Shown here: piece by piece, positions 1 through 64,000 of the stretch
How the letters are laid out: every line of letters starts with the position of its first letter
Position numbering within the stretch: the first letter of the stretch is position 1
Assembly (NCBI GenBank): GCA_027306655.1
Contig: DAHUZL010000031.1
Location: 830 to 64,829, forward strand
Direction of reading: 5' to 3'
Source: Candidatus Dormiibacterota bacterium
GTDB taxonomy: Bacteria; Chloroflexota; Dormibacteria; Aeolococcales; Bog-877
DNA: 64,000 nucleotides
Notes under the pieces: model-generated
Databases searched by the model: none
The model's input: only the letters and a program-made list of their open reading frames with translations
Told to the model about the DNA's origin: nothing
Program-made: the position numbers and the translations under genes

Positions 1-291
1 CAGACGCTCCAGCTCCCGCACCCCCCGGGCGGTGCTGGAGGGTTCCAGGGTGGGGCTGCTCGGCGAGACCAGGCCGAGCCGCATCCCCGGGGCGAGCCGC
101 GGGGGACGCAGGCGCGCCCGGGAGGGAGCCATCGCGGCCGAGCATACCGCCCGGCTCGGGGGGCTCGGCCGGGGTCGGGGTGGGCGGGCGGCCCGCCGAT
201 CGCCGGTAGACTGAGCCGGCGCCATCCCCCGGAGGGTGCCGGGCCCGGGGACGTCGGTGGCGGTGGGCAGGCGTCGGCCGGCGGCTGGGAG

Positions 292-3200
292 GTGGCGGGC
301 ATGACCGACGGACCGAGCTGGGCCGGCGCCCTCCACTGGCGCTCCATCGGCCCCTCGCGGGGCGGACGGGTGGTGGCGGTCGCCGGCGACCCGCGGGACC
401 GGGCCACGTTCTACTTCGGCGCCTGCGGGGGCGGGGTCTGGAAGACGGACGACGCCGGCACCACCTGGCGCAACGTCAGCGACGCCGCGTTCGGCAGCGG
501 GGCGGTGGGCGCCCTGGCGGTGGCGACGTCCGACCCCAACGTCATCTACGCCGGGACCGGGGAGGCCTGCGTTCGCAACGACGTCATCGCCGGCGACGGC
601 GTCTACCGCTCCACCGACGCCGGCCGCAGCTGGTCCCACCTCGGGCTCGCGGCCACCCGCCACATCGCCCGGGTCCGGGTGAGCCCGGTCGACCCGGACG
701 TGGTCTACGTCGCCGCCCTGGGCGACATCTTCGGGCCCGGGCCGGACCGGGGCGTCTACCGCTCCACCGACGGCGGGCGCCGCTGGGAGCAGGTCCTCTT
801 CCGCCACGAGCAGGCGGGCGCTTGCGATCTCTGGCTCGACCCCGGCAACCCACGGGTCCTCTACGCCGCCCTCTGGGAGGCGATCCGCCGTCCCTGGGGG
901 CTGGAGTCGGGCGGCCCCCAGAGCAGCCTCCATCGCTCCCGCGACGGAGGCGACCACTGGGAGGAGCTGACCCGCCGGCCCGGGCTCCCGACCAGCCTGA
1001 TCGGGCGGATGGGGGTGTGCGCCGCCCCCGGCCGGCCGCAGCGGGTCTTCGCCGTGATCGAGGCCGGGGAAGGGCAGGGCGGCCTCCACCGGAGCGAGGA
1101 CGGCGGCGACACCTGGGAGCGCGTCTCCACCGAGAAGGGGCTGCTCGGACGGCCCTGGTACTACTGCCACCTGGTCCCTGACCCCCAGGACCCCGACACC
1201 CTCTACGGGCTCGACTACGACCTCTGGCGGTCCATCGACGGCGGCCGCGTCTGGTCCCGGATCGAGACCCCGCACGGCGACAACCACGACCTCTGGATCG
1301 ACCCCGCGGACCCGCGCCGGATGATCGAGGGTAACGACGGCGGCGCCTGCGTGTCGCTGAACGGCGGCGCCAGCTTCACCACCGTCTACAACCAGCCGAC
1401 CGGCCAGTTCTACCACTGCGCCGTCGACGACCACTTCCCCTACCGCGTCTACGGCACCCAGCAGGACAACTCCGCGATCCGGGTGCCGAGCCGGAGCCGC
1501 GAGGGCGCGATCCTGTGGGAGGCGTGCGAGGTGGTCGGCCACGCCGAGAGCGGGTACATCGCCGTCGACCCCCGCGACGACGACATCGTCTACTGCGGCG
1601 CGGTGGGGAGCTCGGGGGGAGGCGGCGGGCCCCTGCTCCGCCACGACCACCGCACCGGGCGCTCCCAGAAGATCACGGTCTGGCCCGAGTCCGGCTACGG
1701 CGAGGACCCCAGCGGGTGGCGCCACCGGTTCCCCTGGACCTTCCCGGTGGGCCTCTCCCCCCATGACCCCGGCGTCCTCTACACCGCCGGCGAGCGGGTC
1801 TTCCGCTCCCGCGATGAGGGCCAGAGCTGGGAGGCGATCAGCCCCGACCTCACCCGCAACGACCCCACCAAGCTGCGCGCCTCGGGCGGCCCGATCACCC
1901 TGGACACCTCCGGCGCCGAGGTCTACTGCACGATCGCCAGCCTGGCCGAGTCCCCACTGCGGGCGGGCCTGCTCTGGGTGGGAACCGACGACGGCCGGGT
2001 GCAGGTCTCCCGCGACGGCGGGGGCGGCTGGGCGGACGTCACCCCGGAGGCGCTGCCCGAGTGGGCGTGGGTGGTCACGGTGGAGCCGTCCCCCCACGAC
2101 GTCGAGACCGTCTACGTCGCCGCCACCCGGTACCGGCTCCAGGACCGCCAGCCCTACCTCTTCCGGAGCCGTGACGGCGGTCGCAGCTGGACCCGGATCA
2201 CCGCCGGGATCGGCGGGGAGGACTTCTGCCGGGTGATCCGTGCCGACCCCGAGCGGCCGGGCCTCCTCTACTGCGGCACCGAGAGGGGGCCCTTCGTCTC
2301 GCTCGACGACGGCGACCAGTGGCGGCCGCTCCGGCTGAACCTGCCCGCGGTGCCGATCTACGACCTCGCCGTGAAGGGCGGCGACCTGGTCGCGGCCAGC
2401 CACGGGCGCGGGTTCTGGATCCTCGACGACGTCACCCCGCTGCGCCGCTGGACCGACGACTCGGCCCAGGCCCCGGTCACCCTGGTGGTGCCGGAGGTGG
2501 TGCATCGGTACCCGGCGCCGGCGGGCGGGTCCGGGGTCGAGCCCGGCCTCCACTTCCTCGGCAGCGTCGGGGCGTACGAGACGGTGCGCCGTCCCGACGG
2601 CGGTCACGATGTCGTGGTCCTGGGCGCGGGCGCCAACCCGCCCAGCGGGTGCACCGTCCGGTACTGGCTCCGGGAGGCGGTCCCGGCCGAGGCCCTGACG
2701 CTGACGGTGCGGGATCCCGGGGGAGGCGAGGTGGCCCGCTTCCAGGGGGTGCGACCCGAGCCGGGGACGGTGCCCGACTGCGAGCGCGATCGCTGCCGGC
2801 TGCTGCCGGCGGGCGAGGGCGGGCACGCCTTCACCTGGAACCTGCGTCGGGCGGGGGTGCATCTGGAGAGCCCGGGGCTGCGCAAGGAGCACCCCGACGA
2901 GGATGACCGCTTCTCGATGGAGGAGGGCCCCCTGGTCGCGCCGGGGAGCTATCAGGTCGAGCTCCGCGCCGGCGACCACACCGTGAGAGCCACCACCGAG
3001 GTCCGCAAGGACCCCACCACCCGTGCCACCGACTCCGACCTGGTCCGCCAGGCGGAGCTGCTCCAGGCGATCCAGGCGACCCAGGGCCGGCTCAACCACG
3101 GCCTCGCCCGGATCCAGCGGCTGCGGCGCGCCGCCGAGGGCTGGACCGGGCGCGCGGCCCTGCCGAGCGACGCGCGGGCGCGGATCGAGGGGATCATGGA

Positions 3201-3483
3201 GGCCGCCGCCGCGATCGAGGGGCGGCTCACCCAGCCCCGGATGCAGCACGAGATCGAGAGCATGGAGCACCCGGTCGGGCTCGATTACAAGCTGGCGGTG
3301 CTCCCCGACGTCGTCGCCAGCGCCGACACCGCCCCCACCCGTCAGGTGGAGGCGGTCTTCAGCGAGCTGCGGGGCCGGGCCGACGCCGCGCTGGGCGACC
3401 TCGACCGGCTCTGCGCCGAGGGGCTCGCCGACCTCAACGGCGCGCTGCTGCGATCCGGGCTGGCGCCGATCCCGGGGGACTGA
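292..3483 (+). CDS. BNR/Asp-box repeat beta-propeller protein (sortilin/Vps10-like or GH74-like), 1063 aa, with a helical C-terminal ~160 aa
   Basis: About 10 S-x-D-x-G-x-T/S-W Asp-box motifs read directly in the translation (TDDAGTTW, STDAGRSW, STDGGRRW, SRDGGDHW, SEDGGDTW, SIDGGRVW, SRDEGQSW, SRDGGGGW, SRDGGRSW). No N-terminal hydrophobic signal segment. Confidence 0.7.
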   Translation: MAGMTDGPSWAGALHWRSIGPSRGGRVVAVAGDPRDRATFYFGACGGGVWKTDDAGTTWRNVSDAAFGSGAVGALAVATSDPNVIYAGTGEACVRNDVIAGDGVYRSTDAGRSWSHLGLAATRHIARVRVSPVDPDVVYVAALGDIFGPGPDRGVYRSTDGGRRWEQVLFRHEQAGACDLWLDPGNPRVLYAALWEAIRRPWGLESGGPQSSLHRSRDGGDHWEELTRRPGLPTSLIGRMGVCAAPGRPQRVFAVIEAGEGQGGLHRSEDGGDTWERVSTEKGLLGRPWYYCHLVPDPQDPDTLYGLDYDLWRSIDGGRVWSRIETPHGDNHDLWIDPADPRRMIEGNDGGACVSLNGGASFTTVYNQPTGQFYHCAVDDHFPYRVYGTQQDNSAIRVPSRSREGAILWEACEVVGHAESGYIAVDPRDDDIVYCGAVGSSGGGGGPLLRHDHRTGRSQKITVWPESGYGEDPSGWRHRFPWTFPVGLSPHDPGVLYTAGERVFRSRDEGQSWEAISPDLTRNDPTKLRASGGPITLDTSGAEVYCTIASLAESPLRAGLLWVGTDDGRVQVSRDGGGGWADVTPEALPEWAWVVTVEPSPHDVETVYVAATRYRLQDRQPYLFRSRDGGRSWTRITAGIGGEDFCRVIRADPERPGLLYCGTERGPFVSLDDGDQWRPLRLNLPAVPIYDLAVKGGDLVAASHGRGFWILDDVTPLRRWTDDSAQAPVTLVVPEVVHRYPAPAGGSGVEPGLHFLGSVGAYETVRRPDGGHDVVVLGAGANPPSGCTVRYWLREAVPAEALTLTVRDPGGGEVARFQGVRPEPGTVPDCERDRCRLLPAGEGGHAFTWNLRRAGVHLESPGLRKEHPDEDDRFSMEEGPLVAPGSYQVELRAGDHTVRATTEVRKDPTTRATDSDLVRQAELLQAIQATQGRLNHGLARIQRLRRAAEGWTGRAALPSDARARIEGIMEAAAAIEGRLTQPRMQHEIESMEHPVGLDYKLAVLPDVVASADTAPTRQVEAVFSELRGRADAALGDLDRLCAEGLADLNGALLRSGLAPIPGD

Positions 3484-3497
3484 CGCCGCGCCCCGAT

Positions 3498-3526
3498 CGG
3501 GGCGGGGGCCGCGGCCCCCGCCCCGG
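3498..3526. terminator. GC-rich perfect hairpin between convergent genes (13-bp stem, 3-nt loop); candidate bidirectional terminator
   Basis: cggggcgggggcc-gcg-ggcccccgccccg is exactly self-complementary. It lies between the + strand BNR gene stop (3483) and the - strand SBP stop (3562). Confidence 0.45.
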
Positions 3527-3561
3527 GCCGGTCCCGGGGCCGTCCCCGGGATCGCGCTCGG

Positions 3562-5415
3562 CTATGTGCCGAGCGACCAGTACTGGGTGTTGAGGTACAG
3601 GAGCGGTCCCTGGACCACGCCCTTCAGGGTGTCTTTGATGACGCTCAGCTGGGCGTCCGGCGAGGGCAGCCAGAGGTCGGGCAGCTGCTTTTCCATGAAT
3701 GCCTGGTACTGGTACATCGGCGCAATCCCGTTCGCCTTGTGGGTCGCCGCGATCAGCGCGCTGGCGGTGGCGTTGCAGTAGCCGCCGGCGTTGTTGACCG
3801 ACCCGCAGCGGAGGATCTGGCCCCCGCTGGGATACGGGGAGTAGGTCCAGGCGTCGGGATTCTGCCAGTTGCCGATCTCCCAGTGACAGGTGGGCGCGTT
3901 GGTCTTGACGCAGGGGTCGACCACCGAGATCACCGAGTCGAAGGTCTGGGTCGAGAGCTGGAGCTGGATCCCCGCGGCCAGAAAGGACGACCGCAGCGCC
4001 TCCATCTCCTGCTCCAGGGCCAGGTAGCCGCTGTCGTACAGGAGGGTGAAGCTGAGCTGGGCCCCCGCCTTGATCCCGGCCCCGCAGTCGGCGGGACCGG
4101 CTCCGGGATGCCGGCAGGTGGAGGTCCCATTGGGATGGACCGCCCAGCCGTGGTCGCTGAGGAGGCGGACCGCGGCGGCCGGGTCGTAGGGGTAGGCAGC
4201 GTCCAGCTCGGCGCGGTTCAGGAATTGGGTCGCGGGTGCGCAGGGGACGGGGCCGTAGCAGGCGGTGGCGAAGCCCTTGAAGATGTCACGGACGTAGGCC
4301 GGTTGGTCGATGAGATGCTGCATCGCCTGGCGCACGTACAGCTGCTTCAGGATCGGCGCCGCCCCCAGGGTGTTGGTGTAGTTGAGGGGCATGAAGGTCG
4401 TGGCCCAGCCGATCTCGGGCGCGATCCGATAGCCGGCGCGCTCCAGCGCCTGCCGCTGGCTGATGTCCTGGATGGGCAGGTAGCCGTAGTCGACCGCTCC
4501 CGAGCGCAGGGCGTCGAACTCGGCGGTGTCGCCGGTGAAGGGCACCAGCTCCAGGGTGCCGATGCGGGGGCTCGGGCCGGGCCCGCGATACGCCGAGTTT
4601 CGGGAGAAGACCGTGAAGCCGGTGCTGGCGTCGAAGGAGGACAGGTGCCAGGGCCCGTCCACCACCTTCCAGAGCGGGCTGGTGGCGTAGGTGGCGAGCT
4701 TCTGCGACTGGCCGTTGAGGTACTTGTAGACCGCTCGCGCCCCCGCCGGCGTCTGGTCGTAGTTTCCGACCGCGCCTCCGGCCGAGGTCCGATCCCAGGC
4801 GTGCTGGGGGATCGGGGTCACCTGCAGGAGCTCGTTGTAGAGGAGCCAGTAGTCGTTGTAGACCCCGTTGAAGGTGAGGCTGAAGGTGTGGGCGTTGAGG
4901 TAGTCCTGCCCGACCACGTTGTAGGGGAAGGCGCCCGGCACCTCCGCGTACCAGTCGCCCACGTTGGCCTTGACCAGGTTCATCCAGAACTGGACGTCCC
5001 GGGAGGTGATCGGCTGCCCGTCCGACCAGTTGAGCGACTTCAGCGTGATGGTGACGACGGTGTGGCCGCCCCGGACCGAGAACTGGGGCGGGTCGGCGAG
5101 GCTGAGCGCGGGGTTGACCTTGATCTGGCTGCCGGTCTGGTAGTAGTAGAGCGTCTGGTAGAGCATCGGCTGGAAGTAGGTGAGGTTGAGGACGCTGGAG
5201 TCCGCCGCCGGGGTCAGCGGGAAGATGTAGTTGGGGGTGTTGCCGGCGGGGAGGGCGTAGGTGACGGTGCCGGTGGCGGCGTGCGGCCGGGCGGTGGCGG
5301 CGGCGCTGCCCGCGCCGGCCGCCACCAGCACCAGCGGCAGAATGGCCGCGAGCGCCCGCCGGCGCCAGCGGGGCGCGCGCAGTGGTCTCGCGGCCTCGGG
5401 AGTGAGATCGATCAC
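3562..5415 (-). CDS. ABC transporter substrate-binding protein, family 5 (Dpp/Opp-like), with a Tat-type signal peptide; orphan (no permease or ATPase nearby)
   Basis: 617 aa. N-terminus RWRRRALAAILPLVLVAAGAGSAAA is a twin-arginine signal, followed by a family-5 SBP-like body. GTG start with a GAGGAGG SD 8 nt upstream. Confidence 0.7.
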   Translation of the reverse strand: MIDLTPEAARPLRAPRWRRRALAAILPLVLVAAGAGSAAATARPHAATGTVTYALPAGNTPNYIFPLTPAADSSVLNLTYFQPMLYQTLYYYQTGSQIKVNPALSLADPPQFSVRGGHTVVTITLKSLNWSDGQPITSRDVQFWMNLVKANVGDWYAEVPGAFPYNVVGQDYLNAHTFSLTFNGVYNDYWLLYNELLQVTPIPQHAWDRTSAGGAVGNYDQTPAGARAVYKYLNGQSQKLATYATSPLWKVVDGPWHLSSFDASTGFTVFSRNSAYRGPGPSPRIGTLELVPFTGDTAEFDALRSGAVDYGYLPIQDISQRQALERAGYRIAPEIGWATTFMPLNYTNTLGAAPILKQLYVRQAMQHLIDQPAYVRDIFKGFATACYGPVPCAPATQFLNRAELDAAYPYDPAAAVRLLSDHGWAVHPNGTSTCRHPGAGPADCGAGIKAGAQLSFTLLYDSGYLALEQEMEALRSSFLAAGIQLQLSTQTFDSVISVVDPCVKTNAPTCHWEIGNWQNPDAWTYSPYPSGGQILRCGSVNNAGGYCNATASALIAATHKANGIAPMYQYQAFMEKQLPDLWLPSPDAQLSVIKDTLKGVVQGPLLYLNTQYWSLGT

Positions 5416-5573
5416 GACGGGGTCCTCCTCTGCACATCGACGTCGAGAGCTGGCCGGGCCGGGCCCCGACCGCGCCTATGGCCAGCCGATCGTTGGGGGG
5501 GAAGTCTACTCGCCCGCGCCGCGCCGCGCGCCCGGACGAGGCGGCCATCGGGCCGCGGCCGCCCCGGGCGGCG

Positions 5574-7691
5574 TCAGTCGGCGCGCCGGAGGAGCTGAAG
5601 CGAGCGCCCCTCGACGCCGACCAGTTCGCCGGCCCGCCGCGGCGGGCCCTCCGCCAGCGGGTCCCCCGCCGCGGTGTCGAGGATCCCCACCCACCGCTGG
5701 CCCCAGCGCCCCTGGGGGAGCCGGAACGGCACCGGCTCGTGGTGGGCGTTGAGGAGGACGAAGAAGCTGTCGTCGGTGACCCGCTCGCCCCTGCGCCCCG
5801 GGCTCGGGATCTGGTCGCCGTTGAGGAAGACGCCGATCGACTTGACGAAGCCCTGGCCCCACTCGTCGTCGGTCATCTCCTCCCCGCTGGGGGTGAACCA
5901 GCCGATGTCGGAGACCCCGGAGCCGTGCAGCGGGCGCCCCTCGAACCACTTGCGCCGGTGCAGGACCGGATGGCGCTGGCGCAGGCCCACCAGGTGGGCG
6001 GTGAAGTCCAGCAGCCGGCGGGCCTCGTCGTCCAGCTCCCACTCGAACCAGGAGAGCGCCGTGTCCTGGCAGTAGGCGTTGTTGTTGCCGGCCTGGGTCC
6101 GCCCCATCTCGTCGCCGCCGAGGATCATCGGAACCCCCTGGGAGAGCAGCAGGGTGGCGAGCATGTTGCGCGACTGGCGCCGTCGCAGGGCGCTGACCGC
6201 GGGATCGTCGGTGGGCCCCTCGGCGCCGCAGTTCCAGGACCGGTTGTCGTCGGCGCCGTCGCGATTGTCCTCGCCGTTGGCCTGGTTGTGCTTGTGCTCG
6301 TAGCTGACCAGGTCGCGGAGGGTGAAGCCGTCGTGGCAGGTGATGAAGTTGATCGAGGCGTACGGGCGCCGGCCGTTGGACGCGTAGAGGTCGGAGCTGC
6401 CCGTGAATCGGTAGGCGAACTCGGCGACGCCCCGCTCCGCCCCCCGCCAGTAGTCGCGGACGGTGTCCCGGTAGCGACCGTTCCACTCCGACCAGAGGGG
6501 GGGGAAGTTGCCCACCTGATAACCGCCCTCGCCGACGTCCCAGGGCTCGGCGATCAGCTTGACCTGGCTCACCACCGGGTCCTGCTGGATCAGGTCGAAG
6601 AACGCCGAGAGACGGTCGACGTCGTGGAGCTCGCGGGCCAGGGTGGCGGCGAGGTCGAAGCGGAAGCCGTCGACGTGCATCTCCAGGACCCAGTAGCGGA
6701 GGCTGTCCATGATCAGCTGGAGCACGTGGGGATGGCGCATGTTCATGGTGTTGCCGGTACCGGTGTAGTCGATGTAGCGGCGCGGGTCGGCGGGGTCGAG
6801 CCGGTAGTAGGCCTCGTTGTCGATGCCCCGGAAGCAGAGGGTCGGGCCCCGCTCGCTGCCCTCGCCGGTGTGGTTGTAGACCACGTCCAGAATCACCTCG
6901 ATCCCGGCGGCGTGGAGGGCCTTGACCATGGCCTTGAACTCGGGCACCTGCTGTCCGCGCGGGCCGGCGGCGCTGTAGGCGGCGTGGGGGGCGAGGAACC
7001 CGATCGAGTTGTAGCCCCAGTAGTTGCGGAGCCCGCGGGCGGCGAGCCGGCCGTCGTCCACGAAGTGGTGCACCGGGAGCAGCTCCAGGGCGGTGATCCC
7101 GAGCCGCTCCAGGTGAGCGATCACCGCCGGGGTGGCGAGGCCGGCGTAGGTCCCCCGGAGCTCGAGCGGGACGTCGGGGTGACGCATGGTGAGGCCGCGG
7201 ACGTGGGCCTCGTAGACCACGGTCTCGTGCCAGGGAGTGCGCAGGGGCCCGTCGCTGCCCCAGTCGAAGGCGGGGTCGACCACCACCGAGCGGGGCACCA
7301 GGCCGGCGCTGTCCTCGGTGTTGCGGAGCGTCTCCGCGTCGGGGGCGTCGAAGGGGTAGCCGTGGACCGCCTCGGCCCAGCGGACGTCCCCGTCGATGGC
7401 CCGGGCGTAGGGGTCGATCAGGAGCTTGTGGGGGTTGTAGCGGAGCCCGTCGCGGGGTCGGTGGGGGCCATCCACGCGGTAGCCGTAGCGCTGCCCCGGC
7501 CCCACCCCGGGCAGGTAGGCATGCCAGCAGAAGGCGGTCACCTCGCTGAGATCGACCGCGGTCTCGCGGCCGGCGTCGTCGAAGAGGCAGAGCCGGACCT
7601 GGTCGGCGTGCTCGGCGAAGAGGGAGAAGTTGGTTCCCCGTCCGTCGTAGGTCGCGCCCAGCGGGTACGGCTGTCCCGGCCAGGTGGTCAC
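5574..7691 (-). CDS. glgX: Glycogen debranching enzyme GlgX (GH13)
   Basis: [37 protein letters not shown] aligns with the GlgX N-terminus, and GH13 catalytic regions follow. I trimmed the ORF-track 5' extension (to 8585) to the GTG at 7691-7689, which overlaps the uvrB stop (GTGA). Confidence 0.85.
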
Positions 7692-9736
7692 GGGCCGCGG
7701 CGGCGCCGCGGCGGGCGGGGCGCGGCTCGCGCGGTCGGCTCCGCCGCCGCCGCCGCAGGATCCCGGCGGATCGCCACCAGCCGGTCGCGCAGCTGGGCCG
7801 CCCGCTCGAACTCCAGCCCCTCGGCGGCGCGGTGCATGGCGCGCTCCAGCTCCCGGGTGAGGCGCAGCAGCTCGTCCGGCGGCAGCCCCTGGGTCTCCTG
7901 GAACGCCGCCGCCTCCTCCCTGCGGGTCGCCCGCATCCCCTCCGCCTCGCGCACCGCCTTGACGACGGTGCTGGGGGTGATCCCGTGGGCCTGGTTGTAG
8001 GCGGTCTGGGCCGCCCGCCGCCGCACCGTCTCGTCGATCGCCGCCCGCATCGCGTCGGAGATGCGATCGGCGTACATCACCACCTCGGCGTTGACGTTGC
8101 GGGCCGCCCGGCCGACGGTCTGGATCAGCGACCGGGCGCTGCGCAGGTACCCCTCCTTGTCGGCGTCGAGGATGGCGATGCTGGAGACCTCGGGCAGGTC
8201 CAGCCCCTCGCGCAGGAGGTTGATCCCGACCAGGGCATCGTAGACGCCGAGGCGGAGGTCGCGGAGGATCTCCACCCGCTCCAGGGTGTCGATGTCGGAG
8301 TGGAGGTACTGGACGCGGACCCCCGCCTCGCGCAGGTAGTCGGTGAGGTCCTCCGCCATCCGCTTGGTGAGGGTGGTGACCAGGGTCCGCTCGCCCCGGG
8401 CGGTGGTGGCGCGGATCAGGCCCAGGAGGTGGTCGATCTGGCCCCGGGTGGGCTCCACCCGCACCACCGGGTCGAGCAGGCCGGTGGGGCGGATCAGCTG
8501 CTCCACCACCTGGGTGGCGCGCTCCAGCTCGTAGGGGCCGGGGGTGGCCGAGACATAGATGAGCTGGCCCGTCGCCTGCTCCCACTCGGCGAAGGTGAGC
8601 GGTCGGTTGTCGAGGGCGGAGGGGAGGCGGAAGCCGTAGGCGACCAGCGGCAGCTTGCGGGAGCGGTCGCCGCCGACCATGCCCCCGATCTGCGGCACCG
8701 CGATGTGCGACTCGTCGACCACCACCAGGGCGTCGGTCGGGAGGAAGTCCATCAGGGTGAAGGGGCGCTCGCCGGGCTGGCGGCCGGTGAGGTGGCGCGA
8801 GTAGTTCTCCACCCCAGCGCAGCTCCCGGTCTCGCGCAGCATCTCCAGGTCGAAGAGGGTGCGCTGGCGGAGCCGTTGGGCCTCCAGCAGCTTGCCCTCC
8901 CGCTCCAGCTCCTGACCTCGCTCCTCCAGCTCATCCTCGATCGCGGTCAGCGCGCGCTGGAGACGATCCTGCGGCGTGACGTAGTGGGAGGCGGGAAAGA
9001 TGGTGAGGGCGTCGCGCTCGCCGAGCAGCTCCCCCGTGAGCGGGTCGAAGTCGCGGATGCGCTCGACCGTGTCCCCGAAGAACTCGATCCGGGTGGCGAT
9101 CTCCTCGGAGGCGGGCAGGATGTCGACGGTGTCGCCGCGCACCCGGAAGCGGGACCGGGCGAAGTCGACGTCGTTGCGCTGGTACTGGAGGTCCGACAGC
9201 TTGCGCAGGACGATGTCGCGGCGCCAGCTGTCGCCGCGGCTGAGCGTGATCGACTCCCCCAGGTAGTCCTCCGGGGAGCCCACCCCGTAGATGCAGGAGA
9301 TGGAGGCGACCACGATCACGTCGCGCCGGGTGAGCAGCGAGCGGGTGGCGCCGTTGCGGAGCCGATCGATCTCCTCGTTGCGGGAGGAGTCCTTCTCGAT
9401 GTAGGTGTCGGTGCGGGCGATGTAGGCCTCCGGCTGGTAGTAGTCGTAGTAGGAGACGAAGTACTCCACCGCGTGCTCCGGGAAGAAGGCCTTGAACTCC
9501 GCCCAGAGCTGGGCGGCGAGGGTCTTGTTGGGACTGAGGACCAGGGTCGGCCGGCCGAATCGAGCGATGACGTTCGAGATCGTGAACGTCTTGCCGCTGC
9601 CCGTCACTCCGAGCAGGACCTGGTGGCGGTCGCCCCGCTCCACGCCGCCGGCGAGCCGCTCGATCGCCTGCGGCTGATCGCCGGTGGGCTCGAACGGGGC
9701 GGTGAGGCGGAGCTGCGGGGTCGAGGCGGTGGCCAT
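7688..9736 (-). CDS. uvrB: Excinuclease ABC subunit B
   Basis: Full-length UvrB (682 aa) with P-loop [10 protein letters not shown], helicase motifs and the C-terminal UvrB/UvrC interaction helix. The start is the ATG at 9736; the ORF-track extension to 12121 is GC artefact. Confidence 0.95.
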
Positions 9737-9838
9737 CCGCCGAGTATGCCAAAGGCCCCCCGACCCGGTCGGCGGCGGCGCGCTTCGTAGACTGGGTGGG
9801 CGGCCGGCCGGTCGGGCGGCCGGCCCCTGGAGACCCGC

Positions 9839-11743
9839 ATGTCCCTGCTCGTCTGTTCCGAGGTCGGGATCGCCTTCGGGGCGACGACCGTTCTCACCGG
9901 TCTCGACCTGCGCCTGGAGGCGGATGACCGGCTCGCCCTGGTGGGCGCCAACGGCGCCGGCAAGTCGAGCGTGCTCGACTGTCTCGCCGGGGCGGCCGAG
10001 CCGGCATTGGGGTCGATCGAGCGCCAGCGGCGGCTCCGCATCGCCTACCTCCCCCAGGAGGCTCCCGCCCCGGTCGCCGACACGGTGCTGGCGGAGGCGA
10101 TGGCGAGCCGGACCGACCTCTCCGCCCTGCGCCTGGAGATGACCCGGCTGGAGGAGCGGCTCCGCACCCCCGGACCGGACGCCGACCGGGCCCTGAACCG
10201 GTACGGGGAGGCGCAGGCCGCCTACGAGGGGCTGGGCGGCTACGACCTGGAGGCGCGGGCCCGGGCGGTGCTCCACGGCCTCGGGCTCACCGAGGCGGAG
10301 CAGGGTCGGCCGCCGCGGCAGCTCAGCGTGGGCCAGGTGCGGCGCCTGGAGATGGCCAAGCTGCTGCTCCAGGACGCCGACCTGCTCCTCCTCGACGAGC
10401 CCACCAACCATCTCGACCTGGAGGCGATCGAGTGGCTGGAGGGCTTCCTCGCGGGGACCCGGGAGGCGCTCTGCATCGCGTCCCACGACCGCCGCTTCCT
10501 CGACCGCGTCTGCAATCGGGTGCTCGAGATCGAGGCCGGGCGACCGCACGTCTACGAGGGCGACTACACCGCGTACCTTCGCCAGCGGGAGGAGCGGCGG
10601 GCGCGCTGGCTCAAGGAGTGGGAGGCGCAGCAGGCTCACATCGCCCACCAGGAGGAGTTTATCCGCCGCTACCGGGCGGGCCAGCGGGCGCGTGAGGCAC
10701 GCGGGCGCCAGACCAAGCTGGACCGGCTGGAGCGGGTGCTGGAGCCACCCACCCCGGAGCGGATGCGGATCCAGCTGCAGGCAGCCCCCAGCGCGCGGGT
10801 GGTGCTGCGCGCCGAGGGGCTGGTCGCTGGCCGGGGGGACCGACCGCTGGTCCGGGTCCCCGACTGGCTGGTCAGCCGCGGCGAGCGGCTGGCGGTGATC
10901 GGGCCCAACGGCGCCGGCAAGACGACCCTGCTTCACACCCTGGTGGGGCTGCTGCCGCCCGTGGCGGGGGCGATCCACCTCGGCGCCCGGGCCCGCCTGC
11001 GGGTGTATCGCCAGGACCTGGCCGACCTCGACCCCGACCGTACGGTCCTGGAGTCGGTGCTCCAGGAGCACCCCGAGGTGGGCCCGGAGCGGGCCCGGAC
11101 CGCGCTCGGCGCCTTCCTCTTCACCGGCGACGAGGTCCACCAGACGGTGGGCAGCCTGTCGGGCGGCGAGCGCGCCCGGGTGGCACTGGCGCGGCTGGCC
11201 CTGGACGATGCCAACTGCCTGGTGCTGGACGAGCCCACCAACCACCTCGACATCCCCACCATGGAGGTGCTGGAGACGGCGCTCCAGCGCTTCGAGGGCG
11301 CCTGCATCCTGGTCTCCCACGACCGCTTCTTCGTGGACGCGGTGGCCACCCAGACCTGGACCATCGCCGAGGGGGAGCTGCGCCCGCCGCGGGTCGCCCG
11401 CGCGGCGCCGGTGGGGAGCCGCCCGGGCTCGGCTCCGGCTCGGCCCGCGAGTCCCCCTCCCCCTCGGGCGACGGCCCCGGATGCGGGACCGGCGCCACCC
11501 GGCGGCGGACGCCGTGGCCGGCAGGCGGCGGCCCGGGAGCGCCGGGCGGCGGGGGCGCTGGAGGGACGGATCGGGGCTGCCGAGACGGTGCTGCGCGAGC
11601 TGGAGGCCCAGCTCGCCGACCCCGCCACCTACCGGGACCACGCGCGGGCCGCCGAGCTCAGCCGCCGCCACGGAGCGCTGCGGGAGGACCTCGACGGCCT
11701 CTACGCGGCGTGGTCCTCCGGGGAGGACGGCGCCGCCGGGTGA
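9839..11743 (+). CDS. ABC-F family ATPase (Uup-like): two ABC domains plus a C-terminal coiled-coil domain
   Basis: Two Walker A motifs ([18 protein letters not shown]), two LSGG signatures, and an inter-domain linker. The C-terminal ~90 aa is Arg/Ala-rich coiled coil, typical of Uup. Divergent from uvrB. Confidence 0.85.
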
Positions 11744-11780
11744 CCCGGCCCGGGGCCGGCCGGTGCGAGGGCCCCTCCGT

Positions 11781-12905
11781 TCACCCCCGCTCCGCCACCC
11801 GCCGGTAGACCTGGGCGGTGGCCCGGGCCGCGTCGGGCCATCCGTGGTGGGCGAGCACGTGGGCGCGACCAAGGGCGGCGGCGGCGACGCGCCGGGTGGG
11901 GTCGTCGAGGAGCCGGCGGACCGCGTCGGCGAGGTCCCGAGGCTGGTCCGGCGGCACCAGCACCACCCCGGCCCGGGCGAGGTCGCGAAGGCCCGGGACA
12001 TCGTGGGCGACCACCCCGGTCTCGGAGGCGAGCGCCTCCAGCGCCACCAGGCCGAGGCCCTCGTACGCGGACGGCATGACGCACAGCGTGGCGCGCCGCT
12101 GCTGGGCCGCCAGCGCCTCATCGCCGAGGCGGCCGGTGACCGCGACCCGTCCCGGCCAGCGCCCGGCGAGCGCGGTAGCCAGGGGCCGCTCCGGACCGTC
12201 CCCGCACACCACGGCGGTGAGGTCGGGGCGCTCGGCGGCGAGCGCGTCCACCAGCCCGCAGAACCGGGCCAGCCCCTTCACGGGTTCCAGCCGTCCACAG
12301 AAGAGGAGGGTCGCGGGGTCGCGCGGCGGGTCGCCGGGACCGGGGGGCCGGAAGCGGGCCGTGTCGATCCCGGGGGCCAGCACCGACACCCGCTCCGGCC
12401 GCACGCCGTGGTCGGTCACCACCGCCAGGGCGGTTGACGGGGAGATCGCGAGGACATGGGCCGCGGCGCGGTAGCCCCGTCCCTCCAGGGCGGCCAGGGG
12501 ACGGGTCACCCATCGCGACCCGTGCGCCTGGCGGTAGGTGTGGTTGGCCGTGTAGACGAGGGGGGCCCCCGGTGGCCGTCGCGGCAGGAGCACCCCACCC
12601 GGGCCACCCTGCGCGTGCCAGACGTCGGGACGGGTTCGTCGCTGCAGCTCCGCCATGCGGCGGGCCAGCCAGACCGAGAAGTCGAGGGCGGGACGACCGG
12701 TCGGACCGTGCCGGGCCCGGCCCAGCCCGGCCGGGGCGCGACGGCTGCTGCAGACGGTGACGGCGATCCCGGCGCCCGGGAGATGGCGGGCCAGGCCCGC
12801 GACCGCGACCCCCTGGCCGCCCCGGGCGGGGTGCCCGTCGGTGCCGTCGTCGAAGGAGAGGAGCGTCGCGGCCAGGGGCCGAGACCCGGCGTCGATCCCG
12901 CTCAT
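11781..12905 (-). CDS. Glycosyltransferase family 4 (GT-B fold, RfaB-like)
   Basis: The C-terminal half carries the GT4 EX7E-like region ([25 protein letters not shown]). Start trimmed to the ATG at 12905, which overlaps the mutM stop (ATGA). Confidence 0.7.
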
Positions 12906-13741
12906 CGCTGGCAGCCGGGGCAGAAGACGGTCGTCCGCCCGGCCACCACCGACCGCCGCAGGCGCCCCCCGCAGCGCACGCAGGGCAGGCCGGCCCGGCC
13001 ATAGACGAAGAGGGCCTCGTGGGCCTCGCCCCGAGCGCCGAAGCCGTCCCGGTAGGAGGCGATCGAGCTTCCCCGGCCGGCGATCGCCGCGCGGAGAACG
13101 ATCGGGAGGGCTCGGTGCAGGGCGCGGCGCTCGGCCAGGCGGCACCGGTGGGCGCGCCGCTGGGGCCGGACCCTCGCCAGGAAGCAGGCCTCGTCGGCGT
13201 AGATGTTGCCGCACCCGGCGACGACCGCCTGGTCGAGCAGCACCGCCTTCAGCGAGCGCCGGCTGCGGCCCAGGGTGGCGCACCACCACTCGGCGGTGAA
13301 GTCGGGCCCCAGCGGCTCACGGCCGAGGCGGGGGATCCGCCCCGATCGCTCCAGCTCACCCGGGGTGCCCAGAAGGAGCCGGCCGAAGCGGCGGGGGTCG
13401 ACGAACCGAAGCTCCCCGCCGCTCTGAAGGCGCAGGCCGAGGTGGAGGTGGCGGGGATCGGGCTCGCCGGCCCCGGTGAGGCAGAGCGTGCCGCTCATCC
13501 CGAGGTGGATCACCAGGGCGGAGCCCCCCGGCAGCGCGGGGCCGTCCACGCCGAGGAGCATGAACTTGCCCCGCCGGCGGAGCCTGCCCAGCCGCGCCTC
13601 CTGCAGCCCGGTGGCGAACCCGATCGGGTCGGGGTGGCGGATGACCCCGGGGTGGCCGAGCCTGACCGCGATCACGCGGTCTCCCCGGAGGCGGGGGCGG
13701 AGGTCGCGGACGATGGTCTCGACCTCGGGGAGCTCAGGCAC
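12902..13741 (-). CDS. mutM: Formamidopyrimidine-DNA glycosylase (Fpg/MutM)
   Basis: N-terminal PELPEVETI (catalytic Pro2 after the GTG start), H2TH region, and a C-terminal zinc finger CVRCGG...CPGCQ. The GTG start at 13741 overlaps the polA 3' end by 8 nt. Confidence 0.85.
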   Translation of the reverse strand: MPELPEVETIVRDLRPRLRGDRVIAVRLGHPGVIRHPDPIGFATGLQEARLGRLRRRGKFMLLGVDGPALPGGSALVIHLGMSGTLCLTGAGEPDPRHLHLGLRLQSGGELRFVDPRRFGRLLLGTPGELERSGRIPRLGREPLGPDFTAEWWCATLGRSRRSLKAVLLDQAVVAGCGNIYADEACFLARVRPQRRAHRCRLAERRALHRALPIVLRAAIAGRGSSIASYRDGFGARGEAHEALFVYGRAGLPCVRCGGRLRRSVVAGRTTVFCPGCQR

Positions 13742-16541
13742 CGGGGTGGGGTCGGTCCTCCCGCAGCGGGGCGAGGTCCGCCCAGTTGGGCCCCGCCTTG
13801 CAGTCGACCACCAGGGGCACCCGGAGCTCGGCGGCGCCGCCCATCGCGTCGCGGGCCAGCGCGGCGACCGCCGGCAGCTCGTCGCGGGGCGCCTCGAAGA
13901 CCAGCTCGTCATGCACCTGCAGGATCAGGCGCGCGCGCAGGCCGCTGCGGTCGAGCCGGGCCTGGGCCCGCAGCATCCCCTCCTTCATGATGTCGGCGGC
14001 CGACCCCTGGGTGGGCATGTTGACCGCCATCCGCTCGCTCGCCTCGCGCAGCGGTCGGCTCCCGGCCCGGAGGTCGGGGAGGGTGCGGCGGCGGCCGAGG
14101 ATGGTGGTCACGTAGCCCTGCTCGTGGGCCTCGACCCGGACCCGGGCGAGGTAGGCGCGAACGCCGGCGAAGGTCTCGAAGTAGCGCTGGATGAAGGCCT
14201 CGGCGGCGGCGGCGGGGATGCCCAGGTCGCGGGAGAGCCCATAGGTGGAGAGCCCGTAGAGGATCCCGAAGTTGACGACCTTCGCCATCCGGCGCTGCTC
14301 CGCGATGACCGCGTCGGGCGCGACCCCGAAGACGCTGGCCGCGGTCTCGGCGTGGACGTCGGCGCCGCGGGCGAAGGCCGCCAGCAGGGCCGGGTCCTCG
14401 CTCAGGTGGGCGAGCACCCTGAGCTCGATCTGGGAGTAGTCCGCCGAGAGCAGCTGCCACCCGGGATCGGCGGGCAGGAAGGCCGCCCGGATGCGCCGGC
14501 CCGCCTCGGTCCGCACCGGGATGTTCTGCAGGTTGGGGTCGCTCGACGACAGCCGCCCGGTGGCGGCGACCGCCTGGTTGAAGCTGGTGTGGACGCGCCC
14601 GTCGCGCCCGTCCACCAGCTCCGGCAGCTGGTCCACGTACGTGTTCTTCAGCTTGGTCAGCTGACGCCACTCCAGCACCTGGGACACGATCGGGTGCTCG
14701 CTCCGGAGCGCCTCCAGCGCGGGGGCGTCGGTGGAGCGGCCGGTCTTGGTCCGGCGCGAGCTGGCCAGCTGGAGGTCGTCGTACAGCACCGTCGCCAGCT
14801 GCTGCGGGGAGCCGATCAGGAACGGCCGGCCCGCCAGCCGGTGGACCGCGGCCTCCAGGTCGGCGATCTGGCCCTGCAGCTCCTGGCCGAGCTGGCGCAG
14901 CGGGGTGGGGTCGACCCGGACCCCGAGCGCCTCCATCGCCCCCAGGACCGGGACCAGGGGCACCTCGAGCCGGTGCAGCAGCGCTCGGCCGGCGACCTGG
15001 TCGAGGGCCCGCTCCAGGCCGGGACGGACCGCACAGGCGGCGGCGGCGAGGGTGGCGTGGAGGCGGGCGAGGTCGTCCGGGCTGAGGTCGTCGCCGCCGG
15101 GGCGGCGCCTCCCGGGGGACGCCCCGGTGCCGTCGTCCGGAACCTCCAGGCGCGCGTACTCCCGGGCGAGGGTTCGCAGCGGCGGGGTCCGGCTCTTTGA
15201 GTCCGCCAGGTAGGAGGCCAGGACGCAATCGAAGTCGAGGCCACCGAGACGGGTGCCCTGGGCGTCCCAGGCGAGCCAGTCGGGCTTGAGGTGGTAGCCC
15301 GAGACCGCCACCCTGGGGTCGGCGAGCAGCTGGCGCAGCGGCTGGCTGGCGCGTGCGTCGAGATGGCGCCCCTCGGCGCCGCCGGACGGAGTGAGCGGGC
15401 AGAACCAGGCGGTGCGGGCGTCGGTGGCGAGGGCGGCGGCCACGATCTGGCCGTGGCGGGGCGGTCCCACCACCACGGTCCGCAGCGCCGCGCCGCCCGC
15501 TCGCCGCACCGCGGCGAGCATCCGCTCCAGCCCCAGGGCGTCCTCGACGATCTCCGGCTGGACGTCGGCGCTCTCGACCACGACCGCGCTCGCGGCGTCC
15601 GACCGGCCGGACGTGGGCGCCTCCGACTCGCCGGTCGGGAGCGCGGCGGCGCCGAGCCGCCGCGCCAGGCTGGGCATGTCCAGCTCCCGGAGCACCCGCT
15701 GGGCCGCCCCCAGGTCCGCGTCGGCGAGCCGGCTGCCGTCGAGGTCGAGGGTCACCCCCGGCACGTCCCGGACGAGGGTGACCAGCCGGAGGCCGAGCCG
15801 GGCCTGCTCGGCATGGGCTTCGAGACCGGTGCGGACTCGCCCCGGCCGCAGGGCGGACGCGGCGGCCAGGATGGACTCGAGGTCGCCGTACCGCTGCACC
15901 AGCTCGGCGGCCGTCTTCTCCCCGATCCCGGGGACGCCCGGGATGTTGTCGCTGGGGTCGCCGCGGAGCGCCTTGTAGTCGATGATGCGGGCGGGCTCGA
16001 AGCCGAAGCGCTCGCGCACCCGCTCCCGGTCGTAGATGAAGGGCTCGCTGACGCCCCTCCGGCTCGCCTGGACGACCGTGTGATCGGTGACCAGCTGGAC
16101 CAGGTCGAGGTCGGCGGTGAGGATGACCGTATCGCAGCCCTCCGCCTCCGCCTGGAGGCTCAGGGTGCCGATGACGTCGTCGGCCTCGAACCCCGGTACC
16201 ACCACCACCGGGATGTGGAGCGCCGCCAGGACCCGCTCGCAGAGCGGGATCTGGCGATGGAACTCCTCCGGGGTGGGGGCTCGCTGCGCCTTGTAGGTCG
16301 CCAGCATCTCGTCCCGGAACGTGGCGCCGGGCGGATCGAAGGCGGCGACCGCGTGGTCGAGGCCCTGGGTGAGCCCGAGCAGCAGCATCGAAGTGAATCC
16401 GTAGACGGCATTGATCAGCTCACCCCTGCGGTTGCTGAGCGCGGGGAGGGCATAGTAGGCGCGGAACGCGAGCGCGTGCCCGTCGATCAGGAGCAGCCGC
16501 GGCGGCGCCGCCGGCGCGGACGGGGACGACATGGCCGGCAT
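13734..16541 (-). CDS. polA: DNA polymerase I
   Basis: 5'-3' exonuclease N-terminus (LLLIDGHALAFRAYYA) and Klenow-like polymerase motifs (RRRTKTGRSTD, DYSQIELR, QVHDELVFE). Start trimmed to the ATG at 16541. Confidence 0.9.
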   Translation of the reverse strand: MPAMSSPSAPAAPPRLLLIDGHALAFRAYYALPALSNRRGELINAVYGFTSMLLLGLTQGLDHAVAAFDPPGATFRDEMLATYKAQRAPTPEEFHRQIPLCERVLAALHIPVVVVPGFEADDVIGTLSLQAEAEGCDTVILTADLDLVQLVTDHTVVQASRRGVSEPFIYDRERVRERFGFEPARIIDYKALRGDPSDNIPGVPGIGEKTAAELVQRYGDLESILAAASALRPGRVRTGLEAHAEQARLGLRLVTLVRDVPGVTLDLDGSRLADADLGAAQRVLRELDMPSLARRLGAAALPTGESEAPTSGRSDAASAVVVESADVQPEIVEDALGLERMLAAVRRAGGAALRTVVVGPPRHGQIVAAALATDARTAWFCPLTPSGGAEGRHLDARASQPLRQLLADPRVAVSGYHLKPDWLAWDAQGTRLGGLDFDCVLASYLADSKSRTPPLRTLAREYARLEVPDDGTGASPGRRRPGGDDLSPDDLARLHATLAAAACAVRPGLERALDQVAGRALLHRLEVPLVPVLGAMEALGVRVDPTPLRQLGQELQGQIADLEAAVHRLAGRPFLIGSPQQLATVLYDDLQLASSRRTKTGRSTDAPALEALRSEHPIVSQVLEWRQLTKLKNTYVDQLPELVDGRDGRVHTSFNQAVAATGRLSSSDPNLQNIPVRTEAGRRIRAAFLPADPGWQLLSADYSQIELRVLAHLSEDPALLAAFARGADVHAETAASVFGVAPDAVIAEQRRMAKVVNFGILYGLSTYGLSRDLGIPAAAAEAFIQRYFETFAGVRAYLARVRVEAHEQGYVTTILGRRRTLPDLRAGSRPLREASERMAVNMPTQGSAADIMKEGMLRAQARLDRSGLRARLILQVHDELVFEAPRDELPAVAALARDAMGGAAELRVPLVVDCKAGPNWADLAPLREDRPHPGA

Positions 16542-16695
16542 TATCCGGCGGGCCCCGACAGCGGGGCTCCGGGGAGGGCGGCTCCGGGGAGGCGCCGCTA
16601 TCATGGACGCCGACGTCGCGGTCTGCCGGGGAGATCCCGGGGCGAGGGTGGCAGGGCTCCCGCCCTCAGCACCCCGCCCCGGCTCTGGGAGTGGT

Positions 16696-17196
16696 GTGAG
16701 CACCGTAGACCTGGTCGAGGTGGCGGTGGACAGCATCCGGGTGCACATGCCGACGGGTCAGCACGTCGTGATCCTGAAGGAGCGGGAGGCCGAGCGCTTC
16801 CTGCCGATCTGGATCGGAGTCGCCGAGGCCAATGCCATCGCCATCAAGATCACCGGCATCGTCCCCGACCGACCGATCACCCACGACCTGGTGGTGAGCC
16901 TGTTCGAGCAGCTGCGCGTGGAGGTGAGCCGGATCGTCGTCACCTCGCTCGACAACGACGTCTACTTCGCCCGGATCGTGGGGCGGGTCGAGGGGCGCAC
17001 GCTCGACCTCGACGCCCGCCCCAGCGATGCGATCGCGCTGGCCGTCCGCCTGGGCTCCCCCATCTACGTGGCCCGCGAGGTGCTGGAGAAGGCGGCGGTG
17101 CTGCCCGAGGGCGAGGCTGAGCAGGAGCGGCTGCGGGTGTTCCAGGAGATGGTGAACAGCATGGACCTGCCCGACCTGGACGAGCCCCACCCGTAG
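16696..17196 (+). CDS. Bifunctional nuclease family protein (DUF151/BFN)
   Basis: VDLVEVAVDSIRV...HVVILKEREAERFLPIWIGVAEANAIA...RPSDAIALAVRLGSPIYV matches the BFN fold pattern. I prefer the GTG start at 16696 (aligns with mycobacterial BFN N-termini) over the upstream in-frame ATGs at 16531/16603, which add only a low-complexity Arg/Gly-rich extension. Confidence 0.6.
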   Translation: MSTVDLVEVAVDSIRVHMPTGQHVVILKEREAERFLPIWIGVAEANAIAIKITGIVPDRPITHDLVVSLFEQLRVEVSRIVVTSLDNDVYFARIVGRVEGRTLDLDARPSDAIALAVRLGSPIYVAREVLEKAAVLPEGEAEQERLRVFQEMVNSMDLPDLDEPHP

Positions 17197-17245
17197 GTCG
17201 GGTCCGGCCCTGCTCGGCGGCCGGACCGATGTCCGGCCCGATTCG

Positions 17246-17331
17246 GCCAGCATGGCGGAATGGCAGACGCGGCGGTCTCAAAAACCGTTGTCCGCAAGGA
17301 CGTCCGGGTTCGACCCCCGGTGCTGGCACCA
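17246..17331 (+). tRNA. tRNA-Leu (anticodon CAA), class II with a long variable arm and encoded CCA
   Basis: Manual fold: acceptor stem GCCAGCA/UGCUGGC; D arm GCGG-AAUGGCAGA-CGC; anticodon stem GCGGU/ACCGU with loop CUCAAAA; variable arm UGUCCGCAAGGACGU; T arm CCGGG-UUCGACC-CCCGG; ACCA tail. Structure is co-linear with E. coli tRNA-Leu. Confidence 0.85.
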
Positions 17332-17584
17332 CCGCGAGACGTCGCGGACCGCGGCGTCCCGCTGCCCGTCGCCGAGGCGGCCGGCAGCGCGGAGGGGGTG
17401 GCGCGTTCGGAGCCGCGAGATCGAGCCGATTGGGACGCCCAGTCCAAGGGTGCTCCGGGCCCATCGATCCTCGGGAGCGCCGGGCGGAGCGGATTGGATT
17501 AGGCCATGAGGTCCAACCACTGGGCCCGACATTCCTACGGCCGGGCGGATCACTTTCGGCTCCACCGCCGCCCAGACTGGTGGG

Positions 17585-18877
17585 GTGGCCACCGCGGACG
17601 CACGCCCGGTCGCCGTCACCGGGCTGGGGTTCGTCACCCCGATCGGCAACGACACCGAGACCGTCTGGGCCAACCTGGTCGCCGGCCGATCGGGCGTCGG
17701 CCCGATCACGCTCTTCGACGCGGCCGACCTTCCCACCCGGATCGCGGCGCAGGTGCGCGACTTCGAGCCGGAGCGGTTCATGGATCGCAAGGCGGCGCGA
17801 CACCTGGCCCGCTACTGCCAGTACGGCCTGGCGGCGGCGCGGATGGCGCTCGACGACGCCGGCGTCGATCCCGCCCGGCTCGACCCGGACGCGGTCGGGG
17901 TGGTGCTGAGCTCGGGCGCGGGCGGGATCGAGGAGATCGAGCGCAATCAGACGACGCTGCTGGCCCGGGGCCCGCGCCGGATCAGCCCCTTCGCGGTGCC
18001 AATGATGATCGCGGACATGGCGGCCGGCATCGTCGCCATGCACGTCGGGGCCGGCGGTCCCAACTATGCCGTGGTCAGCGCCTGTGCCTCCAGCGCCCAC
18101 GGGATCGGAGAGGCGGCGGAGATCGTCCGCCGGGGCGACGCCGAGGTGATGCTGGCGGGCGGCTCGGAGGCCGCCATCACCCCCCTCATGCTGGGCGCCT
18201 TCTGCCAGATCCAGGCGGTCAGCACCCGCAACGATGCCCCTGAGCGGGCCTGCCGGCCGTTCGACCAGGCCCGCGACGGCTTCGTCATGGGCGAGGGAGC
18301 GGTGATGATGGTGTTGGAGGACGGGGAGCGGGCGCGCCGCCGCGGGGCGCGCGTCCTGGCCGAGATCGGCGGCTACGCCGCCAGCGCCGACATGTACCAC
18401 TACACCGCCCCCGACCCCGACGGCCGCGGTGCTACCCGGGCGATGCGCCGGGCGATCGCCAAGGCCGGGCTGGCGCCCGACCGGGTCGACTACATCAACG
18501 CCCACGGGACCTCGACCCGTCTCGGGGACATCGCCGAGACCACCGCCATCAAGGCGGTCTTCGGCGACCACTCGCACCGGCTCGCGGTCAGCTCCACCAA
18601 GTCGATGGTGGGGCACCTGCTCGGAGCCGCCGGCGCCTTCGAGGCGGCGGTGTGCGTGCTCGCGATCGACCGGGGCGTGCTGCCGCCGACGATCAACCTC
18701 GACGACCCCGACCCCGCCTGCGACCTTGACTACGTCCCCAACCGAGCCCGCCCGGCTCGGATCGACGTCGCCCTCTCCAACTCGTTCGGGTTTGGAGGCC
18801 ACAACGCCTGCCTGGTCGTGCAGCGACCGGGTCGGAACGGAGTCGGACCCCCCGCCGGGGACACGAGGATCACCTGA
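17585..18877 (+). CDS. fabF: 3-oxoacyl-ACP synthase II (KAS II)
   Basis: Thiolase-fold KAS with active-site region AVVSACASSAHGIG (Cys), His residues in YINAHGTSTRLGD and KSMVGHLLGAAG, and a C-terminal NSFGFGGHN. GTG start. Confidence 0.9.
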   Translation: MATADARPVAVTGLGFVTPIGNDTETVWANLVAGRSGVGPITLFDAADLPTRIAAQVRDFEPERFMDRKAARHLARYCQYGLAAARMALDDAGVDPARLDPDAVGVVLSSGAGGIEEIERNQTTLLARGPRRISPFAVPMMIADMAAGIVAMHVGAGGPNYAVVSACASSAHGIGEAAEIVRRGDAEVMLAGGSEAAITPLMLGAFCQIQAVSTRNDAPERACRPFDQARDGFVMGEGAVMMVLEDGERARRRGARVLAEIGGYAASADMYHYTAPDPDGRGATRAMRRAIAKAGLAPDRVDYINAHGTSTRLGDIAETTAIKAVFGDHSHRLAVSSTKSMVGHLLGAAGAFEAAVCVLAIDRGVLPPTINLDDPDPACDLDYVPNRARPARIDVALSNSFGFGGHNACLVVQRPGRNGVGPPAGDTRIT

Positions 18878-19152
18878 TGACCGACGCACTCGATTTTAGA
18901 GAGCTCCAGACGCTGGCGGCCGAGGTGCTGGGGATCGACCCGGAGCGGGTCCAGCTGCCGCTCAGCTTTGCCCGCGACCTCGCCGCCGACTCGCTCGACA
19001 TCGTCGAGCTGATGATGGCGGTGGAGGACCGCTACCAGGTCGCCCTGCCGGAGGACGAGCTCCAGCGGATGACCAGCGTGGGCGATCTCTGGGACTATCT
19101 CCTCGCCCACCACGGGGACCGAGCGGCGGGACAGGACGCGGCCACCGCGTGA
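18877..19152 (+). CDS. acpP: Acyl carrier protein
   Basis: 91 aa with the phosphopantetheine-attachment motif LAADSLDIVEL. Its start overlaps the fabF stop by 1 nt. Confidence 0.9.
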   Translation: MTDALDFRELQTLAAEVLGIDPERVQLPLSFARDLAADSLDIVELMMAVEDRYQVALPEDELQRMTSVGDLWDYLLAHHGDRAAGQDAATA

Positions 19153-20090
19153 TCAATCTCGAGGCCCCGGTGGCGCTCGTCTTCCCCGGCCAGGGCGTGC
19201 AGCGCTGCGGCATGGGGGAGCGTCTGCACCAGCTCCACCCGACCGCCCGCCGCGTGTTCGAGCGGGCGGAGACGGTCTGCGGCCTGCCCCTGCGCCGCCT
19301 CTGCTTCGAGGGGCCGGAGGCGGAGCTGAATCGGACCGAGGCCCTCCAACCGGCGGTGTTCACCGTCTCCTGGGCCGCCTACGAGGTGTACCGGGAGCAG
19401 CACGACCTCGCCGACGTGCGACTGCTGGCGGGACACAGCCTGGGCGAGATCGCCGCCATCAGCGCGGCCGGGGCGATCGGGTGGGAGGAGGGGCTGACCC
19501 TGGTCCAGGAGCGGGGCCGGCTGATGGCCGAGGCCGCCCGCAAACGCCCGGGCGGGATGCTGGCGATCGTGGGCCTGCCCGCCACCACTGTCCGTCGCAT
19601 CCGCACCGAGGCCTCCACCGAGGGGGGACTGTGGATCGCCAATCACAACGCCGACGTCCAGTTCGTGCTCAGCGGCGAGCATCCGGCGCTGGCGGCGGCG
19701 CAGGCGCTGGCGCTGGCGGCCGGGGCGCGGCGCGCGATCCTGCTCACCATCCCGCTGCCCGCGCACTCCCCGCTGATGGCCACCGCCTCACGCGCATTCC
19801 GGCGGCTGGTGGACCACCTCCCGGTGGGCGTTCCGCGGATCCCCGTCCTCACCAACCAGGCCGGGCGGGCGGTCGACACCGCAGAGGGGCTGCGCCAGGA
19901 GCTGAGCCGCCAGCTGCTCCGCCCGGTGGAGTGGGCCAAGACCATGGTGGGCCTGCAGCGCGGCGCCATCCGGACGGTGGTGGAGCTGGGGCCGGGCCGC
20001 GTCCTGGCCAGCCTCGCGGCCAAGCACATGCCCGGGGTGGATACCTGGAACGCGGACGAGCTCTTCGTCGACGGCCAGACCGCGGCCTGA
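19149..20090 (+). CDS. fabD: Malonyl CoA-ACP transacylase
   Basis: GHSLGE active-site motif and the FPGQG N-terminal motif. The GTG start overlaps the acpP stop. Confidence 0.9.
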   Translation: MINLEAPVALVFPGQGVQRCGMGERLHQLHPTARRVFERAETVCGLPLRRLCFEGPEAELNRTEALQPAVFTVSWAAYEVYREQHDLADVRLLAGHSLGEIAAISAAGAIGWEEGLTLVQERGRLMAEAARKRPGGMLAIVGLPATTVRRIRTEASTEGGLWIANHNADVQFVLSGEHPALAAAQALALAAGARRAILLTIPLPAHSPLMATASRAFRRLVDHLPVGVPRIPVLTNQAGRAVDTAEGLRQELSRQLLRPVEWAKTMVGLQRGAIRTVVELGPGRVLASLAAKHMPGVDTWNADELFVDGQTAA

Positions 20091-20103
20091 TCGGGCGCAG
20101 GCG

Positions 20104-20835
20104 GTGACGGAGACGCTGGCCGGGCGAACCGCTCTCGTCACCGGCGGGGGCCGCGGCATCGGGCGCGCCGTCTGCCGGGCGCTGTCCGACATCGGGGCCC
20201 GGGTGGTGGTGAACTACCGCACCGACCGCGCCAGCGCCGAGGCGACGGCGGCGTCCCTCCCCGACGCGGTGGCGGCCCAGGCCGACGTCGGCGACCCCGG
20301 ACAGGTGACCCGACTGGTGGCGGCAGTGGGCCCGGTCACCGTCCTCGTCAACAATGCCGGCGTGCTCCGCGATCGCCTGGTCCTGCGCATGAGCACTGCC
20401 GACTGGGACGAGGTGCTGCGCACCGACCTCTCCTCCGCCTTCCACGTCAGCAAGGCGGTGCTGCCGGCGATGCTGCGGGCGCGCTGGGGTCGGATCGTCA
20501 GCATGAGCTCGATCGTGGGACTGGGCGGCAACCCCGGCCAGGCCAACTACGCCGCCGCCAAGGCGGGCCTGATCGGGCTGACCCGGGCTCTCGCCAAGGA
20601 GGTCGGCTCGCGCCAGATCACGTGCAACGTAGTCGCCCCCGGCTACGTCCCGACCGAGCTCACCCGCTCCTCGCTGACGGACGCGATGACGGAGGAACTG
20701 GTCCGGCGCACCCCGCTCCAGCGCCAGGGGACGGCCGAGGAGATCGCCGCGGCGGTGGCGTTCCTCTGCTCCCCCCAGGCCTCGTTCGTCACCGGCGCCG
20801 TGCTGGCCGTGGACGGCGGCCTCTCCCTCGGCTGA
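20104..20835 (+). CDS. fabG: 3-oxoacyl-ACP reductase (SDR)
   Basis: TGGGRGIGRA Rossmann motif, NNAG, S...YAAAK catalytic tetrad, and PGYVPTE near the C-terminus. Confidence 0.9.
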   Translation: MTETLAGRTALVTGGGRGIGRAVCRALSDIGARVVVNYRTDRASAEATAASLPDAVAAQADVGDPGQVTRLVAAVGPVTVLVNNAGVLRDRLVLRMSTADWDEVLRTDLSSAFHVSKAVLPAMLRARWGRIVSMSSIVGLGGNPGQANYAAAKAGLIGLTRALAKEVGSRQITCNVVAPGYVPTELTRSSLTDAMTEELVRRTPLQRQGTAEEIAAAVAFLCSPQASFVTGAVLAVDGGLSLG

Positions 20836-20845
20836 CCACCGGGCC

Positions 20846-21493
20846 GTGTCCGCCCCGCCGCTGCTGAGTGAGGTGCGGCCGGTGACCCGGGAGACCGCGT
20901 CCGACCTCGTCCGTTTCATGGGCCAGCGGGGTTGGTACGGGAACGGCCGCCTCGGCTTCTGCGCCTGCATGCGCTGGCGCCTGGCGGCCGGCGACTTCCA
21001 CCGCTCGACCGCCGAGGGGCGCCGCCGGGCGCTGCTGGACCTCGTGGGGGATGGGGTCCCGGTCGGGGTCCTCGCGTACGTGGGCGGCGAGCCGATCGGG
21101 TGGTGCTCGGTCGCGCCCCGCCCGACCTACGCCGCGCTCATCCGCTCCCGCGCGCTCCCGGGGACCGAGCGGGCGGGCGTGTGGTCGGTGGTGTGCTTCT
21201 TTGTGAACGGTCGATTCCGCGGGCGGGGCCTCACCGGGCGGCTGCTGGCGGCCGCCACCGCGTATGCGGCCGCTGCGGGCGCGGCTGAGCTGGAGGGCTT
21301 TCCGGTCCAGCCGGGTCCGCGCAGCCACACCTATATGGGGGCTCCCTCCACGTTCCGCGACCGCGGGTTCGTCGACGCGACCCCGGCCGGCTGCGCCCAC
21401 CGGGTGGTGCGCTGGCGCCCGCTCCCGGCCGGGGCCGTCCCGGGGCCGGGTCTATACTCCGGCCGAGCCCCACCCCCCGGCCAGGAGCCCTGA
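20846..21493 (+). CDS. GNAT family N-acetyltransferase (putative)
   Basis: 215 aa. The R-G-R-G-L-T-G-R-L-L stretch resembles the GNAT motif A acetyl-CoA binding loop. GTG start. Its stop overlaps the next gene's start. Confidence 0.5.
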   Translation: MSAPPLLSEVRPVTRETASDLVRFMGQRGWYGNGRLGFCACMRWRLAAGDFHRSTAEGRRRALLDLVGDGVPVGVLAYVGGEPIGWCSVAPRPTYAALIRSRALPGTERAGVWSVVCFFVNGRFRGRGLTGRLLAAATAYAAAAGAAELEGFPVQPGPRSHTYMGAPSTFRDRGFVDATPAGCAHRVVRWRPLPAGAVPGPGLYSGRAPPPGQEP

Positions 21494-22065
21494 TGCCCGC
21501 CCTCGCCCCCCTCTTCGACGGGATCGCGACGCTCCTCAACGTCTATGCGCTGCTGATCCTGGTCCGGGTCCTGCTCACCTACGTCCGCACCGGCGGGGGC
21601 CACCCCCTGGTGCAGGGGCTGCGGATGCTGGTGGACCCGGTCCTCGCGGTGGTGCGGCGGGTCGTGCCCACCCTCGGCGGGCTCGACTTCTCGCCGGTGG
21701 TGGCGATCATCCTCTGCTACGAGCTGGCCCAGCTGCTGACCGGCCTCGGCGCCGGCGCCTTCCCCAACCCGATCGCCGCGATCACCTCGATCGTCCTCAC
21801 CGTGGCCCAGACGGTCCTGGTCCTGATCGTGATCCTGGTCTTCGTGCGGCTGGTGATCTCCTTCCTCCACGCCGACCCCTGGCACCCGCTGGTGTTCACC
21901 ACCCGGGCCTTGACCGACGTCTTCGTGGCGCCCTTCCGCCGCCGCGTCCCCCGGCTCCGGACCGGCGACAGCGCCGCGGTGGCGGCGTTCCTTGTCCTGG
22001 TGGTGGCGCTGGTGGCCGTGGAATGGCTGTTCCCGATCATCCAGGCGGGCGCCAACCGGGTCTGA
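21493..22065 (+). CDS. YggT family membrane protein, tandem-duplicated (two YggT repeats in one 190-aa protein)
   Basis: Two ~90-aa hydrophobic repeats, each with the YggT-like pattern (LLNVYALLILVRVLLTYV... and VLVLIVILVFVRLVISFL...). Confidence 0.65.
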   Translation: MPALAPLFDGIATLLNVYALLILVRVLLTYVRTGGGHPLVQGLRMLVDPVLAVVRRVVPTLGGLDFSPVVAIILCYELAQLLTGLGAGAFPNPIAAITSIVLTVAQTVLVLIVILVFVRLVISFLHADPWHPLVFTTRALTDVFVAPFRRRVPRLRTGDSAAVAAFLVLVVALVAVEWLFPIIQAGANRV

Positions 22066-22090
22066 GGCGCCGCCGGCCGGCCCAGTGCGC

Positions 22091-25000
22091 TCAGCCGGAC
22101 TCCCACCGCTGGGGCGGGCGCGCGGGCGCGCGCGGGCGCACCCGCTGGACCCGGTAGGCGCCGGGGCCGCAGCAGCCCACCACCGCGCGCTCGAGCGGGG
22201 GCGCGAGGCTGACCCGGTGGCTTTCGCCGAGCTCCACCTCGTGCTCACCCTCGGGGTCGTGCAGATGGAGAACCACCGGGGTCGGGCCGGGGTGGGCGGC
22301 GAGGATCTGGGCCAATCGGGCGAGGCCGTCCCGGGTCCCCTCCGGGGAGGTGATGTGCACGGTGGCGTCGGCGCGCCAGTGGTCGAGCCCGGGGTCCTCG
22401 AGCGCCCAGACCGCCTCCGCGATCACCCGGGGCAGCTCCGCGCCGGCCTCGCTGGGCTCGATCTCCTGGACCTCCAGGCCGGGGTCCCCGTCGGGGGCGC
22501 CGTCCGCCGCGGCCGCGGGCACCGCGGCCGCGGGTGTGACCGGGCCGCCCCCCGACGGCCGCGGCCCGACCTCGGCCCGACCGCTCACCACCACCACCTG
22601 GTCGGCCTGGAGCAGCGGCCGGGCGAGGTCGAACACCGTGGGGAACACCACCACCTCGCAGACCCCGGTGAGGTCCTCCAGCTGGCAGAACGCCATGGTG
22701 GCCCCGCGCCGGCTCCGGACGGTGCGCGCCTCCCGGAGCGCTCCCGCCACCTGGACCAGATGGCCGCCGAGCCCGCCGAGCTCGGCCACCTCGGTGTCCG
22801 AGCGCTCCCGGAGCCGGTCCTGGAGCGGGCGGAGGGGATGATCGCTGAGGTAGAGGCCGAGCAGCTCGCGCTCGAGGGCAAGCCGCTCGCGCTGGGGCAT
22901 CGGGGCGACGTCGGCGACCGGGGCGAGCTCGTCGAGCGTCGCCACCGCGCCGCCGCCCTCGTCGTCACCGCCGCCAGCCCCATCCGCCTCGGCCCCGAGC
23001 AGGGAGGTGAAGAGGGAGGTCTGGCCCGACCGGCGCTCGGCCTGGATCCGGTCGGCGCGCTGGAGGGCCTGGTCCATCTGGGCCAGCAGCTGGGCCCGCT
23101 CCCCCACCTGGTCCAGCGCTCCGCTCTTGATCAGGGCCTCCAGCACCCGACGGTTGAGCCCCTGGCCGCCGATCCGCAGGCAGAGGTCCAGGAGCGACCG
23201 GTAGGGACCGTGGGCCGACCGTTCCTGCACGATCTGACGCGCCCCGTGCTCGCCCACGTTCTTGATGTGCTGGAGACCGAAGAGGACGGTGCCGCCGGGG
23301 GCCGGCGGGCCGGCGCCGGCGGCCACGCTGAATCCCGCCTCCGAGCGGCCGACGTCGGGCGGGAGGACCTCGATGCCGTGGTCGCGCGCGTCCAGGACTG
23401 CCCGCTTGAGCCGATCCGACTGGCCCGCCTTGCTGTTGAGGAGGGCGGCGGTGTAGGCGAGCGGGTGGTTGGCCTTGAGGTAGGCGGTCTGGTAGGTGAT
23501 CAGCCCATAGGCGACCGAATGCGCCTTGTTGAACCCGTACCCGGCGAAGTAGTCGATGGTGTCGAAGAGGGTCTCGGCGGTCGCCGCCGCGATCCCGTTG
23601 GCGAGGGCGCCGACCAGGAAGCGCTCCCGCTGGGCCGCCATCTTGGCCTTGTCCTTCTTGCCCATGGCGGCGCGCAGGATGTCGGCGGCGCCGAGCGAGA
23701 AGCCGGCCACCTGGGAGGCGATCTGCATCACCTGGTCCTGGTACAGGATGACCCCGTGGGTCTCGGCCAGGATCGGCTCCAGGCTGGGGTGCGGATAGGT
23801 GATCGCCTCCTCGCCGCGCCGCCGCCTGAGGTAGAGGTCCAGCACCCGTCCCTCGCTCGGGCCCGGGCGGATCAGCGCGGTGGCGGCGGCGAGGTCGAGG
23901 AGCGACCGCGGCCGCATCTCGACCAGGATCCGCCGGGCGCCCTCCGCCTCCATCTGGAAGACGCCGAAGGTGTCCCCCCGCGCCAGGAGGTCGAAGGTGG
24001 TGGCGTCGTCGAGGGGAAGGCGGTCGAGGTCGGGCCGCTGCCCGGTGGCGCGCTCGACGTTGTCGCAGGCCTCCTCCAGGATGGTGAGGTTCTCCAGGCC
24101 GAGGAAGTCCATCTTGAGCAGACCCACCCGCTGCACCCCGACCATGTCGAACTGGGTCACGATGGCGTCGCGGGAGCCGGTGGCGCGCTGGAGCGGGACG
24201 TAGTCCTGGAGCGGACCGGGACCGATCACGACGCCGGCGGCGTGGGTGCCGGCGTTGCGCGAGATGCCCTCCAGGCGGCGGGCATTGTCGACCAGCTTGC
24301 GGGCCCAGTCCTCGGTCTCGTAGCACTGGCGCAGCTCGCGCGACTCCGCCAGCGCCGCCTCCAGGGTCACGCCGGGACGGGGCGGCACCAGCTTGGCGAG
24401 CCGGTCGACCAGCTGCAGGGGGATGTCCAGCACCCGTCCCACGTCGCGCAGCGCGGCGCGCGCGGCCATGGTGCCGAAGGTGACGATCTGGGCGACGCGG
24501 TCCTGACCGTAGCGCTGGGCGACGTACTCGATGACGCGGGACCGGCCGGCGACATCGAAGTCGATGTCGATGTCGGGCATCGACCCGCGCTCGGCGTTGA
24601 GGAAGCGTTCGAAGGTCAGCCCGTAGCGGAGCGGGTCGAGGCCGGTGATCCCGAGCGCGTAGGCGGTCAGGCTGCCGGCCGCCGAGCCCCGGCCCGGCCC
24701 CACCGTCACCCCCTGCTCGCGGGCGGCCCGGATCAGGTCCCAGACGATGAGGAAGTAGGCGGCGAACCCGGTGTCCCGGATCACCCGCAGCTCGGTCTCG
24801 AGGCGGGTGGTGTGGGCCGGGCTGGCGCCGTCCGCGCCGCACCGCTCCCGCAGCCCGCTCGCCGCCAGGCGGGCAAGGAGCTGGTCCGGGCTCTCCCCCT
24901 CGGGGGTGGCGTAGCCGGGGAGGAGGCGCCGGTCGAGCTCGGGGGCGAAGCGGCAGCGCTCGGCGATCGCGACCGTGTTGGCCACCGCCTCCGGGCAGTC

Positions 25001-25774
25001 GCTAAAGCGCAGGGCCATCTCCTCGGCGGTGGCGAGGTAGAAGGACGGCCCCGCGAAGCGCAGGCGACGCTCGTCGCCGAGGCGGCTGCCGGTCTGCAGG
25101 CAGAGCAGGATGTCGTGCGGCTCGGCGTCGGCGGGGTCGAGGTAGTGGAGGTCGTTGGTCGCCACCAGCGGCAGCCCGGTGCGGCGCGCCAGCTGGAGGA
25201 GGCCCCGCCGGACCCGGGCCTCGTCGTCGATGCCGTGGTCCTGCAGCTCCAGGAAGAAGTTGTCGGGCCCGAGCAGCTCGCTGTAGGCGCGGGCCAGACG
25301 CTCGGCGCCCGCCTCGTCCCCGGCGAGGAGACGCTGGGGGATCTCGCCGCCGAGGCAGCCGGAGAGCGCGATCAGCCCCTCCGCATGCTCGGAGAGGAGC
25401 TCCATGTCGATCCGGGGCTTGTAGTAGTAGCCCTCGAGGTGCGCCCGGCTGACCAGCCGCATCAGGTTGCGGTAGCCCGCATCGTCGCGGGCGAGCAGCA
25501 CCAGGTGCGAGGGATCGCGGTCGGCACGTCCCTCCCGCTGGTGGCGGGTCCGGGCGGCGACGTACACCTCGCACCCGATGATGGGGCGGATCCCGGCCGC
25601 CTCGGCCGCTTCGTAGAACTCGATCGCGCCCGAGAGCGTGCCGTGGTCGGTGATCGCCACCGCGGGCATCCCCAGCGCTGCGGCGCGGGCCACCAGCTCC
25701 CGGATGCGGGTGGCCCCGTCGAGGAGGGAGTACTCGGTGTGGGTGTGGAGGTGGACGAACGAGGGGGCCGCCAT
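22091..25774 (-). CDS. dnaE: DNA polymerase III alpha subunit
   Basis: 1227 aa. PHP domain N-terminus FVHLHTHTEYSLLDGA, polymerase core, OB-fold, and C-terminal tail. Confidence 0.95.
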   Translation of the reverse strand: MAAPSFVHLHTHTEYSLLDGATRIRELVARAAALGMPAVAITDHGTLSGAIEFYEAAEAAGIRPIIGCEVYVAARTRHQREGRADRDPSHLVLLARDDAGYRNLMRLVSRAHLEGYYYKPRIDMELLSEHAEGLIALSGCLGGEIPQRLLAGDEAGAERLARAYSELLGPDNFFLELQDHGIDDEARVRRGLLQLARRTGLPLVATNDLHYLDPADAEPHDILLCLQTGSRLGDERRLRFAGPSFYLATAEEMALRFSDCPEAVANTVAIAERCRFAPELDRRLLPGYATPEGESPDQLLARLAASGLRERCGADGASPAHTTRLETELRVIRDTGFAAYFLIVWDLIRAAREQGVTVGPGRGSAAGSLTAYALGITGLDPLRYGLTFERFLNAERGSMPDIDIDFDVAGRSRVIEYVAQRYGQDRVAQIVTFGTMAARAALRDVGRVLDIPLQLVDRLAKLVPPRPGVTLEAALAESRELRQCYETEDWARKLVDNARRLEGISRNAGTHAAGVVIGPGPLQDYVPLQRATGSRDAIVTQFDMVGVQRVGLLKMDFLGLENLTILEEACDNVERATGQRPDLDRLPLDDATTFDLLARGDTFGVFQMEAEGARRILVEMRPRSLLDLAAATALIRPGPSEGRVLDLYLRRRRGEEAITYPHPSLEPILAETHGVILYQDQVMQIASQVAGFSLGAADILRAAMGKKDKAKMAAQRERFLVGALANGIAAATAETLFDTIDYFAGYGFNKAHSVAYGLITYQTAYLKANHPLAYTAALLNSKAGQSDRLKRAVLDARDHGIEVLPPDVGRSEAGFSVAAGAGPPAPGGTVLFGLQHIKNVGEHGARQIVQERSAHGPYRSLLDLCLRIGGQGLNRRVLEALIKSGALDQVGERAQLLAQMDQALQRADRIQAERRSGQTSLFTSLLGAEADGAGGGDDEGGGAVATLDELAPVADVAPMPQRERLALERELLGLYLSDHPLRPLQDRLRERSDTEVAELGGLGGHLVQVAGALREARTVRSRRGATMAFCQLEDLTGVCEVVVFPTVFDLARPLLQADQVVVVSGRAEVGPRPSGGGPVTPAAAVPAAAADGAPDGDPGLEVQEIEPSEAGAELPRVIAEAVWALEDPGLDHWRADATVHITSPEGTRDGLARLAQILAAHPGPTPVVLHLHDPEGEHEVELGESHRVSLAPPLERAVVGCCGPGAYRVQRVRPRAPARPPQRWESG

Positions 25775-25831
25775 GGGGAGCGCGGACCAGTATCGGGGAT
25801 CGGCCGTCCCCCGGGAGGCCGGCCCGCCGGC

Positions 25832-27106
25832 TCAGCCGCGGACCAGTAGGGCCAGAGTCTCCACGTGGTACGTCTGCGGGAACATGTCCACGATCGTCAG
25901 GCGGTCGAGCCGGTAGGGACCGAGCGCCACCAGCAGGTGAGCGTCGCGCGCCAGCGCGGCGGGATCGCAGCTGATGTACACGACCCGGGCCGGTCCCTCG
26001 AGCGCCAGCCAGCCCGTCACCGCGGGCGCGAGCCCGGAGCGGGGGGGGTCCACCACCACCAGGTCGGGGACGGGGACGCCCGGGAGCAGCCGCTCGACCG
26101 GGCCCGCCCGCACCGCGACCCGGTCGGCGACGCCGTTCAGGTCGGCGTGGAGCCGGGCGAGCCGGGCGGCGACGGGGTTGACCTCGAGCGCCGTCACCCG
26201 GCGGCCGCCCTCGGCGAGACGGCAGCTGAGGACACCGATCCCGCTGTAGGCGTCGACCAGATGGGCCGTCACCGGGGTCAGCTCCTCCACCCAGCCCGCC
26301 ACCGTCTCGTAGAGCGCGGGCAGGGTCAGCTGGTTGACCTGGATGAAGCTCTCGGGGTGGACCCGCGCCCACAGCCGGCCGTAGGCGAGGCCGGTGCTCT
26401 CGGCGGTGAGCCGCGGACCCTCCGGGAGTCGCGGGGCGGCGCGGGCCACCAGCGCCGGGCCGGCCGCGCCCGTGGGCCGGGGATCGACGAGCAGCTCCTC
26501 CCCGCGCTCGCCGAGGGTGAGGTGGAGGGTGCGCACCCCGCCGGCGTCGGGGCCCTCCTCGGGGGCGTCGCCCTCCGCCAGCGCGGCGGCGAGCGCCGGC
26601 AGGGCGCGGTTGATGGCGGGGTGATGGATGGGGCAGGCGTCGACCGCGAGCCGGCGGTAGCCGTGCCGCTCGGTGAATCCCAGACCGGGCCCGGCCGGGC
26701 CCGGGGCGCGGTGGAACTCCCCCCGCCAGCGATACCCGTAGGGGGCGTCCGCGGCGCGGGCGTCGAGCCGGGCGCCGCCCACGTCGACGCCGACCCGCCG
26801 GAGCGCCGCCACCACCACCTCCTGCTTGAGGCGGAGCTGGCGGGGGGCCGAGATGTGCTGCAGCTGGCAGCCCCCGCAGCGGCCGAAGACGGGGCATCGG
26901 GGCTCCACCCGGTCGGGCGACGCCCGCAGCACCTCCTCCGTGTCGGCGAAGGCGTGGCGCGCACGCACCCGGGTGACCCGGGCCAGCACCCGCTCGCCTG
27001 GGATCGCCCCGAACACGAACACCACCTGCCCAGCGTGGCGGGCCAGCCCCAGGCCGCGATGGGCGAATCCCTCCACCTCCAGCTCCACGCGGTCGCCGCC
27101 GGCCAC
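25832..27106 (-). CDS. rlmD: 23S rRNA (uracil-C5)-methyltransferase RlmD/RumA family (TRAM + [4Fe-4S] Cys cluster + SAM MTase)
   Basis: TRAM-like N-terminus (GDRVELEVEGFAHRGLGLAR), a Cys cluster (CPVFGRCGGCQLQH), and the MTase C-terminus (VVYISCDPAALARD...FPQTYHVETLALL). The ORF-track extension to 29050 overlaps gatB in another frame. I trimmed to the GTG at 27106 (a CTG at 27127 is an alternative). Confidence 0.75.
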   Translation of the reverse strand: MAGGDRVELEVEGFAHRGLGLARHAGQVVFVFGAIPGERVLARVTRVRARHAFADTEEVLRASPDRVEPRCPVFGRCGGCQLQHISAPRQLRLKQEVVVAALRRVGVDVGGARLDARAADAPYGYRWRGEFHRAPGPAGPGLGFTERHGYRRLAVDACPIHHPAINRALPALAAALAEGDAPEEGPDAGGVRTLHLTLGERGEELLVDPRPTGAAGPALVARAAPRLPEGPRLTAESTGLAYGRLWARVHPESFIQVNQLTLPALYETVAGWVEELTPVTAHLVDAYSGIGVLSCRLAEGGRRVTALEVNPVAARLARLHADLNGVADRVAVRAGPVERLLPGVPVPDLVVVDPPRSGLAPAVTGWLALEGPARVVYISCDPAALARDAHLLVALGPYRLDRLTIVDMFPQTYHVETLALLVRG

Positions 27107-27126
27107 CGCGGGCCCGGGGTCGGTGG

Positions 27127-28623
27127 TCAGCCGCCGCCCTCCCGGGGCAGTCGCCGGCGCAGCAGGGCGTCCACCCGGCGGGCGTCGGCGCGGCCCCCCG
27201 TCGCCGCCATGACCGCGCCCACCAGCGCCGACAGGGCACGATCGTTGCCGGCCTGGAAGTCCTGGGCTGCCCGGGGGGCGGCGGCGATCGCCCGGTCCAC
27301 CTGGTCGGTCAGCTGCTCCTCGTCGCTCAGCTGGCGCAGCCCGCGCTCGTCCACCAGCCGGGCGGGGTCCTGGCCGGTCTCGATCGCCTCCGCGAGGAGC
27401 GCCTTGGCGGTGGCGCCGCTGACCGTGCGGGCGCCCACCAGGACCAGCAGCCGCGCCAGCTGGTCGGGCGCCAGCCCGCTGGTCTCCACCGTCCGGTGGG
27501 CGCGCTGGCAGAGGCCGGCCAGCTCGTTGAGCTGCCAGCCGGCCGCGAGCGCGGCCGGGGCGCCGGCCGCCACCACCTGCTCGAAGTACAGGGCCTCCCC
27601 CGGCCGCTCGGTGAGGGCGCGGGCCTCCGCGTCGCTGAGGCCGTGCATCTGCCGCAGCCGGAGCGCGCGCGCCCGGGGAAGCTCCGGGAGCCGGGCCCGG
27701 AGCGCCTCCACCTCGTCCCGCCCCAGCCGGATCGGGGGCAGGTCCGGGTCGGGGAAGTAGCGGTAATCGTCGGCCTCCTCCTTGCTCCGCTGGCTCACCG
27801 TCGCCGCCTCCGCCTCGCTCCAGCCTCGGGTCTCCGGCGCGAGCGGCCGGCCGGCCTCCAGCGCGGCCGCCTGGCGCACCACCTCGTGCTCCAGCGCGCG
27901 CTGGAGGATCCGGAACGAATTGAGGTTCTTGACCTCGGTCCGCACCCCGAGGGTGTCCGCGCCCCGGGGCCGCAGCGAGATGTTGGCGTCGCAGCGCAGG
28001 CTCCCCTCCTCCATGTTGCCGTCGTTGACGCCGAGGTAGAGCAGGAGCTGGCGGAGGGCGACCAGGTAGGCCCGGGCCTCGGTCGGGGAGCGCAGGTCGG
28101 GCTCGCCGACGATCTCCATCAGGGGGACGCCGGCCCGGTTGAGGTCGACGAACGAGAAGCCGGCGTGGTGGATCTCGCCGGCGTGGACAAGCTTGCCGGC
28201 GTCCTCCTCCAGGTGGACCCGGGTGATCCGGGCCGCCCGCTGGGCCCCGGCGACGTCGAACTCCAGCCACCCGCCGACACAGAGCGGCAGGTCGAACTGG
28301 GAGATCTGGTAGCCCTTGGGGAGGTCGGGGTAGAAGTAGTTCTTGCGGTCGAACTTGGAGTGCTCGGCGATCCGGCTCTGGAGGGCGAGACCGGTGAGCA
28401 CGGTCTGCCGGATCGCCTCCAGGTTGGCGACCGGGAGCGCCCCGGGTAGGCCGAGGCAGGTGGGGCAGGTGTTGTGGTTGGGCGCGAGGCCCACGTAGTC
28501 GGCGCGGCAGCCGCAGAACATCTTGCTCCGGGTCCGCAGCTGGGCGTGCACCTCCAGCCCGATCACCGGCTCCCAGCGCTCCAGCGCCAGCGCCAGGGCG
28601 GTCGGGGCGGGCGCCTGGGTCAC
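27127..28623 (-). CDS. gatB: Asp-tRNA(Asn)/Glu-tRNA(Gln) amidotransferase subunit B
   Basis: [13 protein letters not shown]...KMFCGCR...NLNSFR GatB signature regions. 498 aa. Confidence 0.95.
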
Positions 28624-30095
28624 GCCACCCGCTCCCGCGCCAGGGGCGGAGGCTCGGCCACGCCCTGGACGGCCTCCAGGGCGGCCGCGACCCGAAGGCA
28701 GCGGGCGTCGGCGAAGGCCGGGGCGGCGACCTGGAGGCCGACCGGCAGCCCATCGGCCTGGTCGATCGGCACCGAGATCGCCGGCACCCCGGCCAGCGAG
28801 AAGGGGACGGTGAGGACGTCACTCTGATACATCGCCAGCGGGTCGGCGACCCGCGACCCGATCGGGAAGGCGACGGTCGGCGAGGTGGGGGCGAGGATCG
28901 CGTCCACCTCCTCGAAGACGCGGGCGAGGTCGGCCGCCACCAGGGTCCGCACCTGCTGCGCCCGGCGGTAGTAGGCGTCGTAGTAGCCGGAGCTGAGGGC
29001 GTACGTCCCGAGCATGATCCGCCGCCGCACCTCGGGGCCGAACCCGTCATGGCGGGCCCGATCGTAGGCCTCCCGAACCGTGGCCGCGGCGGGGGCCCCC
29101 GGACCGAAGCGCAGCCCGTCCATCCGGGCGAGGTTGCTGGAGGCCTCGGCGGGGGCGATGACGTAGTAGGCGGCGAGCGCGAACCGGGTGCTGGGAATGC
29201 TGACCGGCTCCAGCCGGGCGCCCTGGGCGGCGAGCCGGTCGCAGGCGGCCTCGAACGCCCGTCGCACCCCCTCCTCCAGACCGGCCTCGACGTACTCCCG
29301 GGGGACCCCGAGCCGCAGCCCCTCCACCCCGCCCGCCAGTCCCGGCAGCGGGTCCTCGACGTCGCGCCGGCTCGAGGTGGCGTCGCGGGGGTCGTGCCCG
29401 GCGATGGCCCGATAGACCAGAGCGCAGTCGCCCACGGTGCGGGTGAACGGCCCCACCTGGTCCAGCGAGCTGGCGAACGCGATCAGGCCGTACCGGCTCA
29501 CCCGACCGTAGGTGGGCTTGAAGCCCACCACGCCGCAGAGCGCGGCCGGCTGACGGATCGACCCGCCGGTGTCGGTCCCCAGGCTGCAGGTGACGAGGCC
29601 GGCCGCCACCGCCGCGGCCGACCCGCCGCTGCTCCCGCCGGGGACGCGGTCCAGTCCATGGGGGTTGTGCGTCACCCGGTGGGCGGAGTTCTCGGTGGAG
29701 CTCCCCATCGCGAACTCATCGCAGTTGCAGTGGCCCACCAGCACCGCGCCGGCCTCGGTCAGGCGGCGGACCGCGGTCGCCGTGTAGGGGGGGACGAAGC
29801 CCCGGAGGATGCGGCTCCCGGCGGTGGTCTCCACCCCCTCGACGCAGAGGACGTCCTTCACCCCGACCGGGATCCCGCACAGGTCGGGGGCCGCCGCGCC
29901 GTCCCGCGCCCGTCGCTGGTCCGCCGCCGCCGCCGCCGCCCGGGCGGTGTCGGGCGTGAGCCGCAGGAACGCCCCCACGCGGCCGTCGAGGTGGGCGATG
30001 CGGCGGAGGGCCTCCTCGATCAGCCCCGCGCTGGTCACCTCGCCCGAGCGCAGCGCCCGGGCCTGCTCCGTCAGCGGCCGCAGCAGCCAGCTCAC
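28620..30095 (-). CDS. gatA: Glutamyl-tRNA(Gln) amidotransferase subunit A (amidase signature family)
   Basis: Amidase signature [14 protein letters not shown] with the Ser-cisSer-Lys triad context. 491 aa. Start overlaps the gatC stop; stop overlaps the gatB start. Confidence 0.95.
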
Positions 30096-30376
30096 TGGAT
30101 CGCCGGCACCCGGATGAGGTCCGCCTCCCGATTGGCGGCGCCCGCGAGCGCTCGGTCCACCGGGAGCGACGGGTCGACGGTGTCGGGGCGGTCGGCGTCC
30201 CCCGGGTCGCCGACCTGGAGGGTGGGGTCGATGCCGCTGGTGTCAGCGTCCTGGAGCTGGTCCACGGCGGTGAGGATCACCCCCAGCTGGTCCGCGGCCC
30301 TCCCCACCTCCTCCTCGTCCAACCCCAGCCGCGCGAGATCGGCGACGTGGCGCACCACCGCCGGGTCGATCGGCAT
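30092..30376 (-). CDS. gatC: Glu-tRNA(Gln) amidotransferase subunit C
   Basis: 94 aa with the GatC-like N-terminus (VRHVADLARLGLDEEEV). Heads the gatCAB operon. Confidence 0.9.
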   Translation of the reverse strand: MPIDPAVVRHVADLARLGLDEEEVGRAADQLGVILTAVDQLQDADTSGIDPTLQVGDPGDADRPDTVDPSLPVDRALAGAANREADLIRVPAIQ

Positions 30377-30528
30377 CGAGGATCCCTCAGGTTGGCGGCG
30401 ACCCGCCCGGGCGGCTCAGCCGCGATCCGTGGCGCCGGTCGCGCCCAGGGTGGCTCGGTCGCCCGCAGCGGCCACCCCGTCCGGATGGTACCTGGCGTGC
30501 CAGACGAGCATATGCTACAGTGTCGCAC

Positions 30529-30771
30529 ATGAGGACCGGAGTGCGCGAGCTTCGCAACCAGACGCGTCAGGTGATCGATGCGGTGCGGGCCGGTGAGCGG
30601 GTCGTCCTGACCGTGCACGGCGCGGCGGTTGCGGACATCGTGCCCCACGGCCAGCGGTCCCGCTGGCTGGCCGGCGACCCTCTGCGTCGAGCGCTCGCCG
30701 AACGGGCAGCTGACCCGGCGCTCCGCGGTGATCTCAAGAGCCTCATCGGACAGACCCTGGACGAGCTGTGA
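30529..30771 (+). CDS. Type II antitoxin, Phd/YefM family
   Basis: MRTGVRELRNQTRQVIDAVRAGERVVLTVHGAAVADIVP is a classic Phd/YefM N-terminal fold. It probably starts at the ATG at 30529 (the ORF-track GTG at 30520 adds MSH). Its stop overlaps the VapC start. Confidence 0.75.
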   Translation: MRTGVRELRNQTRQVIDAVRAGERVVLTVHGAAVADIVPHGQRSRWLAGDPLRRALAERAADPALRGDLKSLIGQTLDEL

Positions 30772-31172
30772 TCGAGCCGGCCGGGCTCCTCGACACCTCG
30801 GTGTTCATCGCCCGCGAGGGGGGGCGACCCCTCGGCGAGCTGCCGGCCCGGGTGACGGTGTCGGTGATCACCCTGGGCGAACTCGAACTGGGAGTGCTGA
30901 GCGCTCCCGATGCCGCCTCCCGGGCTCGCCGGGGGGACACTTTGGCTCTCGCCAGGACCGCGGAGCCGGTTCCGATCAGCGAACCCATCATGGGGGCGTG
31001 GGCCCGCCTGGTGGCCGATTGCCGGGCCGCCGGTCTCCAGCGGACGGTCAAGATCACCGACGCGCTGATCGCCGCGACCGCGATCGACCTCGGCGTGCCG
31101 GTGGTGACCCAGGACGAGGACTACGACCAGATCGCGAGAGCGCACCGACCCCTCCACGTCCTCAAGGTGTAG
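30768..31172 (+). CDS. vapC: PIN-domain toxin VapC
   Basis: LLDTSVFIA (first acidic residue), further conserved D/E/D/D positions, and the C-terminal VVTQDEDY. 134 aa. The GTG start overlaps the Phd stop. Confidence 0.8.
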   Translation: MIEPAGLLDTSVFIAREGGRPLGELPARVTVSVITLGELELGVLSAPDAASRARRGDTLALARTAEPVPISEPIMGAWARLVADCRAAGLQRTVKITDALIAATAIDLGVPVVTQDEDYDQIARAHRPLHVLKV

Positions 31173-31274
31173 GGGCCGCTGCCGGGGAACGGGTCGACAG
31201 CCCGGACTGGGCGCGCCGGGCCGCGCTGGCTGGCGCACAGCCGCACGCGTCGGCGAGGGGCGTCGAGCGTATGT

Positions 31275-31280
31275 GTATAA
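31275..31280 (+). promoter_or_regulatory. Perfect TATAAT -10 hexamer just upstream of the second TA module (leaderless or near-leaderless transcript)
   Basis: gtatgtgTATAATatggggtgtggcg. The first candidate start codons (GTG 31289, TTG 31298) lie 9-18 nt downstream. Confidence 0.35.
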
Positions 31281-31288
31281 TATGGGGT

Positions 31289-31519
31289 GTGGCGAGATTG
31301 AACGTCTATCTCCCCGACGATCTGGCCGCCGCGGCGAGGCGGGCGGGTCTCAATGTCTCCGGACTGACCCGCGACGCGGTCCAGCGGGCGCTCACGTCCC
31401 GTTCCACGGACGAATGGCTCGCCACCCTGCGCCCGGTGCCCGCGCACCGGGCGACCCATGGCGGCGTGCTTGCCGCCCTCGACGCGGACCGCGACGAGCT
31501 CGCCACCCGCTGGGGCTGA
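31289..31519 (+). CDS. Ribbon-helix-helix (CopG/VapB-like) antitoxin
   Basis: NVYLPDDLAAAARRAGLNVSGLTRDAVQRAL has the beta-strand plus two-helix RHH pattern. Starts at GTG 31289 or TTG 31298. Sits upstream of, and overlaps, a PIN gene. Confidence 0.6.
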   Translation: MARLNVYLPDDLAAAARRAGLNVSGLTRDAVQRALTSRSTDEWLATLRPVPAHRATHGGVLAALDADRDELATRWG

Positions 31520-31898
31520 GGTCGTCGTCGACGCCTCGGCCCTGGTCGACCTCCTGCTCGGGGGCCCCCTCGGGGACCGGGTGGCGGCGCGGATCGCCGG
31601 CCGCCGACTGCACAGCCCTGCCCACCTCGACGCCGAGGTGCTGTCGGCACTGGGACGGATCCACCGCGCCGGCGACCTGTCGGCGGCAGCGGTCGAGACG
31701 CTGCTGGGGCGCTTGGTCGCGGCCCCGATCGCGCGGCATCCCGTGACCGCGCTCGTGGCCGGCGCCTGGTCCCGGCGCGGCCGCCTGCGCCTGGCCGACG
31801 CCCTCTATGTCGAGCTGGCGGCCGCGCTCGACCTGACGCTGGTGACCACGGACCGCCGGCTGGCAGCTCTCCCCGGTGCCGAGGTGGTCAGCGCCTGA
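31458..31898 (+). CDS. vapC: PIN-domain toxin (VapC family)
   Basis: VVVDASALVDLLLG and the C-terminal LVTTDRRL are PIN hallmarks. The only canonical start is the ATG at 31458, which overlaps the antitoxin by 62 nt; a shorter form with a non-canonical start is possible. Confidence 0.7.
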   Translation: MAACLPPSTRTATSSPPAGAEVVVDASALVDLLLGGPLGDRVAARIAGRRLHSPAHLDAEVLSALGRIHRAGDLSAAAVETLLGRLVAAPIARHPVTALVAGAWSRRGRLRLADALYVELAAALDLTLVTTDRRLAALPGAEVVSA

Positions 31899-31947
31899 CG
31901 GCGCCGATGTGCCGGTCGTGCCGGGCGGCCGGCCGTGGACCCCTCCC

Positions 31948-34900
31948 CTACGCCCGGCGGGCGCCGACCGACTCCGGCCGCGGCGCGTCCGGGCTCGCGC
32001 TCCCAGCGTCCGCGATCGCGCGGGCCCGATCGGCCCACGGCCACGCGCTGAAGTCGGTCAGCGCCGTGATCGCCGCCCGGGCCAGCGGCTCGGAGGCAGC
32101 CGGACGGCCGATCGCGGCCAGCCACTCGGCGTGGTCGAGCCGGGCCCGCGCCAGCCAATAGGGATAGCCGAGACGGCTGAGCGCGTCCTCGGCGGCGGTG
32201 AAGCCGGCCGCAGCCGCGCCCTCGTCGCCGCGGGCGGCGGCCAGGCGGGCTCGGAACCGATCCACCTGGGCCCGCAGGTAGGGGGGGACCCGCCCCGGGG
32301 CCTGGGCCAGCACGGGCGCCAGCAGGCGGTCCACACGCTCCGGGTCGCCTCCGCCGAGCGCGGCCTCGAGGGCGTCGGGGAGGAGCTGACGGGTGATGAT
32401 GTTGCCGAGGCCGAACAGGCCCATCGCCTCCGCCAGCGCCCCGTCCGCCACCTGGAGGGCAGGCCCCGGCTGACCCTCGGCCATCAGCGTCGCGACCTCG
32501 CCCGTGAGGAACGCGAGCCGGCGCTCGGCATGCGCGGTGGCGCGCTCGGCCTCGAGCCGGGCCAGGCCGTCCCGGCACTCCGCGGGCTCTCCCCGCCAGG
32601 CGGCGAGCAGCACCCGGCACCACCCGACGTGCACCGCGAGCGCCCCGCCCGGATCGTCGGCGGCGGGGCGCCCCAGAGCCTCGGTCATCAGCTGGGCGGC
32701 CTCGTCGGCGCAGCCGGCGAAGAGCAGGGCCAGGCCCAGGCTGTGAAGGCTGCTCGCCTCCATCTGTCGCAGGCCGAGGCGGCGGGCCTCCGCCAGGACC
32801 GCTCGCGCCTGGTCGGCGCCACTCGGCACGTCCCAGGCGAGAGCCTCCTCGGTGAGGTTGGAGCGAACCACCAGGCCCTGCCGGAACAGCCCCGCGGCGT
32901 CGGCGGTGTCCGCCGCCAGCCGGTAGTAGGCCTCTGCCTCCCGGATCCTGGCCAGGTTGCTGAGCCAGATCGCCTTGCCGTTGGCCGCGGTGGAGAGGAC
33001 CCGCGGGAGCTCGAGGGCGGCCGACTCGCTGAGGGCGGTCTCGATCAGGGGGCCGGCCTCCTCTCCCCGCCCGGCGACGACCAGCGCCCCGCCGAGTTGG
33101 GCATGCACCGCCGCCCGCACCGCCGCGTTGGCGGCGCCAGGGCCCTCGAGTGCCGCCAGCATTGGACTGAGCCGTGCGATCGCCTCGTCCGGACGACCGA
33201 GGCTGGTCAGCGAGTTGGCGATCTGGGTGGTGACCCGGCCCGCGTCCACCACCCGGTCGGCGGCGGCGTGGATGGCGGCCGCCTGGTCGAAGAGCGCCGC
33301 GGCCCGAGCCGGCTGGCCTGCGTCCAGGGCCGCCTCGCCGGCCGCCTCGGCGTGGCGCGCCACCGCCGCGGGGGTCACCGCCAGGGCCAGCGCCTGCTGG
33401 CTCGCCGCCAGCGCGGCCTCGGGCGCCCCCAGCTCGGCGGCCCGCTGGGCCGCCCGGGCGAAGGCCTCCTCCGCCGCCTCGCGCAGGGGGGTCTCGTCGG
33501 GGTCGCCGAGGGCCGCCTCGAGCGCGCGGAAGCGATGGATCGCGACTGCCTCGGCGACCTCGGCGCCTCCCTCGGCGAAGGTCGCCTCCAGGTGGGTGGC
33601 GGCGGCGAGGTGGTGCGCCTTGCGCTCGGACCGGGTGAGCAGCTCATAGGCGACCTGTCGGAACAGCTGCTGGCCGAAGGCGTACTGGCCGCGCTCCGGA
33701 GAGAGCCGGTCGGCCCGCAGGACCAGGACCTCCTTGCGGACCAGCTGGGCCAGCAGCCGCGCCAGCGCCTCGGGCGGCTGGCCGCCGATCGCTCCCGCGG
33801 CCATGGCCGGGAACGCGCCCGCGAACACGGAGAGGGCGGTCGCCAGCCGGCGCTCGTCGGGGTCGAGGGCATCGAGCCGGGCCGCCAGCAGGGTGGTGAG
33901 CGAGACCGGCAGCGCCAGGGCGTCCGGTTCGCGGAGGACGGTGTAGCTGCCCTCGTCGGTCGCGCGGAGGAAGCCCTGGTCGTGGAGGGCGCGGAGGAGC
34001 TCGGTCACGAACAGGGGAATGCCCTCGGACCGGTCCCGGAGGGCGTCACGGAGGGGAAGCGGGCAGCCGGGGACCAGGGCCTCGATCAGCTCGCTCAGCG
34101 CCGGCGGCGGGAGCGGCTGCACCCACAGGGGGGTGACCGCGCGCCGGGAGCCGAGGTCGGGGCGTCGCTCCAGCAGCTCGGGCCGACCGCTGAGGATGAG
34201 CAGGAGGGGGTGCTCGCCGGACCAGTCGAGCAGGTGGTCGAGGAAGTCGAGCAGGCCCGGGTCGGCCCACTGGGCATCGTCCACCCACACCACGGAGGGA
34301 GCCGTCTGCGCCAGCCGTTCGAGGAAGAGCCGCCAGCCGGCGAAGAGCTCGTCACGGGTGAGGTCGCGGGTGGTCGGCAGGCCGAGCAGGACGGCCAGGG
34401 CCGGCCCCACCCACGCCTGCTCGCCGAGGTCGGGCACGTACGCCGCCAGCCCCGTCTCCAGCTTGGCCGTGGCCGCCGCCGCGTCATCGCTCTCCAGAAG
34501 CCCCAACCGACCGCGGACCACCTGCGCCAGCGCGTAGAAGGCGACCCCCTCGCCGTAGGCGAGGCAGCGGCCGGTGTGCCAGAGGACGGTGGCGCTGAGC
34601 CCGTCGAGGTAGGAGCCGAGCTCGGCCGCCAGCCGGCTCTTCCCCACCCCCGGCGGGCCCAGGAGCAGGATCAGCCGGGCCCGGCGTTCCTCGGCGGTGG
34701 TGTGGTAGAGCTCCTTCAGGGTGGCCAGCTCGCGGGCCCGGCCCACCAGGGGGATCGCCTGCCCCAGGCTGTGGTCCTCGCCGCCGAGCCCGGCCACCAC
34801 CCGGAGCGCGCGGTAGAGGGCCTGGGGCTCCGCCTTGCCCTTGAGGACGTGGGTGCCGGCGTCGGTGAAGCCGATCGCCACCCGCGCCGCCGCCCAGGTG

Positions 34901-35586
34901 GCAGCGTCGGTCAGGACCTGGCCCGGGCCGCCGGCGGCCTGGATCCGGGCTGCGGTGTTGACCAGGTCACCCGCCACCAGCCCCTCGCCCTGGGCCGCCC
35001 AGGTGGCGACCGCCCCGCTGCCGACGCCCGCGCGCGCGGCCAGCTCCCCCGTGCCGCGGGTTTCGCCGTACGCGGGCACGGCGGTCACGATCTCGAGGGC
35101 CGCGCGGACCGCGCGCTCGGCCTGGTCCTCGGTGGCCCGGCCCGCCCCCCACACCGCCATCACCGCGTCGCCGATAAATTTCTCCAGCACCCCCCCGTGA
35201 CGGGTGACCGCTCGGCGGGCGAGGTCGAAGTACCCGGAGAGCAGCTCACGGACGTCCTCGGGGTCGCGTCCCTCGGCCAGCGACGTGAACCCGACCAGGT
35301 CGACGAAGAGGACGGAGACCAGGTGCCGCTCCGAGCCGGCCCGCTGCTCCGGTGGCGGTGCCGGCCCGGCGGACCCGACCGTGCCGGGGACGGCGGCCGC
35401 CGGCTCCGGGGCGGGCCCGGCCAGGAGGGTCGCGCCGCAGTCGGCGCAGTGGCGCTGGTCGGGGCGGATGGCAGCGGCGCCGCAGCGGGGGCAGGCGCTG
35501 GCCAGGGCCGCGCCACAGCTGGCGCAGAACCGCTGGCCCGGCGCCAGCACCGCCGCGCCACAGGCTGGGCATGGGGCCGGATCCAT
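31948..35586 (-). CDS. Multidomain signalling protein, 1212 aa: N-terminal double zinc ribbon, class III adenylate/guanylate cyclase (CHD), AAA_16-type STAND ATPase, and C-terminal TPR-like helical repeats
   Basis: CPACG...CASCG...CPRCG...CADCG (four CxxC); cyclase motifs LVSVLFVDLVGFTSL and KFIGDAVMAVWG; Walker A LLLGPPGVGKS; Walker B/AAA_16 signature VVWVDDAQWAD; then ~650 aa of Ala/Leu-rich helical repeats. Start trimmed to the ATG at 35586 (MDPAPCPACG). Confidence 0.8.
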   Translation of the reverse strand: MDPAPCPACGAAVLAPGQRFCASCGAALASACPRCGAAAIRPDQRHCADCGATLLAGPAPEPAAAVPGTVGSAGPAPPPEQRAGSERHLVSVLFVDLVGFTSLAEGRDPEDVRELLSGYFDLARRAVTRHGGVLEKFIGDAVMAVWGAGRATEDQAERAVRAALEIVTAVPAYGETRGTGELAARAGVGSGAVATWAAQGEGLVAGDLVNTAARIQAAGGPGQVLTDAATWAAARVAIGFTDAGTHVLKGKAEPQALYRALRVVAGLGGEDHSLGQAIPLVGRARELATLKELYHTTAEERRARLILLLGPPGVGKSRLAAELGSYLDGLSATVLWHTGRCLAYGEGVAFYALAQVVRGRLGLLESDDAAAATAKLETGLAAYVPDLGEQAWVGPALAVLLGLPTTRDLTRDELFAGWRLFLERLAQTAPSVVWVDDAQWADPGLLDFLDHLLDWSGEHPLLLILSGRPELLERRPDLGSRRAVTPLWVQPLPPPALSELIEALVPGCPLPLRDALRDRSEGIPLFVTELLRALHDQGFLRATDEGSYTVLREPDALALPVSLTTLLAARLDALDPDERRLATALSVFAGAFPAMAAGAIGGQPPEALARLLAQLVRKEVLVLRADRLSPERGQYAFGQQLFRQVAYELLTRSERKAHHLAAATHLEATFAEGGAEVAEAVAIHRFRALEAALGDPDETPLREAAEEAFARAAQRAAELGAPEAALAASQQALALAVTPAAVARHAEAAGEAALDAGQPARAAALFDQAAAIHAAADRVVDAGRVTTQIANSLTSLGRPDEAIARLSPMLAALEGPGAANAAVRAAVHAQLGGALVVAGRGEEAGPLIETALSESAALELPRVLSTAANGKAIWLSNLARIREAEAYYRLAADTADAAGLFRQGLVVRSNLTEEALAWDVPSGADQARAVLAEARRLGLRQMEASSLHSLGLALLFAGCADEAAQLMTEALGRPAADDPGGALAVHVGWCRVLLAAWRGEPAECRDGLARLEAERATAHAERRLAFLTGEVATLMAEGQPGPALQVADGALAEAMGLFGLGNIITRQLLPDALEAALGGGDPERVDRLLAPVLAQAPGRVPPYLRAQVDRFRARLAAARGDEGAAAAGFTAAEDALSRLGYPYWLARARLDHAEWLAAIGRPAASEPLARAAITALTDFSAWPWADRARAIADAGSASPDAPRPESVGARRA

Positions 35587-35743
35587 CCCTCCCGCCTCTC
35601 CTACGCCGTCGCCACGGCCGGTGCCACGCGCGGAACGTACCACGGGGCGCCGACCCCATGGAGGTCCCCCCCGCTGCTCGGCGGCCCGTGCGGTCCCGTG
35701 CTGCGACGGTGCCGTGCCGACCGAAGACCGCATGCGCCACCGC

Positions 35744-36154
35744 TCATCCGGGGACGATCTCCAGTCGATGCCGGCCGTGGAGTCGGTAGACTCGGAAGTC
35801 GCTGTCCAGGGTGAACACGCGACGATCCCCACGCTCCTCGGCCAGAGCGACGAGAGTGGCGTCGGCGAGGTCCATGGGCAGGTCCGCGTACTTGGTCATC
35901 AGGACGGAGCTGCGCTCCAGGGTTGGCCGAGACAGATCGGCAATCTCCAATCGCCGGCTCAGGACCAGCTTCCACAACGCATCCCGACCCCGTCGGCCGC
36001 CCGCTCGTGACACCAGGTACATGGCCTCGGTGAACGCCGGCCACGTCGTGAGCCACGGGAGGGGGAGCCGCTCCGCGACCATCCGGCACAGCTGGTGGTC
36101 GGGTTCGTCGGCGTCGATCAGCGCGACGAGCGGCCCCGCGTCGGTCAGGGTCAC
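35744..36154 (-). CDS. PIN-domain toxin (VapC-like)
   Basis: LVALIDADEPDH near the N-terminus and the C-terminal FTLDSDF are a PIN acidic-residue pattern. 136 aa. Start overlaps the upstream RHH gene stop (ATGA). Confidence 0.7.
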   Translation of the reverse strand: MTLTDAGPLVALIDADEPDHQLCRMVAERLPLPWLTTWPAFTEAMYLVSRAGGRRGRDALWKLVLSRRLEIADLSRPTLERSSVLMTKYADLPMDLADATLVALAEERGDRRVFTLDSDFRVYRLHGRHRLEIVPG

Positions 36155-36396
36155 GCTGGCGACGAGGGTTCGGCCACGATGTCGGTGAACGTCTCCCCCG
36201 TGCGCCGGGCTCGACCACCGCCGCCATGGACAACGCCGAGCACGTCGGTCAGGTCGTCAGCGTGACCGACCACCAGGGTCGCATCGGCCCGCTCGGCGGC
36301 GGCACGACGGATGAACTCCGACAGTGACTCCCCTCGGACGGCGGCCGCGCGCTGGAGCCTGCCCTCGAGCTCGGGATCGAGCCGAACACTCTTCAT
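36151..36396 (-). CDS. Ribbon-helix-helix (CopG family) antitoxin
   Basis: MKSVRLDPELEGRLQRAAAVRGESLSEFIRRAAAERA has the canonical RHH pattern. 81 aa, immediately upstream of the PIN gene. Confidence 0.7.
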   Translation of the reverse strand: MKSVRLDPELEGRLQRAAAVRGESLSEFIRRAAAERADATLVVGHADDLTDVLGVVHGGGGRARRTGETFTDIVAEPSSPA

Positions 36397-36405
36397 CGCC
36401 CCACG

Positions 36406-36433
36406 GTATCACGAGTTCGGTCAGACGTGATAC
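36406..36433. promoter_or_regulatory. 8-bp perfect inverted repeat (GTATCACG-N12-CGTGATAC) 10-35 nt upstream of the RHH antitoxin start; candidate autoregulatory operator
   Basis: Read directly: ggtatcacgagttcggtcagacgtgatac. Confidence 0.4.
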
Positions 36434-36872
36434 GCATCCGCCCGGGACACCCGCCATCCTCCGGCGTTGCGCCCCACCGCGGTTCGGTGGCGGCGGCCGA
36501 GGGGGCGGTCGGTGAGCGGCACCCGCTGCAGCGCTCCGTCTACGGGGTCCCGGCTCGGGACCGGCGCCCCGCTGATTGCCACGATCCGCCGCACCCCGGC
36601 GGCCTGCATCGCCCGAAGGATGCGGCGCGCGCCCCGGGAGCACACGGTCACGCCGTCCGCACCCCGGTGGGGGCCGAGCGCGGACAGCACCGCTTCGGCG
36701 TCCGCAAGGTCCGTACCGACAGCGGGTCGAAGATGTCGGCCTGGAGGACCCGAAGATTGTGATGCTCCACCCGGAGGCGCGCGGGATCACGGTCCACGGC
36801 GGTGACCTCATGCCCCTGGGCCAACGCCCGCTCCAAGATCGCCCGGTTCCCTCCCATGCGGAACCCCACCGG
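36421..36872 (-). pseudogene. Disrupted NAD(P)-binding NmrA/atypical-SDR-like gene (frameshifted, 3'-truncated)
   Basis: Two overlapping minus-strand ORFs in different frames (36648-37019 and 36421-36690) together align with an NmrA/YwnB-like Rossmann protein (GNRAILERALAQGHEVTAVDRDPARL... then GVRRIVAISGAPV...). There is a frameshift near 36680, and the reading frame ends at 36421 against the RHH-PIN module, so the C-terminal ~60 aa are missing. Confidence 0.5.
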
Positions 36873-37000
36873 GTGGGTGGAGACGGTTCCGGTCGGCCGC
36901 CGTGGCGGAGCCGGTCGAGCGCCGCGTTGGCCGATCGACATGGAGGCGCACCAGCATCGTAGCGACATCGGCTCCGTCGGCAGCCACCCACGGGTCGGCC

Positions 37001-37423
37001 TCATCGGGTCATCTCCCACGGGTCGATCACATCGACCCCCGTGTCCCGAAAGTCCTTGAGGTTCCGCGTTGCCAGGGTGGCATTGTGGGCCCGGCAGATG
37101 GCGGCAATCTGTGCGTCGACGCCATCGATAGGTGCACCGACGCTCTCTCGGTGAGTGACGATCTCTGAATAGGCCACCGCCGCGGTCGCGTCGAAAGGCA
37201 GCACCTGCTCAGGGAAACCGGAGAACACGCCGGCAGCGGAGTGGCGCAGGAGGTCCTTGCGCGGGCCGTCAGGCAGCCGCTCGATGCCGTAGAGGATCTC
37301 GGCAAGCGTGATCGCCGTGGTGTACAGATCGGCGGTGTTGCAGGCTCTCACCCACGCCGTCACCGCTGGTGACGGCGTGGGCTTCATCAGCTCGGAGGTG
37401 ACGTTGGTATCGACGATGATCAT
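37001..37423 (-). CDS. vapC: PIN-domain toxin VapC (FitB-like)
   Basis: MIIVDTNVTSEL N-terminus and conserved acidic positions, ending NLKDFRDTGVDVIDPW. 140 aa. Start overlaps the antitoxin stop (ATGA). Confidence 0.8.
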   Translation of the reverse strand: MIIVDTNVTSELMKPTPSPAVTAWVRACNTADLYTTAITLAEILYGIERLPDGPRKDLLRHSAAGVFSGFPEQVLPFDATAAVAYSEIVTHRESVGAPIDGVDAQIAAICRAHNATLATRNLKDFRDTGVDVIDPWEMTR

Positions 37424-37665
37424 GCAGAGAGGTCGGCCGCCCGTGCCCGGGTCGTCCGACGGGACAGCTCAAGGTCGACGCCTCCGATGTCGCCGAAGCG
37501 GTCTTGTAGGGCAATGAACAGTCCCTCCGGGGGCCGCGGCTGGCTGACGGCGGCGACCAGGATGGAGCGGATCTCCGCCTCCATCGACCGGCCGTGGCGA
37601 GCCGCCCTGACCCGCAACCGTTCCCGCACGTGGTCGTCGAGACCGCGAATGCTCACTGCCGCCAC
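37420..37665 (-). CDS. FitA/VapB-like antitoxin (Arc/MetJ-type RHH, plasmid-stability-like)
   Basis: MAAVSIRGLDDHVRERLRVRAARHGRSMEAEIRSIL matches the FitA/StbC-like pattern. GTG start with a GAAGGAGG SD 7 nt upstream. Confidence 0.65.
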   Translation of the reverse strand: MAAVSIRGLDDHVRERLRVRAARHGRSMEAEIRSILVAAVSQPRPPEGLFIALQDRFGDIGGVDLELSRRTTRARAADLSA

Positions 37666-37685
37666 CGCGGTGCCTCCTTCAGTCC

Positions 37686-37700
37686 GCTAGCAATGCTAGC
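37686..37700. promoter_or_regulatory. Perfect palindrome GCTAGCA-A-TGCTAGC ~20 nt upstream of the FitA-like antitoxin start; candidate operator
   Basis: Read directly: ccgctagcaatgctagcac. Confidence 0.4.
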
Positions 37701-37745
37701 ACACGGGCTGCGACCGATCGATGACCGGCAGGGCCGCTTCGATCG

Positions 37746-39800
37746 TCACTCCTCCCCGGCCGCGCCCTCCGACGCCAGCGGCCGGTCGGGATGCGCCAGG
37801 GCATCGCGGAACGCCTCCTCGTCGAGGATCGGGACGCCCAGGCGCCCGGCCCGCTCCCGCTTGGTCCCGGGGTTGGCGCCGGCGACGACGAACGCCGTCT
37901 TGCGCGAGACGCTGCTCGCCGCGGTGCCGCCGAGGGCGGCGATCCTCGACTCCGCCTCGGCCCGCGTCATCGCCACCAGGGTGCCGGTCAGCACCACGCT
38001 CCGCCCCCGCCAGGGCCCGGAGGTCACGGCGGCCTCGACCGGCTCCACCCCGGCACCGAGGAGGGAATCCACCAGCGTGGCCCCCTCGCCGGAGAGGAAC
38101 AGGGCCACCGCCGGGCCGACCACGGGCCCCACCCCGGGGACCTGGGCCAGGGCCTCGGCGCCGGCCCGACGGATCCGCTCCAGGGTCCCGAAGTGCTGGG
38201 CGAGGAGGCGGGCGGTGTGTGTGCCGACGTGGCGGATCCCGAGCGCGGTGAGGAAGCGGGCGAGCTCGACCCGGCGCCGGTTGCCGATCGCCGCTGCCAG
38301 CTGGCGCGCCGAGCGCTCGGCGAAGCCGTCCAGCCCGGCTAGGTCCGCCGCCCCCAGGCGGAAGAGGTCGGACGGGTCGCGCACCAGCTGGCGGGAGAGA
38401 AGCTGGTCCACCACGCTGGGACCAAGCCCGCGGATGTCGAACCCGTCGCGGCCGACGAGGTGGAGCAGGTGCTCGCGCCGCTGCGCCGGGCAGAGCGGGT
38501 TGGGGCAGCGGCGGGCGACCTCGCCCGCCTCGCGCACCAGCTCGTGGTCGCATTCGGGGCAGCGCTCGGGCATGCGGAACGGGGCGGCCCCGGCGGGCCG
38601 GAGCTCCAGCAGCACCTGCTCGATCTCGGGGATCACGTCGCCCGCCTTGTGGACCCGGACGGTGTCGCCGACGCGCACGTCCTTGCGCGCCACCTCGTCC
38701 TCGTTGTGGAGGGTGGCGTGCTGCACGGTCGACCCCGCCACCGCCACCGGACGGAGCTGGGCGACCGGGGTGGCGACCCCGGTCCGGCCGATGTGGACGT
38801 CGATCGCCACCACCTGGGTGACGCTGGCCTCGGGCGGGAACTTGTAGGCGATCGCCCAGCGCGGGTGGCGGCTGACCGCCCCCAGCTCCGCCCGGTCCCG
38901 GAGCCGGTCGACCTTGATCACCAGCCCGTCGGTGTCGTAGTCGAGCCCGTGACGGGCCTCGTGCCAGCGGGCGATCTGGGCGTGGGCCTGGGCGGCGTCC
39001 GAGACCCGGGCCGAGTGGGGCTCGACCGGCAGCCCCAGCGTGCGGAGGGCGTGGAGCGCCGCCGATTGGGTCTCCACCCCGTCCGGCGGCGGGTCCACCT
39101 GGTAGGTCCAGGTGCGCAGGCCCCGGGCGGCGGTGACGCGGGGGTCCTGCTGGCGCAGGCTCCCGGCGGCGGCGTTGCGGGGGTTGGCGTAGGGGGGCTG
39201 CCCGGCCGCGTCCTGGGCCTCGTTGAGGCGCAGGAAGGCGGACCGTGGCAGGTACACCTCCCCCCGCACCTCGACCAGGGGCGGGAGCCGGACGGGCCCC
39301 GTCGGGGAGAGCTCGGCGGGGACGTCCTGGAGGGTGCGGACGTTGGCGGTGACGTCCTCACCGGTCACCCCGTCGCCGCGGGTCGCGGCCCGGGTGAGCC
39401 GGCCCGCCTCGTAGGTGAGCGAGATCGCCAGCCCATCGATCTTCAGCTCGGAGACGAAGTCCCGGACCTCGGGGAGGAGGCGCTCCACCCGGGCAAAGAA
39501 CTGGTCCACCTCGGCCAGGTCGAAGGCGTCCTGGAGCGAGAGCATGGGGGTGTGGTGGCGCCACTTGCGGAAGAAGGCGGCTCCCCGGGCGCCCACGGTC
39601 CGGGTCGGCGAGTCCTTCGTCCGCAGCCGGGGATGGCGCGCCTCCAGCTCCTCCAGCTCGCGCAGGAGCCGGTCGTAGGCATCGTCGCTGAGCTCGGGCG
39701 CGTCCAGCACGTGGTAGAGGTAGTTGGCGTGGTGGAGCTCCTCGCGCAGACGTCCGGCCCGGCGGCGAGCCTCGGGCGGGACCGCCGCCTCCGGCGCCAT
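37746..39800 (-). CDS. ligA: NAD-dependent DNA ligase
   Basis: 684 aa with an NAD-ligase adenylation domain (KxDG context), OB fold, Zn-finger Cys (CPECDHEL...C), HhH, and a C-terminal BRCT. Confidence 0.95.
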   Translation of the reverse strand: MAPEAAVPPEARRRAGRLREELHHANYLYHVLDAPELSDDAYDRLLRELEELEARHPRLRTKDSPTRTVGARGAAFFRKWRHHTPMLSLQDAFDLAEVDQFFARVERLLPEVRDFVSELKIDGLAISLTYEAGRLTRAATRGDGVTGEDVTANVRTLQDVPAELSPTGPVRLPPLVEVRGEVYLPRSAFLRLNEAQDAAGQPPYANPRNAAAGSLRQQDPRVTAARGLRTWTYQVDPPPDGVETQSAALHALRTLGLPVEPHSARVSDAAQAHAQIARWHEARHGLDYDTDGLVIKVDRLRDRAELGAVSRHPRWAIAYKFPPEASVTQVVAIDVHIGRTGVATPVAQLRPVAVAGSTVQHATLHNEDEVARKDVRVGDTVRVHKAGDVIPEIEQVLLELRPAGAAPFRMPERCPECDHELVREAGEVARRCPNPLCPAQRREHLLHLVGRDGFDIRGLGPSVVDQLLSRQLVRDPSDLFRLGAADLAGLDGFAERSARQLAAAIGNRRRVELARFLTALGIRHVGTHTARLLAQHFGTLERIRRAGAEALAQVPGVGPVVGPAVALFLSGEGATLVDSLLGAGVEPVEAAVTSGPWRGRSVVLTGTLVAMTRAEAESRIAALGGTAASSVSRKTAFVVAGANPGTKRERAGRLGVPILDEEAFRDALAHPDRPLASEGAAGEE

Positions 39801-39801
39801 C

Positions 39802-42060
39802 TCAGCCGGGGCAGCGCCGCAAGACCGCGTCGTCGACGCAGAAGATGCGGGTGCCCGCCTGGTCGAACTGGATCACCACCTCCTCGCCGGCGCGGGTCAG
39901 CGTGCTCTTCAGGATCGTGCCCCGGCCGTAGCGGTCGTGCTCGACCCGGTCCCCCCCGCGGTAGAGCGCCACCTGCGCCGCCGGCGGCCCCGGCGCGACC
40001 GCGTGCGCCGCCACCTGGTCGCGCGCCGAGCGCCGCCACCCGCCGGACCCGGGCGGCCAGTCGTCGGCCCCGGCGGGCTGGGATCGGGGCGCCGGCCCCA
40101 GGCTGGTCTGGAGCCGCCGCACCGACTCCGGCAGCGGCTCCAGGAACCGGGACGGGGTGGCCAGCGAGGGACTGCCGTAGAGATGGCGCCGGAAGGCGTG
40201 GAAGAGGTAGAGGCGGCGCATCGCCCGGGTCATCCCCACATAGAGGAGCCGTCGCTCCTCCTCCAGCGCGGCGGCGTCGTCTCGGCAGCGGCTGTGGGGC
40301 AGCAGCCCCTCCTCGAGCCCGGTGATGAAGACGATCGGGAACTCCAGCCCCTTCACCTGGTGCAGCGTGATCAGGGTGAGGCCGGGACGCCCGTCCTCCA
40401 GGGTGTCGACGTCGCCGGCGAGCGCGACCTGCTCCAGGAACTGGGGCAGCGCGTCCCGGGCGAGCTGGCCCTGGAACTCGTCGGCGAGCCCCCGCAGCTC
40501 GAGCAGGTTGCTCCAGCGTTCGTCTCCCTCGGGGGTGCCGTCCTGGACCAGCTGGCGATAGCCGGTCACGCTCACCAGGCGATCGAACACCGTGGTGAGG
40601 GGCCAGCCGGGAGCCCACTCGCGAAGCTCCTGGATGGTGGCGTGGAAGTGCCGGAGGGCCACGGCGGCCGCGCCCCGGAGCCGGTCCGCGGCGAGCGGGA
40701 TCGCGCTCATCCGGCTGGTCCCGCCGTCGCGCGCCACCGCCGCCAGCTCGGCCAGCGACTGGGGGCCAACGCCGCGCTTGGGGACGTTGACGACCCGGTC
40801 GAACGCCACCTCGTCGCCGGGGTTGACCAGCAGCCGGAGGTAGGCGAGGCAGTCCTTCACCTCGCGGCGCTGGTAGAAGCGGAGTCCCCCCACCAGCTGG
40901 TAGGGCAGCCCCTGGCGGAGGAGTACCTCCTCCAGGGCCCGCGACTGGGCGTTGGTGCGGTAGAGCACCGCCATCTCGCCGAGGCTGGCGCCCTCGTGGT
41001 CGACCAACCGGCGGGCCTCCTGCGCCACCTGGGTCGCCTCCTCGCGCTCGTCGTAGAGCTGGGCCACGGTCACGGCGGCGCCGGGTTCGGCCTCGGTCCA
41101 GAGCCGCTTCGGCACCCGGTCGGGGTTGGCCCGGATGACCGCCTCCGCCGCCTCCAGGATGCGGCCGGTGCTGCGGTAGTTCTGCTCCAGCGCGATCACC
41201 CGGGCCAGCGGGTAGTCGGCCTCGAACCCCAGGATGTTGCGCAGGTCGGCACCGCGCCAGGCGTAGATCGACTGGTCCGGGTCGCCCACCACGGTGAGGT
41301 GGCCGTGGCCGGCGGTCAGCGCCCGCACGATCCGGTACTGGGCCTGGTTGGTGTCCTGGTACTCGTCCACCAGCACCTGCCGGAATCGCTCCTGGTAGCG
41401 GCGCGCGACCGGCTCCGCCTCCTCCAGCAGCTGCACCGCCCGCAGCAGGAGGTCGTCGAAATCGAGGGCGTGGCTCTCCGCCAGCAGCGCCTCGTAGACC
41501 GGCCAGGCCCGGGCGACGTGGTGCTCGAACGGGCTGCGGGCCGCGCGGGCATAGGCCGCGGGCGTGCGGCCCTCGTTCTTGGCATGGGAGAGGGCGGCGG
41601 CGGCCGACGCCGGGCTCACCGCCCGCTCCTCGACCCCCACCTGCTGGAGGGCGCGGCGGAGGGCGGACTGGCGGTCGCCCTCGTCGTAGATGGTGAAGTC
41701 CCGGGGGACACCGATCGCGTCGCCGTCCCGGCGGAGACAGCGGGCGGCGATGGCGTGGAAGGTCCCCAGCCAGAGGCCGGGCGGTTCGCCGCCGAGGAGC
41801 CGGGCCAGCCGGTCCCTCATCTCGCGCGCCGCCTTGTTGGTGAAGGTGACCGCGAGCACCTCGTGGGGCCGGGCCCGGCCGGTCGCGATGAGGTGGGCGA
41901 TCCGCTGGGTGAGGACACGCGTCTTGCCACTGCCGGCGCCGGCGATGATCAGCAGCGGCCCGTCAGCCGCCGTCACCGCGGCCCGCTGGGGCGGGTTCAG
42001 CGCCTCGAGGTGGGCCCCGGGATCGCCGGCCCCCGGCCGCGCCGGGCTCCCGGCGGTCAC
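39802..42060 (-). CDS. pcrA: ATP-dependent DNA helicase PcrA/UvrD family (SF1)
   Basis: AGAGSGKTRVLTQRIAHLI Walker A, DEYQDTNQAQY motif II, and further SF1 helicase motifs. 752 aa. Confidence 0.9.
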   Translation of the reverse strand: MTAGSPARPGAGDPGAHLEALNPPQRAAVTAADGPLLIIAGAGSGKTRVLTQRIAHLIATGRARPHEVLAVTFTNKAAREMRDRLARLLGGEPPGLWLGTFHAIAARCLRRDGDAIGVPRDFTIYDEGDRQSALRRALQQVGVEERAVSPASAAAALSHAKNEGRTPAAYARAARSPFEHHVARAWPVYEALLAESHALDFDDLLLRAVQLLEEAEPVARRYQERFRQVLVDEYQDTNQAQYRIVRALTAGHGHLTVVGDPDQSIYAWRGADLRNILGFEADYPLARVIALEQNYRSTGRILEAAEAVIRANPDRVPKRLWTEAEPGAAVTVAQLYDEREEATQVAQEARRLVDHEGASLGEMAVLYRTNAQSRALEEVLLRQGLPYQLVGGLRFYQRREVKDCLAYLRLLVNPGDEVAFDRVVNVPKRGVGPQSLAELAAVARDGGTSRMSAIPLAADRLRGAAAVALRHFHATIQELREWAPGWPLTTVFDRLVSVTGYRQLVQDGTPEGDERWSNLLELRGLADEFQGQLARDALPQFLEQVALAGDVDTLEDGRPGLTLITLHQVKGLEFPIVFITGLEEGLLPHSRCRDDAAALEEERRLLYVGMTRAMRRLYLFHAFRRHLYGSPSLATPSRFLEPLPESVRRLQTSLGPAPRSQPAGADDWPPGSGGWRRSARDQVAAHAVAPGPPAAQVALYRGGDRVEHDRYGRGTILKSTLTRAGEEVVIQFDQAGTRIFCVDDAVLRRCPG

Positions 42061-42135
42061 CGGGACCGGGGGGCGGGACGCGCGGTCCCGCCGGTCAGGG
42101 GCGGACCGGTTCGCACGCGGAGATGGTGGTGGGGC

Positions 42136-43836
<1,701 letters not shown>

Positions 43837-43926
43837 GTCCTCCCTTCGATCCTGGGCCGCGGCCGCGGCCGGGCTGCCCGGCGCAGCCGCGGCGCGACAG
43901 CCGCAAACCCCCCGGTCACACTCGGC

Positions 43927-44235
43927 TCAGGCGGCGCCGTTGGAGCTGACGGCGAGGATGTCCCGCTCCGCCAGGATGAGGTAGTCCTGCTCGTCGATCT
44001 TCACCTCCGAGCCGGCGTACTTGGCGTAGATGACACGGTCGCCGACGACGACGTCGAGGGGCACGCGCTGCCCGGTCTGCTCGTTGTACTTGCCGTTGCC
44101 GACCGCCTCGACCAGCCCCTCCTGGGGCTTCTCCTTGGCGGTGTCGGGCAGGACGATGCCGCTCTTGGTGGTGTCCTCGCGCTCGAGGGGCCGGATCACC
44201 ACACGATCGGCCAGGGGACGAAGCTTCAGGGCCAT
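43927..44235 (-). CDS. groES: Co-chaperonin GroES (10 kDa)
   Basis: [14 protein letters not shown]...[13 protein letters not shown]...[14 protein letters not shown] is classic GroES. 102 aa. Confidence 0.95.
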
Positions 44236-44255
44236 GGTCGCTCACCTCCGCGTGA

Positions 44256-44282
44256 TTAGCACTCAACCTGGGAGAGTGCTAA
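44256..44282. promoter_or_regulatory. CIRCE element (HrcA operator) upstream of groES-groEL
   Basis: TTAGCACTC-aacctggga-GAGTGCTAA is a perfect match to the CIRCE consensus TTAGCACTC-N9-GAGTGCTAA. It lies 21 nt upstream of the groES start on the coding strand. Confidence 0.85.
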
Positions 44283-44337
44283 CAGTCTAGGCTGCGGAGG
44301 CGGTCGCCCGCAAGTGCGGGGGCGGGTCGGGACGGGA

Positions 44338-45348
44338 TCAGCTGTAGGCGGTCAGCCCGGGGTCGACCACGATCGGGTCCCGGTCGTAGCCGCGCCGCGC
44401 CACCTCCAGCCCCCCGGCGACGCCGATCATGGCGGCGTTGTCGGTGCAGAACTCGGGAGCCGGGATGATCACGTCGGCCAGCGCCCCGCAGCGCCGGGCC
44501 ACCGCCGCGCGCAGGGCGCGGTTGCTGGCGACGCCGCCGACCACCACCACCCGGCCGGCGCCGGTGTGCTCGAGCGCCGCCTCCAGCTGGAGGCAGAGGG
44601 TGTCCACCGCGGCCGCCTGGAAGCTCGCCGCCACGTCCGCGACCAGCCCCGGGCGCTGCAGCCCACGGGGGTCGGCGGCGAGGCGATCGTCGAGCAGGTA
44701 CCGGACCGCCGTCTTGAGGCCGCTGAATGAGAAGGCGAAGTCGGGCAGCACCGGGCGGGGGAGCCGGTAGCGGGCGGGGTCGCCGGCCGTGGCCGCGCGG
44801 TCGATCGCGGGGCCGCCGGGGTAGGGCAGGCCGAGGAGCCGCGCCACCTTGTCGAACGCCTCGCCGACGGCGTCGTCGCGGGTGGCGCCGAGCAGCTCGG
44901 CCTCGCCGGGCCCGCGGACGTGGACGAGGTCGGTGTGGCCGCCGCTCACCACCAGGGCCACGAACGGCGGCTCCAGGTCCGGACGGGCCAGCCGGGCCGC
45001 CCACACGTGGCCCACCATGTGGCTCACCCCCACCACCGGGATCCCGCGCGCGGCCGCGGCCGCCTGGGCGTACCCGGTGCCCACCAGGAGGCAGCCGACC
45101 AGGCCGGGGCCGCGGGTGACGGCGATCCCCTCCACGGCCCCCCACCCCCCGGCCGGGCGCAGCGCCTCCTCCACCACCGCGGCGATCCGCTCCAGGTGCA
45201 TGCGGGCCGCCAGCTCCGGCACGACCCCGCCGTGGACGGCGTGGGCCGCGGCCTGGGACGCCACCACCGAGCTGAGCAGTCCCCCGCCGCCGTCCACCAC
45301 CGCGGCCGCGGTCTCGTCGCAGGAGGTCTCGATCGCGAGCAGGGTCAT
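44338..45348 (-). CDS. tsaD: tRNA N6-adenosine threonylcarbamoyltransferase (Kae1/YgjD family)
   Basis: MTLLAIETSCDETAAAVV N-terminus and metal-binding His motifs (VSHMVGHV). Start trimmed to the ATG at 45348, which overlaps the rimI stop (ATGA). Confidence 0.9.
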   Translation of the reverse strand: MTLLAIETSCDETAAAVVDGGGGLLSSVVASQAAAHAVHGGVVPELAARMHLERIAAVVEEALRPAGGWGAVEGIAVTRGPGLVGCLLVGTGYAQAAAAARGIPVVGVSHMVGHVWAARLARPDLEPPFVALVVSGGHTDLVHVRGPGEAELLGATRDDAVGEAFDKVARLLGLPYPGGPAIDRAATAGDPARYRLPRPVLPDFAFSFSGLKTAVRYLLDDRLAADPRGLQRPGLVADVAASFQAAAVDTLCLQLEAALEHTGAGRVVVVGGVASNRALRAAVARRCGALADVIIPAPEFCTDNAAMIGVAGGLEVARRGYDRDPIVVDPGLTAYS

Positions 45349-45866
45349 CGGATCGGGTACTCCACCGGAGGCGGCGGGCCCACCCCGGGGATGGTGAGCG
45401 CCGCCACCCGCAGGCGGAACCGGGCCTTGAAGGCGGGGGCGTGGAGGCTGTCGCTCCACATCACGATCGCGTCCTCCCCGTCATCGGTGTAGTAGCCGCG
45501 CCGCCGGCCCATCACCCGGAACCCGAATCCCTCGTAGAGATGGATCGCGACGTCGTTGCTGGCGCGCACCTCGAGGGTGACCCAGCGGGCGCCCATCTGG
45601 TACGCGCGGGTCAGGAGGGCGGCGAACAGGACCGCGCCGTAGCCCCGACCCTGGTCCGGGCGGCGGACCCCGATGGTGGTGACGTGGGCCTCCTCCCCCA
45701 CCCGCCAGAGCCCTCCGTAGCCGAGGATCTCGGGGCCGTGACGGAGGACGATGTAGCGGGCGGCGTGGTTGTGGGCGAGCTCGCGATAGTACGCGTTGCG
45801 GGGCCAGGGGGTGAGGAAGACGTCGCGCTCGATCGCCTGCACCTCGGGGACGTCCGCCTCCCGCAT
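45345..45866 (-). CDS. rimI: Ribosomal-protein-alanine N-acetyltransferase (GNAT)
   Basis: MREADVPEVQAIERDVFLTPWPRNAY aligns with the RimI N-terminus, and the GNAT motif QGRGYGAVL is present. It sits in the conserved tsaE-tsaB-rimI-tsaD order. Confidence 0.8.
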   Translation of the reverse strand: MREADVPEVQAIERDVFLTPWPRNAYYRELAHNHAARYIVLRHGPEILGYGGLWRVGEEAHVTTIGVRRPDQGRGYGAVLFAALLTRAYQMGARWVTLEVRASNDVAIHLYEGFGFRVMGRRRGYYTDDGEDAIVMWSDSLHAPAFKARFRLRVAALTIPGVGPPPPVEYPIR

Positions 45867-45889
45867 CGCGTCGACGACCACCCCGGCGA

Positions 45890-46582
45890 TCAGGACCACG
45901 GGGACGCCCGCCGGTCGCCGTAGTCGAGGTGGACCCGGTCGTACCCCGGGCCCGCCTCGGGGTCGGCCCAAAGGCTCCGCGCCGCCAGCCGGGCGAGGGC
46001 GGCGCTCCGGGGCCGCACCGCGGCGGCCGCCCGGCCCGGCGGGAACTCGGCGCCGGCCCCCTCCTCCACCAGGACCCGGGCGGAGCCGCCGATCCCCAGC
46101 GGGGGCTCGCCCCTCGGCACCAGCTCGGCCGGGCCCACCGGCATCCAGGCGCCCCCCTCGGCGCGGAACGCCTGGCGGTGGTGGCCACCCCGGCCGGCGG
46201 GGTGGACCACGAGGATCGGGTGGGGGCCGGGGTCCAGCCGGAAGGCGGTCACCTGGAGGCTGGGCACGGTCCGCAGCGGGCAGCCGCGCGCCTGGGCGGC
46301 GCCGAGCGCGGCCGCCACCCCGAGCCGCAGGCCCGTGTAGGAGCCCGGGCCGCGCCCGGCGACCACCCCCAGGAGGGGGCCGGGGCGACGGCCGAACAGC
46401 CTCCGCACAGCATCCACCAGGGCGCGCTCCGCGGCCCCGGCCCGGTCGTCCGGGGGGGGAACGGCGGCGAGCTCCGGCGGGTCCAGGAGGGTGCCGTCCG
46501 GGGCCACGGCGACGGCGAGCTCCCCCCCCCGCAGCGCCGTGTCCACCGCCAGCAGCCACCCGCCCGGGGCGGTGCCGGTCAC
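45890..46582 (-). CDS. tsaB: tRNA threonylcarbamoyladenosine biosynthesis protein TsaB (YeaZ, inactive Kae1 paralog)
   Basis: WLLAVDTALRGGELAV N-terminus (ASKHA fold) and its position between tsaE and rimI. GTG start trimmed to 46582, which overlaps the tsaE stop (GTGA). Confidence 0.75.
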   Translation of the reverse strand: MTGTAPGGWLLAVDTALRGGELAVAVAPDGTLLDPPELAAVPPPDDRAGAAERALVDAVRRLFGRRPGPLLGVVAGRGPGSYTGLRLGVAAALGAAQARGCPLRTVPSLQVTAFRLDPGPHPILVVHPAGRGGHHRQAFRAEGGAWMPVGPAELVPRGEPPLGIGGSARVLVEEGAGAEFPPGRAAAAVRPRSAALARLAARSLWADPEAGPGYDRVHLDYGDRRASPWS

Positions 46583-47037
46583 CCGGGCTCCCAGGCACGG
46601 CGGAGGTGGCGGGGGGCGTCGAGCTCGAGCCGGCGGCGGTCGCCGATCCCGGGGGTGATCCGGCACCGCGCCGAGAACCAGTCGCCGGCCGCCCGCTCGG
46701 CCCACTCCACCACCACCGCGCCCGACTCCAGCAGCTCCTCCACCCCGAGGCTCTCGAGCTCGACCCCCGGGTCGAGACGGTACAGGTCGAGATGGTGGAC
46801 CGTCAGCGGGCCCGGGTAGATGGCGTGGAGGATGAAGGTCGGGCTGCGCACCCGGTCGGCGGCGCCGGCGCCCTCCACCAGCCCCCGCACCAGCACGGTC
46901 TTGCCGGCCCCGAGGGGGCCGTCGAGGCCCAGGCAGTCGCCTTCGGCCAGCACCGACCCGAGCCGGGCCCCGAGGGCCTGCGTCTCCTTTGGGCCCAGGC
47001 TCGTCCGCTCCAGGCGGGGCCGGGCGGCCTCGGCCAT
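46579..47037 (-). CDS. tsaE: tRNA threonylcarbamoyladenosine biosynthesis ATPase TsaE (YjeE)
   Basis: P-loop GPLGAGKT plus SPTFIL and HHLDLYRL motifs. 152 aa from the ATG at 47037. Confidence 0.8.
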   Translation of the reverse strand: MAEAARPRLERTSLGPKETQALGARLGSVLAEGDCLGLDGPLGAGKTVLVRGLVEGAGAADRVRSPTFILHAIYPGPLTVHHLDLYRLDPGVELESLGVEELLESGAVVVEWAERAAGDWFSARCRITPGIGDRRRLELDAPRHLRRAWEPG

Positions 47038-47038
47038 A

Positions 47039-48022
47039 TCAGAAGTGGGCGAAGCCATGGGTCGAGCCGATCGGGAGCGCCGGCCCGCCGGGGCCGCTGC
47101 GGAGGGTGAGCCCCGGCTCCGGGCACAGCCGCCCGACCACGGCGAGGGGCGGCAGGCCCGCCCCCCAGCCGCTGCCGGCAAGGAGACGCTCCGCGACGGC
47201 GGCGGGCGCCGCGACGATCAGCTCGAAATCCTCGCCGCCCGTGAGCGCTCGCGCCAGCCGCTGGTCGCCCCAGAGATCGTCCAGGCCCGGGGCCAGCGGC
47301 ATCCGGTCGGCCCAGAGCTCGGCGCCGCAGCCGCTCGCCGCCGCCAGCCGGGCGGTGTCCAGGAGCATGCCGTCGCTGCAGTCGATCGCGCATTGGACCC
47401 CGGCCGCCGCCAGCGCCCGACCCGCCGCCACCCGCGCCCGGGGACGGAGCCAGCGCTCCGCCCCCGGGACGCGACCCGGGGGATCGCCCGCCTCCAGGCG
47501 CTCCAGCGCGGCCGCGGCGGCACCCAGCTCGCCGGTGAGGAGGATGCGGTCGTCCGGATGTCCGGCTGACCGGGTGAGGCAGCGGTCGGCGGGCGCGGCG
47601 CCGAGCAGGGTGCAGCTGACCGCGAGCGGACCCGCGGTGCCGCTGAGGTCGCCGCCGGCGACGCGGGCGCCGTCCTCTCCGGCGGCGTCGACAATCCCCT
47701 CCTGGAGCGCGACGACGCAGGCGGTGGCGGTGTCGGCAGGCAGCAGGAGGGTCACCACCACCAGCGCCGGACGGGCCCCCATCGCGGCCAGATCGGAGGC
47801 GGTCACGGCGTAGGCCTTCCACCCCACCTCGTACGGCAGCTGGGTGCGCCGGCGAAAGTCGACGTCCTCGACGAGGGCGTCGGTCGTGACCAGCACCACC
47901 TCCCCCGGCGGCGCCCTCCAGCCGGCGGCGTCGTCCCCGGCGGCGATCGCGAGGACCGCGTCCTCGCCGCCGGCCATCCGCACCAGGCGGTCGAGCAAGG
48001 GCCCCTCGCCGGTCGCCCGCAC
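47039..48022 (-). CDS. thiL: Thiamine-monophosphate kinase (AIR-synthase-related/PurM-like)
   Basis: GEGPLLDRLVRMAGGEDAVLAIAAGDDAA matches the ThiL N-terminal motif (GEFxLI...GDDAA), and the PurM-like fold is present. GTG start at 48022. Confidence 0.7.
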   Translation of the reverse strand: MRATGEGPLLDRLVRMAGGEDAVLAIAAGDDAAGWRAPPGEVVLVTTDALVEDVDFRRRTQLPYEVGWKAYAVTASDLAAMGARPALVVVTLLLPADTATACVVALQEGIVDAAGEDGARVAGGDLSGTAGPLAVSCTLLGAAPADRCLTRSAGHPDDRILLTGELGAAAAALERLEAGDPPGRVPGAERWLRPRARVAAGRALAAAGVQCAIDCSDGMLLDTARLAAASGCGAELWADRMPLAPGLDDLWGDQRLARALTGGEDFELIVAAPAAVAERLLAGSGWGAGLPPLAVVGRLCPEPGLTLRSGPGGPALPIGSTHGFAHF

Positions 48023-48143
48023 CGTCGGCGGCCCCGCCGACCAGGACACCGCGGGGGCTCCCGCCCCACCCGCCGCCGGCCTGGCCACGCGGCGATTGTA
48101 GGGGGGCACGGCGCCGGTCCCGGCGGTCGGCCCTGGGGGCCGA

Positions 48144-49448
48144 TCACCCCGACCGCTGACCCTCCAGGGTGCGGCGGAGCTGCTCCTGGGCCTCGACCGT
48201 CGCCGCCGCGATCTCGCTCGCGAGCAGCCCGGCCCGTCCCCGCGCCTCCGCCAGCCGGCGGCCCGCCTCGCCATGCACGAACACCCCGCAGCGGGCGGCG
48301 TCGGCGGCGGCGAGGCCCTGGGCCAGCAGCGCGCCGATCAGGCCGGTGAGGACGTCCCCGCTGCCGCCGGTGGCGAGCGCCGCGGTGGCATGGGGATCGA
48401 CGCTCGTCACCCCGGCGGCGTCGGCGACCACCGTGCTCGCTCCCTTGAGCACCACCACCGCCCCCAGCCGCCGCGCCAGCCCGGCCGCCGCCGCGGGCCG
48501 GTCGGCCTCCACCTGGGTCACCGACATGCTGCAGAGCCGGGCCATCTCGGCCGGGTGCGGGGTGAGGATGCTGAGGGGCGGCACCTTGGCGAGAAGGGAA
48601 CGGTCGGTGGCGCAGGCGTTGAGCGCGTCGGCATCGAGGACGAGCGGGACCGGCCGGGTTGCCAGCCGGTCGAGCAGCCCGTGCAGGAAGCCCTGGGTCT
48701 CGGGCGCTCGGCCCAGCCCGGGACCGACCGCCAGGGCCTGGACCTGGTCCAGCTCGTCCGCCAGCATCCCCAGCGCCGACGGGGCGAAGCCGCCGCCGGG
48801 GCCGGCCGCGACCGTGCCCAGGATCACCTCCGGCGGGAAGGCCCCCGGCCCGCCCGCCCCCACCGGCACCACCGCCCGGACCCTGCCGGCGCCGCCCCGG
48901 AGGGCGCCGAGGGCGCAGAGCACGGCGGCCCCCGGGTAGGCGGTGTGGCCGGCGACGACGAGGACGGTGCCGAACGTCCCCTTGTGGGCGTCCAGGGCCC
49001 GGGCCGGGAGACGGAGCCCGCGGGCGGCGGCCAGCAGCCGCGGGTCGGTCCATCCTCCCCCGCCCGGCTCCGGCGGACCCGGCGGCGCGGGCTCCAGGTG
49101 CACCGCCACCGCGATCGCGACCCCGGCGTCGTGGGTGAGGCTCACGGCCAGCCCGGGAACGGCCGCGCCGCCGACCACGACCGTGGGCGCTCGGCCCGGC
49201 GGGCGGCGCACCTCGATCGCGCGGTAGGCGGGGATCGGCCAGCCGCGACCCCCATACACCTTGCGTACCGCCTCCTTCACCGCCCACCGTCCCGCCCAGC
49301 GCTCGGGACGGCTGCCGCTGGTCCGGGCCTCGCCCTCGGTGAAGCAGCGCGAGCCGAAGCCGGGGTGCCGGCGCAGGGCTCGGGCGATGCGGTCGACGGC
49401 GGCGACATCCACGCCGAGGACCGGGCCCCGGGCAGGGGAGCCGTTCAC
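48144..49448 (-). CDS. Fusion protein: holo-ACP synthase (AcpS, 4'-phosphopantetheinyl transferase) N-terminal plus ADP-dependent NAD(P)H-hydrate dehydratase (YjeF_C / NnrD) C-terminal
   Basis: AcpS part: GVDVAAVDRIARAL, FTEGEAR, WAVKEAVRKV, SLTHDAGVAIAVAV. YjeF_C part: HKGTFGTVLVVAGHTAYPGAAVLCALGALRGGAGRV, ILTPHPAEMARL, VVVLKGASTVV, and the C-terminal TGGSGDVLTGLIGALLAQG. No YjeF_N epimerase domain is present. GTG start at 49448, 1 nt after the glmS stop. Confidence 0.75.
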   Translation of the reverse strand: MNGSPARGPVLGVDVAAVDRIARALRRHPGFGSRCFTEGEARTSGSRPERWAGRWAVKEAVRKVYGGRGWPIPAYRAIEVRRPPGRAPTVVVGGAAVPGLAVSLTHDAGVAIAVAVHLEPAPPGPPEPGGGGWTDPRLLAAARGLRLPARALDAHKGTFGTVLVVAGHTAYPGAAVLCALGALRGGAGRVRAVVPVGAGGPGAFPPEVILGTVAAGPGGGFAPSALGMLADELDQVQALAVGPGLGRAPETQGFLHGLLDRLATRPVPLVLDADALNACATDRSLLAKVPPLSILTPHPAEMARLCSMSVTQVEADRPAAAAGLARRLGAVVVLKGASTVVADAAGVTSVDPHATAALATGGSGDVLTGLIGALLAQGLAAADAARCGVFVHGEAGRRLAEARGRAGLLASEIAAATVEAQEQLRRTLEGQRSG

Positions 49449-49449
49449 G

Positions 49450-51282
49450 TCACTCGACGGTGACCGACTTGGCGAGGTTGCGCGGCTGGTCCACGTCACA
49501 GCCGCGCTCCACCGCGGCGTGGTACGCGAGCAGCTGGCCGACCAGGATGTTGACCAGCGGCGAGACCAGCTCGGGGACCTCGGGCACCACCAGCAGCCGC
49601 TGGACCCGCCCCTCGAGGGTACGGTCGCCCTCGCTGACCACCGCGATCACCGGGGTGTCGCGGGCCAGGACCTCCTCGACGTTGCTGCGGAGCTTGGCCA
49701 GTGTCCGCCCCGTGGTGGCGAGGGCGACCACCGGGAGGCGGCCGTCGAGCAGGGCGATCGGCCCGTGCTTGAGCTCGCCGGCGGGGTAGCCCTCGGCGTG
49801 CAGGTAGGAGACCTCCTTCAGCTTGAGGGCGGCCTCCATCGCGCAGGCGTGGTTCACGCCGCGGCCGATGAAGAGCGCGCCCGCCCGTCCCGCCAGCCAG
49901 CGCCCGGCACGGGCCACCTCCTCGGTGTCGGCCAGGACCTGTGCCTGCGCCGCCGGCACCATCCGGAGCGCCCGGGCCACGGCCGCGGCCCGGTCCGGGG
50001 CGAGCCGCCCCCGGGCGGCGGCCAGACGGAGGGCCACGAGCAGCCCGCAGACCACCTGGGTGACGAAGGTCTTGGTGGCGGCCACCCCGATCTCGGGCCC
50101 GGCGTGGAGGTTGACCACCCCGTCGGCCTCGCGCGCCAGCGCGCTACCGGTGGCGTTGCAGAGGGCCACCACGGGGCTGCCGGCGCGCCGGGCGCAGGCG
50201 GCGGCTGCCACGGTGTCCGCGGTCTCCCCGGACTGGGAGATCGCCACCGTGAGGACAGTCGGTCCGGTCGGGCGGTCACCGTAGCGGGCTTCGGAGGCGA
50301 CCGCCGCGTCGGCCGGCAGGCCGGCCAGCTCCTCGACGGCGTGGGCGGTGATCATGCCGGCGTAGTAGGCGGAGCCGGCCGCCACCACCCGCACCCGATC
50401 CAGGGCGCCGAGGCGTGCGTCCCCCACCGACCACTCCGGGAAGACCACGGTCCCGTCGTCCTGGAGGTGGCCCCGGAGCGCGCCGGCCGTCGCCGCCGGC
50501 TGCTCGTGGATCTCCTTCAGCATGAAGTGGGGGTGACCGTCGCGCTGGGCGGCGAGCTGGTCCCACGCGACCCGGAGCACCCTGAGGGGCTGGTCCGTGC
50601 CGTCGGCGATGGTGCTGACCACCGGCCCGGTCGGGCCCACCACCACCATCTCCCCCTCGCCCAACACCATGACCCGGCGGGTGTAGGGGAGGATCGCCGG
50701 GATGTCCGAGCTGATGAACCACTCGCCCTCGCCGACCCCCACCACCAGCGGGGAATTGCGTCGGGCGCCGATGAGGATGCGGGGATCGGTCGAGCTCAGG
50801 ACCACCAGCGCGAAGGCGCCGCGGAGCCGGGCCAGCGCGGTCCGGGTGGCGAGGACCAGGTCGCCGCGGTAGGCGGCCTCGATCAGGTGGGGCACCACCT
50901 CGGTGTCGGTGTCGGAGCTGAAGTGGTGGCCGGCGGCCTGGAGCTCGTCCCGGAGGGCCAGGAAGTTCTCGATGATCCCGTTGTGGATGACGAAGAAGCG
51001 GCCGTCGCAATCGGTGTGCGGATGGGCATTGGTCTCGGTGGGACGGCCGTGGGTCGCCCAGCGGGTGTGGCCGAGGCCGGCCGACCCCTCCGGCGCCGCC
51101 GCGCCCACGCGGTCGGCCAGCGCCGCCACCTTGCCGGCCGCCCGCACGCTGGTGGCCCGGCCCTGGTCGTCCACCACCGCGAGGCCGGCGGAGTCGTAGC
51201 CGCGATACTCCAGTCGGCGCAGGCTGTCGAGGAGGACGCCCGCGGCGGGCCGCTGCCCGAGGTATCCGATGATGCCGCACAC
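49450..51282 (-). CDS. glmS: Glutamine--fructose-6-phosphate aminotransferase
   Basis: The GTG start is followed by Cys2 (MCGIIGY), the Ntn-amidotransferase nucleophile, then two SIS domains. 610 aa. Confidence 0.95.
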   Translation of the reverse strand: MCGIIGYLGQRPAAGVLLDSLRRLEYRGYDSAGLAVVDDQGRATSVRAAGKVAALADRVGAAAPEGSAGLGHTRWATHGRPTETNAHPHTDCDGRFFVIHNGIIENFLALRDELQAAGHHFSSDTDTEVVPHLIEAAYRGDLVLATRTALARLRGAFALVVLSSTDPRILIGARRNSPLVVGVGEGEWFISSDIPAILPYTRRVMVLGEGEMVVVGPTGPVVSTIADGTDQPLRVLRVAWDQLAAQRDGHPHFMLKEIHEQPAATAGALRGHLQDDGTVVFPEWSVGDARLGALDRVRVVAAGSAYYAGMITAHAVEELAGLPADAAVASEARYGDRPTGPTVLTVAISQSGETADTVAAAACARRAGSPVVALCNATGSALAREADGVVNLHAGPEIGVAATKTFVTQVVCGLLVALRLAAARGRLAPDRAAAVARALRMVPAAQAQVLADTEEVARAGRWLAGRAGALFIGRGVNHACAMEAALKLKEVSYLHAEGYPAGELKHGPIALLDGRLPVVALATTGRTLAKLRSNVEEVLARDTPVIAVVSEGDRTLEGRVQRLLVVPEVPELVSPLVNILVGQLLAYHAAVERGCDVDQPRNLAKSVTVE

Positions 51283-51367
51283 CCGAGCCGCCTCCCGCTG
51301 AGGGGCGGAGCCGCCCCCGGTGGTCGCCGCGTCAACGTCGCCCGCCGCCCAGAGGTTACACGCCGCC

Positions 51368-52522
51368 TCAGGGACCGGACGGGCTCGGGGTCGGCCGAAG
51401 CGCTCGAACGGGCGTGGGCGTGGGCGTGGGCGTCGGGGAGGGGGTCGGGGTCGGCGGCGGGGTGGCGGTCGGGCTCGCCCCGGGCGTCACCCGGCGGCTC
51501 GGGAGGGGGCGGGGCGTTGTCCCCGGCGACCGGTGCGGCGCGGGGGTCGGCGACGCCGCCGGCCGGGCGGTCGGGGTCGGGTGCGGCAGCAGGCTCACCG
51601 TGACCACCACCGTGACGGTGGAGGGGGTCAAGGTCACCCCGGTCGGGCTCGCCAGGGGGACGACGACGGTGAGGCCCTGGCTCGCCCCGCTGATGTCGAT
51701 CGGCTCGGTCACCGCCTGGCCGAGCAGGTTCAGCTGGGCCGCCGGGCCGCTCGCCGTGACCGTGCTGGGGAAGCTGCGGACGTCGGTGAGGCGGGTGCCC
51801 GCGGGGGGCTGCCCGTCGCCGGAGAAGGTGACCACGACCGGCAGGGTCCGGGTGCTCCGCTGCGACGTGACCGAGATCACCGCGGTGACCACGAGCGGGC
51901 TGGGCACCAGCCCCCCGGCCCGCGGGCCGGACACCCCGACCAGCGTCACCGGGACCGACTGCGACAGGCTGGTGCGCAGGCCGCCGACGTCCGGGTGGAC
52001 CACCGCGCGGACCGCGGCCACGACCGAGCTGGCCCCGGTGACCCGGACCGCGTTCGGGCTGATCGCCACCACCTGGGCCGTGAACCCGGCGGGCGTGCGG
52101 CCGCGGGGGCTGGCGCGCACCGGGACCAGCGCGGTGACCAGGCGGTCCAGGCGCACCGCGACCTGGCCCGGGTGCGAGAGGACCGCCACGGCAGGATCCT
52201 GGTTGCGCACCTGGAGCGGGACCCGGTAGGTCCCGGGCGTGTCCAGCCCGGCCAGGTTGACCGACAGCCGCAGCCCGGCCAGGATCCGGCTCCGCGCCTG
52301 CACGTTGGACCGGAGCCCGGCGATCTGGAGGGAGATCCCCCCCGGGGCGCCCGGCCCGCTGACGAGGACCATCCCGCGGGCCAGGCCGGTCACCCCCACC
52401 CGGGCCGCCACCACCGTCTGCACCGCGGGGGGATTGCTGACGTAGACCACCGCCAGCCACATGCAGACGGCGAGCCCCGCCGCGACCAGCTTGAGGCGCA
52501 GGTTGTGGAGCAGGAAGGCCAT
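51368..52522 (-). CDS. cdaR: YbbR-domain protein (CdaR-like regulator of diadenylate cyclase) with a C-terminal Pro/Thr-rich low-complexity tail
   Basis: N-terminal TM helix (LVAAGLAVCMWLAVVYV), repeated beta-rich YbbR-like modules, and a tail ...PTPTARPAASPTPAPHRSPG...TPPPTPTPSPTPTPTPTP. Located directly after cdaA. Confidence 0.7.
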   Translation of the reverse strand: MAFLLHNLRLKLVAAGLAVCMWLAVVYVSNPPAVQTVVAARVGVTGLARGMVLVSGPGAPGGISLQIAGLRSNVQARSRILAGLRLSVNLAGLDTPGTYRVPLQVRNQDPAVAVLSHPGQVAVRLDRLVTALVPVRASPRGRTPAGFTAQVVAISPNAVRVTGASSVVAAVRAVVHPDVGGLRTSLSQSVPVTLVGVSGPRAGGLVPSPLVVTAVISVTSQRSTRTLPVVVTFSGDGQPPAGTRLTDVRSFPSTVTASGPAAQLNLLGQAVTEPIDISGASQGLTVVVPLASPTGVTLTPSTVTVVVTVSLLPHPTPTARPAASPTPAPHRSPGTTPRPLPSRRVTPGASPTATPPPTPTPSPTPTPTPTPVRALRPTPSPSGP

Positions 52523-52527
52523 CCCGG

Positions 52528-53415
52528 TCAGGACCGCTCGACCGGCTGGGGGGGGATGACGCGCGAGCCGCGCAGCCGGAGCCGCCGCATCCCGTGCATC
52601 CGCTCCGACGGGGGCACGCCCAGGAAGAGGGCGAGACGGCGGGCGAGCTCGGGGCCGTCGACGCCGCGCTGGAGCTGGCCCGCCTGGGCGAGGCTGACCC
52701 CCCCGGTCTCCTCGGAGACCACCACCACCAGGGCGTCCGTCTGCTGGCTGCAGCCGAGCGCCGCCCGGTGACGGGTCCCGACCCGTCCCACGCCGCCGAC
52801 CTGCTCGGCCAGGGGCAGGACACAGCCGGCGGCCACCACCCGACCGTCGCGGACCAGGACCGCGCCGTCGTGGAGCGCCGACCGGGGCGCGAAGATCGTC
52901 TGCAGGACCTCGGCCGAGACCACCGCGTCGAGGCGAATCCCGGTGACCGCGATCTCCTCCAGGCCGGTGGCGTCGGGCAGGACGATCAGCGCGCCGATCC
53001 GCGCCTCGCTCAGGCGAGCGATCGCGAGCCCGATCTCGGCGATCTCGCGGTGGAGCTCGGCCATGTCGCGGTGGACGACCCCGGGCCGGAAGCGCCCCAG
53101 CCGGCCCATCTCGTCCAGCGCCCGGCGCAGCTCGGGCTGGAAGAGAACGATCACCCCGATCAGGATCGCCTGGCCCCCGTTGCGGTAGATGAAGGCCAAT
53201 ACCGGCAGGCGGAGGGTGATCGCGACCGCGCCGAGCGCCCCGATCACGACCAGGCCCAGGAGGAGCTGGACCGCCTGGGTCCCGCGGACCAGGAGCAGGA
53301 GGCGGTAGACGAGGAAGGTGATGATGACGATGTCGACGGCGTCGCGCCAGCCGACCGTCTGCAGCAGCACCCGCAGGGTCTGGGGGACGTCCACGGCGGC
53401 GACGATCGGCTCCAT
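52528..53415 (-). CDS. cdaA: Diadenylate cyclase CdaA (DAC domain, membrane-anchored)
   Basis: Three N-terminal TM helices, then a DAC domain with DGA (HDGAVLVRD), RHRAALG and VVVSEETGGVSLA motifs. Start trimmed to the ATG at 53415. Confidence 0.85.
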   Translation of the reverse strand: MEPIVAAVDVPQTLRVLLQTVGWRDAVDIVIITFLVYRLLLLVRGTQAVQLLLGLVVIGALGAVAITLRLPVLAFIYRNGGQAILIGVIVLFQPELRRALDEMGRLGRFRPGVVHRDMAELHREIAEIGLAIARLSEARIGALIVLPDATGLEEIAVTGIRLDAVVSAEVLQTIFAPRSALHDGAVLVRDGRVVAAGCVLPLAEQVGGVGRVGTRHRAALGCSQQTDALVVVVSEETGGVSLAQAGQLQRGVDGPELARRLALFLGVPPSERMHGMRRLRLRGSRVIPPQPVERS

Positions 53416-53417
53416 CG

Positions 53418-54431
53418 TCACGGCGGTCCGGGGGCCGCTCGGCGAGCGCCCCCGTCCCCCTCCGGGGCAGGGAGGCCGGCGCCGGCCTGGACCCGGCCGT
53501 CCCGGCCCGCGAAGATGGCGCAGAGCAGCGCCTGCTGCACCCACAGACGATTCTCCGCCTGCGCGAACACCACCGAGCGGGGCCCGTCCAGCACCTCGTC
53601 GGTGATCTCCTCGCCGCGGTGGGCGGGCAGGCAGTGCATCACCCGCGCGTGGGCCGGAGCCTGCGCCAGCAGCTCGGCGTTCACCTGGTAGGGGCCGAAG
53701 TCCTCCCGCCGCCGCTCGTGTTCGCCCTCCTGGCCCATGCTGGTCCAGACGTCGGTGTAGACGACGTCGGCGTCCGCCACCCCGAGACGGAGGTCGTCGG
53801 TCACCCGCACCGGCGGCGCCCCCTTCGGCGCCAGCCGCGCTCCCCGGTCGACGACCTGGGGATGGGGCTCGTACCCCCGCGGAGTGACCACCGTGAGCGC
53901 GATCCCGAGCAGCCCCGCGGCCTCGATCCAGGAGTGGCAGACGTTGTTGCCATCGCCGATGAAGGCCACCCGTGCCCCCGCGATCCGTCCGGTCACCTCC
54001 TCCAGGGTGAGGCAGTCGGCGAGGACCTGGCAGGGATGCGACGCATCCGTCATCGCATTGATGACCGGCGCGCGCATGTGCTCGGCCAGTCCGAGCAGGT
54101 CGCGGTGGGAGGGGATGCGCGCCACCAGCCCGTCCACGAAGCGGTCCAGGATGCGGGCGACGTCGGCCACCGACTCCCGGCGTCCCATCTCGATCTCGCG
54201 GTCGAAGAGCGCCACCGGGTGGCCGCCGAGGCGGTGGATCGCGACCTCGAACGAGACCCGGGTGCGGTTGCTCGGCCGCAGGAAGATCATCGCCACCGTA
54301 CGGCCGTGCAGGGGCCGGCCCGGGTCCTCCCCCCGCTTCTGGCGCGCCGCCAGGGCCAGCAGGCTCTCGCAGGTGGCGGCGTCGAGGTCAGCGATGCTGA
54401 GGAAGTCGCGTCCCTGCAGCCGGCTTTCCAC
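53418..54431 (-). CDS. argF: Ornithine carbamoyltransferase
   Basis: S-x-RTR carbamoyl-phosphate site (SNRTR), HPCQ, DVWTSMGQE and HCLPAHRGEE support OTC rather than ATCase. 337 aa. Confidence 0.8.
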   Translation of the reverse strand: MESRLQGRDFLSIADLDAATCESLLALAARQKRGEDPGRPLHGRTVAMIFLRPSNRTRVSFEVAIHRLGGHPVALFDREIEMGRRESVADVARILDRFVDGLVARIPSHRDLLGLAEHMRAPVINAMTDASHPCQVLADCLTLEEVTGRIAGARVAFIGDGNNVCHSWIEAAGLLGIALTVVTPRGYEPHPQVVDRGARLAPKGAPPVRVTDDLRLGVADADVVYTDVWTSMGQEGEHERRREDFGPYQVNAELLAQAPAHARVMHCLPAHRGEEITDEVLDGPRSVVFAQAENRLWVQQALLCAIFAGRDGRVQAGAGLPAPEGDGGARRAAPGPP

Positions 54432-54515
54432 GACGTGAGCTACCCAGTGACGGCGGCGAAGATGCCCATCTCGAGTATACCCCGGCCGGCGGCAGGATCC
54501 TCCCGGCGGGGCGGA

Positions 54516-54917
54516 TCAGCGCTTGGTGTACTGGGGCGCCTTGCGGGCGCGCTTGAGCCCGGGCTTCTTGCGTTCCTTCTCGCGCGGGTCACGGCGCATC
54601 AGGCCCGCCTGCTTGAGCGTCCCGCGCAGCTCGGGCTCGAGCGCGCAGAGGGCGCGGGCCACCCCGTGGGCCACCGCGCCGGCCTGGCCGGAGATGCCGC
54701 CGCCCGTCACCTTGACCAGGACGTGGAAGCGCTGGGCGGTCTTGGTCACGGTCAGCGGCCGCAGCGCCGCCTGCTCCAGATCGGGTCGTCCGAAGTGGGC
54801 CCGCGGCTCGCGGTCGTTGATGGAGACGGTGCCCTGACCCGGATACAGCCGCACCCGGGCGACCGCGGTCTTGCGGCGGCCGGTGCCGTAGGTGTAGCGC
54901 CACTCAGTCTCGCTCAT
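54516..54917 (-). CDS. rpsI: 30S ribosomal protein S9
   Basis: [12 protein letters not shown]... ends ...KAPQYTKR. 133 aa from the ATG at 54917. Confidence 0.95.
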
Positions 54918-55384
54918 CCCAGCCGCACCTCTCCCAGATCTCCGAACGTGATCGGCTGCGGCTGCTGGGCACGGTGGGGGTGGGTCGCCCCCGCGTAGAT
55001 CCGCAGCCGCAGGAGCTCCTGGTGTCCCAGCGTGTTGTGCTGGAGCATCCCCCGCACCGCCTCCCGGAGCGGCCAGGTGGCGTCCCGCGCCACCACCTGC
55101 TCGTAGGTGCGCACGGTCCGGCCGCCGGGGTACCCGCTGTAGCGGTCGTACAGCTTGCCGCGACGCTTCGACCCGGTCACCACGATGTCGGCGGCGTTGA
55201 CGACGACGAGGTGGTCGGTGCAGAGGGCGTGGGGGGTGTAGGCGGGACGGTGCTTGCCGCGCAGCACCCGGGCCAGGTTGACCGCCAGCCGGCCCAGCAC
55301 CTGGCCGCGGGCGTCCACCAGCAGCCAGCGGTCGGGGGCGGTCGCCGGGGTGGCGGTGGCTGTTCGCTGGAGCGCCAGGCTCAT
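54914..55384 (-). CDS. rplM: 50S ribosomal protein L13
   Basis: [35 protein letters not shown] is collinear with L13. Confidence 0.95.
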
Positions 55385-56160
55385 CGCGAGGGCTCCTCCT
55401 CATACAGGACCGCCCACTGGTGGATCCCGTGAGCGGGGGCCAGGGGCCAGGGGGCGCGGGGGGCGTCGGGGTGGTCCACCGCCCCCGCCACCAGCGCAGG
55501 CGCCAGCCGGCCCTGGCCGACCTGCACCAACGCGCCCACCAGGGAGCGGAGCATCCCCCGGAGGAAGGCGTCGGCGGTCACCTCGACGACCACCCGGCGG
55601 CCGAGCCGGCGGATGCGGAGCTCGTGGATGGTGCGCACCGTGTGCCCTCCCGGGCGCGGGCTGGAGCCGAAGGCGCGCAGGTCATGCCGTCCCCGGAGCG
55701 CCCGCGCGGTCCGTCGCATCGCCTCGAGGTCGAGCGGGCCGGTCACGTGCCAGACGTAGGCGCGCCCCACCGCCGGGGCCACCTCGCCCTGGTCCACGAG
55801 GTAGCGGTAGACCCGCCGCCGGGCGCTGAAGCGGGCGTGGAAGTCCGGGCCCACCGGCTCCACCCGGCGGACCACGATGTCCCGGGGCAGGTGAGCGTTG
55901 CAGGCAGACCGCAGCCGCTCCGGGTCGATCCCCCGCTCCAAGACCAGCGACACCACCTGGCCGTGGGCATGGGCCCCGGCGTCGGTCCGGCCCGCCGCCG
56001 CCAGCCGCGGCCGCTCGCCGGTGGAGAGCTCGAGGGCACGCCGGAGCGCGGCCTCCACCGTGGGCCGGTCCGCCTGCGCCTGCCAGCCGGCGTAGCCGGA
56101 GCCGTCGTACTCGACCATCAGCCGCCAGCTGCGGCCGGCCGCCGGGGCGGTGCCGCTCAC
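55381..56160 (-). CDS. truA: tRNA pseudouridine(38-40) synthase
   Basis: [15 protein letters not shown]-terminal motif, catalytic Asp context, and operon position after rplQ. Confidence 0.9.
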
Positions 56161-56510
56161 TCCACCAGCTCCACCAGCACCAGCGGGGCGCCGTCGCCGG
56201 GGCGGATCCGGTGGGGCACGATCCGGGTGTACCCGCCGGGCCGGTCCTGGTAGCGGGCGACATAGGTGGAGAAAAGCTTCACCGCCACCGCGCGCTTGGT
56301 GACGGTGCGCGCGACCAGGCGGCGGGCCTGGAGGTCGTCGGCCTTGGCGGTGGTGATCACCCGCTCCGCCCAGCGGCGCAGCTCCTTCGCCCGCGCCTCG
56401 GTGGTCTCGATCCGCTCGTGCTCCAGCAGCGCCGTCACGAGGTTGCGGGTGAGCGCGATCCGCTGGGCCGCGGGCCGACCGAACTTGCGTCCCGACTTCT
56501 GGTGGCGCAT
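56157..56510 (-). CDS. rplQ: 50S ribosomal protein L17
   Basis: MRHQKSGRKFGRPAAQRIALTRNL is collinear with L17. 117 aa. Confidence 0.95.
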   Translation of the reverse strand: MRHQKSGRKFGRPAAQRIALTRNLVTALLEHERIETTEARAKELRRWAERVITTAKADDLQARRLVARTVTKRAVAVKLFSTYVARYQDRPGGYTRIVPHRIRPGDGAPLVLVELVE

Positions 56511-56514
56511 CGGC

Positions 56515-57495
56515 TCAGTGGCCGCTCGGCTGGAACAGCCCGGCCAGCTGGTCGGGGGCGACCAGGCCCCGACTGACCAGCTTTTCCTTGATCTCGTCGA
56601 GCGACTTGGTGCCGAAGTTGCGCAGGGCGAGCAGCTCCTCCTGGCGCATCGCCACCAGCTGGCCCACCTTGGTGATGTCGTTGGCCTTGAGGCAGTTGAG
56701 CGCCCGCACCGACAGCTCCAGCTCCTCCACCCCGACGTCAGCGAGACGGGTGCGCAGGTCGGCGCCGGGCTTGGCGGCCTGGGCGGTCGGCGAGAGGTTC
56801 TCGCCGAACCGCACGAACAGCCCGAGATGCTGGGTGTAGTAGTCCGCCGACTGGCTGATCGCGTCCACCGGCGAGATGGTCCCGTCGGTCCACACCTCGA
56901 GGGTGAGCTTCTCCCAGTCGGTGTCCTGTCCCACCCGGGTCTTCTCGACCAGAAAGTTGGCCTTGGTGACGGGGGTGAAGATGGCGTCGACCGGGATCAC
57001 CCCGATCGGCTGGCCCTCGCGCTTGTTGCGCTCGGCGGTGGCGTAGCCCTTGCCCCGCGCCACCGTCAGGTCCATCCGGAGGCGGCCCTTGGGCCCATCG
57101 ATGGCGCAGAGGTAGAGGTCGGGGTTGACAATCTCGACATCGGCGTTGGGCTCGATGTCGGCGGCGGTGACCTGCCGCGGCCCGACCACGTCGAGGGTGA
57201 GCCGGGCGCCCTCGGGCTGGTGGCAGACCAAGGCCAGGCGCTTCACGTTGAGGAGGATCTCGCCGACGTCCTCCTTGACATGGGGGATGACCGCGAACTC
57301 GTGGGAGACCCCCTCGATCGCGACCGCGGTGACGGCGGACCCGGTGAGCGAGGAGAGCAGCACCCGGCGCAGCGAGTTGCCCAGGGTGGTGCCGTAGCCC
57401 GGCTCCAGAGCCTCGATCTCGAAGCGGCCGAAATTGTGCGACCGCTCCACCTCGCGGACGGCCGGGGCGACGGGGGTATCGAGCATGGGGGTCAT
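56515..57495 (-). CDS. rpoA: DNA-directed RNA polymerase subunit alpha
   Basis: FEIEALEPGYGTTLGNSLRRVLLSS N-terminal domain and a C-terminal alpha-CTD (LSVRALNCLKANDITKVGQL). Start trimmed to the ATG at 57495. Confidence 0.95.
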   Translation of the reverse strand: MTPMLDTPVAPAVREVERSHNFGRFEIEALEPGYGTTLGNSLRRVLLSSLTGSAVTAVAIEGVSHEFAVIPHVKEDVGEILLNVKRLALVCHQPEGARLTLDVVGPRQVTAADIEPNADVEIVNPDLYLCAIDGPKGRLRMDLTVARGKGYATAERNKREGQPIGVIPVDAIFTPVTKANFLVEKTRVGQDTDWEKLTLEVWTDGTISPVDAISQSADYYTQHLGLFVRFGENLSPTAQAAKPGADLRTRLADVGVEELELSVRALNCLKANDITKVGQLVAMRQEELLALRNFGTKSLDEIKEKLVSRGLVAPDQLAGLFQPSGH

Positions 57496-57539
57496 GATCC
57501 TCGTGGGGCGAAGGCCCGCCCTGGGGGCGGGCGGCGACG

Positions 57540-58175
57540 TCAGCGTCGGGAGTAGTACTCGACGATCAGCTGCTCGTCGATGGTGGTGTCCATCTCGCTG
57601 CGCTCGGGCATCCGGACCACATCGACGCGGAACTGCTCGGGGGTCAGCGAGAGCCACCCGGGCAGGCTGCGCCCGCCGCTGCGGGCCAGGGAGCGGGCGA
57701 TCGGTTCCGCCGCGCGCGACCGTTCGCGCACGGTCACGATGTCGCCGGGCCGGACCTGGAAGCTGGGAACGTTGACCGTCCGTCCCCGCACCGCGAAGTG
57801 GCGGTGGGCGACCAGCTGGCGGGCCTCCCGGCGCGAGCTGGCGAAGCCGGCTCGGTACACGACATTGTCCAGGCGCTGCTCCAGGTGCTGCAGCAGCACG
57901 GTGCCGGTGACACCCTGGCGGCGGGCGGCCTCGTCGAAGTAGTTGCGGAACTGCGTCTCCAGGATCCCGTAGATGCGGCGGGCGCGCTGCTTGGCCCGCA
58001 GCTGGACCCCGTAGTCGCTCACCCGCCGGCGGCGGGCGAGCCCATGCTGGCCCGGCGGGGTGGCGTTGCGGCGGGTGAAGGTGCAGCGCTCGCCGATGCA
58101 CTTCTCCCCCTTGAGGAACAGCTTCAGGCCCTCACGCCGGCAGAGCCGGCAGGCGGGCTCGTGGACGTTGGCCAT
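57540..58175 (-). CDS. rpsD: 30S ribosomal protein S4
   Basis: Cys4 zinc-ribbon N-terminus (CRLCRREG...CIGERC) and an S4 RNA-binding domain. 211 aa. Confidence 0.95.
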   Translation of the reverse strand: MANVHEPACRLCRREGLKLFLKGEKCIGERCTFTRRNATPPGQHGLARRRRVSDYGVQLRAKQRARRIYGILETQFRNYFDEAARRQGVTGTVLLQHLEQRLDNVVYRAGFASSRREARQLVAHRHFAVRGRTVNVPSFQVRPGDIVTVRERSRAAEPIARSLARSGGRSLPGWLSLTPEQFRVDVVRMPERSEMDTTIDEQLIVEYYSRR

Positions 58176-58183
58176 CGCCGGCC

Positions 58184-58579
58184 TCAGACCCGCCGCCGCT
58201 TGGGCGGGCGGCAGCCGTTGTGGGGGATGGGGGTGACATCGGTGATGGCGCTGATCTCCAGGCCGGCGGCCTGGAGGGAGCGAATCGCCGCCTCCCGTCC
58301 CGCCCCCGGTCCCTTGACGAACACCTCGATCTGGCGCAGGCCGTGCTCCTGGGCCCGGCGGGCGGTGGCCTCGGCGGTGATCTGGGCCGCGAAGGGAGTG
58401 CTCTTGCGCGACCCCTTGAACCCCTGGCCGCCGGCGGAGCCCCAGGCGATCACGTTCCCCTCCGGGTCGGTGAGGGACACGATGGTGTTGTTGAAGGTGC
58501 TCTGGATGTGCGCCTGCCCGACCGTGATGTGCTTGCGCTCACGGCGGCGGGTCCGGACGACCTTCTTCTTCTTGGCCAC
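58184..58579 (-). CDS. rpsK: 30S ribosomal protein S11
   Basis: Collinear with S11 ([18 protein letters not shown]...). Confidence 0.95.
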
Positions 58580-58629
58580 CTCGGCTCCTCAGCGGGGGGG
58601 GGATGGACGGCGGCGGCGAGCGGGGCGGA

Positions 58630-59013
58630 TCACTTGCCCTTCTTCCGGCGCACGCCGACGGTCTTGCGCGGTCCCCGGCGGGCCCGGGCATTGGTGCGGG
58701 TGCGCTGGCCGCGCACCGGCAGGCCGCGGCGATGGCGCAGCCCGCGGTAGGTGCCGATCTCCATCAGCCGCTTGATGTTGAGGGCCACCTGGCGTCGGAG
58801 GTCACCCTCGACCTTGCCGGCGAGGTCCTTGGCGATCACATCACGAAGGCGCGCGACCTGGGCTTCGGAGAGCTCGCGCACCCGGGTGTTGGGGTCGAGG
58901 TTGGCGATCCGCAGCACCCGCTGGCTGGTGGTCCGGCCAATCCCGAAGATGTAGGTGAGGCCGACCTCGACCCGCTTCTCGCGGGGGATGTCGACGCCGG
59001 CGATCCGGGCCAT
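58630..59013 (-). CDS. rpsM: 30S ribosomal protein S13
   Basis: [26 protein letters not shown] is collinear with S13. Confidence 0.95.
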
Positions 59014-59020
59014 CCTCAGC

Positions 59021-59134
59021 CTACCCCTGGCGCTGCTTGTGCTTGGGGTTCTCGCAGATCACGCGGACCGCGCCGGCGCGCTTGATCACCTTGCACTTGT
59101 CGCAGATCCGCCTCACCGACGCTCGCACCTTCAC
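59021..59134 (-). CDS. rpmJ: 50S ribosomal protein L36
   Basis: Not in the ORF track (below the length cutoff). Manual translation of the minus strand gives [37 protein letters not shown], i.e. L36 with a zinc-ribbon Cys/His. Confidence 0.9.
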
Positions 59135-59164
59135 CGCACGCCTCCCTGGGGCTTGACCCGCCGC

Positions 59165-59383
59165 TCACGCCAGTCGGGCCACGATCCGCCCGCGGCCCGG
59201 GTCGGCGGTCGAGAGCTCGACCATGACCCGGTCCCCGGCAAGGATGCGCAGGCTGGTGAGGCGGGCCCGGCCGGCCGCGTGGGCCAGGACCCGGTGTCCG
59301 CTTGCCAGCTCCACCCGATAGAGCGCGTTCGGCAGTGGCTCCAGCACCCGTCCCTCCACACCCCGCGGGGGATCATCCCTCAC
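59165..59383 (-). CDS. infA: Translation initiation factor IF-1
   Basis: [48 protein letters not shown] is the S1-like OB fold of IF-1. 72 aa. Confidence 0.9.
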
Positions 59384-59464
59384 GGCGCGCTCGGACCACG
59401 GCGGCGCTGACGCCGTTGCCCGCCAGTATACGCGATGACACCCGTTGGTGCGGCCCGGCCCCGC

Positions 59465-60217
59465 TCACGCCGGCAGCCGGGTGAGCACCTCGGGGCCCTC
59501 CTCGCCGACCGCCACGGTGTGTTCGAAGTAGCAGGCCCACCGGCCGTCCTGGGTCACCACCGTCCAGCCGTCGTCGCGGACCCGGGTGGCGGGATCGCCC
59601 AGGGTCGCCATCGGCTCGATGGCGAGGCACAGCCCGGGGCGGATCTCCACCCCCCGGCGGGGCTGGCCGTGGTTGGGGACCTGGGGGTCCTCGTGCATGT
59701 CGCGGCCGATGCCGTGGCCGGTGTAGAGGCGGACCACCCCGTAGCCGTGGCCCTCCAGGTGGCGCTGGACGGCGTGGCCGATGTCGCCGATCCGGTTGCC
59801 GGGCCGGGCCTGGAGGATCCCCAGCTCGAGCGCCTCCTCGGTCACCCGGAGCAGCTCGGCGTGCTCCGGCCGGACCGCCCCGCAGGCCACGGTGAGGCCG
59901 GCGTCGGCCCACCAGCCCTGGTGGATCAGCCCGCAGTCGAGGCTGACCAGGTCCCCCGCTCGGAGCCGGCGCCGGCCGGGGACGCCGTGCACGATCTCCT
60001 CGTTGACGGAGACGCAGAGGTGGCGGGGGAACCCGTCGTAGCCGAGGAAGCCGGGCACGCACCCGCGGCGGCGGATCGCCCGGTCGGCGGCGCGGTCCAG
60101 CTCGAGGGTGGTGATCCCAGGCCGGACCCGGTCGCGCAGCTCCGCCAGCACCGCCCCCAGGTGCCGCCCCGCCTCCCGCATCAGCGCCACGTCCTGGGGA
60201 CGCTTCAGGGTGATCAG
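59465..60217 (-). CDS. map: Methionine aminopeptidase type I
   Basis: ITLKRPQDVALMREAGRHLG N-terminus and metal ligands (D, D, H, E, E regions: DCGLIHQGWWAD, HGIGRDMHE, AIEPMAT, EHTVAV). There is no ATG/GTG/TTG upstream of the conserved N-terminus, so the start is probably the CTG at 60217 or the ATC at 60214, overlapping the adk stop. Confidence 0.8.
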   Translation of the reverse strand: MITLKRPQDVALMREAGRHLGAVLAELRDRVRPGITTLELDRAADRAIRRRGCVPGFLGYDGFPRHLCVSVNEEIVHGVPGRRRLRAGDLVSLDCGLIHQGWWADAGLTVACGAVRPEHAELLRVTEEALELGILQARPGNRIGDIGHAVQRHLEGHGYGVVRLYTGHGIGRDMHEDPQVPNHGQPRRGVEIRPGLCLAIEPMATLGDPATRVRDDGWTVVTQDGRWACYFEHTVAVGEEGPEVLTRLPA

Positions 60218-60828
60218 CGCTCCGCCCCGCGGTCGACGGCGGCCGCCACCCCTCCCGCCGCCAGCGCGGCCATCAGGGCCTGGTGGACGGCCTCGATCGG
60301 GCCGGTGCCGTCGATCCGTGACGCGGCCCCCAGGGTCTCGTAGTGCGCCAGCGCGGGCAGGGTCTCGGCGACATAGACGGCGATCCGGGCGGTGATCGTC
60401 TCGGGGGTGTCGTCGTCCCGGCCCTGGGCGAGCGCCCGCTCGCGGAGCCGATCCCGGAGCCGCGGCTCGGGGACGTCCAGGAGCACCGCCCGGACCGGCC
60501 CCAGGCCCAGCCGGTGCAGGAGGCGATCCAGGGCCTCGGCCTGGGCCAGGGTGCGCGGGAACCCGTCGAGGACGAACCCGCCGTGGTCGGGGGCCGCCGC
60601 CAGTCGGCCCGCGATCAGGTCGATCATGAGGCCGTCCGGGACCAGCGCTCCCCGGTCGAGGAAGGCGGCGGCGCTCTGCCCCAGCGGGGAGCCCGCCGCC
60701 CGCTCCGCGCGCAGGATGTCGCCGGGCGCGACGTGGATGCACCCGAGCCGTTCCACCAGCAGCTGGGCCTGGGTGCCCTTGCCGCTCCCGGGCGGGCCGA
60801 AGAGGATCAGGCCGCCCAGGCGGCCCAT
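60214..60828 (-). CDS. adk: Adenylate kinase
   Basis: P-loop LILFGPPGSGKGTQA and the NMP-binding/LID regions. Start trimmed to the ATG at 60828. Confidence 0.9.
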   Translation of the reverse strand: MGRLGGLILFGPPGSGKGTQAQLLVERLGCIHVAPGDILRAERAAGSPLGQSAAAFLDRGALVPDGLMIDLIAGRLAAAPDHGGFVLDGFPRTLAQAEALDRLLHRLGLGPVRAVLLDVPEPRLRDRLRERALAQGRDDDTPETITARIAVYVAETLPALAHYETLGAASRIDGTGPIEAVHQALMAALAAGGVAAAVDRGAER

Positions 60829-60839
60829 CGCCAGGGCGC

Positions 60840-62198
60840 TCACCGGATGAACCCGCGGTACTGCCGCATCAGCAGCTGGGTCTCCAGCTGCTTCATCGTG
60901 TCGAGGGAGACCCCCACCACGATCAGCACCGCGGTGCCCCCCAGGTAGAGACCGGTGTTGGGCTGCTGGCCGGTGGCGAGCGCGGTCAGCACCGGCAGCA
61001 CCACCGTGATCACGCCCAGGAAGAGCGCCCCCGCCAGGGTGATCCGCCCCATCACCCGGGAGAGGTAGTCGGCGGTCTGGCCCCCGGGCCGGATCCCGGG
61101 GATGAACACCGCGTTCTTGCGCAGGTTGTCGGCGGTGTCCTCGGGGTCGAAGGTGACCGCGGTGTAGAAGAAGGTGAACGCCATCACCAGCCCGAAGTAG
61201 GCGACCTCGTAGAGGATGTCGACGCTGAGGTTGGGCCCGAACGGATTCCAGTTGTTGTGGATCCAGACCGCGATCGTGCCCAGCGCCCCTCCCGACTGGC
61301 CGGCCGGAGGCGAGAAGAAATTGCCGAAGAGGGTCGGGAAGAACATGATCGAGACCGCGAAGATGATGGGGATCACCCCGGCCTGGTTGACCCGCAGCGG
61401 CAGGAAGCTGCTCCTCCCCTGATAGACCTTGCGGCCGAGCACCCGCTGCGCCGACTGGATCGGGATCTTGCGGGTGGCCTGCTGCACGAAGATGATCCCG
61501 GCGCTGACCACCACCCCGATCACCGCGAACATGAACAGGGTGTAGATCTGCGAGCTGTTGTGGCCGAGTCCGAGCACCGTGCCGGGAACCTGGCCCAGGA
61601 TCCCGATCATGATGATGATCGAGACGCCGTTGCCGATGCCGTACTCGGTGATCAGCTCGCCGAACCACATGATCACCACCGTGCCGGCGGTGAGGGTGAT
61701 GATGACCCCCGCCATCTGCGGCCAGCTGAGGGTGGGCGAGAGGATCGACTGGCCCTGGAAGGTGAAGCTCTGGAAGAGCCGGACGAAGCCGAACGACTGC
61801 AGCGCGGCCAGCGCCACCGTGAGGTAGCGGGCGTACTGGGTGAGCCGCTTGCGTCCCTGCTCGCCCTCCTTGGACAACTCCTTGACCCGGGTCGAGATCA
61901 CCGTCATCAGCTGCATGATGATGGTGGCGTTGATATAGGGGTTCAGCCCCAGCGCGACGATCGAGATGCCGGAGTACCCGAAGCCGGTGCCGACCCCGAA
62001 GCCACTGCCGGAGAACAGGTTGAGCAGGCCAAGCAGACCGTTGGTCGCGAAGAGGTCGCGCAGCGCGGCCCCATTGACCGCCGGGATGGTGATCGAGGCG
62101 AGCAGCCGATCCGCGCAGATGAGGCCGACGGTGATCAGCAGCTTGCGTCGCAGCTCGGGCACCTGCATCGCACTGCGCAGCGCGCTGAAGACGTTCAC
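60840..62198 (-). CDS. secY: Preprotein translocase subunit SecY
   Basis: 452 aa, 10 TM helices, and collinear with SecY (ITIPAVNGAALRDLFAT...). Confidence 0.95.
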   Translation of the reverse strand: MNVFSALRSAMQVPELRRKLLITVGLICADRLLASITIPAVNGAALRDLFATNGLLGLLNLFSGSGFGVGTGFGYSGISIVALGLNPYINATIIMQLMTVISTRVKELSKEGEQGRKRLTQYARYLTVALAALQSFGFVRLFQSFTFQGQSILSPTLSWPQMAGVIITLTAGTVVIMWFGELITEYGIGNGVSIIIMIGILGQVPGTVLGLGHNSSQIYTLFMFAVIGVVVSAGIIFVQQATRKIPIQSAQRVLGRKVYQGRSSFLPLRVNQAGVIPIIFAVSIMFFPTLFGNFFSPPAGQSGGALGTIAVWIHNNWNPFGPNLSVDILYEVAYFGLVMAFTFFYTAVTFDPEDTADNLRKNAVFIPGIRPGGQTADYLSRVMGRITLAGALFLGVITVVLPVLTALATGQQPNTGLYLGGTAVLIVVGVSLDTMKQLETQLLMRQYRGFIR

Positions 62199-62737
62199 GG
62201 CGGCGGGAGGGGAGCGTCCTCGGGGTCGGCGGGGACCGGCTCCGGCCCGGCTGCCGGCGGAGTCTCGACCGCGGCCGGCTCGGCGGGGGAGGCGTCGAGC
62301 AGCTCCACCCGGCCCCCCGACGCGCTGATGGCGGCCTGGGCGGCGCGGCTGGCGCGATGGACGCGTACGGTCAGCCCGGCGGGGACCGGGCCGGCGGCGA
62401 GCAGCTTGACCCGGCTGCGCGGGCTGGGGACCAGGCCCGCCAGGGCCAGCTGGGCGGGATCGACCACGGTGCCGCTGGCGAAGCGGAGCAGTTTGCCGCA
62501 GTTGACGACCGCGTAGGTCACCCGGAAGCGGTTGGTGAAGCCGCGCAGCTTGGGCACGCGCTGGGTGAGCGGCATCTGGCCGCCCTCGAAGGCGCGCGGC
62601 AGGCTCCAGGAGCTGCGCGCGCCCTGTCCCTTCTGGCCGCGGCCACTGGTCTTGCCACGGCCGGCGGCGATCCCGCGACCGGCCCGGACCGGCTGCCGGC
62701 GGCTGCCCGCCGGGGACCGGAGCTCGTGCAGCTGCAT
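62195..62737 (-). CDS. rplO: 50S ribosomal protein L15 with a ~35-aa Pro/Ala-rich C-terminal extension
   Basis: MQLHELRSPAGSRRQPVRAGRGIAAGRGKTSGRGQKGQ is the L15 N-terminus. Start trimmed to the ATG at 62737. Confidence 0.9.
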   Translation of the reverse strand: MQLHELRSPAGSRRQPVRAGRGIAAGRGKTSGRGQKGQGARSSWSLPRAFEGGQMPLTQRVPKLRGFTNRFRVTYAVVNCGKLLRFASGTVVDPAQLALAGLVPSPRSRVKLLAAGPVPAGLTVRVHRASRAAQAAISASGGRVELLDASPAEPAAVETPPAAGPEPVPADPEDAPLPPP

Positions 62738-62741
62738 CGTC

Positions 62742-62978
62742 TCATCCCTCCCCGTGGCCGGCGGGGCCACCGCGGCGGGCGGCGGGCGGCGCCGCCTCGA
62801 ACGTCTCCACCCGCACCAGGTGGCGGACCTTGTGCACCATCCCCCGCAGGCTGGGGCTGTCGGGGTGCTCCACCGTCTGCTGCAGCCGGCGCAGCCCGAG
62901 GGCCGCCACCGTTCGCTTCTGGTCGGCGGCATGACCGATCGCGCTGTGCACGTAGGTCACCCGCAGGCTCGGGCTCAT
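62742..62978 (-). CDS. rpmD: 50S ribosomal protein L30
   Basis: [32 protein letters not shown] is collinear with L30. Confidence 0.9.
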
Positions 62979-63517
62979 GCCGGTGCCTCCGCCGTCTCCC
63001 GGCGGGCGCCCAGCTCGGCCAGGGTCCGTCCCCGCAAGGCCGCCACGGTCTCCGGCCGGCGCAGCTCGCCGAGGGCGGTGATGGTGGCCCGGACGGTGTT
63101 GATCGGGTTGTCGCTGCCGAGCGACTTGGTGAGGATGTCCTTGATGCCGGCCAGCTCCACCACCGCACGCATCGCCCCCCCGGAGATCACCCCGGTCCCG
63201 GCCGACGCCGGCTTGAGCAGCACCCGGGCGGCCCCGACCTTGACCCGCACCTCGTGGGGGATGGTATGCCCGATCATCGGCACCTCGATGAGGTGCTTCT
63301 TGGCATCCTCCACCCCCTTGCGGATCGCCTCCGGCACCTCGCCCGCCTTGCCCAGCCCGGCGCCCACCCGGCCGGAGCCGTCGCCCACCACCACCAGCGC
63401 GCTGAAGGAGAAGCGCCGGCCCCCCTTCACCACCTTGGCCACCCGGTTGAGGCTGACCACGCGCTCGGCCAGCTCGCCCCGGCCGTCCCGGTCGGATCGC
63501 TGCGGACTCATGGACAT
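62975..63517 (-). CDS. rpsE: 30S ribosomal protein S5
   Basis: [28 protein letters not shown] has the S5 dsRBD-like fold. Start trimmed to the ATG at 63517, immediately after the rplR stop. Confidence 0.9.
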
Positions 63518-63518
63518 C

Positions 63519-63878
63519 TCAGAACTCCAGCCCGGCGGCACGGGCGGCGTCGGCGAGGGCACGGACCCGGCCGTGGTACCGGTAGCCGCCGCGGTCGAAC
63601 ACGGCGTGGCTCACCCCGGCCGCGACGGCGCGCTCCGCCAGGGTGCGGCCGACCGCCTCCGCGCTGCGCTGGGTGGCGCCGGTCGCCCCGAGCGCCCCCT
63701 CCACGGTGGCGGCGGCGGCCAGGGTGCGCCCGTGCTCGTCATCGACCAGCTGGGCGTAGACGTGGCGAAGGCTGCGGTAGACGCAGAGCCGGGGGCGTTG
63801 CGCGGTGCCGCGGACCCGGCCGCGGACGCGCCGATGGCGGCGGCGGCGAGCCGCGGCCCGGTCGAAGACGATGCGCAT
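63519..63878 (-). CDS. rplR: 50S ribosomal protein L18
   Basis: [28 protein letters not shown]...[26 protein letters not shown] is collinear with L18. Confidence 0.9.
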
Positions 63879-63897
63879 GGGGTGCAGGGACTCCTAC

Positions 63898-64000
63898 TTC
63901 TTGCCGACCTTGCCGCTCTTGCCCGCCTTGCGCCGGATCCGCTCGCCCCGGTACAGGATCCCCTTGCCCTTGTAGGGTTCCGGGGGCCGAAGGCGGCGGA
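63898..64000 (-). CDS. rplF: 50S ribosomal protein L6 (3' end only; the gene continues beyond the window)
   Basis: The minus-strand translation ends ...[29 protein letters not shown], the L6 C-terminus. Partial at the window edge. Confidence 0.8.

Follow-up and report, generated by a model that had tools for sequence, protein, structure and literature searches.

The locus examined here raises the question of how 7,369 bp of cargo (positions 30377-37745) came to lie between two housekeeping genes, gatC and ligA, in a window of 64,000 nucleotides (the window being the whole stretch of DNA analysed). The gatC gene (30092-30376, minus strand; TIGR00135, E 1.9e-15) forms the right edge of the island in gene order and is syntenic with gatCAB in relatives; ligA (37746-39800, minus strand), for which 7,992 LigA homologues were found, forms the left edge, with pcrA-ligA synteny present in all relatives. 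Between them were identified four apparently intact VapBC-type cassettes (Phd-VapC, CcdA-like RHH-PIN, CopG-like RHH-PIN and FitA-FitB), a gene for a 1212-aa cyclase-STAND protein and a frameshifted, truncated pseudogene. An earlier note on this DNA had described a 7.4-kb gatC-ligA insert with four PIN modules, a cyclase-STAND gene and a gene remnant; each gene was verified by profile matches, and the coordinates agree with its placing of Phd-VapC and RHH-VapC on the plus strand, against the local minus-strand flow. No homologues of the PIN, antitoxin or cyclase genes were found in the rest of the 64-kb window. The ligA-gatC patch is a real, well supported accessory cluster of an ordinary kind, and it is best explained, with a probability of about 0.8, as a lineage-specific cluster built piecemeal by horizontal acquisition in the ligA-gatCAB spacer.

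Beyond its own clade, the LigA of the host was found to be closest to that of Candidatus Dormibacterota (top identity 56-58%), with approximately 50% identity to Actinomycetota. Judged by this protein, the host is an uncultured, very GC-rich relative of Candidatus Dormibacterota and not an actinobacterium, and the description of the genome as "actinobacterial-type" was not borne out. Four related lineages were found for comparison of the ligA-gatC interval. In three of these (L087, L088 and L089; LigA 72% and 65% identical) the two genes are separated by 3, 100 and approximately 630 bp, and the closest relative (L084-L086; LigA 76%) was found to carry a different cargo of 7.9 kb at the site, starting with an HTH_17-PIN pair. 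Alignment of the interval thus showed the genes of the island to be absent from relatives, with three near-empty sites and one unrelated cargo: no homologues of island proteins were found in the L084-L089 loci, the L084 cargo included. The two genes are neighbours, as the earlier note expected for actinobacterial-type genomes, in the three clade lineages and, with gaps down to 51 bp, a tight junction occurs in many other phyla; across bacteria the gap is variable, ranging from 51 bp to 8.9 kb. Among more distant Dormibacterota, gatCAB was not seen within 10 kb of ligA. The same island, frameshift included, was present in sister MAGs with 99.5-99.97% identity (three assemblies of the same species) and in two read assemblies, with island contigs that were 99.5-100% identical.

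The composition of the island is likewise not uniform with that of its flanks, GC3 being 0.85 for island genes and 0.94 for the rest of the window (p=2.5e-5). Together, the relatives and this composition support the earlier proposal of a lineage-specific accessory insert in a housekeeping region. Weak selection on short genes of low expression, rather than foreign origin, could account for part of the low GC3. GC content within the island is graded, from 0.64 (vapC4, the lowest) to 0.77 (the cyclase gene), and orientation also varies between modules, a pattern that separate acquisition events would be expected to give. The GC3 of the cyclase gene (0.92-0.94) is near that of the host, and this gene may therefore be either an old resident or derived from an equally GC-rich donor. 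For FitB (VapC4), identities of 65-74% were found to proteins from Actinomycetota and Chloroflexota, and homologues occur on 1,259 plasmid records. Homologues of FitAB were found as bare two-gene cassettes with the same upstream TGCTAGC repeat among unrelated neighbours, in one case in a genome of 64% GC.

All four toxin-antitoxin (TA) modules consist of two small, co-directional, overlapping genes with that of the antitoxin upstream. Each toxin possesses a PIN domain (PF01850, E 3.7e-10 to 8.1e-15), with the first and third Asp invariant in the alignment; the Glu and the fourth acidic residue were identified by reading the sequences and, in VapC4, also by alignment with FitB. Each antitoxin was found to contain a DNA-binding domain (PhdYeFM, CcdA-type RHH, RHH_1/TacA1 and FitA-like RHH). 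On this basis, the modules can be categorized as four putative, independent type II cassettes of the VapBC kind, with presumed toxin activity. In such cassettes, as known from these families, an antitoxin (Phd or RHH) encoded just upstream of a PIN ribonuclease toxin would be translationally coupled to it, and the antitoxin-toxin complex would bind a palindrome in its own promoter, repressing the operon. Degradation of the labile antitoxin would then free the PIN toxin to cleave a specific tRNA or rRNA, resulting in translation arrest. TA cassettes resist loss (addiction), and therefore persist wherever they have landed. The VapBC modules that cluster in chromosomal islands of M. tuberculosis (VapBC5, VapBC26) are alike in having antitoxin-first operons in which the stop codon of one gene overlaps the start codon of the next, antitoxins of the Phd or RHH type and PIN domains with the conserved acidic residues, and in having several cassettes packed in an accessory region. 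In contrast to these, the host here is an uncultured Dormibacterota relative, identities to solved proteins are remote, and the cluster lies within a block of core replication and translation genes and in no recognised genomic island.

Module 1 consists of a Phd/YefM-family antitoxin (30520-30771, plus strand; PF02604, E 2.7e-6; TIGR01552, E 5.2e-7) and VapC1 (30768-31172, plus strand; PIN, E 6.9e-14), overlapping by 4 bp. The antitoxin has alternative starts at ATG 30529 and GTG 30541; its score of 27.5 bits against PhdYeFM is just under the Pfam cut-off of 29.8, with TIGR01552 passing (28.9 versus 20.8). The conserved acidic residues are present in VapC1, and its closest solved relative was found to be 3dbo_B (E 8.2e-20), which we take to be M. 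tuberculosis VapBC5. In module 2, a CcdA-like RHH antitoxin (PF07362, E 1.4e-6; 29 bits with a cut-off of 22.4) starts at ATG 31271, as in the gene calls of the MAGs, or at GTG 31289, and ends at 31519 (plus strand); sister assemblies list it as a gene of 82 aa. It overlaps VapC2 (31458-31898, plus strand; PIN, E 2.4e-14, the domain beginning at residue 22) by approximately 50-62 nt, according to which start is used. No solved relative of VapC2 was found by sequence, and in one sister MAG its gene carries a nonsense change (E80*).

On the minus strand, module 3 comprises RHH3, a CopG/TacA-like antitoxin (36151-36396; RHH_1, E 8.9e-7; TacA1, E 5.9e-7), overlapping by 4 bp with VapC3 (35744-36154; PIN, E 3.7e-10), whose nearest relative of solved structure is VapC26 (5x3t, E 7.9e-8). 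Module 4 comprises a FitA-like RHH antitoxin (37420-37665, minus strand; PF22513 FitA-like_RHH, E 5.5e-18; Arc, E 3.8e-6) and the FitB-type PIN toxin VapC4 (37001-37423, minus strand; PIN, E 8.1e-15), also with an overlap of 4 bp. The 140-aa VapC4 aligns over its full length to FitB 2h1o (E 2.5e-23), with 2h1o, 2bsq and 2h1c matching residues 1-138 (E ~3e-23), and D5, E42, D103 and the motif TRNxxDF were identified in the alignment. With a FitA-type RHH protein and a FitB-type PIN protein aligned end to end, module 4 belongs to the FitAB subfamily. It resembles FitAB of Neisseria gonorrhoeae (2h1o, 2bsq) in its PF22513 antitoxin, in the 140-aa FitB with catalytic D, E and D, and in an inverted TGCTAGC repeat upstream, in operator position. 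Unlike in gonococcal FitAB, the fourth acidic residue is found in TRNxxDF and not in TRD, and a link to intracellular trafficking is not expected here.

The remaining small gene, between modules 3 and 4, is an atypical SDR pseudogene (NAD_binding_10, BLVRB/NmrA-like; 36421-37019, minus strand) split into two ORFs, which match positions 8-55 and 66-103 of the 184 of PF13460. One frameshift is present, and the N-terminal Rossmann motif and roughly 95 C-terminal residues are missing, with the spliced fragment aligning to residues 18-114 of the 206-213-aa proteins 4jgb and 1hdo. The two-frame arrangement was also found in an independent MAG contig. This NAD(P)H-binding gene is what decay has left of an earlier cargo.

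The largest gene of the island (31948-35586, minus strand) encodes a 1212-aa protein with a double zinc ribbon, a class III cyclase domain, a STAND NTPase domain (AAA_16, E 1.2e-20) and TPRs (Pfam DZR, Guanylate_cyc and AAA_16). Residues D96, K136, D140, N210, R214 and K251 of the cyclase domain are invariant across 13 homologues; class III cyclases in the PDB were matched at E 2.4e-18, and the catalytic residues align with those of 1wc0 and 2w01. The domain is thus a class III nucleotide cyclase, with its pair of metal-binding Asp, its substrate Lys and its transition-state Asn and Arg. Unlike in canonical cyclases, the second substrate-specifying position, as read from the alignment, is Leu and not Asp or Thr, for which reason the nucleotide used is uncertain. 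In an AF2 model of residues 262-1212 (pLDDT 88), an alpha/beta NTPase is followed by approximately 28 paired helices. A fold search with this model returned the STAND-TPR protein 6mfv as best match and Avs3 as third-best, with 8bob (presumably MalT, a maltose-system entry) at rank 43; the quality of the alignments is low (TM 0.2-0.3). The model and its matches confirm a STAND-TPR architecture (MalT/LAL/Avs-like) for the AAA_16 NTPase and TPR array. The TPR sensor and NTPase would form a STAND switch controlling the N-terminal cyclase, with oligomerisation probably allowing the cyclase domains to dimerise.

The same order of cyclase, AAA_16 and helical repeat sensor is found in the large LuxR-like, ATP-binding proteins of Actinomycetota, such as Rv0386, Rv1358 and Rv2488c of M. 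tuberculosis, and in the TIGR03903 TOMM kinase/cyclase fusions, together with the Walker A motif GPPGVGKS and the invariant catalytic cyclase residues. TIGR03903 matches the region from cyclase to TPR (E 5e-58), with a score of 197 bits that is far below the cut-off of 706. Unlike LuxR-like and TIGR03903 proteins, the protein here carries a double zinc ribbon at its N-terminus and lacks a C-terminal LuxR helix-turn-helix or kinase. Its family is very large, the nearest non-self member being 45-48% identical and the named members belonging to Actinomycetota, and thousands of full-length homologues are annotated as "class 3 adenylate cyclase/TPR repeat protein". No conserved neighbours were found across 80 loci of the family, with no gene family recurring more than three times; the neighbours were unrelated and often housekeeping genes, with no enrichment of PIN genes. 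The 1212-aa gene is a passenger unrelated to the toxin cassettes.

Piecemeal assembly has to be weighed against insertion of the whole cargo in one step, as an integrative element (of the ICE, prophage or integron-like array type) whose integrase and ends have since disappeared. In favour of this, a compact cargo occupies a conserved spacer, mobile elements are typically stabilised by TA cassettes, FitB homologues occur on plasmids, decay is already evident from the pseudogene, and breaks in MAG contigs fall inside the island. However, a domain search among the island ORFs identified no integrase, transposase, recombinase, conjugation or phage genes, no att repeats were found (flanking direct repeats, with 70-84% matches, were at chance level), and there is no tRNA gene in the island, the nearest being 13 kb away. 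Variable presence and atypical composition, as in a genomic island, are accompanied by no recombinase, repeats or tRNA target. The differences in GC and orientation between modules are as for separate events, and FitAB homologues move elsewhere without companions. A single decayed element is accordingly considered very unlikely, and the locus, for which the earlier note had suggested a "mobile" or defence/stress nature, looks assembled piecemeal and not as one island. It is more improbable still that the arrangement is ancestral and was lost in relatives, or that a chimeric assembly produced the join. The related lineages available numbered only four, loss from an ancestral site that was already filled is conceivable for the branch shared with L084, where the spacer of the closest relative is also filled, and every sequence is a metagenome assembly. 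This reading is already largely refuted, as the junction is tight in three clade lineages and many other phyla, the L084 cargo shares no homologue with the island, island composition deviates from that of the host, and the island is tiled, at the near-complete identity given above, by contigs assembled independently in three MAGs and two separate sequencing runs.

A defence island was also considered, in which the cyclase-STAND-TPR protein would be an Avs-like phage sensor making a cyclic-nucleotide alarm, with the VapBC cassettes as abortive-infection effectors either independent of, or downstream of, this signal. TA systems are able to contribute to phage defence, and clusters of defence genes are found in variable hot spots; the ligA-gatC spacer is variable in a sister lineage too. 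The protein shares with Avs and other antiviral STANDs a tripartite organisation, in which an effector, an NTPase and a TPR sensor are combined, along with the fold-level match to Avs3, and PycC models of PADLOC match its cyclase domain (E 7.5e-16), as in Pycsar cyclases. These PycC matches are to the cyclase domain only, though, and any class III cyclase domain would show such similarity. Unlike in Avs and Pycsar systems, no Avs model was matched in PADLOC, no cNMP-binding, PycTM or PycTIR gene was found in the island, and the family has no conserved defence neighbourhood or link to PIN genes. The other nine island products scanned gave no defence match beyond two marginal ones (E ~0.004-0.006), no full-length member of the cyclase family was found among 2.9 million viral contigs, and the best fold match is to a generic STAND-TPR protein. 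A role in defence, as the earlier note had suggested, is thus unlikely, and acquisition of unrelated cargo in steps remains the preferred reading.

Palindromes were identified upstream of modules 1, 3 and 4. An inverted repeat, GTATCACG-N12-CGTGATAC (36406-36433), is a candidate operator located 10 bp before the start codon of RHH3, its 8-bp arms being reached in 37 of 2000 shuffles of the region. Upstream of fitA by approximately 20 nt, an operator-like block, TGCTAGCATTGCTAGC (37686-37701, minus strand), holds the palindrome GCTAGCA-A-TGCTAGC (37686-37700) and lies just upstream of a GAAGGAGG ribosome-binding site; its arm length was reached in 162 of 2000 shuffles, which is marginal. Operator binding by FitA dimers that are tethered through FitB has been described (PMC3920265). 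Upstream of fitAB homologues in other, unrelated contexts (L174, L176), conservation is confined to the block found here, in the form TG(C/A)TAGC(A/G)TTGCTAGC. We take the gonococcal FitA half-site to be TGCTATCA, which is identical at seven of eight positions to the half-site here, and its half-sites to be spaced by N12; the spacing here is much shorter, with adjacent half-sites. For module 2, a TATAAT -10 box (31276-31281, plus strand) with a putative promoter role lies 7 nt upstream of GTG 31289, at which it would make a leaderless start of the antitoxin possible; no complete sigma-70 site was found in a scan for consensus promoters. The palindromic operators and -10 boxes ascribed to individual modules are hence present in the sequence, but by shuffling of arm length three of the four proposed operators are statistically indistinguishable from chance, with only that of RHH3 unusual and that of FitA marginal. 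Autoregulation of the cassettes through palindromes in their own promoters would be in keeping with their families.

In relatives where they are 3-100 bp apart, ligA and gatCAB are probably co-transcribed. The cluster parts them here, and gatCAB would therefore have to use a promoter in the divergent intergenic region of 143 bp between gatC and Phd (30377-30519), which would now be common to gatCAB and the Phd cassette. This region contains a 10-bp palindrome, AGCATATGCT (30507-30516), with an arm length not beyond chance, and a TACAGT -10-like hexamer was identified at 30516-30521.

The window was found to have a G+C content of approximately 75% and to be dense in housekeeping genes, namely uvrB, polA, fabF, dnaE, gatCAB, ligA, pcrA, groEL/ES, tsaD, ribosomal protein genes and secY. 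The interval between ligA (37746-39800, minus strand) and gatC (30092-30376, minus strand; TIGR00135) covers 7,369 bp, and identification of its genes and domains reproduced exactly the gene list of the earlier note. Two toxin-antitoxin (TA) modules lie on the plus strand: a Phd/YefM antitoxin (module 1, 30520-30771) overlapping the PIN toxin VapC1 (30768-31172) by 4 bp, and a CcdA-type RHH antitoxin (module 2, starting at approximately 31271 or at 31289 and ending at 31519) overlapping the PIN toxin VapC2 (31458-31898). The minus strand encodes a 1212-aa protein that combines a double zinc ribbon and a class III cyclase domain with an AAA_16 NTPase (31948-35586), the PIN toxin VapC3 (35744-36154) with its RHH antitoxin (module 3, 36151-36396; 4-bp overlap), an NAD_binding_10 gene in two out-of-frame pieces (36421-37019), and the PIN toxin VapC4 (37001-37423) with a FitA-like RHH antitoxin (module 4, 37420-37665; 4-bp overlap). 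No further homologues of the PIN, antitoxin or cyclase proteins were found in the remaining 56 kb of the window. Two ORFs elsewhere, at 45929-46819 and 5674-6075 (both plus strand), appear coding-like (GC3 of 0.90 and 0.99, respectively) and matched no Pfam family at E ≤ 1e-5.

The closest other lineages were located by a LigA protein search, after which their contigs were retrieved. In all related loci the flanks are fully syntenic (groES-groEL-pcrA-ligA and gatCAB-trmA-dnaE), with the ligA-gatC gap being 3 bp in locus L087 and 100 bp in L088 (both with 72% LigA identity), approximately 630 bp in L089 (65%) and 7.9 kb in L084-L086 (76%). The last of these spacers holds a different cargo (L084 12059-19935), with HTH_17 antitoxin-like and PIN genes directly after ligA, along with genes for TetR, an MFS transporter and hypothetical proteins. 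Three genes of this cargo had no Pfam hit, and its last gene encodes 338, 391 and 423 aa across the three samples. Searching the related loci with the island proteins (tblastn) gave zero matches; tblastx of the island without low-complexity filtering had yielded composition-driven noise and was discarded, with tblastn being used instead. Alignment of the island junctions to the empty-site spacers of relatives revealed no recognisable insertion boundary, these sequences being too diverged. The whole of the island is jointly tiled by contigs of the MAGs GCA_027313425.1 and GCA_027313325.1 and of two read assemblies, at 99.5-100% identity to the source. The spacers of relatives are either short or filled with different cargo, which supports an accessory insertion between gatC and ligA. 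Across many phyla, gatC or gatA was found downstream of ligA in 42 of the 65 informative genomes, with gaps of 51 bp to 8.9 kb, indicating that the linkage is ancient and the spacer recurrently variable. The insertion probably splits an ancestral pcrA-ligA-gatCAB transcription unit, and gatCAB, now separated from ligA, would be driven from a 143-bp divergent region (30377-30519). Contigs of the two sister MAGs end inside the island at 33306 (cyclase gene), 36047-36054 (vapC3) and 37235 (vapC4), a possible sign that strains differ or that coverage is uneven at these points. Spacers of this kind break up metagenome assemblies and call for caution. In these MAGs, the spacer can serve as a marker for variation between strains and lineages.

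Composition was also not uniform, mean GC3 being 0.853 for the island ORFs and 0.938 elsewhere in the window (Mann-Whitney p=2.5e-5). The same genes in the same order in relatives, together with uniform composition, had been looked for as the mark of an ancestral arrangement and were not found. Within the island, G+C ranges from 0.64 for vapC4 through 0.68-0.74 for the other TA genes to 0.77 for the cyclase gene, which suggests several acquisitions differing in age or source. VapC4, of the FitB type, is 65-74% identical to many proteins, the named ones belonging to Pseudonocardiaceae, Solirubrobacterales, Mycobacteriales, Jiangellaceae and Chloroflexota, whereas the host LigA shares only approximately 48-51% identity with actinobacterial LigA among the matches listed. 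This contrast points clearly to horizontal transfer, and at least module 4 is of foreign origin. FitB-like genes were identified on 1,259 plasmid records, and homologous fitAB cassettes occupy unrelated neighbourhoods, one of which belongs to a genome of 64% GC. These cassettes and that of the window have in common an upstream block, TG(C/A)TAGC(A/G)TTGCTAGC, in surrounding DNA that is otherwise unalignable, indicating that the transferred unit consists of the two genes plus a predicted operator. In L174, an unrelated 545-kb contig, a further Phd-PIN pair (63-697) lies approximately 3 kb from the homologous fitAB, so that several VapBC cassettes cluster near each other there too.

The description of the host as an actinobacterial-type genome was not borne out. 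Outside its own small clade, LigA is closest (56-58% among the matches listed) to that of Candidatus Dormibacterota MAGs, to which the pcrA-ligA pair is common. The host is a member of a poorly studied lineage that is uncultured and related to Dormibacterota. Five loci of bona fide Candidatus Dormibacterota (L001-L004, L021) keep pcrA-ligA and have no gatCAB within 10 kb downstream, a placement unlike that in the window's own clade and in many Bacillota, Chloroflexota and Actinomycetota.

The TA modules appear intact, the catalytic acidic residues being kept in all four PIN domains. VapC4 could be aligned over its full length with gonococcal FitB (2h1o; E 2.5e-23), while the closest solved relatives of VapC1 and VapC3 were 3dbo_B, presumably of M. 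tuberculosis VapBC5, and VapC26, respectively; a sequence search for a solved relative of VapC2 found none. In the sister MAG GCA_027313325.1 (L092), a G-to-T change equivalent to window position 31695 converts codon 80 of VapC2 to a stop (E80*), which may mean that this toxin is inactivated in the population concerned, or may be an error in the consensus. The 5' part of vapC4 contains a perfect inverted repeat with 14-bp arms (37351-37381; CCCACGCCGTCACC-N3-GGTGACGGCGTGGG), the longest such repeat in the list of A/T-containing palindromes compiled across the 64 kb; it was absent from the two homologous fitB genes checked (L174, L176) and is not conserved. The NAD(P)H-binding fragment, when spliced over its frameshift, spans only residues ~18-114 of BLVRB/flavin-reductase-like proteins of 206-213 aa; the glycine motif of the Rossmann fold and the C-terminal half are both missing, identifying it as a pseudogene. 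Its identical two-frame state in an independent MAG contig argues against sequencing error.

Palindromes were found upstream of three cassettes, with the fourth having a TATAAT 7 nt before a GTG (31289); leaderless starts are predicted at 30529 and 31289. The signals ascribed to individual modules are present. On shuffling, only the RHH3 palindrome (36406-36433; GTATCACG-N12-CGTGATAC) was clearly unusual (37/2000), that of FitA in TGCTAGCATTGCTAGC (37686-37701) being marginal (162/2000) and that of module 1 not exceeding chance. The FitA motif is predicted to be an operator on the basis of its conservation upstream of homologues and the known binding mode of FitA-FitB (PMC3920265). A scan for sigma-70 consensus promoters and terminators found nothing, and the gap between the convergent vapC2 and cyclase genes folded no better than shuffled sequences (z 0.5).

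For the large protein, the cyclase domain matched solved class III cyclases (E 2.4e-18), with the metal-binding Asp, substrate Lys and transition-state Asn and Arg invariant across the cyclase family. Modelled with AlphaFold (pLDDT 88), residues 262-1212 form an alpha/beta NTPase followed by approximately 28 paired helices. The best PDB fold match of this model was the STAND-TPR protein 6mfv, followed by Avs3, with the maltose-system entry 8bob at rank 43. Together these results show the cyclase/STAND/TPR label to be correct. The family is very large (at least 7,995 homologues at E ≤ 1e-20 among the best 8,000 candidates scored), and the homologues among the matches listed are full-length, the nearest non-self ones sharing no more than 45-48% identity; those that are named belong to Actinomycetota. 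A search of 2.9 million viral contigs found no full-length member, matches being confined to isolated cyclase domains; approximately 20 IMG/VR contigs (L178-L203) carry such a stand-alone class III domain, 26-41% identical to residues 63-263.

The island as a whole is supported as a TA-rich accessory cluster in a variable chromosomal spacer, a kind already known. The suggestion of a mobile locus is not upheld: no integrase, transposase, phage or conjugation gene was found in the island, no tRNA near it and, in this 75%-GC DNA, no flanking or internal repeats beyond chance-level matches, so that a self-mobile element is not supported. A defence role fared no better, since PADLOC assigned no system, its only matches being those of the cyclase domain to PycC models, with no effector present, and the linkage of cyclase and PIN genes is not conserved. 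Among 143 small neighbours within 3 kb of a cyclase homologue at 80 metagenome loci (94 Pfam families), each family appeared at most three times, and the list of the 25 most recurrent ones did not include PIN. This census and phmmer led to rejection of the cyclase-STAND and PIN genes as a conserved system, and the preferred interpretation of the cyclase is that of a passenger with an independent signalling function. The most suggestive feature is that the spacer was filled independently in a sister lineage, with a PIN pair again adjoining the ligA stop codon. From this, the ligA-gatC spacer of the clade could be read as a site dedicated to the capture of PIN TA cassettes independently of any recombinase. 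The cyclase-STAND-TPR protein could, moreover, be a sensor with its cyclic-nucleotide output coupled to the neighbouring toxins, so that the cluster would form a new signalling-controlled abortive-infection system; we consider this combined reading very improbable.

For the accessory cluster, family knowledge suggests that each TA complex would repress its own promoter, and that loss of antitoxin would free a Mg-dependent PIN RNase to cut tRNA or rRNA and halt translation, with the cassettes persisting by addiction; ligand-driven oligomerisation of the STAND protein may switch the cyclase on. The island reveals no new mechanism, and offers a clean, comparatively documented case of bare TA cassettes, each with its own candidate operator, colonising a permissive spacer in a core replication and translation block.

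Elsewhere in the window, a perfect inverted repeat (44256-44282; TTAGCACTC-N9-GAGTGCTAA), which we take to be the CIRCE/HrcA operator consensus, lies just upstream of groES (43927-44235, minus strand). If so, HrcA-type heat-shock control would be implied in this lineage.

Follow-up and report, generated by a model that had tools for sequence, protein, structure and literature searches.

The 64-kb stretch of DNA analysed here (the window) encodes a large protein in which a nucleotide cyclase is joined to a STAND ATPase and a repeat sensor, and the gene lies among four PIN toxin–antitoxin (TA) pairs. The initial annotation linked the cyclase to these toxins in a defence or stress module. Does the locus form such a module, or do its parts simply lie side by side? 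We conclude that this member of a very large family of MalT-like STANDs is probably a physiological, soluble class III cyclase gated by a signal, with cAMP as its most likely product and without a functional tie to the PIN TA pairs.

The gene and its immediate 5′ sequence are as follows.

31948–35586, minus strand: cyclase-STAND-TPR gene, a complete ORF of 1212 aa (ORF list and translation)
35587–35602, minus strand: purine-rich stretch GGAGAGGCGGGAGGG directly 5′ of the cyclase ATG, a putative Shine-Dalgarno-like element

The stop codon occupies 31948–31950 and the ATG lies at 35586. A GTG at 35832 would yield a longer ORF. However, 89 nt of this ORF would lie within the upstream PIN gene, and the homologs start at the MxCxxC of the zinc ribbon; we therefore retain the ATG, and with GGAGAGGCGGGAGGG ahead of it and the homolog N-termini the coordinates first assigned were right. 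The protein is on record at NCBI, and a 99%-identical copy exists in a second MAG. Public labels for the family are 'class 3 adenylate cyclase / TPR repeat protein', 'adenylate/guanylate cyclase domain-containing protein' and 'AAA family ATPase'.

Five regions can be delimited along the protein.

35434–35574, minus strand: double zinc ribbon, aa 5–51, with four CxxC motifs (Pfam DZR, Zn_ribbon_3, Zn_Ribbon_1)
34828–35322, minus strand: class III cyclase homology domain, aa 89–253 (Pfam PF00211), with catalytic D96, D140, K136, R185, N210 and R214 and a non-canonical L203
34195–34752, minus strand: STAND nucleotide-binding domain (AAA_16), aa 279–464 (Pfam, Walker A/B, Foldseek)
33670–34194, minus strand: helical domain with GxP (G522-I-P524) and winged-helix domain, aa ~465–639 (AlphaFold2 secondary structure; approximate borders)
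31999–33669, minus strand: arm and MalT-like TPR/SUPR solenoid sensor, aa ~640–1196, with ~28 helices (AlphaFold2, family profile)

Pfam, motifs, AlphaFold2 and Foldseek bear out the four-part architecture (zinc ribbon, class III cyclase, AAA_16 STAND, TPR) proposed in the initial annotation, and all of the motifs it listed (four CxxC, FVDLVGFT, IGDAVMAVWG, GPPGVGKS and VVWVDDAQWAD) can be read in the translation. The zinc ribbon comprises C6xxC9, C21xxC24, C32xxC35 and C47xxC50 (DZR / Zn_ribbon_3 on aa 5–51, E 2e-12); counted from the homologs' Pfam lists, 97 of the 120 listed homologs have it and 23 lack it. AAA_16 matches aa 279–464 with 75.3 bits (E 1e-20; cut-off 32.6). Walker A GPPGVGKS (aa 310–317, K316) and VVWVDDAQWAD (aa 432–442), which contains Walker B VVWVDD (D436/D437), conform to the STAND patterns GxxxxGK[ST] and hhhhD[DE], and a sensor-1-like R468 lies just beyond the domain. 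K316, D437, R468 and G522 are invariant in 120/120 homologs and P524 is kept in 119/120, while position 436, an Asp in the window protein, is Glu in 118/120.

No TPR Pfam model matches the window protein itself. We assign its C-terminal half to TPRs because the profile of the family finds the TPRs of LGN/Pins and of kinesin light chains (E 1e-15 to 1e-11), homologs carry TPR_12 and TPR_MalT, and the AlphaFold2 model (pLDDT 89.7, pTM 0.73) places ~28 antiparallel helices in this region. The top Foldseek match was 6mfv, a STAND whose sensor consists of TPRs, and Apaf-1 was also matched; by sequence, no solved structure was significantly related to the ATPase-to-arm region (aa 270–700; all E>0.08). 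The protein thus has the GxP helical domain, winged helix, arm and C-terminal repeat sensor of a MalT-like STAND, and domain order and fold support the logic read into it at the outset, namely an enzymatic effector at the N-terminus that an NTPase switch connects to a repeat sensor at the C-terminus. Pfam gave no GerE or other HTH match at E≤0.01, and helical repeats run up to aa 1196, in agreement with the earlier remark that a C-terminal LuxR HTH is lacking.

PF00211 matches aa 89–253 with 56.9 bits (E 2.6e-15; gathering threshold 21.9), and the motifs FVDLVGFT and IGDAVMAVWG fall at aa 94–101 and 138–147. PDB searches with this domain matched Cya2, CyaC and CyaB. The initial annotation had allowed for a pseudo-cyclase devoid of metal- and substrate-binding residues, a domain that would only bind nucleotide or serve as a scaffold. 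The sole residue to favour this is 203, which is non-canonical. Against it, D96, K136, D140, R185, N210 and R214 are invariant in 120/120 homologs and the phosphate-binding GFT is invariant or nearly so; the register of the metal Asp pair (D96/D140) and of the transition-state residues (N210/R214) was checked against CyaC and Cya2. Moreover, no part of the protein is better conserved than the cyclase domain (63% identity across phyla in 120 homologs, against 52% for the ATPase domain and 29–38% for the TPR region). Degeneracy is thus scarcely credible: judged by its residues, the domain is not degenerate, and its predicted catalytic site is intact and strongly conserved.

The likely product is cAMP. 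The substrate-specifying residues, which the initial annotation had singled out for alignment, consist of an invariant K136 and a non-canonical partner at 203, Leu in 94/120 homologs and Met in 24/120. This makes the product uncertain, because known adenylate cyclases pair the Lys with Asp (classes IIIa/c/d) or with Thr/Ser (class IIIb); L203 itself aligns with a Thr in CyaC and a Gly in Cya2. The same architecture and switch might accordingly yield cGMP, a pyrimidine cNMP or a mixture, as Leu or Met in 118/120 homologs and the best single PDB sequence match, the guanylate cyclase Cya2, would suggest. However, guanylate cyclases carry Glu at the position of the adenine-selecting Lys, as Cya2 does in our alignment, whereas K136 never varies. 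Rv1900c and Rv0386 also lack the canonical substrate pair, yet produce cAMP. For Rv0386, Castro et al. in 2005 reportedly described the base-specifying residues as non-canonical. A product other than cAMP is therefore unlikely, though it deserves to be kept in mind.

Four TA pairs flank the gene, in keeping with the PIN cluster described initially.

35744–36396, minus strand: RHH antitoxin (36151–36396) and PIN toxin (35744–36154), upstream of the cyclase on the same strand, 4-nt overlap (Pfam RHH_1/TacA1, PIN)
37001–37665, minus strand: FitA-like RHH antitoxin (37420–37665) and VapC-type PIN toxin (37001–37423) (Pfam FitA-like_RHH, PIN; NCBIfam VapC)
30520–31172, plus strand: Phd/YefM antitoxin (30520–30771) and PIN toxin (30768–31172) (Pfam, NCBIfam)
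31271–31898, plus strand: CcdA-like antitoxin (31271–31519) and PIN toxin (31458–31898), convergent with the cyclase (Pfam CcdA, PIN)

The nearest upstream PIN gene ends 157 bp before the cyclase ATG, and the stop of the convergent PIN gene lies 49 bp from the cyclase stop. All four pairs have the organisation of type II VapBC modules, three with a 4-nt and one with a 62-nt overlap, and the cyclase stands outside every pair. Each PIN is a single-domain protein of 134–146 aa with its own translationally coupled antitoxin, and Pfam detects no cyclic-nucleotide-binding domain in any of them. Together with the cyclase and an NAD-binding pseudogene, the pairs occupy a 7.4-kb spacer between gatC and ligA. 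Most of the 19 distant loci in which gatCAB was found downstream of ligA share the uvrD-ligA-gatCAB synteny with a spacer of 0.3–3.6 kb, and none has a cyclase at this place; the cyclase and toxin pairs fill a variable ligA–gatC spacer. GC3 of the cyclase is slightly lower than that of core genes (0.92 vs 0.96–0.98). Its place in a variable islet rich in TA genes, together with this GC3, would also be compatible with an accessory part in stress or defence.

The proposal of a defence module holds that the STAND-TPR part senses phage or stress and that the cyclic nucleotide activates or frees the PIN toxins, in abortive infection of a Pycsar or Avs kind. Its attraction lies in the variable islet with four PIN pairs, one of them 157 bp upstream on the same strand, and in an order of effector, NTPase and repeats like that of immune STANDs. 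The initial annotation itself had named widespread homologs lacking a conserved TA/PIN or defence neighbourhood as grounds for rejecting it, and this is the pattern seen. The family has 12,686 representatives at 50% identity (E≤1e-30), and species genomes contain at least 591 relatives. We sampled 80 homolog loci from Actinomycetota, Chloroflexota and Dormibacterota, with 80 LigA loci as a control. A PIN gene lay within 8 kb in 4/80 homolog loci against 1/80 control loci (4 per 1.19 Mb vs 1 per 0.99 Mb) and was adjacent to the cyclase in only 2/80. In the better of these two cases the PIN is related to a different PIN of the window and adjoins a transposase fragment. The only recurrent neighbour was a tandem paralog (12/80 loci). 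Among the 125 immediate neighbours of the 80 loci, 130 Pfam families were seen, none in more than 4, and PADLOC returned scattered single matches and no defence system. Independently annotated homolog contexts also differ, featuring an Mrp antiporter, Fic/TetR/MFS genes or a LuxR-AAA_16 regulator, and no relatives were found on viral contigs. A STAND clade has been assigned to defence if known defence genes are significantly enriched within 5 kb of it (null probability 0.0153) or if it carries an immune-type effector (PMC13581612). The neighbourhoods of the 80 loci leave the suggested link to toxins and defence unsupported. It is literally true, as first stated, that this architecture had not been characterised in such a gene context, but the context is not conserved in the 80 loci, and the position of the cyclase among four PIN pairs looks like a local accident and not a functional module.

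Comparison with known immune systems points the same way. The PycC HMMs of PADLOC match the cyclase domain (E 6.6e-16), and the class III fold is common to both. However, the match is generic, scoring the same 56 bits as the Pfam cyclase model, and in structure the domain resembles CyaB, Cya2 and CyaC more than it does the Pycsar cyclases 7r65, 8jsf and 8jsz. Moreover, where Pycsar sets PycC beside a TIR or transmembrane cNMP-binding effector, the window locus has no adjacent effector with a cNMP-binding domain, only PIN/antitoxin pairs and the NAD-binding pseudogene, and the substrate Lys is kept. With Avs/AVAST the protein shares its three-part layout, in which a STAND ATPase lies between the effector and a C-terminal repeat sensor. 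It differs in that its effector is a signalling enzyme, not a cell-killing nuclease or protease, and its sensor aligns over the full length between phyla; the Avs models of PADLOC, a check suggested in the initial annotation, gave no match at E≤0.01. Cyclase-STAND fusions in immunity are a published prediction (10.64898/2026.08.12.744502; PMC7159879), and the cyclases that a preprint of 2026 places in a predicted immune clade, on long branches, are fused to NACHT or AP-ATPase STANDs (10.64898/2026.08.12.744502). In contrast, the ATPase here is AAA_16/MalT-like and the family evolves slowly, without a defence neighbourhood. Taken together, these data make a defence module highly unlikely.

A narrower coupling, confined to this lineage, would have a physiological sensor co-transcribed with the upstream RHH-PIN pair, or cAMP acting on the TA promoters through a Crp-type regulator. 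Co-transcription is conceivable because no terminator-like site was found in the 157-bp gap on the shared strand, and the arrangement is kept in the second MAG. However, that MAG is essentially the same organism and does not offer independent conservation. Furthermore, the cyclase has a predicted ribosome-binding site of its own, no structured or Rfam element was found in its leader, and no Crp-box (TGTGA-N6-TCACA, ≤2 mismatches) occurs at 30–38 kb, the window's 6 matches (7.7 expected) all lying elsewhere. We think such coupling improbable. It would be more surprising still if a MalT-like cyclase-STAND had been recruited to the TA islet as an infection or stress sensor whose product, a cyclic nucleotide that in view of the Lys/Leu pair may not be cAMP, controls VapC indirectly via a receptor. 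This is a long shot, and would amount to a second-messenger-gated TA or abortive-infection module in a poorly sampled high-GC lineage.

The signal-gated cyclase that we favour can also be compared with other known proteins. Like Rv0386, Rv1358 and Rv2488c of M. tuberculosis, it combines an N-terminal class III cyclase with a STAND-type P-loop ATPase (PMC3938503; bioRxiv 10.1101/2024.03.06.583649). Compared by architecture, not sequence, it lacks the C-terminal LuxR/GerE HTH of the Rv0386 type, ends in an extended TPR solenoid of the MalT kind and bears an additional double zinc ribbon at the N-terminus. MalT of E. coli and PH0952 of P. horikoshii (PDB 6MFV) are also STAND ATPases with TPR/SUPR sensors, but here a cyclase, and not a DNA-binding domain, serves as the effector. 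The TIGR03903 model of TOMM system kinase/cyclase fusions aligns with aa 127–854 (the C-terminal part of the cyclase, AAA_16 and part of the TPRs), albeit with 196.2 bits against a cut-off of 705.75 and over model positions 329–1045 only; the window protein has no kinase domain, and TOMM biosynthesis genes were not seen nearby.

The locus itself matters little, as one more member of a very large, routinely annotated family. What deserves attention is the family, and for reasons independent of the PIN neighbourhood that made the locus seem special. Our literature search found no biochemical study of the window protein or of any TPR-terminated member, sequence searches detect no solved relative of the ATPase-to-arm region, and the invariant Lys with a Leu/Met partner represents an unexplored specificity variant. 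Moreover, a dimerisation-dependent cyclase fused to a ligand-oligomerised switch offers a clean, testable activation mechanism.

Active sites of class III cyclases arise only at a dimer interface, and a lone cyclase domain would thus be inactive at rest, when the ADP-bound nucleotide-binding domain would be closed and the protein monomeric. A ligand or partner would bind the MalT-like TPR sensor, ADP would be exchanged for ATP, and the STAND core would open and oligomerise, forcing the N-terminal cyclase domains into head-to-tail dimers in which D96/D140 would bind metals and the partner chain would supply K136, N210 and R214; the zinc ribbon may also play a role. The switch is modelled on published STAND mechanisms (PMC6468293, PMC4381067, PMC10427625), and the inducer- and ATP-dependent oligomerisation assumed here follows MalT and PH0952 (PMC6468293, PMC4381067). 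The cAMP would presumably be read by ordinary receptors, either Crp-type regulators or proteins with a cNMP-binding domain. A single E. coli CRP query, a weak test, found no cNMP receptor in the 64-kb window. Elsewhere in the family, two homolog loci encode an MFS transporter with a fused cNMP-binding domain next to the cyclase or at most a few kb away, and one has a Crp regulator near the cyclase.

The cyclase gene was read as an ORF on the reverse strand running from an ATG at 35586 to a stop at 31948-31950 and encoding 1212 aa, so that the limits given in the initial annotation (31948-35586) are correct. The longest ORF begins at a GTG at 35832, a start we rejected owing to its 89-nt overlap with the upstream PIN gene. 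The ATG at 35586 is the credible start since homologs begin at the MxCxxC zinc ribbon; a purine-rich GGAGAGGCGGGAGGG stretch lies 5′ of it. All of the motifs previously quoted are present in the translation, namely four CxxC pairs (C6/C9, C21/C24, C32/C35 and C47/C50), FVDLVGFT (94-101) and IGDAVMAVWG (138-147) in the cyclase domain, and GPPGVGKS (310-317) and VVWVDDAQWAD (432-442) in the STAND ATPase. Pfam recognises three domains:

aa 5-51, double zinc ribbon
aa 89-253, Guanylate_cyc (E 2.6e-15)
aa 279-464, AAA_16 (E 1e-20)

Pfam TPR models did not match the query protein itself. The family profile, however, matches the TPR domains of LGN/Pins and kinesin light chain (E 1e-15 to 1e-11), and TPR_12 and TPR_MalT are found in homologs. 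Moreover, an AlphaFold2 model (aa 60-1212, 120-sequence alignment, mean pLDDT 89.7, pTM 0.73) contains about 28 antiparallel helices from approximately aa 640 to 1196, and the top Foldseek match was 6mfv, a Pyrococcus horikoshii STAND protein with a TPR sensor; Apaf-1 matched too. The TPR solenoid suspected from the sequence is thus well supported. A profile of the region joining ATPase to arm (aa 270-700) found nothing significant among PDB sequences.

Conservation was assessed by aligning the query with 119 homologs of 42-48% identity (n = 120). The metal-binding aspartates D96 and D140, the substrate lysine K136, the phosphate-binding R185 and the transition-state residues N210 and R214 are each kept in 120/120 sequences, and the GFT motif shows almost no variation. 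Conservation extends to the ATPase motifs: Walker A K316, Walker B D437 (with E/D436), a sensor-1-like R468 and the GxP residues G522/P524. Mean identity is 63% in the cyclase domain, 52% in the nucleotide-binding domain, 47% in the helical/winged-helix part, 29-38% in the TPR region and 45% at the C-terminal end. With the metal and substrate residues invariant and the cyclase domain the best conserved part of the protein, the idea of a degenerate pseudo-cyclase fails, and we regard it as vanishingly improbable.

The substrate is less plainly written. Class III cyclases use Asp (IIIa/c/d) or Thr (IIIb) as the purine-reading partner of the lysine, seven residues before the transition-state asparagine. 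In the window protein this position is L203 (Leu in 94/120 and Met in 24/120 sequences), aligned by HMMER with a Thr in CyaC and a Gly in Cya2. As the lysine is invariant, ATP is the likeliest substrate as judged from these residues. A product other than cAMP, which the unusual Leu would allow and which is compatible with any other reading of the protein, is unlikely.

A class III cyclase must dimerise to be active, since both chains contribute to each site. In MalT-type STAND proteins, an inducer on the sensor converts an ADP-bound closed monomer into an ATP-bound open multimer (PMC6468293, PMC4381067, PMC10427625). By analogy, once a ligand or partner had bound the MalT-like TPR sensor, nucleotide would be exchanged, the STAND core would oligomerise, and the N-terminal cyclase domains would then dimerise and produce cAMP to be read by cellular receptors. 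We infer this activation path, with its product, its receptors and a putative role for the zinc ribbon; the switch resembles those of MalT and PH0952, and the catalytic core those of CyaB and CyaC. The protein is best explained as a STAND-gated, cAMP-making cyclase, and this reading is probable.

The closest named relatives are the mycobacterial proteins Rv0386, Rv1358 and Rv2488c, in which a cyclase and an AAA ATPase are joined to a LuxR HTH (PMC3938503; bioRxiv 10.1101/2024.03.06.583649), whereas the window protein has no LuxR/GerE HTH match in Pfam, as had been noted at the outset. The nearest NCBIfam model, a TOMM kinase/cyclase fusion, is matched only partially (196 bits against a cut-off of 705.75). 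PDB entries 1ybt/1ybu are Rv1900c and not Rv0386.

The initial annotation further placed the gene in a PIN island and proposed a defence or stress module whose product could act on the neighbouring effectors or toxins. The location is confirmed. The spacer between gatC (end 30376) and ligA (end 37746) has, on either side of the cyclase, four PIN toxins in all, every one of them paired with a small antitoxin. On the cyclase strand, the nearest PIN lies upstream and stops 157 bp short of the ATG. Besides the cyclase, the spacer contains:

30520-30771 (+), Phd antitoxin, with PIN toxin 30768-31172 (+)
31271-31519 (+), CcdA-like antitoxin, with PIN toxin 31458-31898 (+)
36151-36396 (-), RHH antitoxin, with PIN toxin 35744-36154 (-)
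36648-37019 (-), NAD_binding_10-like ORF fragment, Pfam model positions 8-55 of 184, just below threshold
36421-36690 (-), overlapping NAD_binding_10-like ORF fragment, model positions 66-103 of 184, just below threshold
37420-37665 (-), FitA-like antitoxin, with PIN toxin 37001-37423 (-)

The glycine-rich motif is degenerate in the two fragments, and 36421-37019 (-) has the appearance of an NAD(P)H-binding/NmrA-like pseudogene, frameshifted and truncated, between two toxin-antitoxin pairs. In a second MAG, GCA_027313325.1, whose contig is 99% identical, the PIN convergent with the cyclase (4157-4597 of its contig, window 31458-31898) is split into two ORFs that both match the PIN HMM, through either a frameshift or an assembly error.

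The 7.4-kb spacer (30377-37745) thus holds four toxin-antitoxin pairs, the cyclase and the decayed NAD(P)H-binding pseudogene, and with them all four PINs of the 64-kb window. The order uvrD-ligA-gatCAB is kept in most of 19 distant LigA loci with gatCAB downstream of ligA. In most of these the spacer from ligA to gatC/gatA measures 0.3-3.6 kb, two have 7-8 kb, and none contains a cyclase. The spacer looks like a place where accessory genes accumulate, and such a variable spot explains the co-location of cyclase and toxin-antitoxin pairs without a functional link. The flanking PINs are single-domain proteins of 134-146 aa that leave no space for a nucleotide-binding domain, and each has its own coupled antitoxin. 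We consider a lineage-specific regulatory coupling of the cyclase to the toxin-antitoxin genes quite unlikely. The best relatives of the window LigA in metagenomes are 57-58% identical, and therefore there is no close genome by which to date the insertion.

We then turned to the neighbourhoods of homologs, taking 80 loci with flanks of at most 8 kb per side. Genes were called by GC3 minus max(GC1, GC2), and since small genes are noisy under this scheme, PINs were detected by Pfam on neighbours and by an HMM built from the four PINs of the window and run iteratively against all six-frame ORFs. A PIN was found in the flanks of 4/80 loci and within 1 kb in 2/80. This is 4 per 1.19 Mb, compared with 1 per 0.99 Mb in 80 unrelated LigA loci. 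In one locus (L023) a PIN lies upstream on the same strand, mimicking the window. We rejected this as conserved synteny, as its PIN is 51% identical to the PIN at 30768 and not to that at 35744, and a transposase fragment lies downstream. This fragment (6472-6885) resembles an integrase/transposase core (…IRTLKAQLLWVE…FKERYNRTW…), which suggests that the locus is a mobile-element scar.

Clustering of four genes per side gave a single recurrent neighbour, a tandem paralogous cyclase-STAND gene in 12/80 loci. The 125 immediate neighbours carry 130 Pfam families, none in more than four proteins, the commonest being short-chain dehydrogenases, NmrA, SnoaL and glyoxalase. PADLOC identified no defence system among these 125 proteins and returned isolated matches only: one methyltransferase, two mad3/mad8-like, one AriA-like and one to the cNMP-binding part of the PycTIR model, while one paralog matches PycC. 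Three independently annotated contexts differ from one another (a Mrp antiporter operon; a tandem paralog near a LuxR-AAA_16 regulator; Fic, TetR and MFS genes) and agree that a PIN or defence context is not conserved. Cyclases fused to STAND NTPases have earlier been proposed as immune components (10.64898/2026.08.12.744502; PMC7159879), which would favour the defence module. That proposal concerns NACHT and AP-ATPase fusions with long branches (10.64898/2026.08.12.744502), whereas the window family is slow-evolving and AAA_16/MalT-like, and it appears to fit the 'physiological' category of that study better than the immune one. Taken together, the initial reading stands in part, without its link to defence and PIN toxins, and a defence module is very unlikely.

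Only two loci have neighbours that hint at a partner in signalling, and what these suggest is ordinary cNMP physiology. Both encode an MFS transporter that carries a cNMP-binding domain at its C-terminus; in L049 its gene comes immediately after that of the cyclase, and in L067 it is found a few kb upstream. L049 further encodes a Crp-type regulator, 3.4 kb downstream. These proteins might read the cyclase product in normal physiology:

L049 11597-13372, MFS-cNMP fusion
L049 14991-15659, Crp-type regulator
L067 1583-3307, MFS-cNMP fusion

The tandem paralogs (e.g. L065) hint at hetero-oligomers or heterodimeric cyclases; in L165 (6001-12986) the two copies overlap by 4 nt, at the start of the one that has the zinc ribbon, which the other lacks.

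The family is large. A word-indexed search gave at least 7,995 matches at E ≤ 1e-10 among 8,000 candidates scored, and when 1.84 billion 50%-identity representatives were searched exhaustively with HMMER, 12,686 matched at E ≤ 1e-30 and 50,341 at E ≤ 1e-10. Of the top 150 HMMER matches, roughly two-thirds cover over 1,000 of the 1,153 residues in the query, the rest being shorter proteins or partial matches. The four-part or three-part architecture was seen in MAGs of Acidimicrobiia, Thermoleophilia, Actinomycetes, Dormibacterota and Chloroflexota, the zinc ribbon being missing in 23/120 homologs among the matches listed. Public labels include 'class 3 adenylate cyclase/tetratricopeptide (TPR) repeat protein', 'adenylate/guanylate cyclase domain-containing protein' and 'AAA family ATPase'. 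Rhizobial megaplasmids commonly carry more distant cyclase-ATPase relatives (32-34% identity); the one on S. meliloti pSymA, where the record is unannotated, is 32% identical over both domains. The IMG/VR viral contigs scanned held no relative. The contig P0001 is near-identical to that of the window, and outside the same organism the nearest homolog among the matches listed is about 45-50% identical. With its LigA and cyclase relatives both distant, the host lineage is poorly sampled. The remaining interest is family-wide and lies not in the locus or its PIN neighbours: the predicted activation mechanism, the Lys/Leu substrate pair, and an ATPase-to-arm region without a solved structure detectable by sequence.

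Lastly, regulatory signals were sought. A scan of 31.7-36.6 kb identified no promoters or terminators, the sigma-70 consensus being uninformative at the host GC of ~75%. The 157-bp leader has no Rfam match and no terminator, and its RNA fold is not notable (z -1.49). No Crp boxes occur in the islet (6 in the window against 7.7 expected), E. coli CRP matched no window ORF in what is a weak, single-query test, and the window contains no cyclase paralog elsewhere. Across the whole 64 kb of the window, Rfam gave a single match at gathering threshold:

17246-17328 (+), tRNA

Very long spurious antisense ORFs also occur in the window, such as that of 1312 aa opposite the cyclase (31876-35814, +).

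Follow-up and report, generated by a model that had tools for sequence, protein, structure and literature searches.

The locus analysed here raises the question of why two housekeeping enzymes should be encoded as one polypeptide, and whether they really are. In the stretch of DNA under study (64 kb, hereafter the window), a minus-strand reading frame appears to join an AcpS-type 4'-phosphopantetheinyl transferase to a YjeF_C (NnrD) dehydratase of NAD(P)HX repair, with no YjeF_N epimerase between or beside them. Clustering of acpS with yjeF on the chromosome was reported for seven phyla, its significance being called unclear (Niehaus 2018, Biosci Rep, PMC5938422). A full-text search of the literature found no description of an AcpS-NnrD fusion; the architecture is already present in public databases, named only "NAD(P)H-hydrate dehydratase".

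One gene with two enzyme domains

The AcpS-NnrD fusion, as proposed in the original prediction, is one real gene (Table 1). It is contained in a single uninterrupted ORF (48144..49499), which in the ORF list comprises 451 aa counted from its first GTG. The likely start is the GTG given in Table 1, located 1 nt beyond the glmS stop codon (49450-49452); the resulting product has the same gene call as the 100%-identical database protein P0001, and an identical 434-aa ORF was called in the independent Logan assemblies SRR13766253 and SRR10333328. The fusion is conserved in the lineage: PF01648 and PF01256 were both found in 120/120 of the best homologue clusters (46-100% identity), and most of the named ones among these relatives are labelled Dormibacterota.

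Table 1. Features of the fusion gene and its immediate neighbours, in window coordinates
Feature	Position	Strand	Description and evidence
Complete fusion gene	48144..49448	-	434 aa; GTG 49448; stop codon 48144-48146; ORF list, sequence, P0001, two assemblies
AcpS-type (group I) 4'-phosphopantetheinyl transferase domain	49098..49421	-	residues ~10-117; Pfam, phmmer, Foldseek, motifs
Interdomain linker, Pro/Gly-rich	49011..49097	-	residues ~118-146; poorly conserved, predicted disordered
YjeF_C/NnrD ADP-dependent (S)-NAD(P)HX dehydratase domain	48165..49010	-	residues ~147-428; Pfam, TIGR00196, phmmer, Foldseek
glmS	49450..51282	-	immediately upstream of the fusion; Pfam GATase_6/7 and two SIS domains
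thiL	47039..48109	-	begins 34 nt past the fusion stop; TIGR01379 226.7 bits vs cut-off 184; gene call in L081

In two close relatives, L010 and L011, only one stop codon, in frame, stands between acpS and nnrD, and an error in one base could therefore make two genes look fused. It is nevertheless vanishingly improbable that two separate genes were merged here by a frameshift introduced in sequencing or assembly, or by an overlooked stop codon. The frame is continuous, the ORF is the same in the NCBI contig and in the two independent read-set assemblies, and the continuous architecture recurs in over 120 clusters at the 90% identity level and in 48 at the 50% level. Moreover, RefSeq proteins of the cultured Levyella massiliensis are also fused, on contigs up to 1.68 Mb. 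With the same ORF in independent assemblies and the fusion in hundreds of homologues, this reading was dropped.

The C-terminal domain clearly matches known dehydratases. It scores 173 bits against Pfam Carb_kinase PF01256 (E=8.9e-51; cut-off 27) and 194.8 bits against NCBIfam yjeF_cterm TIGR00196 (cut-off 129.85), and phmmer aligns it with Nnr of T. maritima (2ax3; E=3e-41) and YxkO of B. subtilis (1kyh/3rph; E=1e-31). The modelled structure has a ribokinase-like fold, matched by Foldseek to TM0922 (3rt7; E=1.7e-22) as well as to 2ax3, 1kyh and 3rph, with TM(target) values of 0.79-0.83 to YxkO and EF1790. The dehydratase motifs H-K156-G-x-F-G, G242-P-G-L-G, D272-A-D-x-L-N277, T296-P-H-P-x-E301 and G361-G-x-G-D365-V-L-x-G align to TM0922 and YxkO, and are invariant in an alignment of 28 proteins of the fusion family.

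The N-terminal domain is of the AcpS type but divergent. Its match to Pfam ACPS PF01648 (E=6.7e-8, model positions 2-109 of 111) reaches 33.0 bits and thus exceeds the gathering score of 25, and fused relatives reach 43-69 bits; hence both of the domains originally proposed are significant at the HMM level, and the folds agree. NCBIfam holo-ACP synthase models match at E=3e-13 yet stay under their equivalog cut-offs (50 bits vs 107 for NF000832, the best such model; 29.6 vs 59.8 for TIGR00516). By these scores the AcpS domain is divergent, so the NCBIfam models do not certify exact functional equivalence. At the sequence level, its phmmer matches include the AcpS proteins of S. coelicolor (2jbz; E=5e-8) and B. 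subtilis (1f7l/1f80; ~3e-6). At the structural level, it is modelled by AlphaFold as a single ~120-aa alpha/beta AcpS fold with pLDDT of about 88-97, and the TM(target) values to the AcpS structures 2jbz, 2wds, 1f7l, 1f80 and 5xuk are 0.74-0.80.

This divergence, together with an identity of only about 32% to solved AcpS structures, would fit a protein in which one half is not catalytic: the AcpS-like domain could be an oligomerisation or scaffold module replacing YjeF_N, with another phosphopantetheinyl transferase serving ACP, or, conversely, the dehydratase half could be inactive. We regard this as very unlikely, given the conservation of the active site. The motifs G12-x-D14, W55-A-x-K58-E59-A-V-x-K63 and S-L-T-H106-D107 align with those of S. 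coelicolor AcpS; the Asp and Glu that bind Mg2+, the His-Asp pair and the catalytic Lys are retained, and D14, K58, E59, K63, H106 and D107 are invariant across the 28 divergent fusion proteins, which share no more than 47-70% identity with the window protein. The S. coelicolor equivalents of H106-D107 are H110/D111, the residues mutated in PDB 2wds (H110A) and 2wdy (D111A). The AcpS domain is also conserved at least as well as the dehydratase domain (mean pairwise identity of 0.59 and 0.54, respectively), and it holds the housekeeping acpS place beside glmS, as in Actinomycetota loci. The linker is not conserved (0.25), and its residues 122-130 have pLDDT <50 in the AlphaFold model. The comparable conservation of the two domains on either side of it suggests that both halves are under selection.

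Gene neighbourhood, absence of the epimerase and probable origin of the fusion

The minus-strand neighbours of the fusion were assigned by Pfam and NCBIfam as argF, cdaA, ybbR, glmS, [fusion], thiL, tsaE, tsaB, rimI, tsaD and groES, in agreement with the gene identities that had been read from the sequence between glmS and groES; an Rfam scan found no riboswitch or ribozyme near the fusion gene. The order glmS-[fusion]-(alr)-thiL-tsaE-tsaB-rimI-tsaD-groES recurs in nine further loci that carry the fusion (L001-L008, L016), and glmS is located directly upstream of acpS in every Dormibacterota-type, class-B and Actinomycetota locus examined. The similarity to the mycobacterial nnr neighbourhood noted originally was examined in Actinomycetota MAGs and holds for these; in them, acpS and nnr are separate genes in the order glmS-acpS-nnr-alr...tsaE-rimI-tsaD-groES.

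The absence of YjeF_N also stood up to closer search. Pfam gives no PF03853 match in the fusion protein, and a hidden or degenerate YjeF_N between the two domains was ruled out, the interval being only ~30 disordered residues with no HMM match. Two custom HMMs, one for YjeF_N based on 43 diverse Nnr sequences and a broad one for AcpS based on 27 loci, were run against the 665 six-frame ORFs of the 64-kb window with filters off and E up to about 1; apart from the fusion gene itself, neither a YjeF_N nor a second AcpS was detected. Likewise, no tri-domain AcpS-YjeF_N-YjeF_C protein is present among the best 150 cluster representatives, the range to which this search extended. Losing the epimerase is a common event that is tolerated: 168 genomes out of about 1,600 contain the dehydratase without it, the half-time of spontaneous epimerisation is 40 min, and NAD(P)HX levels are normal in the epimerase-dead E. 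coli mutant K192A (Niehaus 2018, PMC5938422). In organisms with the fusion, the epimerase step may be covered by spontaneous interconversion of the R and S forms or by an enzyme encoded elsewhere.

Comparison of loci places the fusion within a graded series of arrangements, in which the conserved order is glmS-acpS-nnr-alr...tsaE-tsaB-rimI-tsaD-groES. Actinomycetota loci L049 and L078 contain glmS and acpS followed by a separate full-length nnr (YjeF_N-YjeF_C) and alr. In L010, L011 and L020, the order glmM-glmS-acpS-nnrD-alr is found, with acpS and nnrD as separate genes and only YjeF_C remaining of nnr. The L010 junction reads GGG TAG GTG, and that of L011 consists of a TGA stop followed by a downstream ATG in the same frame. 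More generally, loci bearing the labels of many different phyla have acpS as the gene just upstream of nnr or nnrD, although this survey overrepresents AcpS-containing loci, one of the two patterns it searched with being derived from the AcpS domain, so that its adjacency frequencies are biased.

Since acpS and nnr are already adjacent in many phyla, the fusion represents a merger of an existing gene pair rather than a new combination, and the comparative loci suggest an origin by merger of neighbouring genes. In the ancestral state, acpS and nnr would have been tightly packed and probably translationally coupled within an old conserved cluster. In the presumed order of events, nnr would have lost its YjeF_N domain, giving adjacent acpS and nnrD genes, and loss of the stop codon between them would then have produced the fusion. 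In neighbour-joining trees of both domains, built without bootstrapping, the adjacent-gene loci fall next to the fused clade; these trees are compatible with either fusion or fission as the direction of change between the L010-type and fused states.

The same architecture is also found in Clostridia. AcpS-YjeF_C fusions account for 48/150 of the best 50%-identity cluster representatives, and those include the cultured Levyella massiliensis (WP_019189571.1) and an Oscillospiraceae MAG. The clostridial fusions fall in a separate YjeF_C clade and have a different context, [fusion]-alr-mazE-mazF. Because Clostridia carry the fusion in this acpS-nnr-alr-mazEF setting, it probably arose at least twice.

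Functional meaning of the joined domains

The gene probably encodes a bifunctional housekeeping enzyme, AcpS plus NnrD, derived from merged neighbours. The predicted activity of the N-terminal domain is transfer of 4'-phosphopantetheine from CoA to apo-ACP with release of 3',5'-ADP, and that of the C-terminal domain is the ADP-dependent NnrD reaction, the conversion of (S)-NAD(P)HX to NAD(P)H. With a flexible stretch of about 30 residues between them, the two domains most likely act independently. AcpS is a homotrimer with active sites at the subunit interfaces, and YxkO-type dehydratases are tetramers; combining both oligomers in one chain could compromise one of the activities. YjeF_C may also bind CoA.

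An alternative is a real functional coupling, beyond co-expression. The AcpS domain could dock ACP and so bring NAD(P)HX repair near the NADPH-consuming FabG and FabI, or the dehydratase could be regulated by CoA or 3',5'-ADP. The repeated pairing of the genes is in favour of such a coupling: acpS is directly upstream of nnr or nnrD across many phylum labels, the fusion is found in two phyla or more, amid different neighbouring genes, and the association stays with the dehydratase half even where YjeF_N is missing. The authors who described the clustering of acpS with yjeF in seven phyla proposed a tie to NADPH use in lipid synthesis (PMC5938422). We nonetheless consider coupling rather unlikely. 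No chemical connection exists between the two reactions, and 3',5'-ADP, having no phosphoanhydride bond, cannot replace ADP as a phosphoryl donor. The linker is disordered and unconserved, and the structural model contains two separate domains without a confident interface between them (pTM 0.71). In most bacteria the genes are apart, or adjacent yet unfused, and the adjacency frequencies carry the survey bias described above. Taken as a general statement, that repeated acpS-nnr adjacency and the AcpS-dehydratase fusion together reflect a physiological coupling of ACP activation and fatty-acid synthesis to NAD(P)HX repair, the idea is unlikely; its possible forms could include an ACP-docked repair enzyme guarding the NADPH-dependent steps of FAS II, or a CoA-regulated dehydratase.

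Both enzymes are textbook, and as their genes lie side by side in many bacteria, the joining is a tidy curiosity of modest weight and not a system of a new kind. It has several consequences all the same. As the database name covers only the dehydratase, the AcpS half is unannotated, so that holo-ACP synthase may be wrongly scored as missing when the metabolism of Dormibacterota and Levyella-type Clostridia is reconstructed. The fusion and the intermediates with adjacent acpS and nnrD show that the known acpS-yjeF association tracks the dehydratase domain, not the epimerase; no AcpS fused to the epimerase half was seen among the proteins examined. The alr gene is still beside the acpS/nnrD pair where the epimerase is gone, which bears on the published idea tying the alr/vitamin-B6 association to the epimerase. 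If the coupling were true, the fusion would be a Rosetta-stone clue to a clustering unexplained since 2018, and Levyella massiliensis is a cultured organism in which it is directly testable.

Comparison with known systems

Among stand-alone AcpS proteins, S. coelicolor SCO4744 (2jbz) and B. subtilis AcpS (1f7l/1f80) are the nearest references: the N-terminal domain of the fusion spans their whole ~120-aa fold, keeps the Asp/Glu/Lys and His-Asp residues, and is still encoded next to glmS, as acpS is in Actinomycetota loci. It differs from them in being covalently joined to a second enzyme and in its divergent sequence, which scores under the equivalog cut-offs. The C-terminal half has the same domain and motifs as the stand-alone NnrD of B. 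subtilis, YxkO (EC 4.2.1.136), with a TM(target) of about 0.8, and the epimerase is absent from both; YxkO, however, is a single-domain protein with no AcpS fusion. The bifunctional Nnr/YjeF proteins (E. coli YjeF, T. maritima TM0922) are matched at the orthologue level by the C-terminal domain (Foldseek to 3rt7/2ax3, about 35% identity), and the chromosomal place beside acpS and alr is common to Nnr and the fusion. In the fusion the YjeF_N epimerase is lacking, and AcpS is the N-terminal partner instead. The Nnr equivalog model NF007856 is matched only over model positions 238-491, at 147.8 vs a cut-off of 703.

A precedent for an AcpS-type domain inside a larger multifunctional protein is provided by the alpha subunit of the fungal type I fatty-acid synthase (2was/2wat), whose chains are weak sequence matches of the N-terminal domain (E about 6e-4). 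In the fungal protein the AcpS-type domain is joined to the very enzyme system that makes use of the ACP, whereas here it is joined to an enzyme of cofactor repair that takes no direct part in acyl chemistry. Finally, the chromosomal clustering reported by Niehaus pairs the same two functions as the fusion, but in the form of neighbouring genes with a full-length yjeF; in the present locus they are combined in one polypeptide without the epimerase.

The fusion gene and its two domains

The minus-strand reading frame extends from 49499 to a stop codon at 48144-48146, and a GTG at 49448 follows the glmS stop (TGA, 49450-49452) by 1 nt. Translation from this GTG gives 434 aa, identical over the full length to the database protein P0001, whose start was called identically in the read-set assemblies SRR13766253 and SRR10333328, which are independent of each other and both place thiL and then tsaE downstream; the originally predicted gene, 48144-49448, is therefore retained. 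An artefactual fusion was excluded, since the identical reading frame recurs in these assemblies and homologues share the architecture. The neighbors named in the original prediction, from glmS to groES, are all in place on the minus strand. The diadenylate cyclase gene cdaA and its partner ybbR/cdaR lie directly upstream of glmS with no glmM between (cdaA through glmS, 49450-53544), and no glmM homologue was found in the whole 64-kb window. The YbbR-domain protein ends in a long low-complexity Pro/Thr/Ser-rich tail (...PTPTPSPTPTPTPTP...). Rfam at gathering thresholds detected no glmS ribozyme or other riboswitch near glmS-fusion-thiL; a tRNA-Leu(CAA) was the sole RNA gene detected in the window (ARAGORN; Rfam at gathering thresholds).

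Features of the window and of related loci (L numbers, loci from the genome scan)
Feature	Sequence	Coordinates	Strand
argF	window	53418-54431	minus
cdaA	window	52528-53544	minus
ybbR	window	51368-52522	minus
YbbR C-terminal tail	window	51368-51600	minus
glmS	window	49450-51282	minus
fusion (AcpS-YjeF_C)	window	48144-49448	minus
interdomain linker	window	49011-49097	minus
thiL	window	47039-48109	minus
tsaE	window	46579-47181	minus
tsaB	window	45890-46705	minus
rimI	window	45345-45914	minus
tsaD	window	44338-45459	minus
groES	window	43927-44235	minus
tRNA-Leu(CAA)	window	17246-17331	plus
alr	L003	8223-9269	
alr	L004	11320-12408	
alr	L005	11269-12345	
alr	L006	11251-12333	
alr	L008	5467-6519	
alr	L016	11170-12252	
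alr	L010	11299-12393	
acpS/nnrD junction	L010	10349-10372	
acpS/nnrD junction	L011	10346-10380	

Both domains claimed for the protein were recovered by Pfam, with residues numbered on the 451-aa ORF (minus 17 for the 434-aa protein): ACPS PF01648 at 28-130 (E=6.7e-8; 33 bits vs a gathering score of 25; model positions 2-109 of 111) and Carb_kinase PF01256 at 179-431 (E=8.9e-51). The protein passed NCBIfam yjeF_cterm TIGR00196 (194.8 vs a cut-off of 129.85) and matched only the C-terminal half of the Nnr equivalog NF007856. Holo-ACP-synthase models gave E=3e-13 but scores short of the equivalog thresholds, which marks the AcpS domain as divergent. Among PDB sequences, the C-domain matched T. 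maritima Nnr (E=3e-41) and B. subtilis YxkO (E=1e-31), and the N-domain matched AcpS of S. coelicolor (E=5e-8) and B. subtilis (E about 3e-6). With 28 homologues as input, AlphaFold gave a model (mean pLDDT 90.2) in which both domains are well folded and confidence is low at residues 122-130; Foldseek matched the N-domain to AcpS structures (TM(target) 0.74-0.80) and the C-domain to NAD(P)HX dehydratases (up to 0.83).

In an alignment of 28 fusion proteins (47-70% identity to the window protein), the AcpS residues G12-x-D14, R54-W-A-x-K58-E59-A-V-x-K63 and H106-D107 and the dehydratase motifs HK156G, G242PGLG, D272ADxLN, T296PHPxE and GGxGD365VLxG are invariant (28/28). H106-D107 aligns with H110/D111 of S. 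coelicolor AcpS, the positions mutated in PDB 2wds and 2wdy. Because these catalytic residues are invariant, it is unlikely that the AcpS-like domain is a non-catalytic scaffold. Pairwise identity averages 0.59 in the AcpS domain and 0.54 in YjeF_C, against 0.25 in the linker, a sequence pattern indicating that both halves are under selection. The window linker exceeds that of most relatives by ~10 residues owing to a Pro/Gly-rich insert (PAPPGPPEPGGGGW), with 48 residues from the H-D motif to the HKG lysine vs about 35-40; the insert in the relative P0116 is longer still (64 residues).

Missing epimerase domain and distribution of the fusion

The absence of a YjeF_N partner from the window, as originally proposed, was borne out: a custom HMM trained on 43 Nnr sequences drawn from many phyla, with canonical GKGNNGGDG and DIPSGLDADTG in its consensus, gave noise only (E above 1, filters off) over 665 six-frame ORFs of the 64-kb window, as did a broad AcpS HMM (27 loci) for a second AcpS besides the fusion. 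Such a loss is ordinary, since dehydratases without epimerase occur in 168 of ~1,600 genomes, the R and S epimers interconvert spontaneously (half-time 40 min), and NAD(P)HX pools stay normal in an E. coli mutant whose epimerase is dead (PMC5938422, Niehaus et al. 2018).

Conservation in the lineage was confirmed, as all 120 best homologue clusters carry PF01648 and PF01256; the named ones go by "NAD(P)H-hydrate dehydratase" and come mostly from MAGs of Candidatus Dormibacteria or Dormibacterota. When 1.84 billion representatives of 50%-identity clusters were searched with a profile, the 150 best matches, sorted by custom HMMs, comprised 48 AcpS-YjeF_C fusions, 87 YjeF_N-YjeF_C proteins, about 14 proteins with only YjeF_C and no tri-domain protein. 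The fusion is already in databases, under-annotated, and is not limited to the window's lineage: cluster look-ups led to two carriers outside it, both upheld by Pfam, namely an Oscillospiraceae/Ruminococcaceae MAG and the Firmicute Levyella massiliensis, a cultured species (WP_019189571.1, with 165 member sequences and contigs of up to 1.68 Mb). Unlike in the window, the Firmicute contexts are amidohydrolase-[fusion]-PemK and [fusion]-alr-mazE-mazF, and in a neighbor-joining (NJ) tree of YjeF_C without support values these fusions form a clade apart from Dormibacterota-type proteins, so that at least two origins are likely. Dormibacterota-type fusion loci with identical synteny occur in several MAGs whose records label them 'Candidatus Acidiferrales', 'Candidatus Angelobacter', 'Zixiibacteriota', 'Chloroflexi' or 'Verrucomicrobiae' (L001, L005, L010); these labels look unreliable, and phylum counts for the fusion call for caution.

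Origin of the fusion

Each GTDB species was represented by one genome in a scan that gave 80 loci, sorted by three HMMs; adjacency rates among them are biased because the AcpS domain supplied one of the two scan patterns. In class A, labelled as several phyla, acpS immediately precedes a full-length nnr (L009, L023, L027, L031, L034, L049, L053, L065, L066, L078); in class B, it immediately precedes nnrD without YjeF_N (L010, L011, L018, L020, L030; more loosely L012, L014); class C comprises in-frame fusions (L001-L008, L016), all sharing argF-cdaA-ybbR-glmS-[fusion]-(alr)-thiL-tsaE-tsaB-rimI-tsaD-groES. Class B loci L010, L011 and L020 have cdaA-ybbR-glmM-glmS-acpS/nnrD-alr (slash, adjacent separate genes), and Actinomycetota L049 has glmM-glmS-x-acpS/nnr-alr...tsaE-rimI-tsaD-groES. 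A single in-frame stop codon divides acpS from nnrD in L010 (GGG-TAG-GTG, the GTG start following at once) and in L011 (TGA, then a downstream ATG in the acpS frame); one base change would join or divide the genes, and low-level read-through yielding a hypothetical fusion is conceivable from these junctions. NJ trees of both domains place L010, L011 and L020 beside the fused clade, with Chloroflexota-type full-length Nnr proteins as next neighbors. The simplest reading is that an ancestral acpS/nnr pair would have lost YjeF_N and then the stop codon between acpS and nnrD, giving the fusion; the last step may have run in reverse, as fission of a fused state.

Comparison with known gene associations

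AcpS-NnrD is a new domain architecture of a known repair/activation gene pair; a literature search found no published description of it. It is probably a housekeeping enzyme with two predicted activities that are independent of each other, born of a merger of adjacent, tightly packed genes. Real functional coupling of the halves is possible, though less likely: the recurrence of the fusion and the broad clustering of yjeF with holo-ACP synthase genes, in seven phyla with "significance unclear" (PMC5938422), speak for it, and the disordered, unconserved linker and the absence of chemistry common to the two reactions against it. The cultured organism to which the fusion leads is suited to testing this question, and the annotation is corrected by bringing a hidden AcpS to light. 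In 6 of the 9 other fused loci, the gene next after the fusion, which lacks YjeF_N, is alr; in L010, L011 and L020 alr comes after stand-alone nnrD, and the window has none; the acpS-nnr-alr trio therefore outlasts the epimerase domain. The fusion ties the acpS association to the dehydratase half, and the trio without epimerase bears on the published suggestion tying the alr/vitamin-B6 association to the epimerase.
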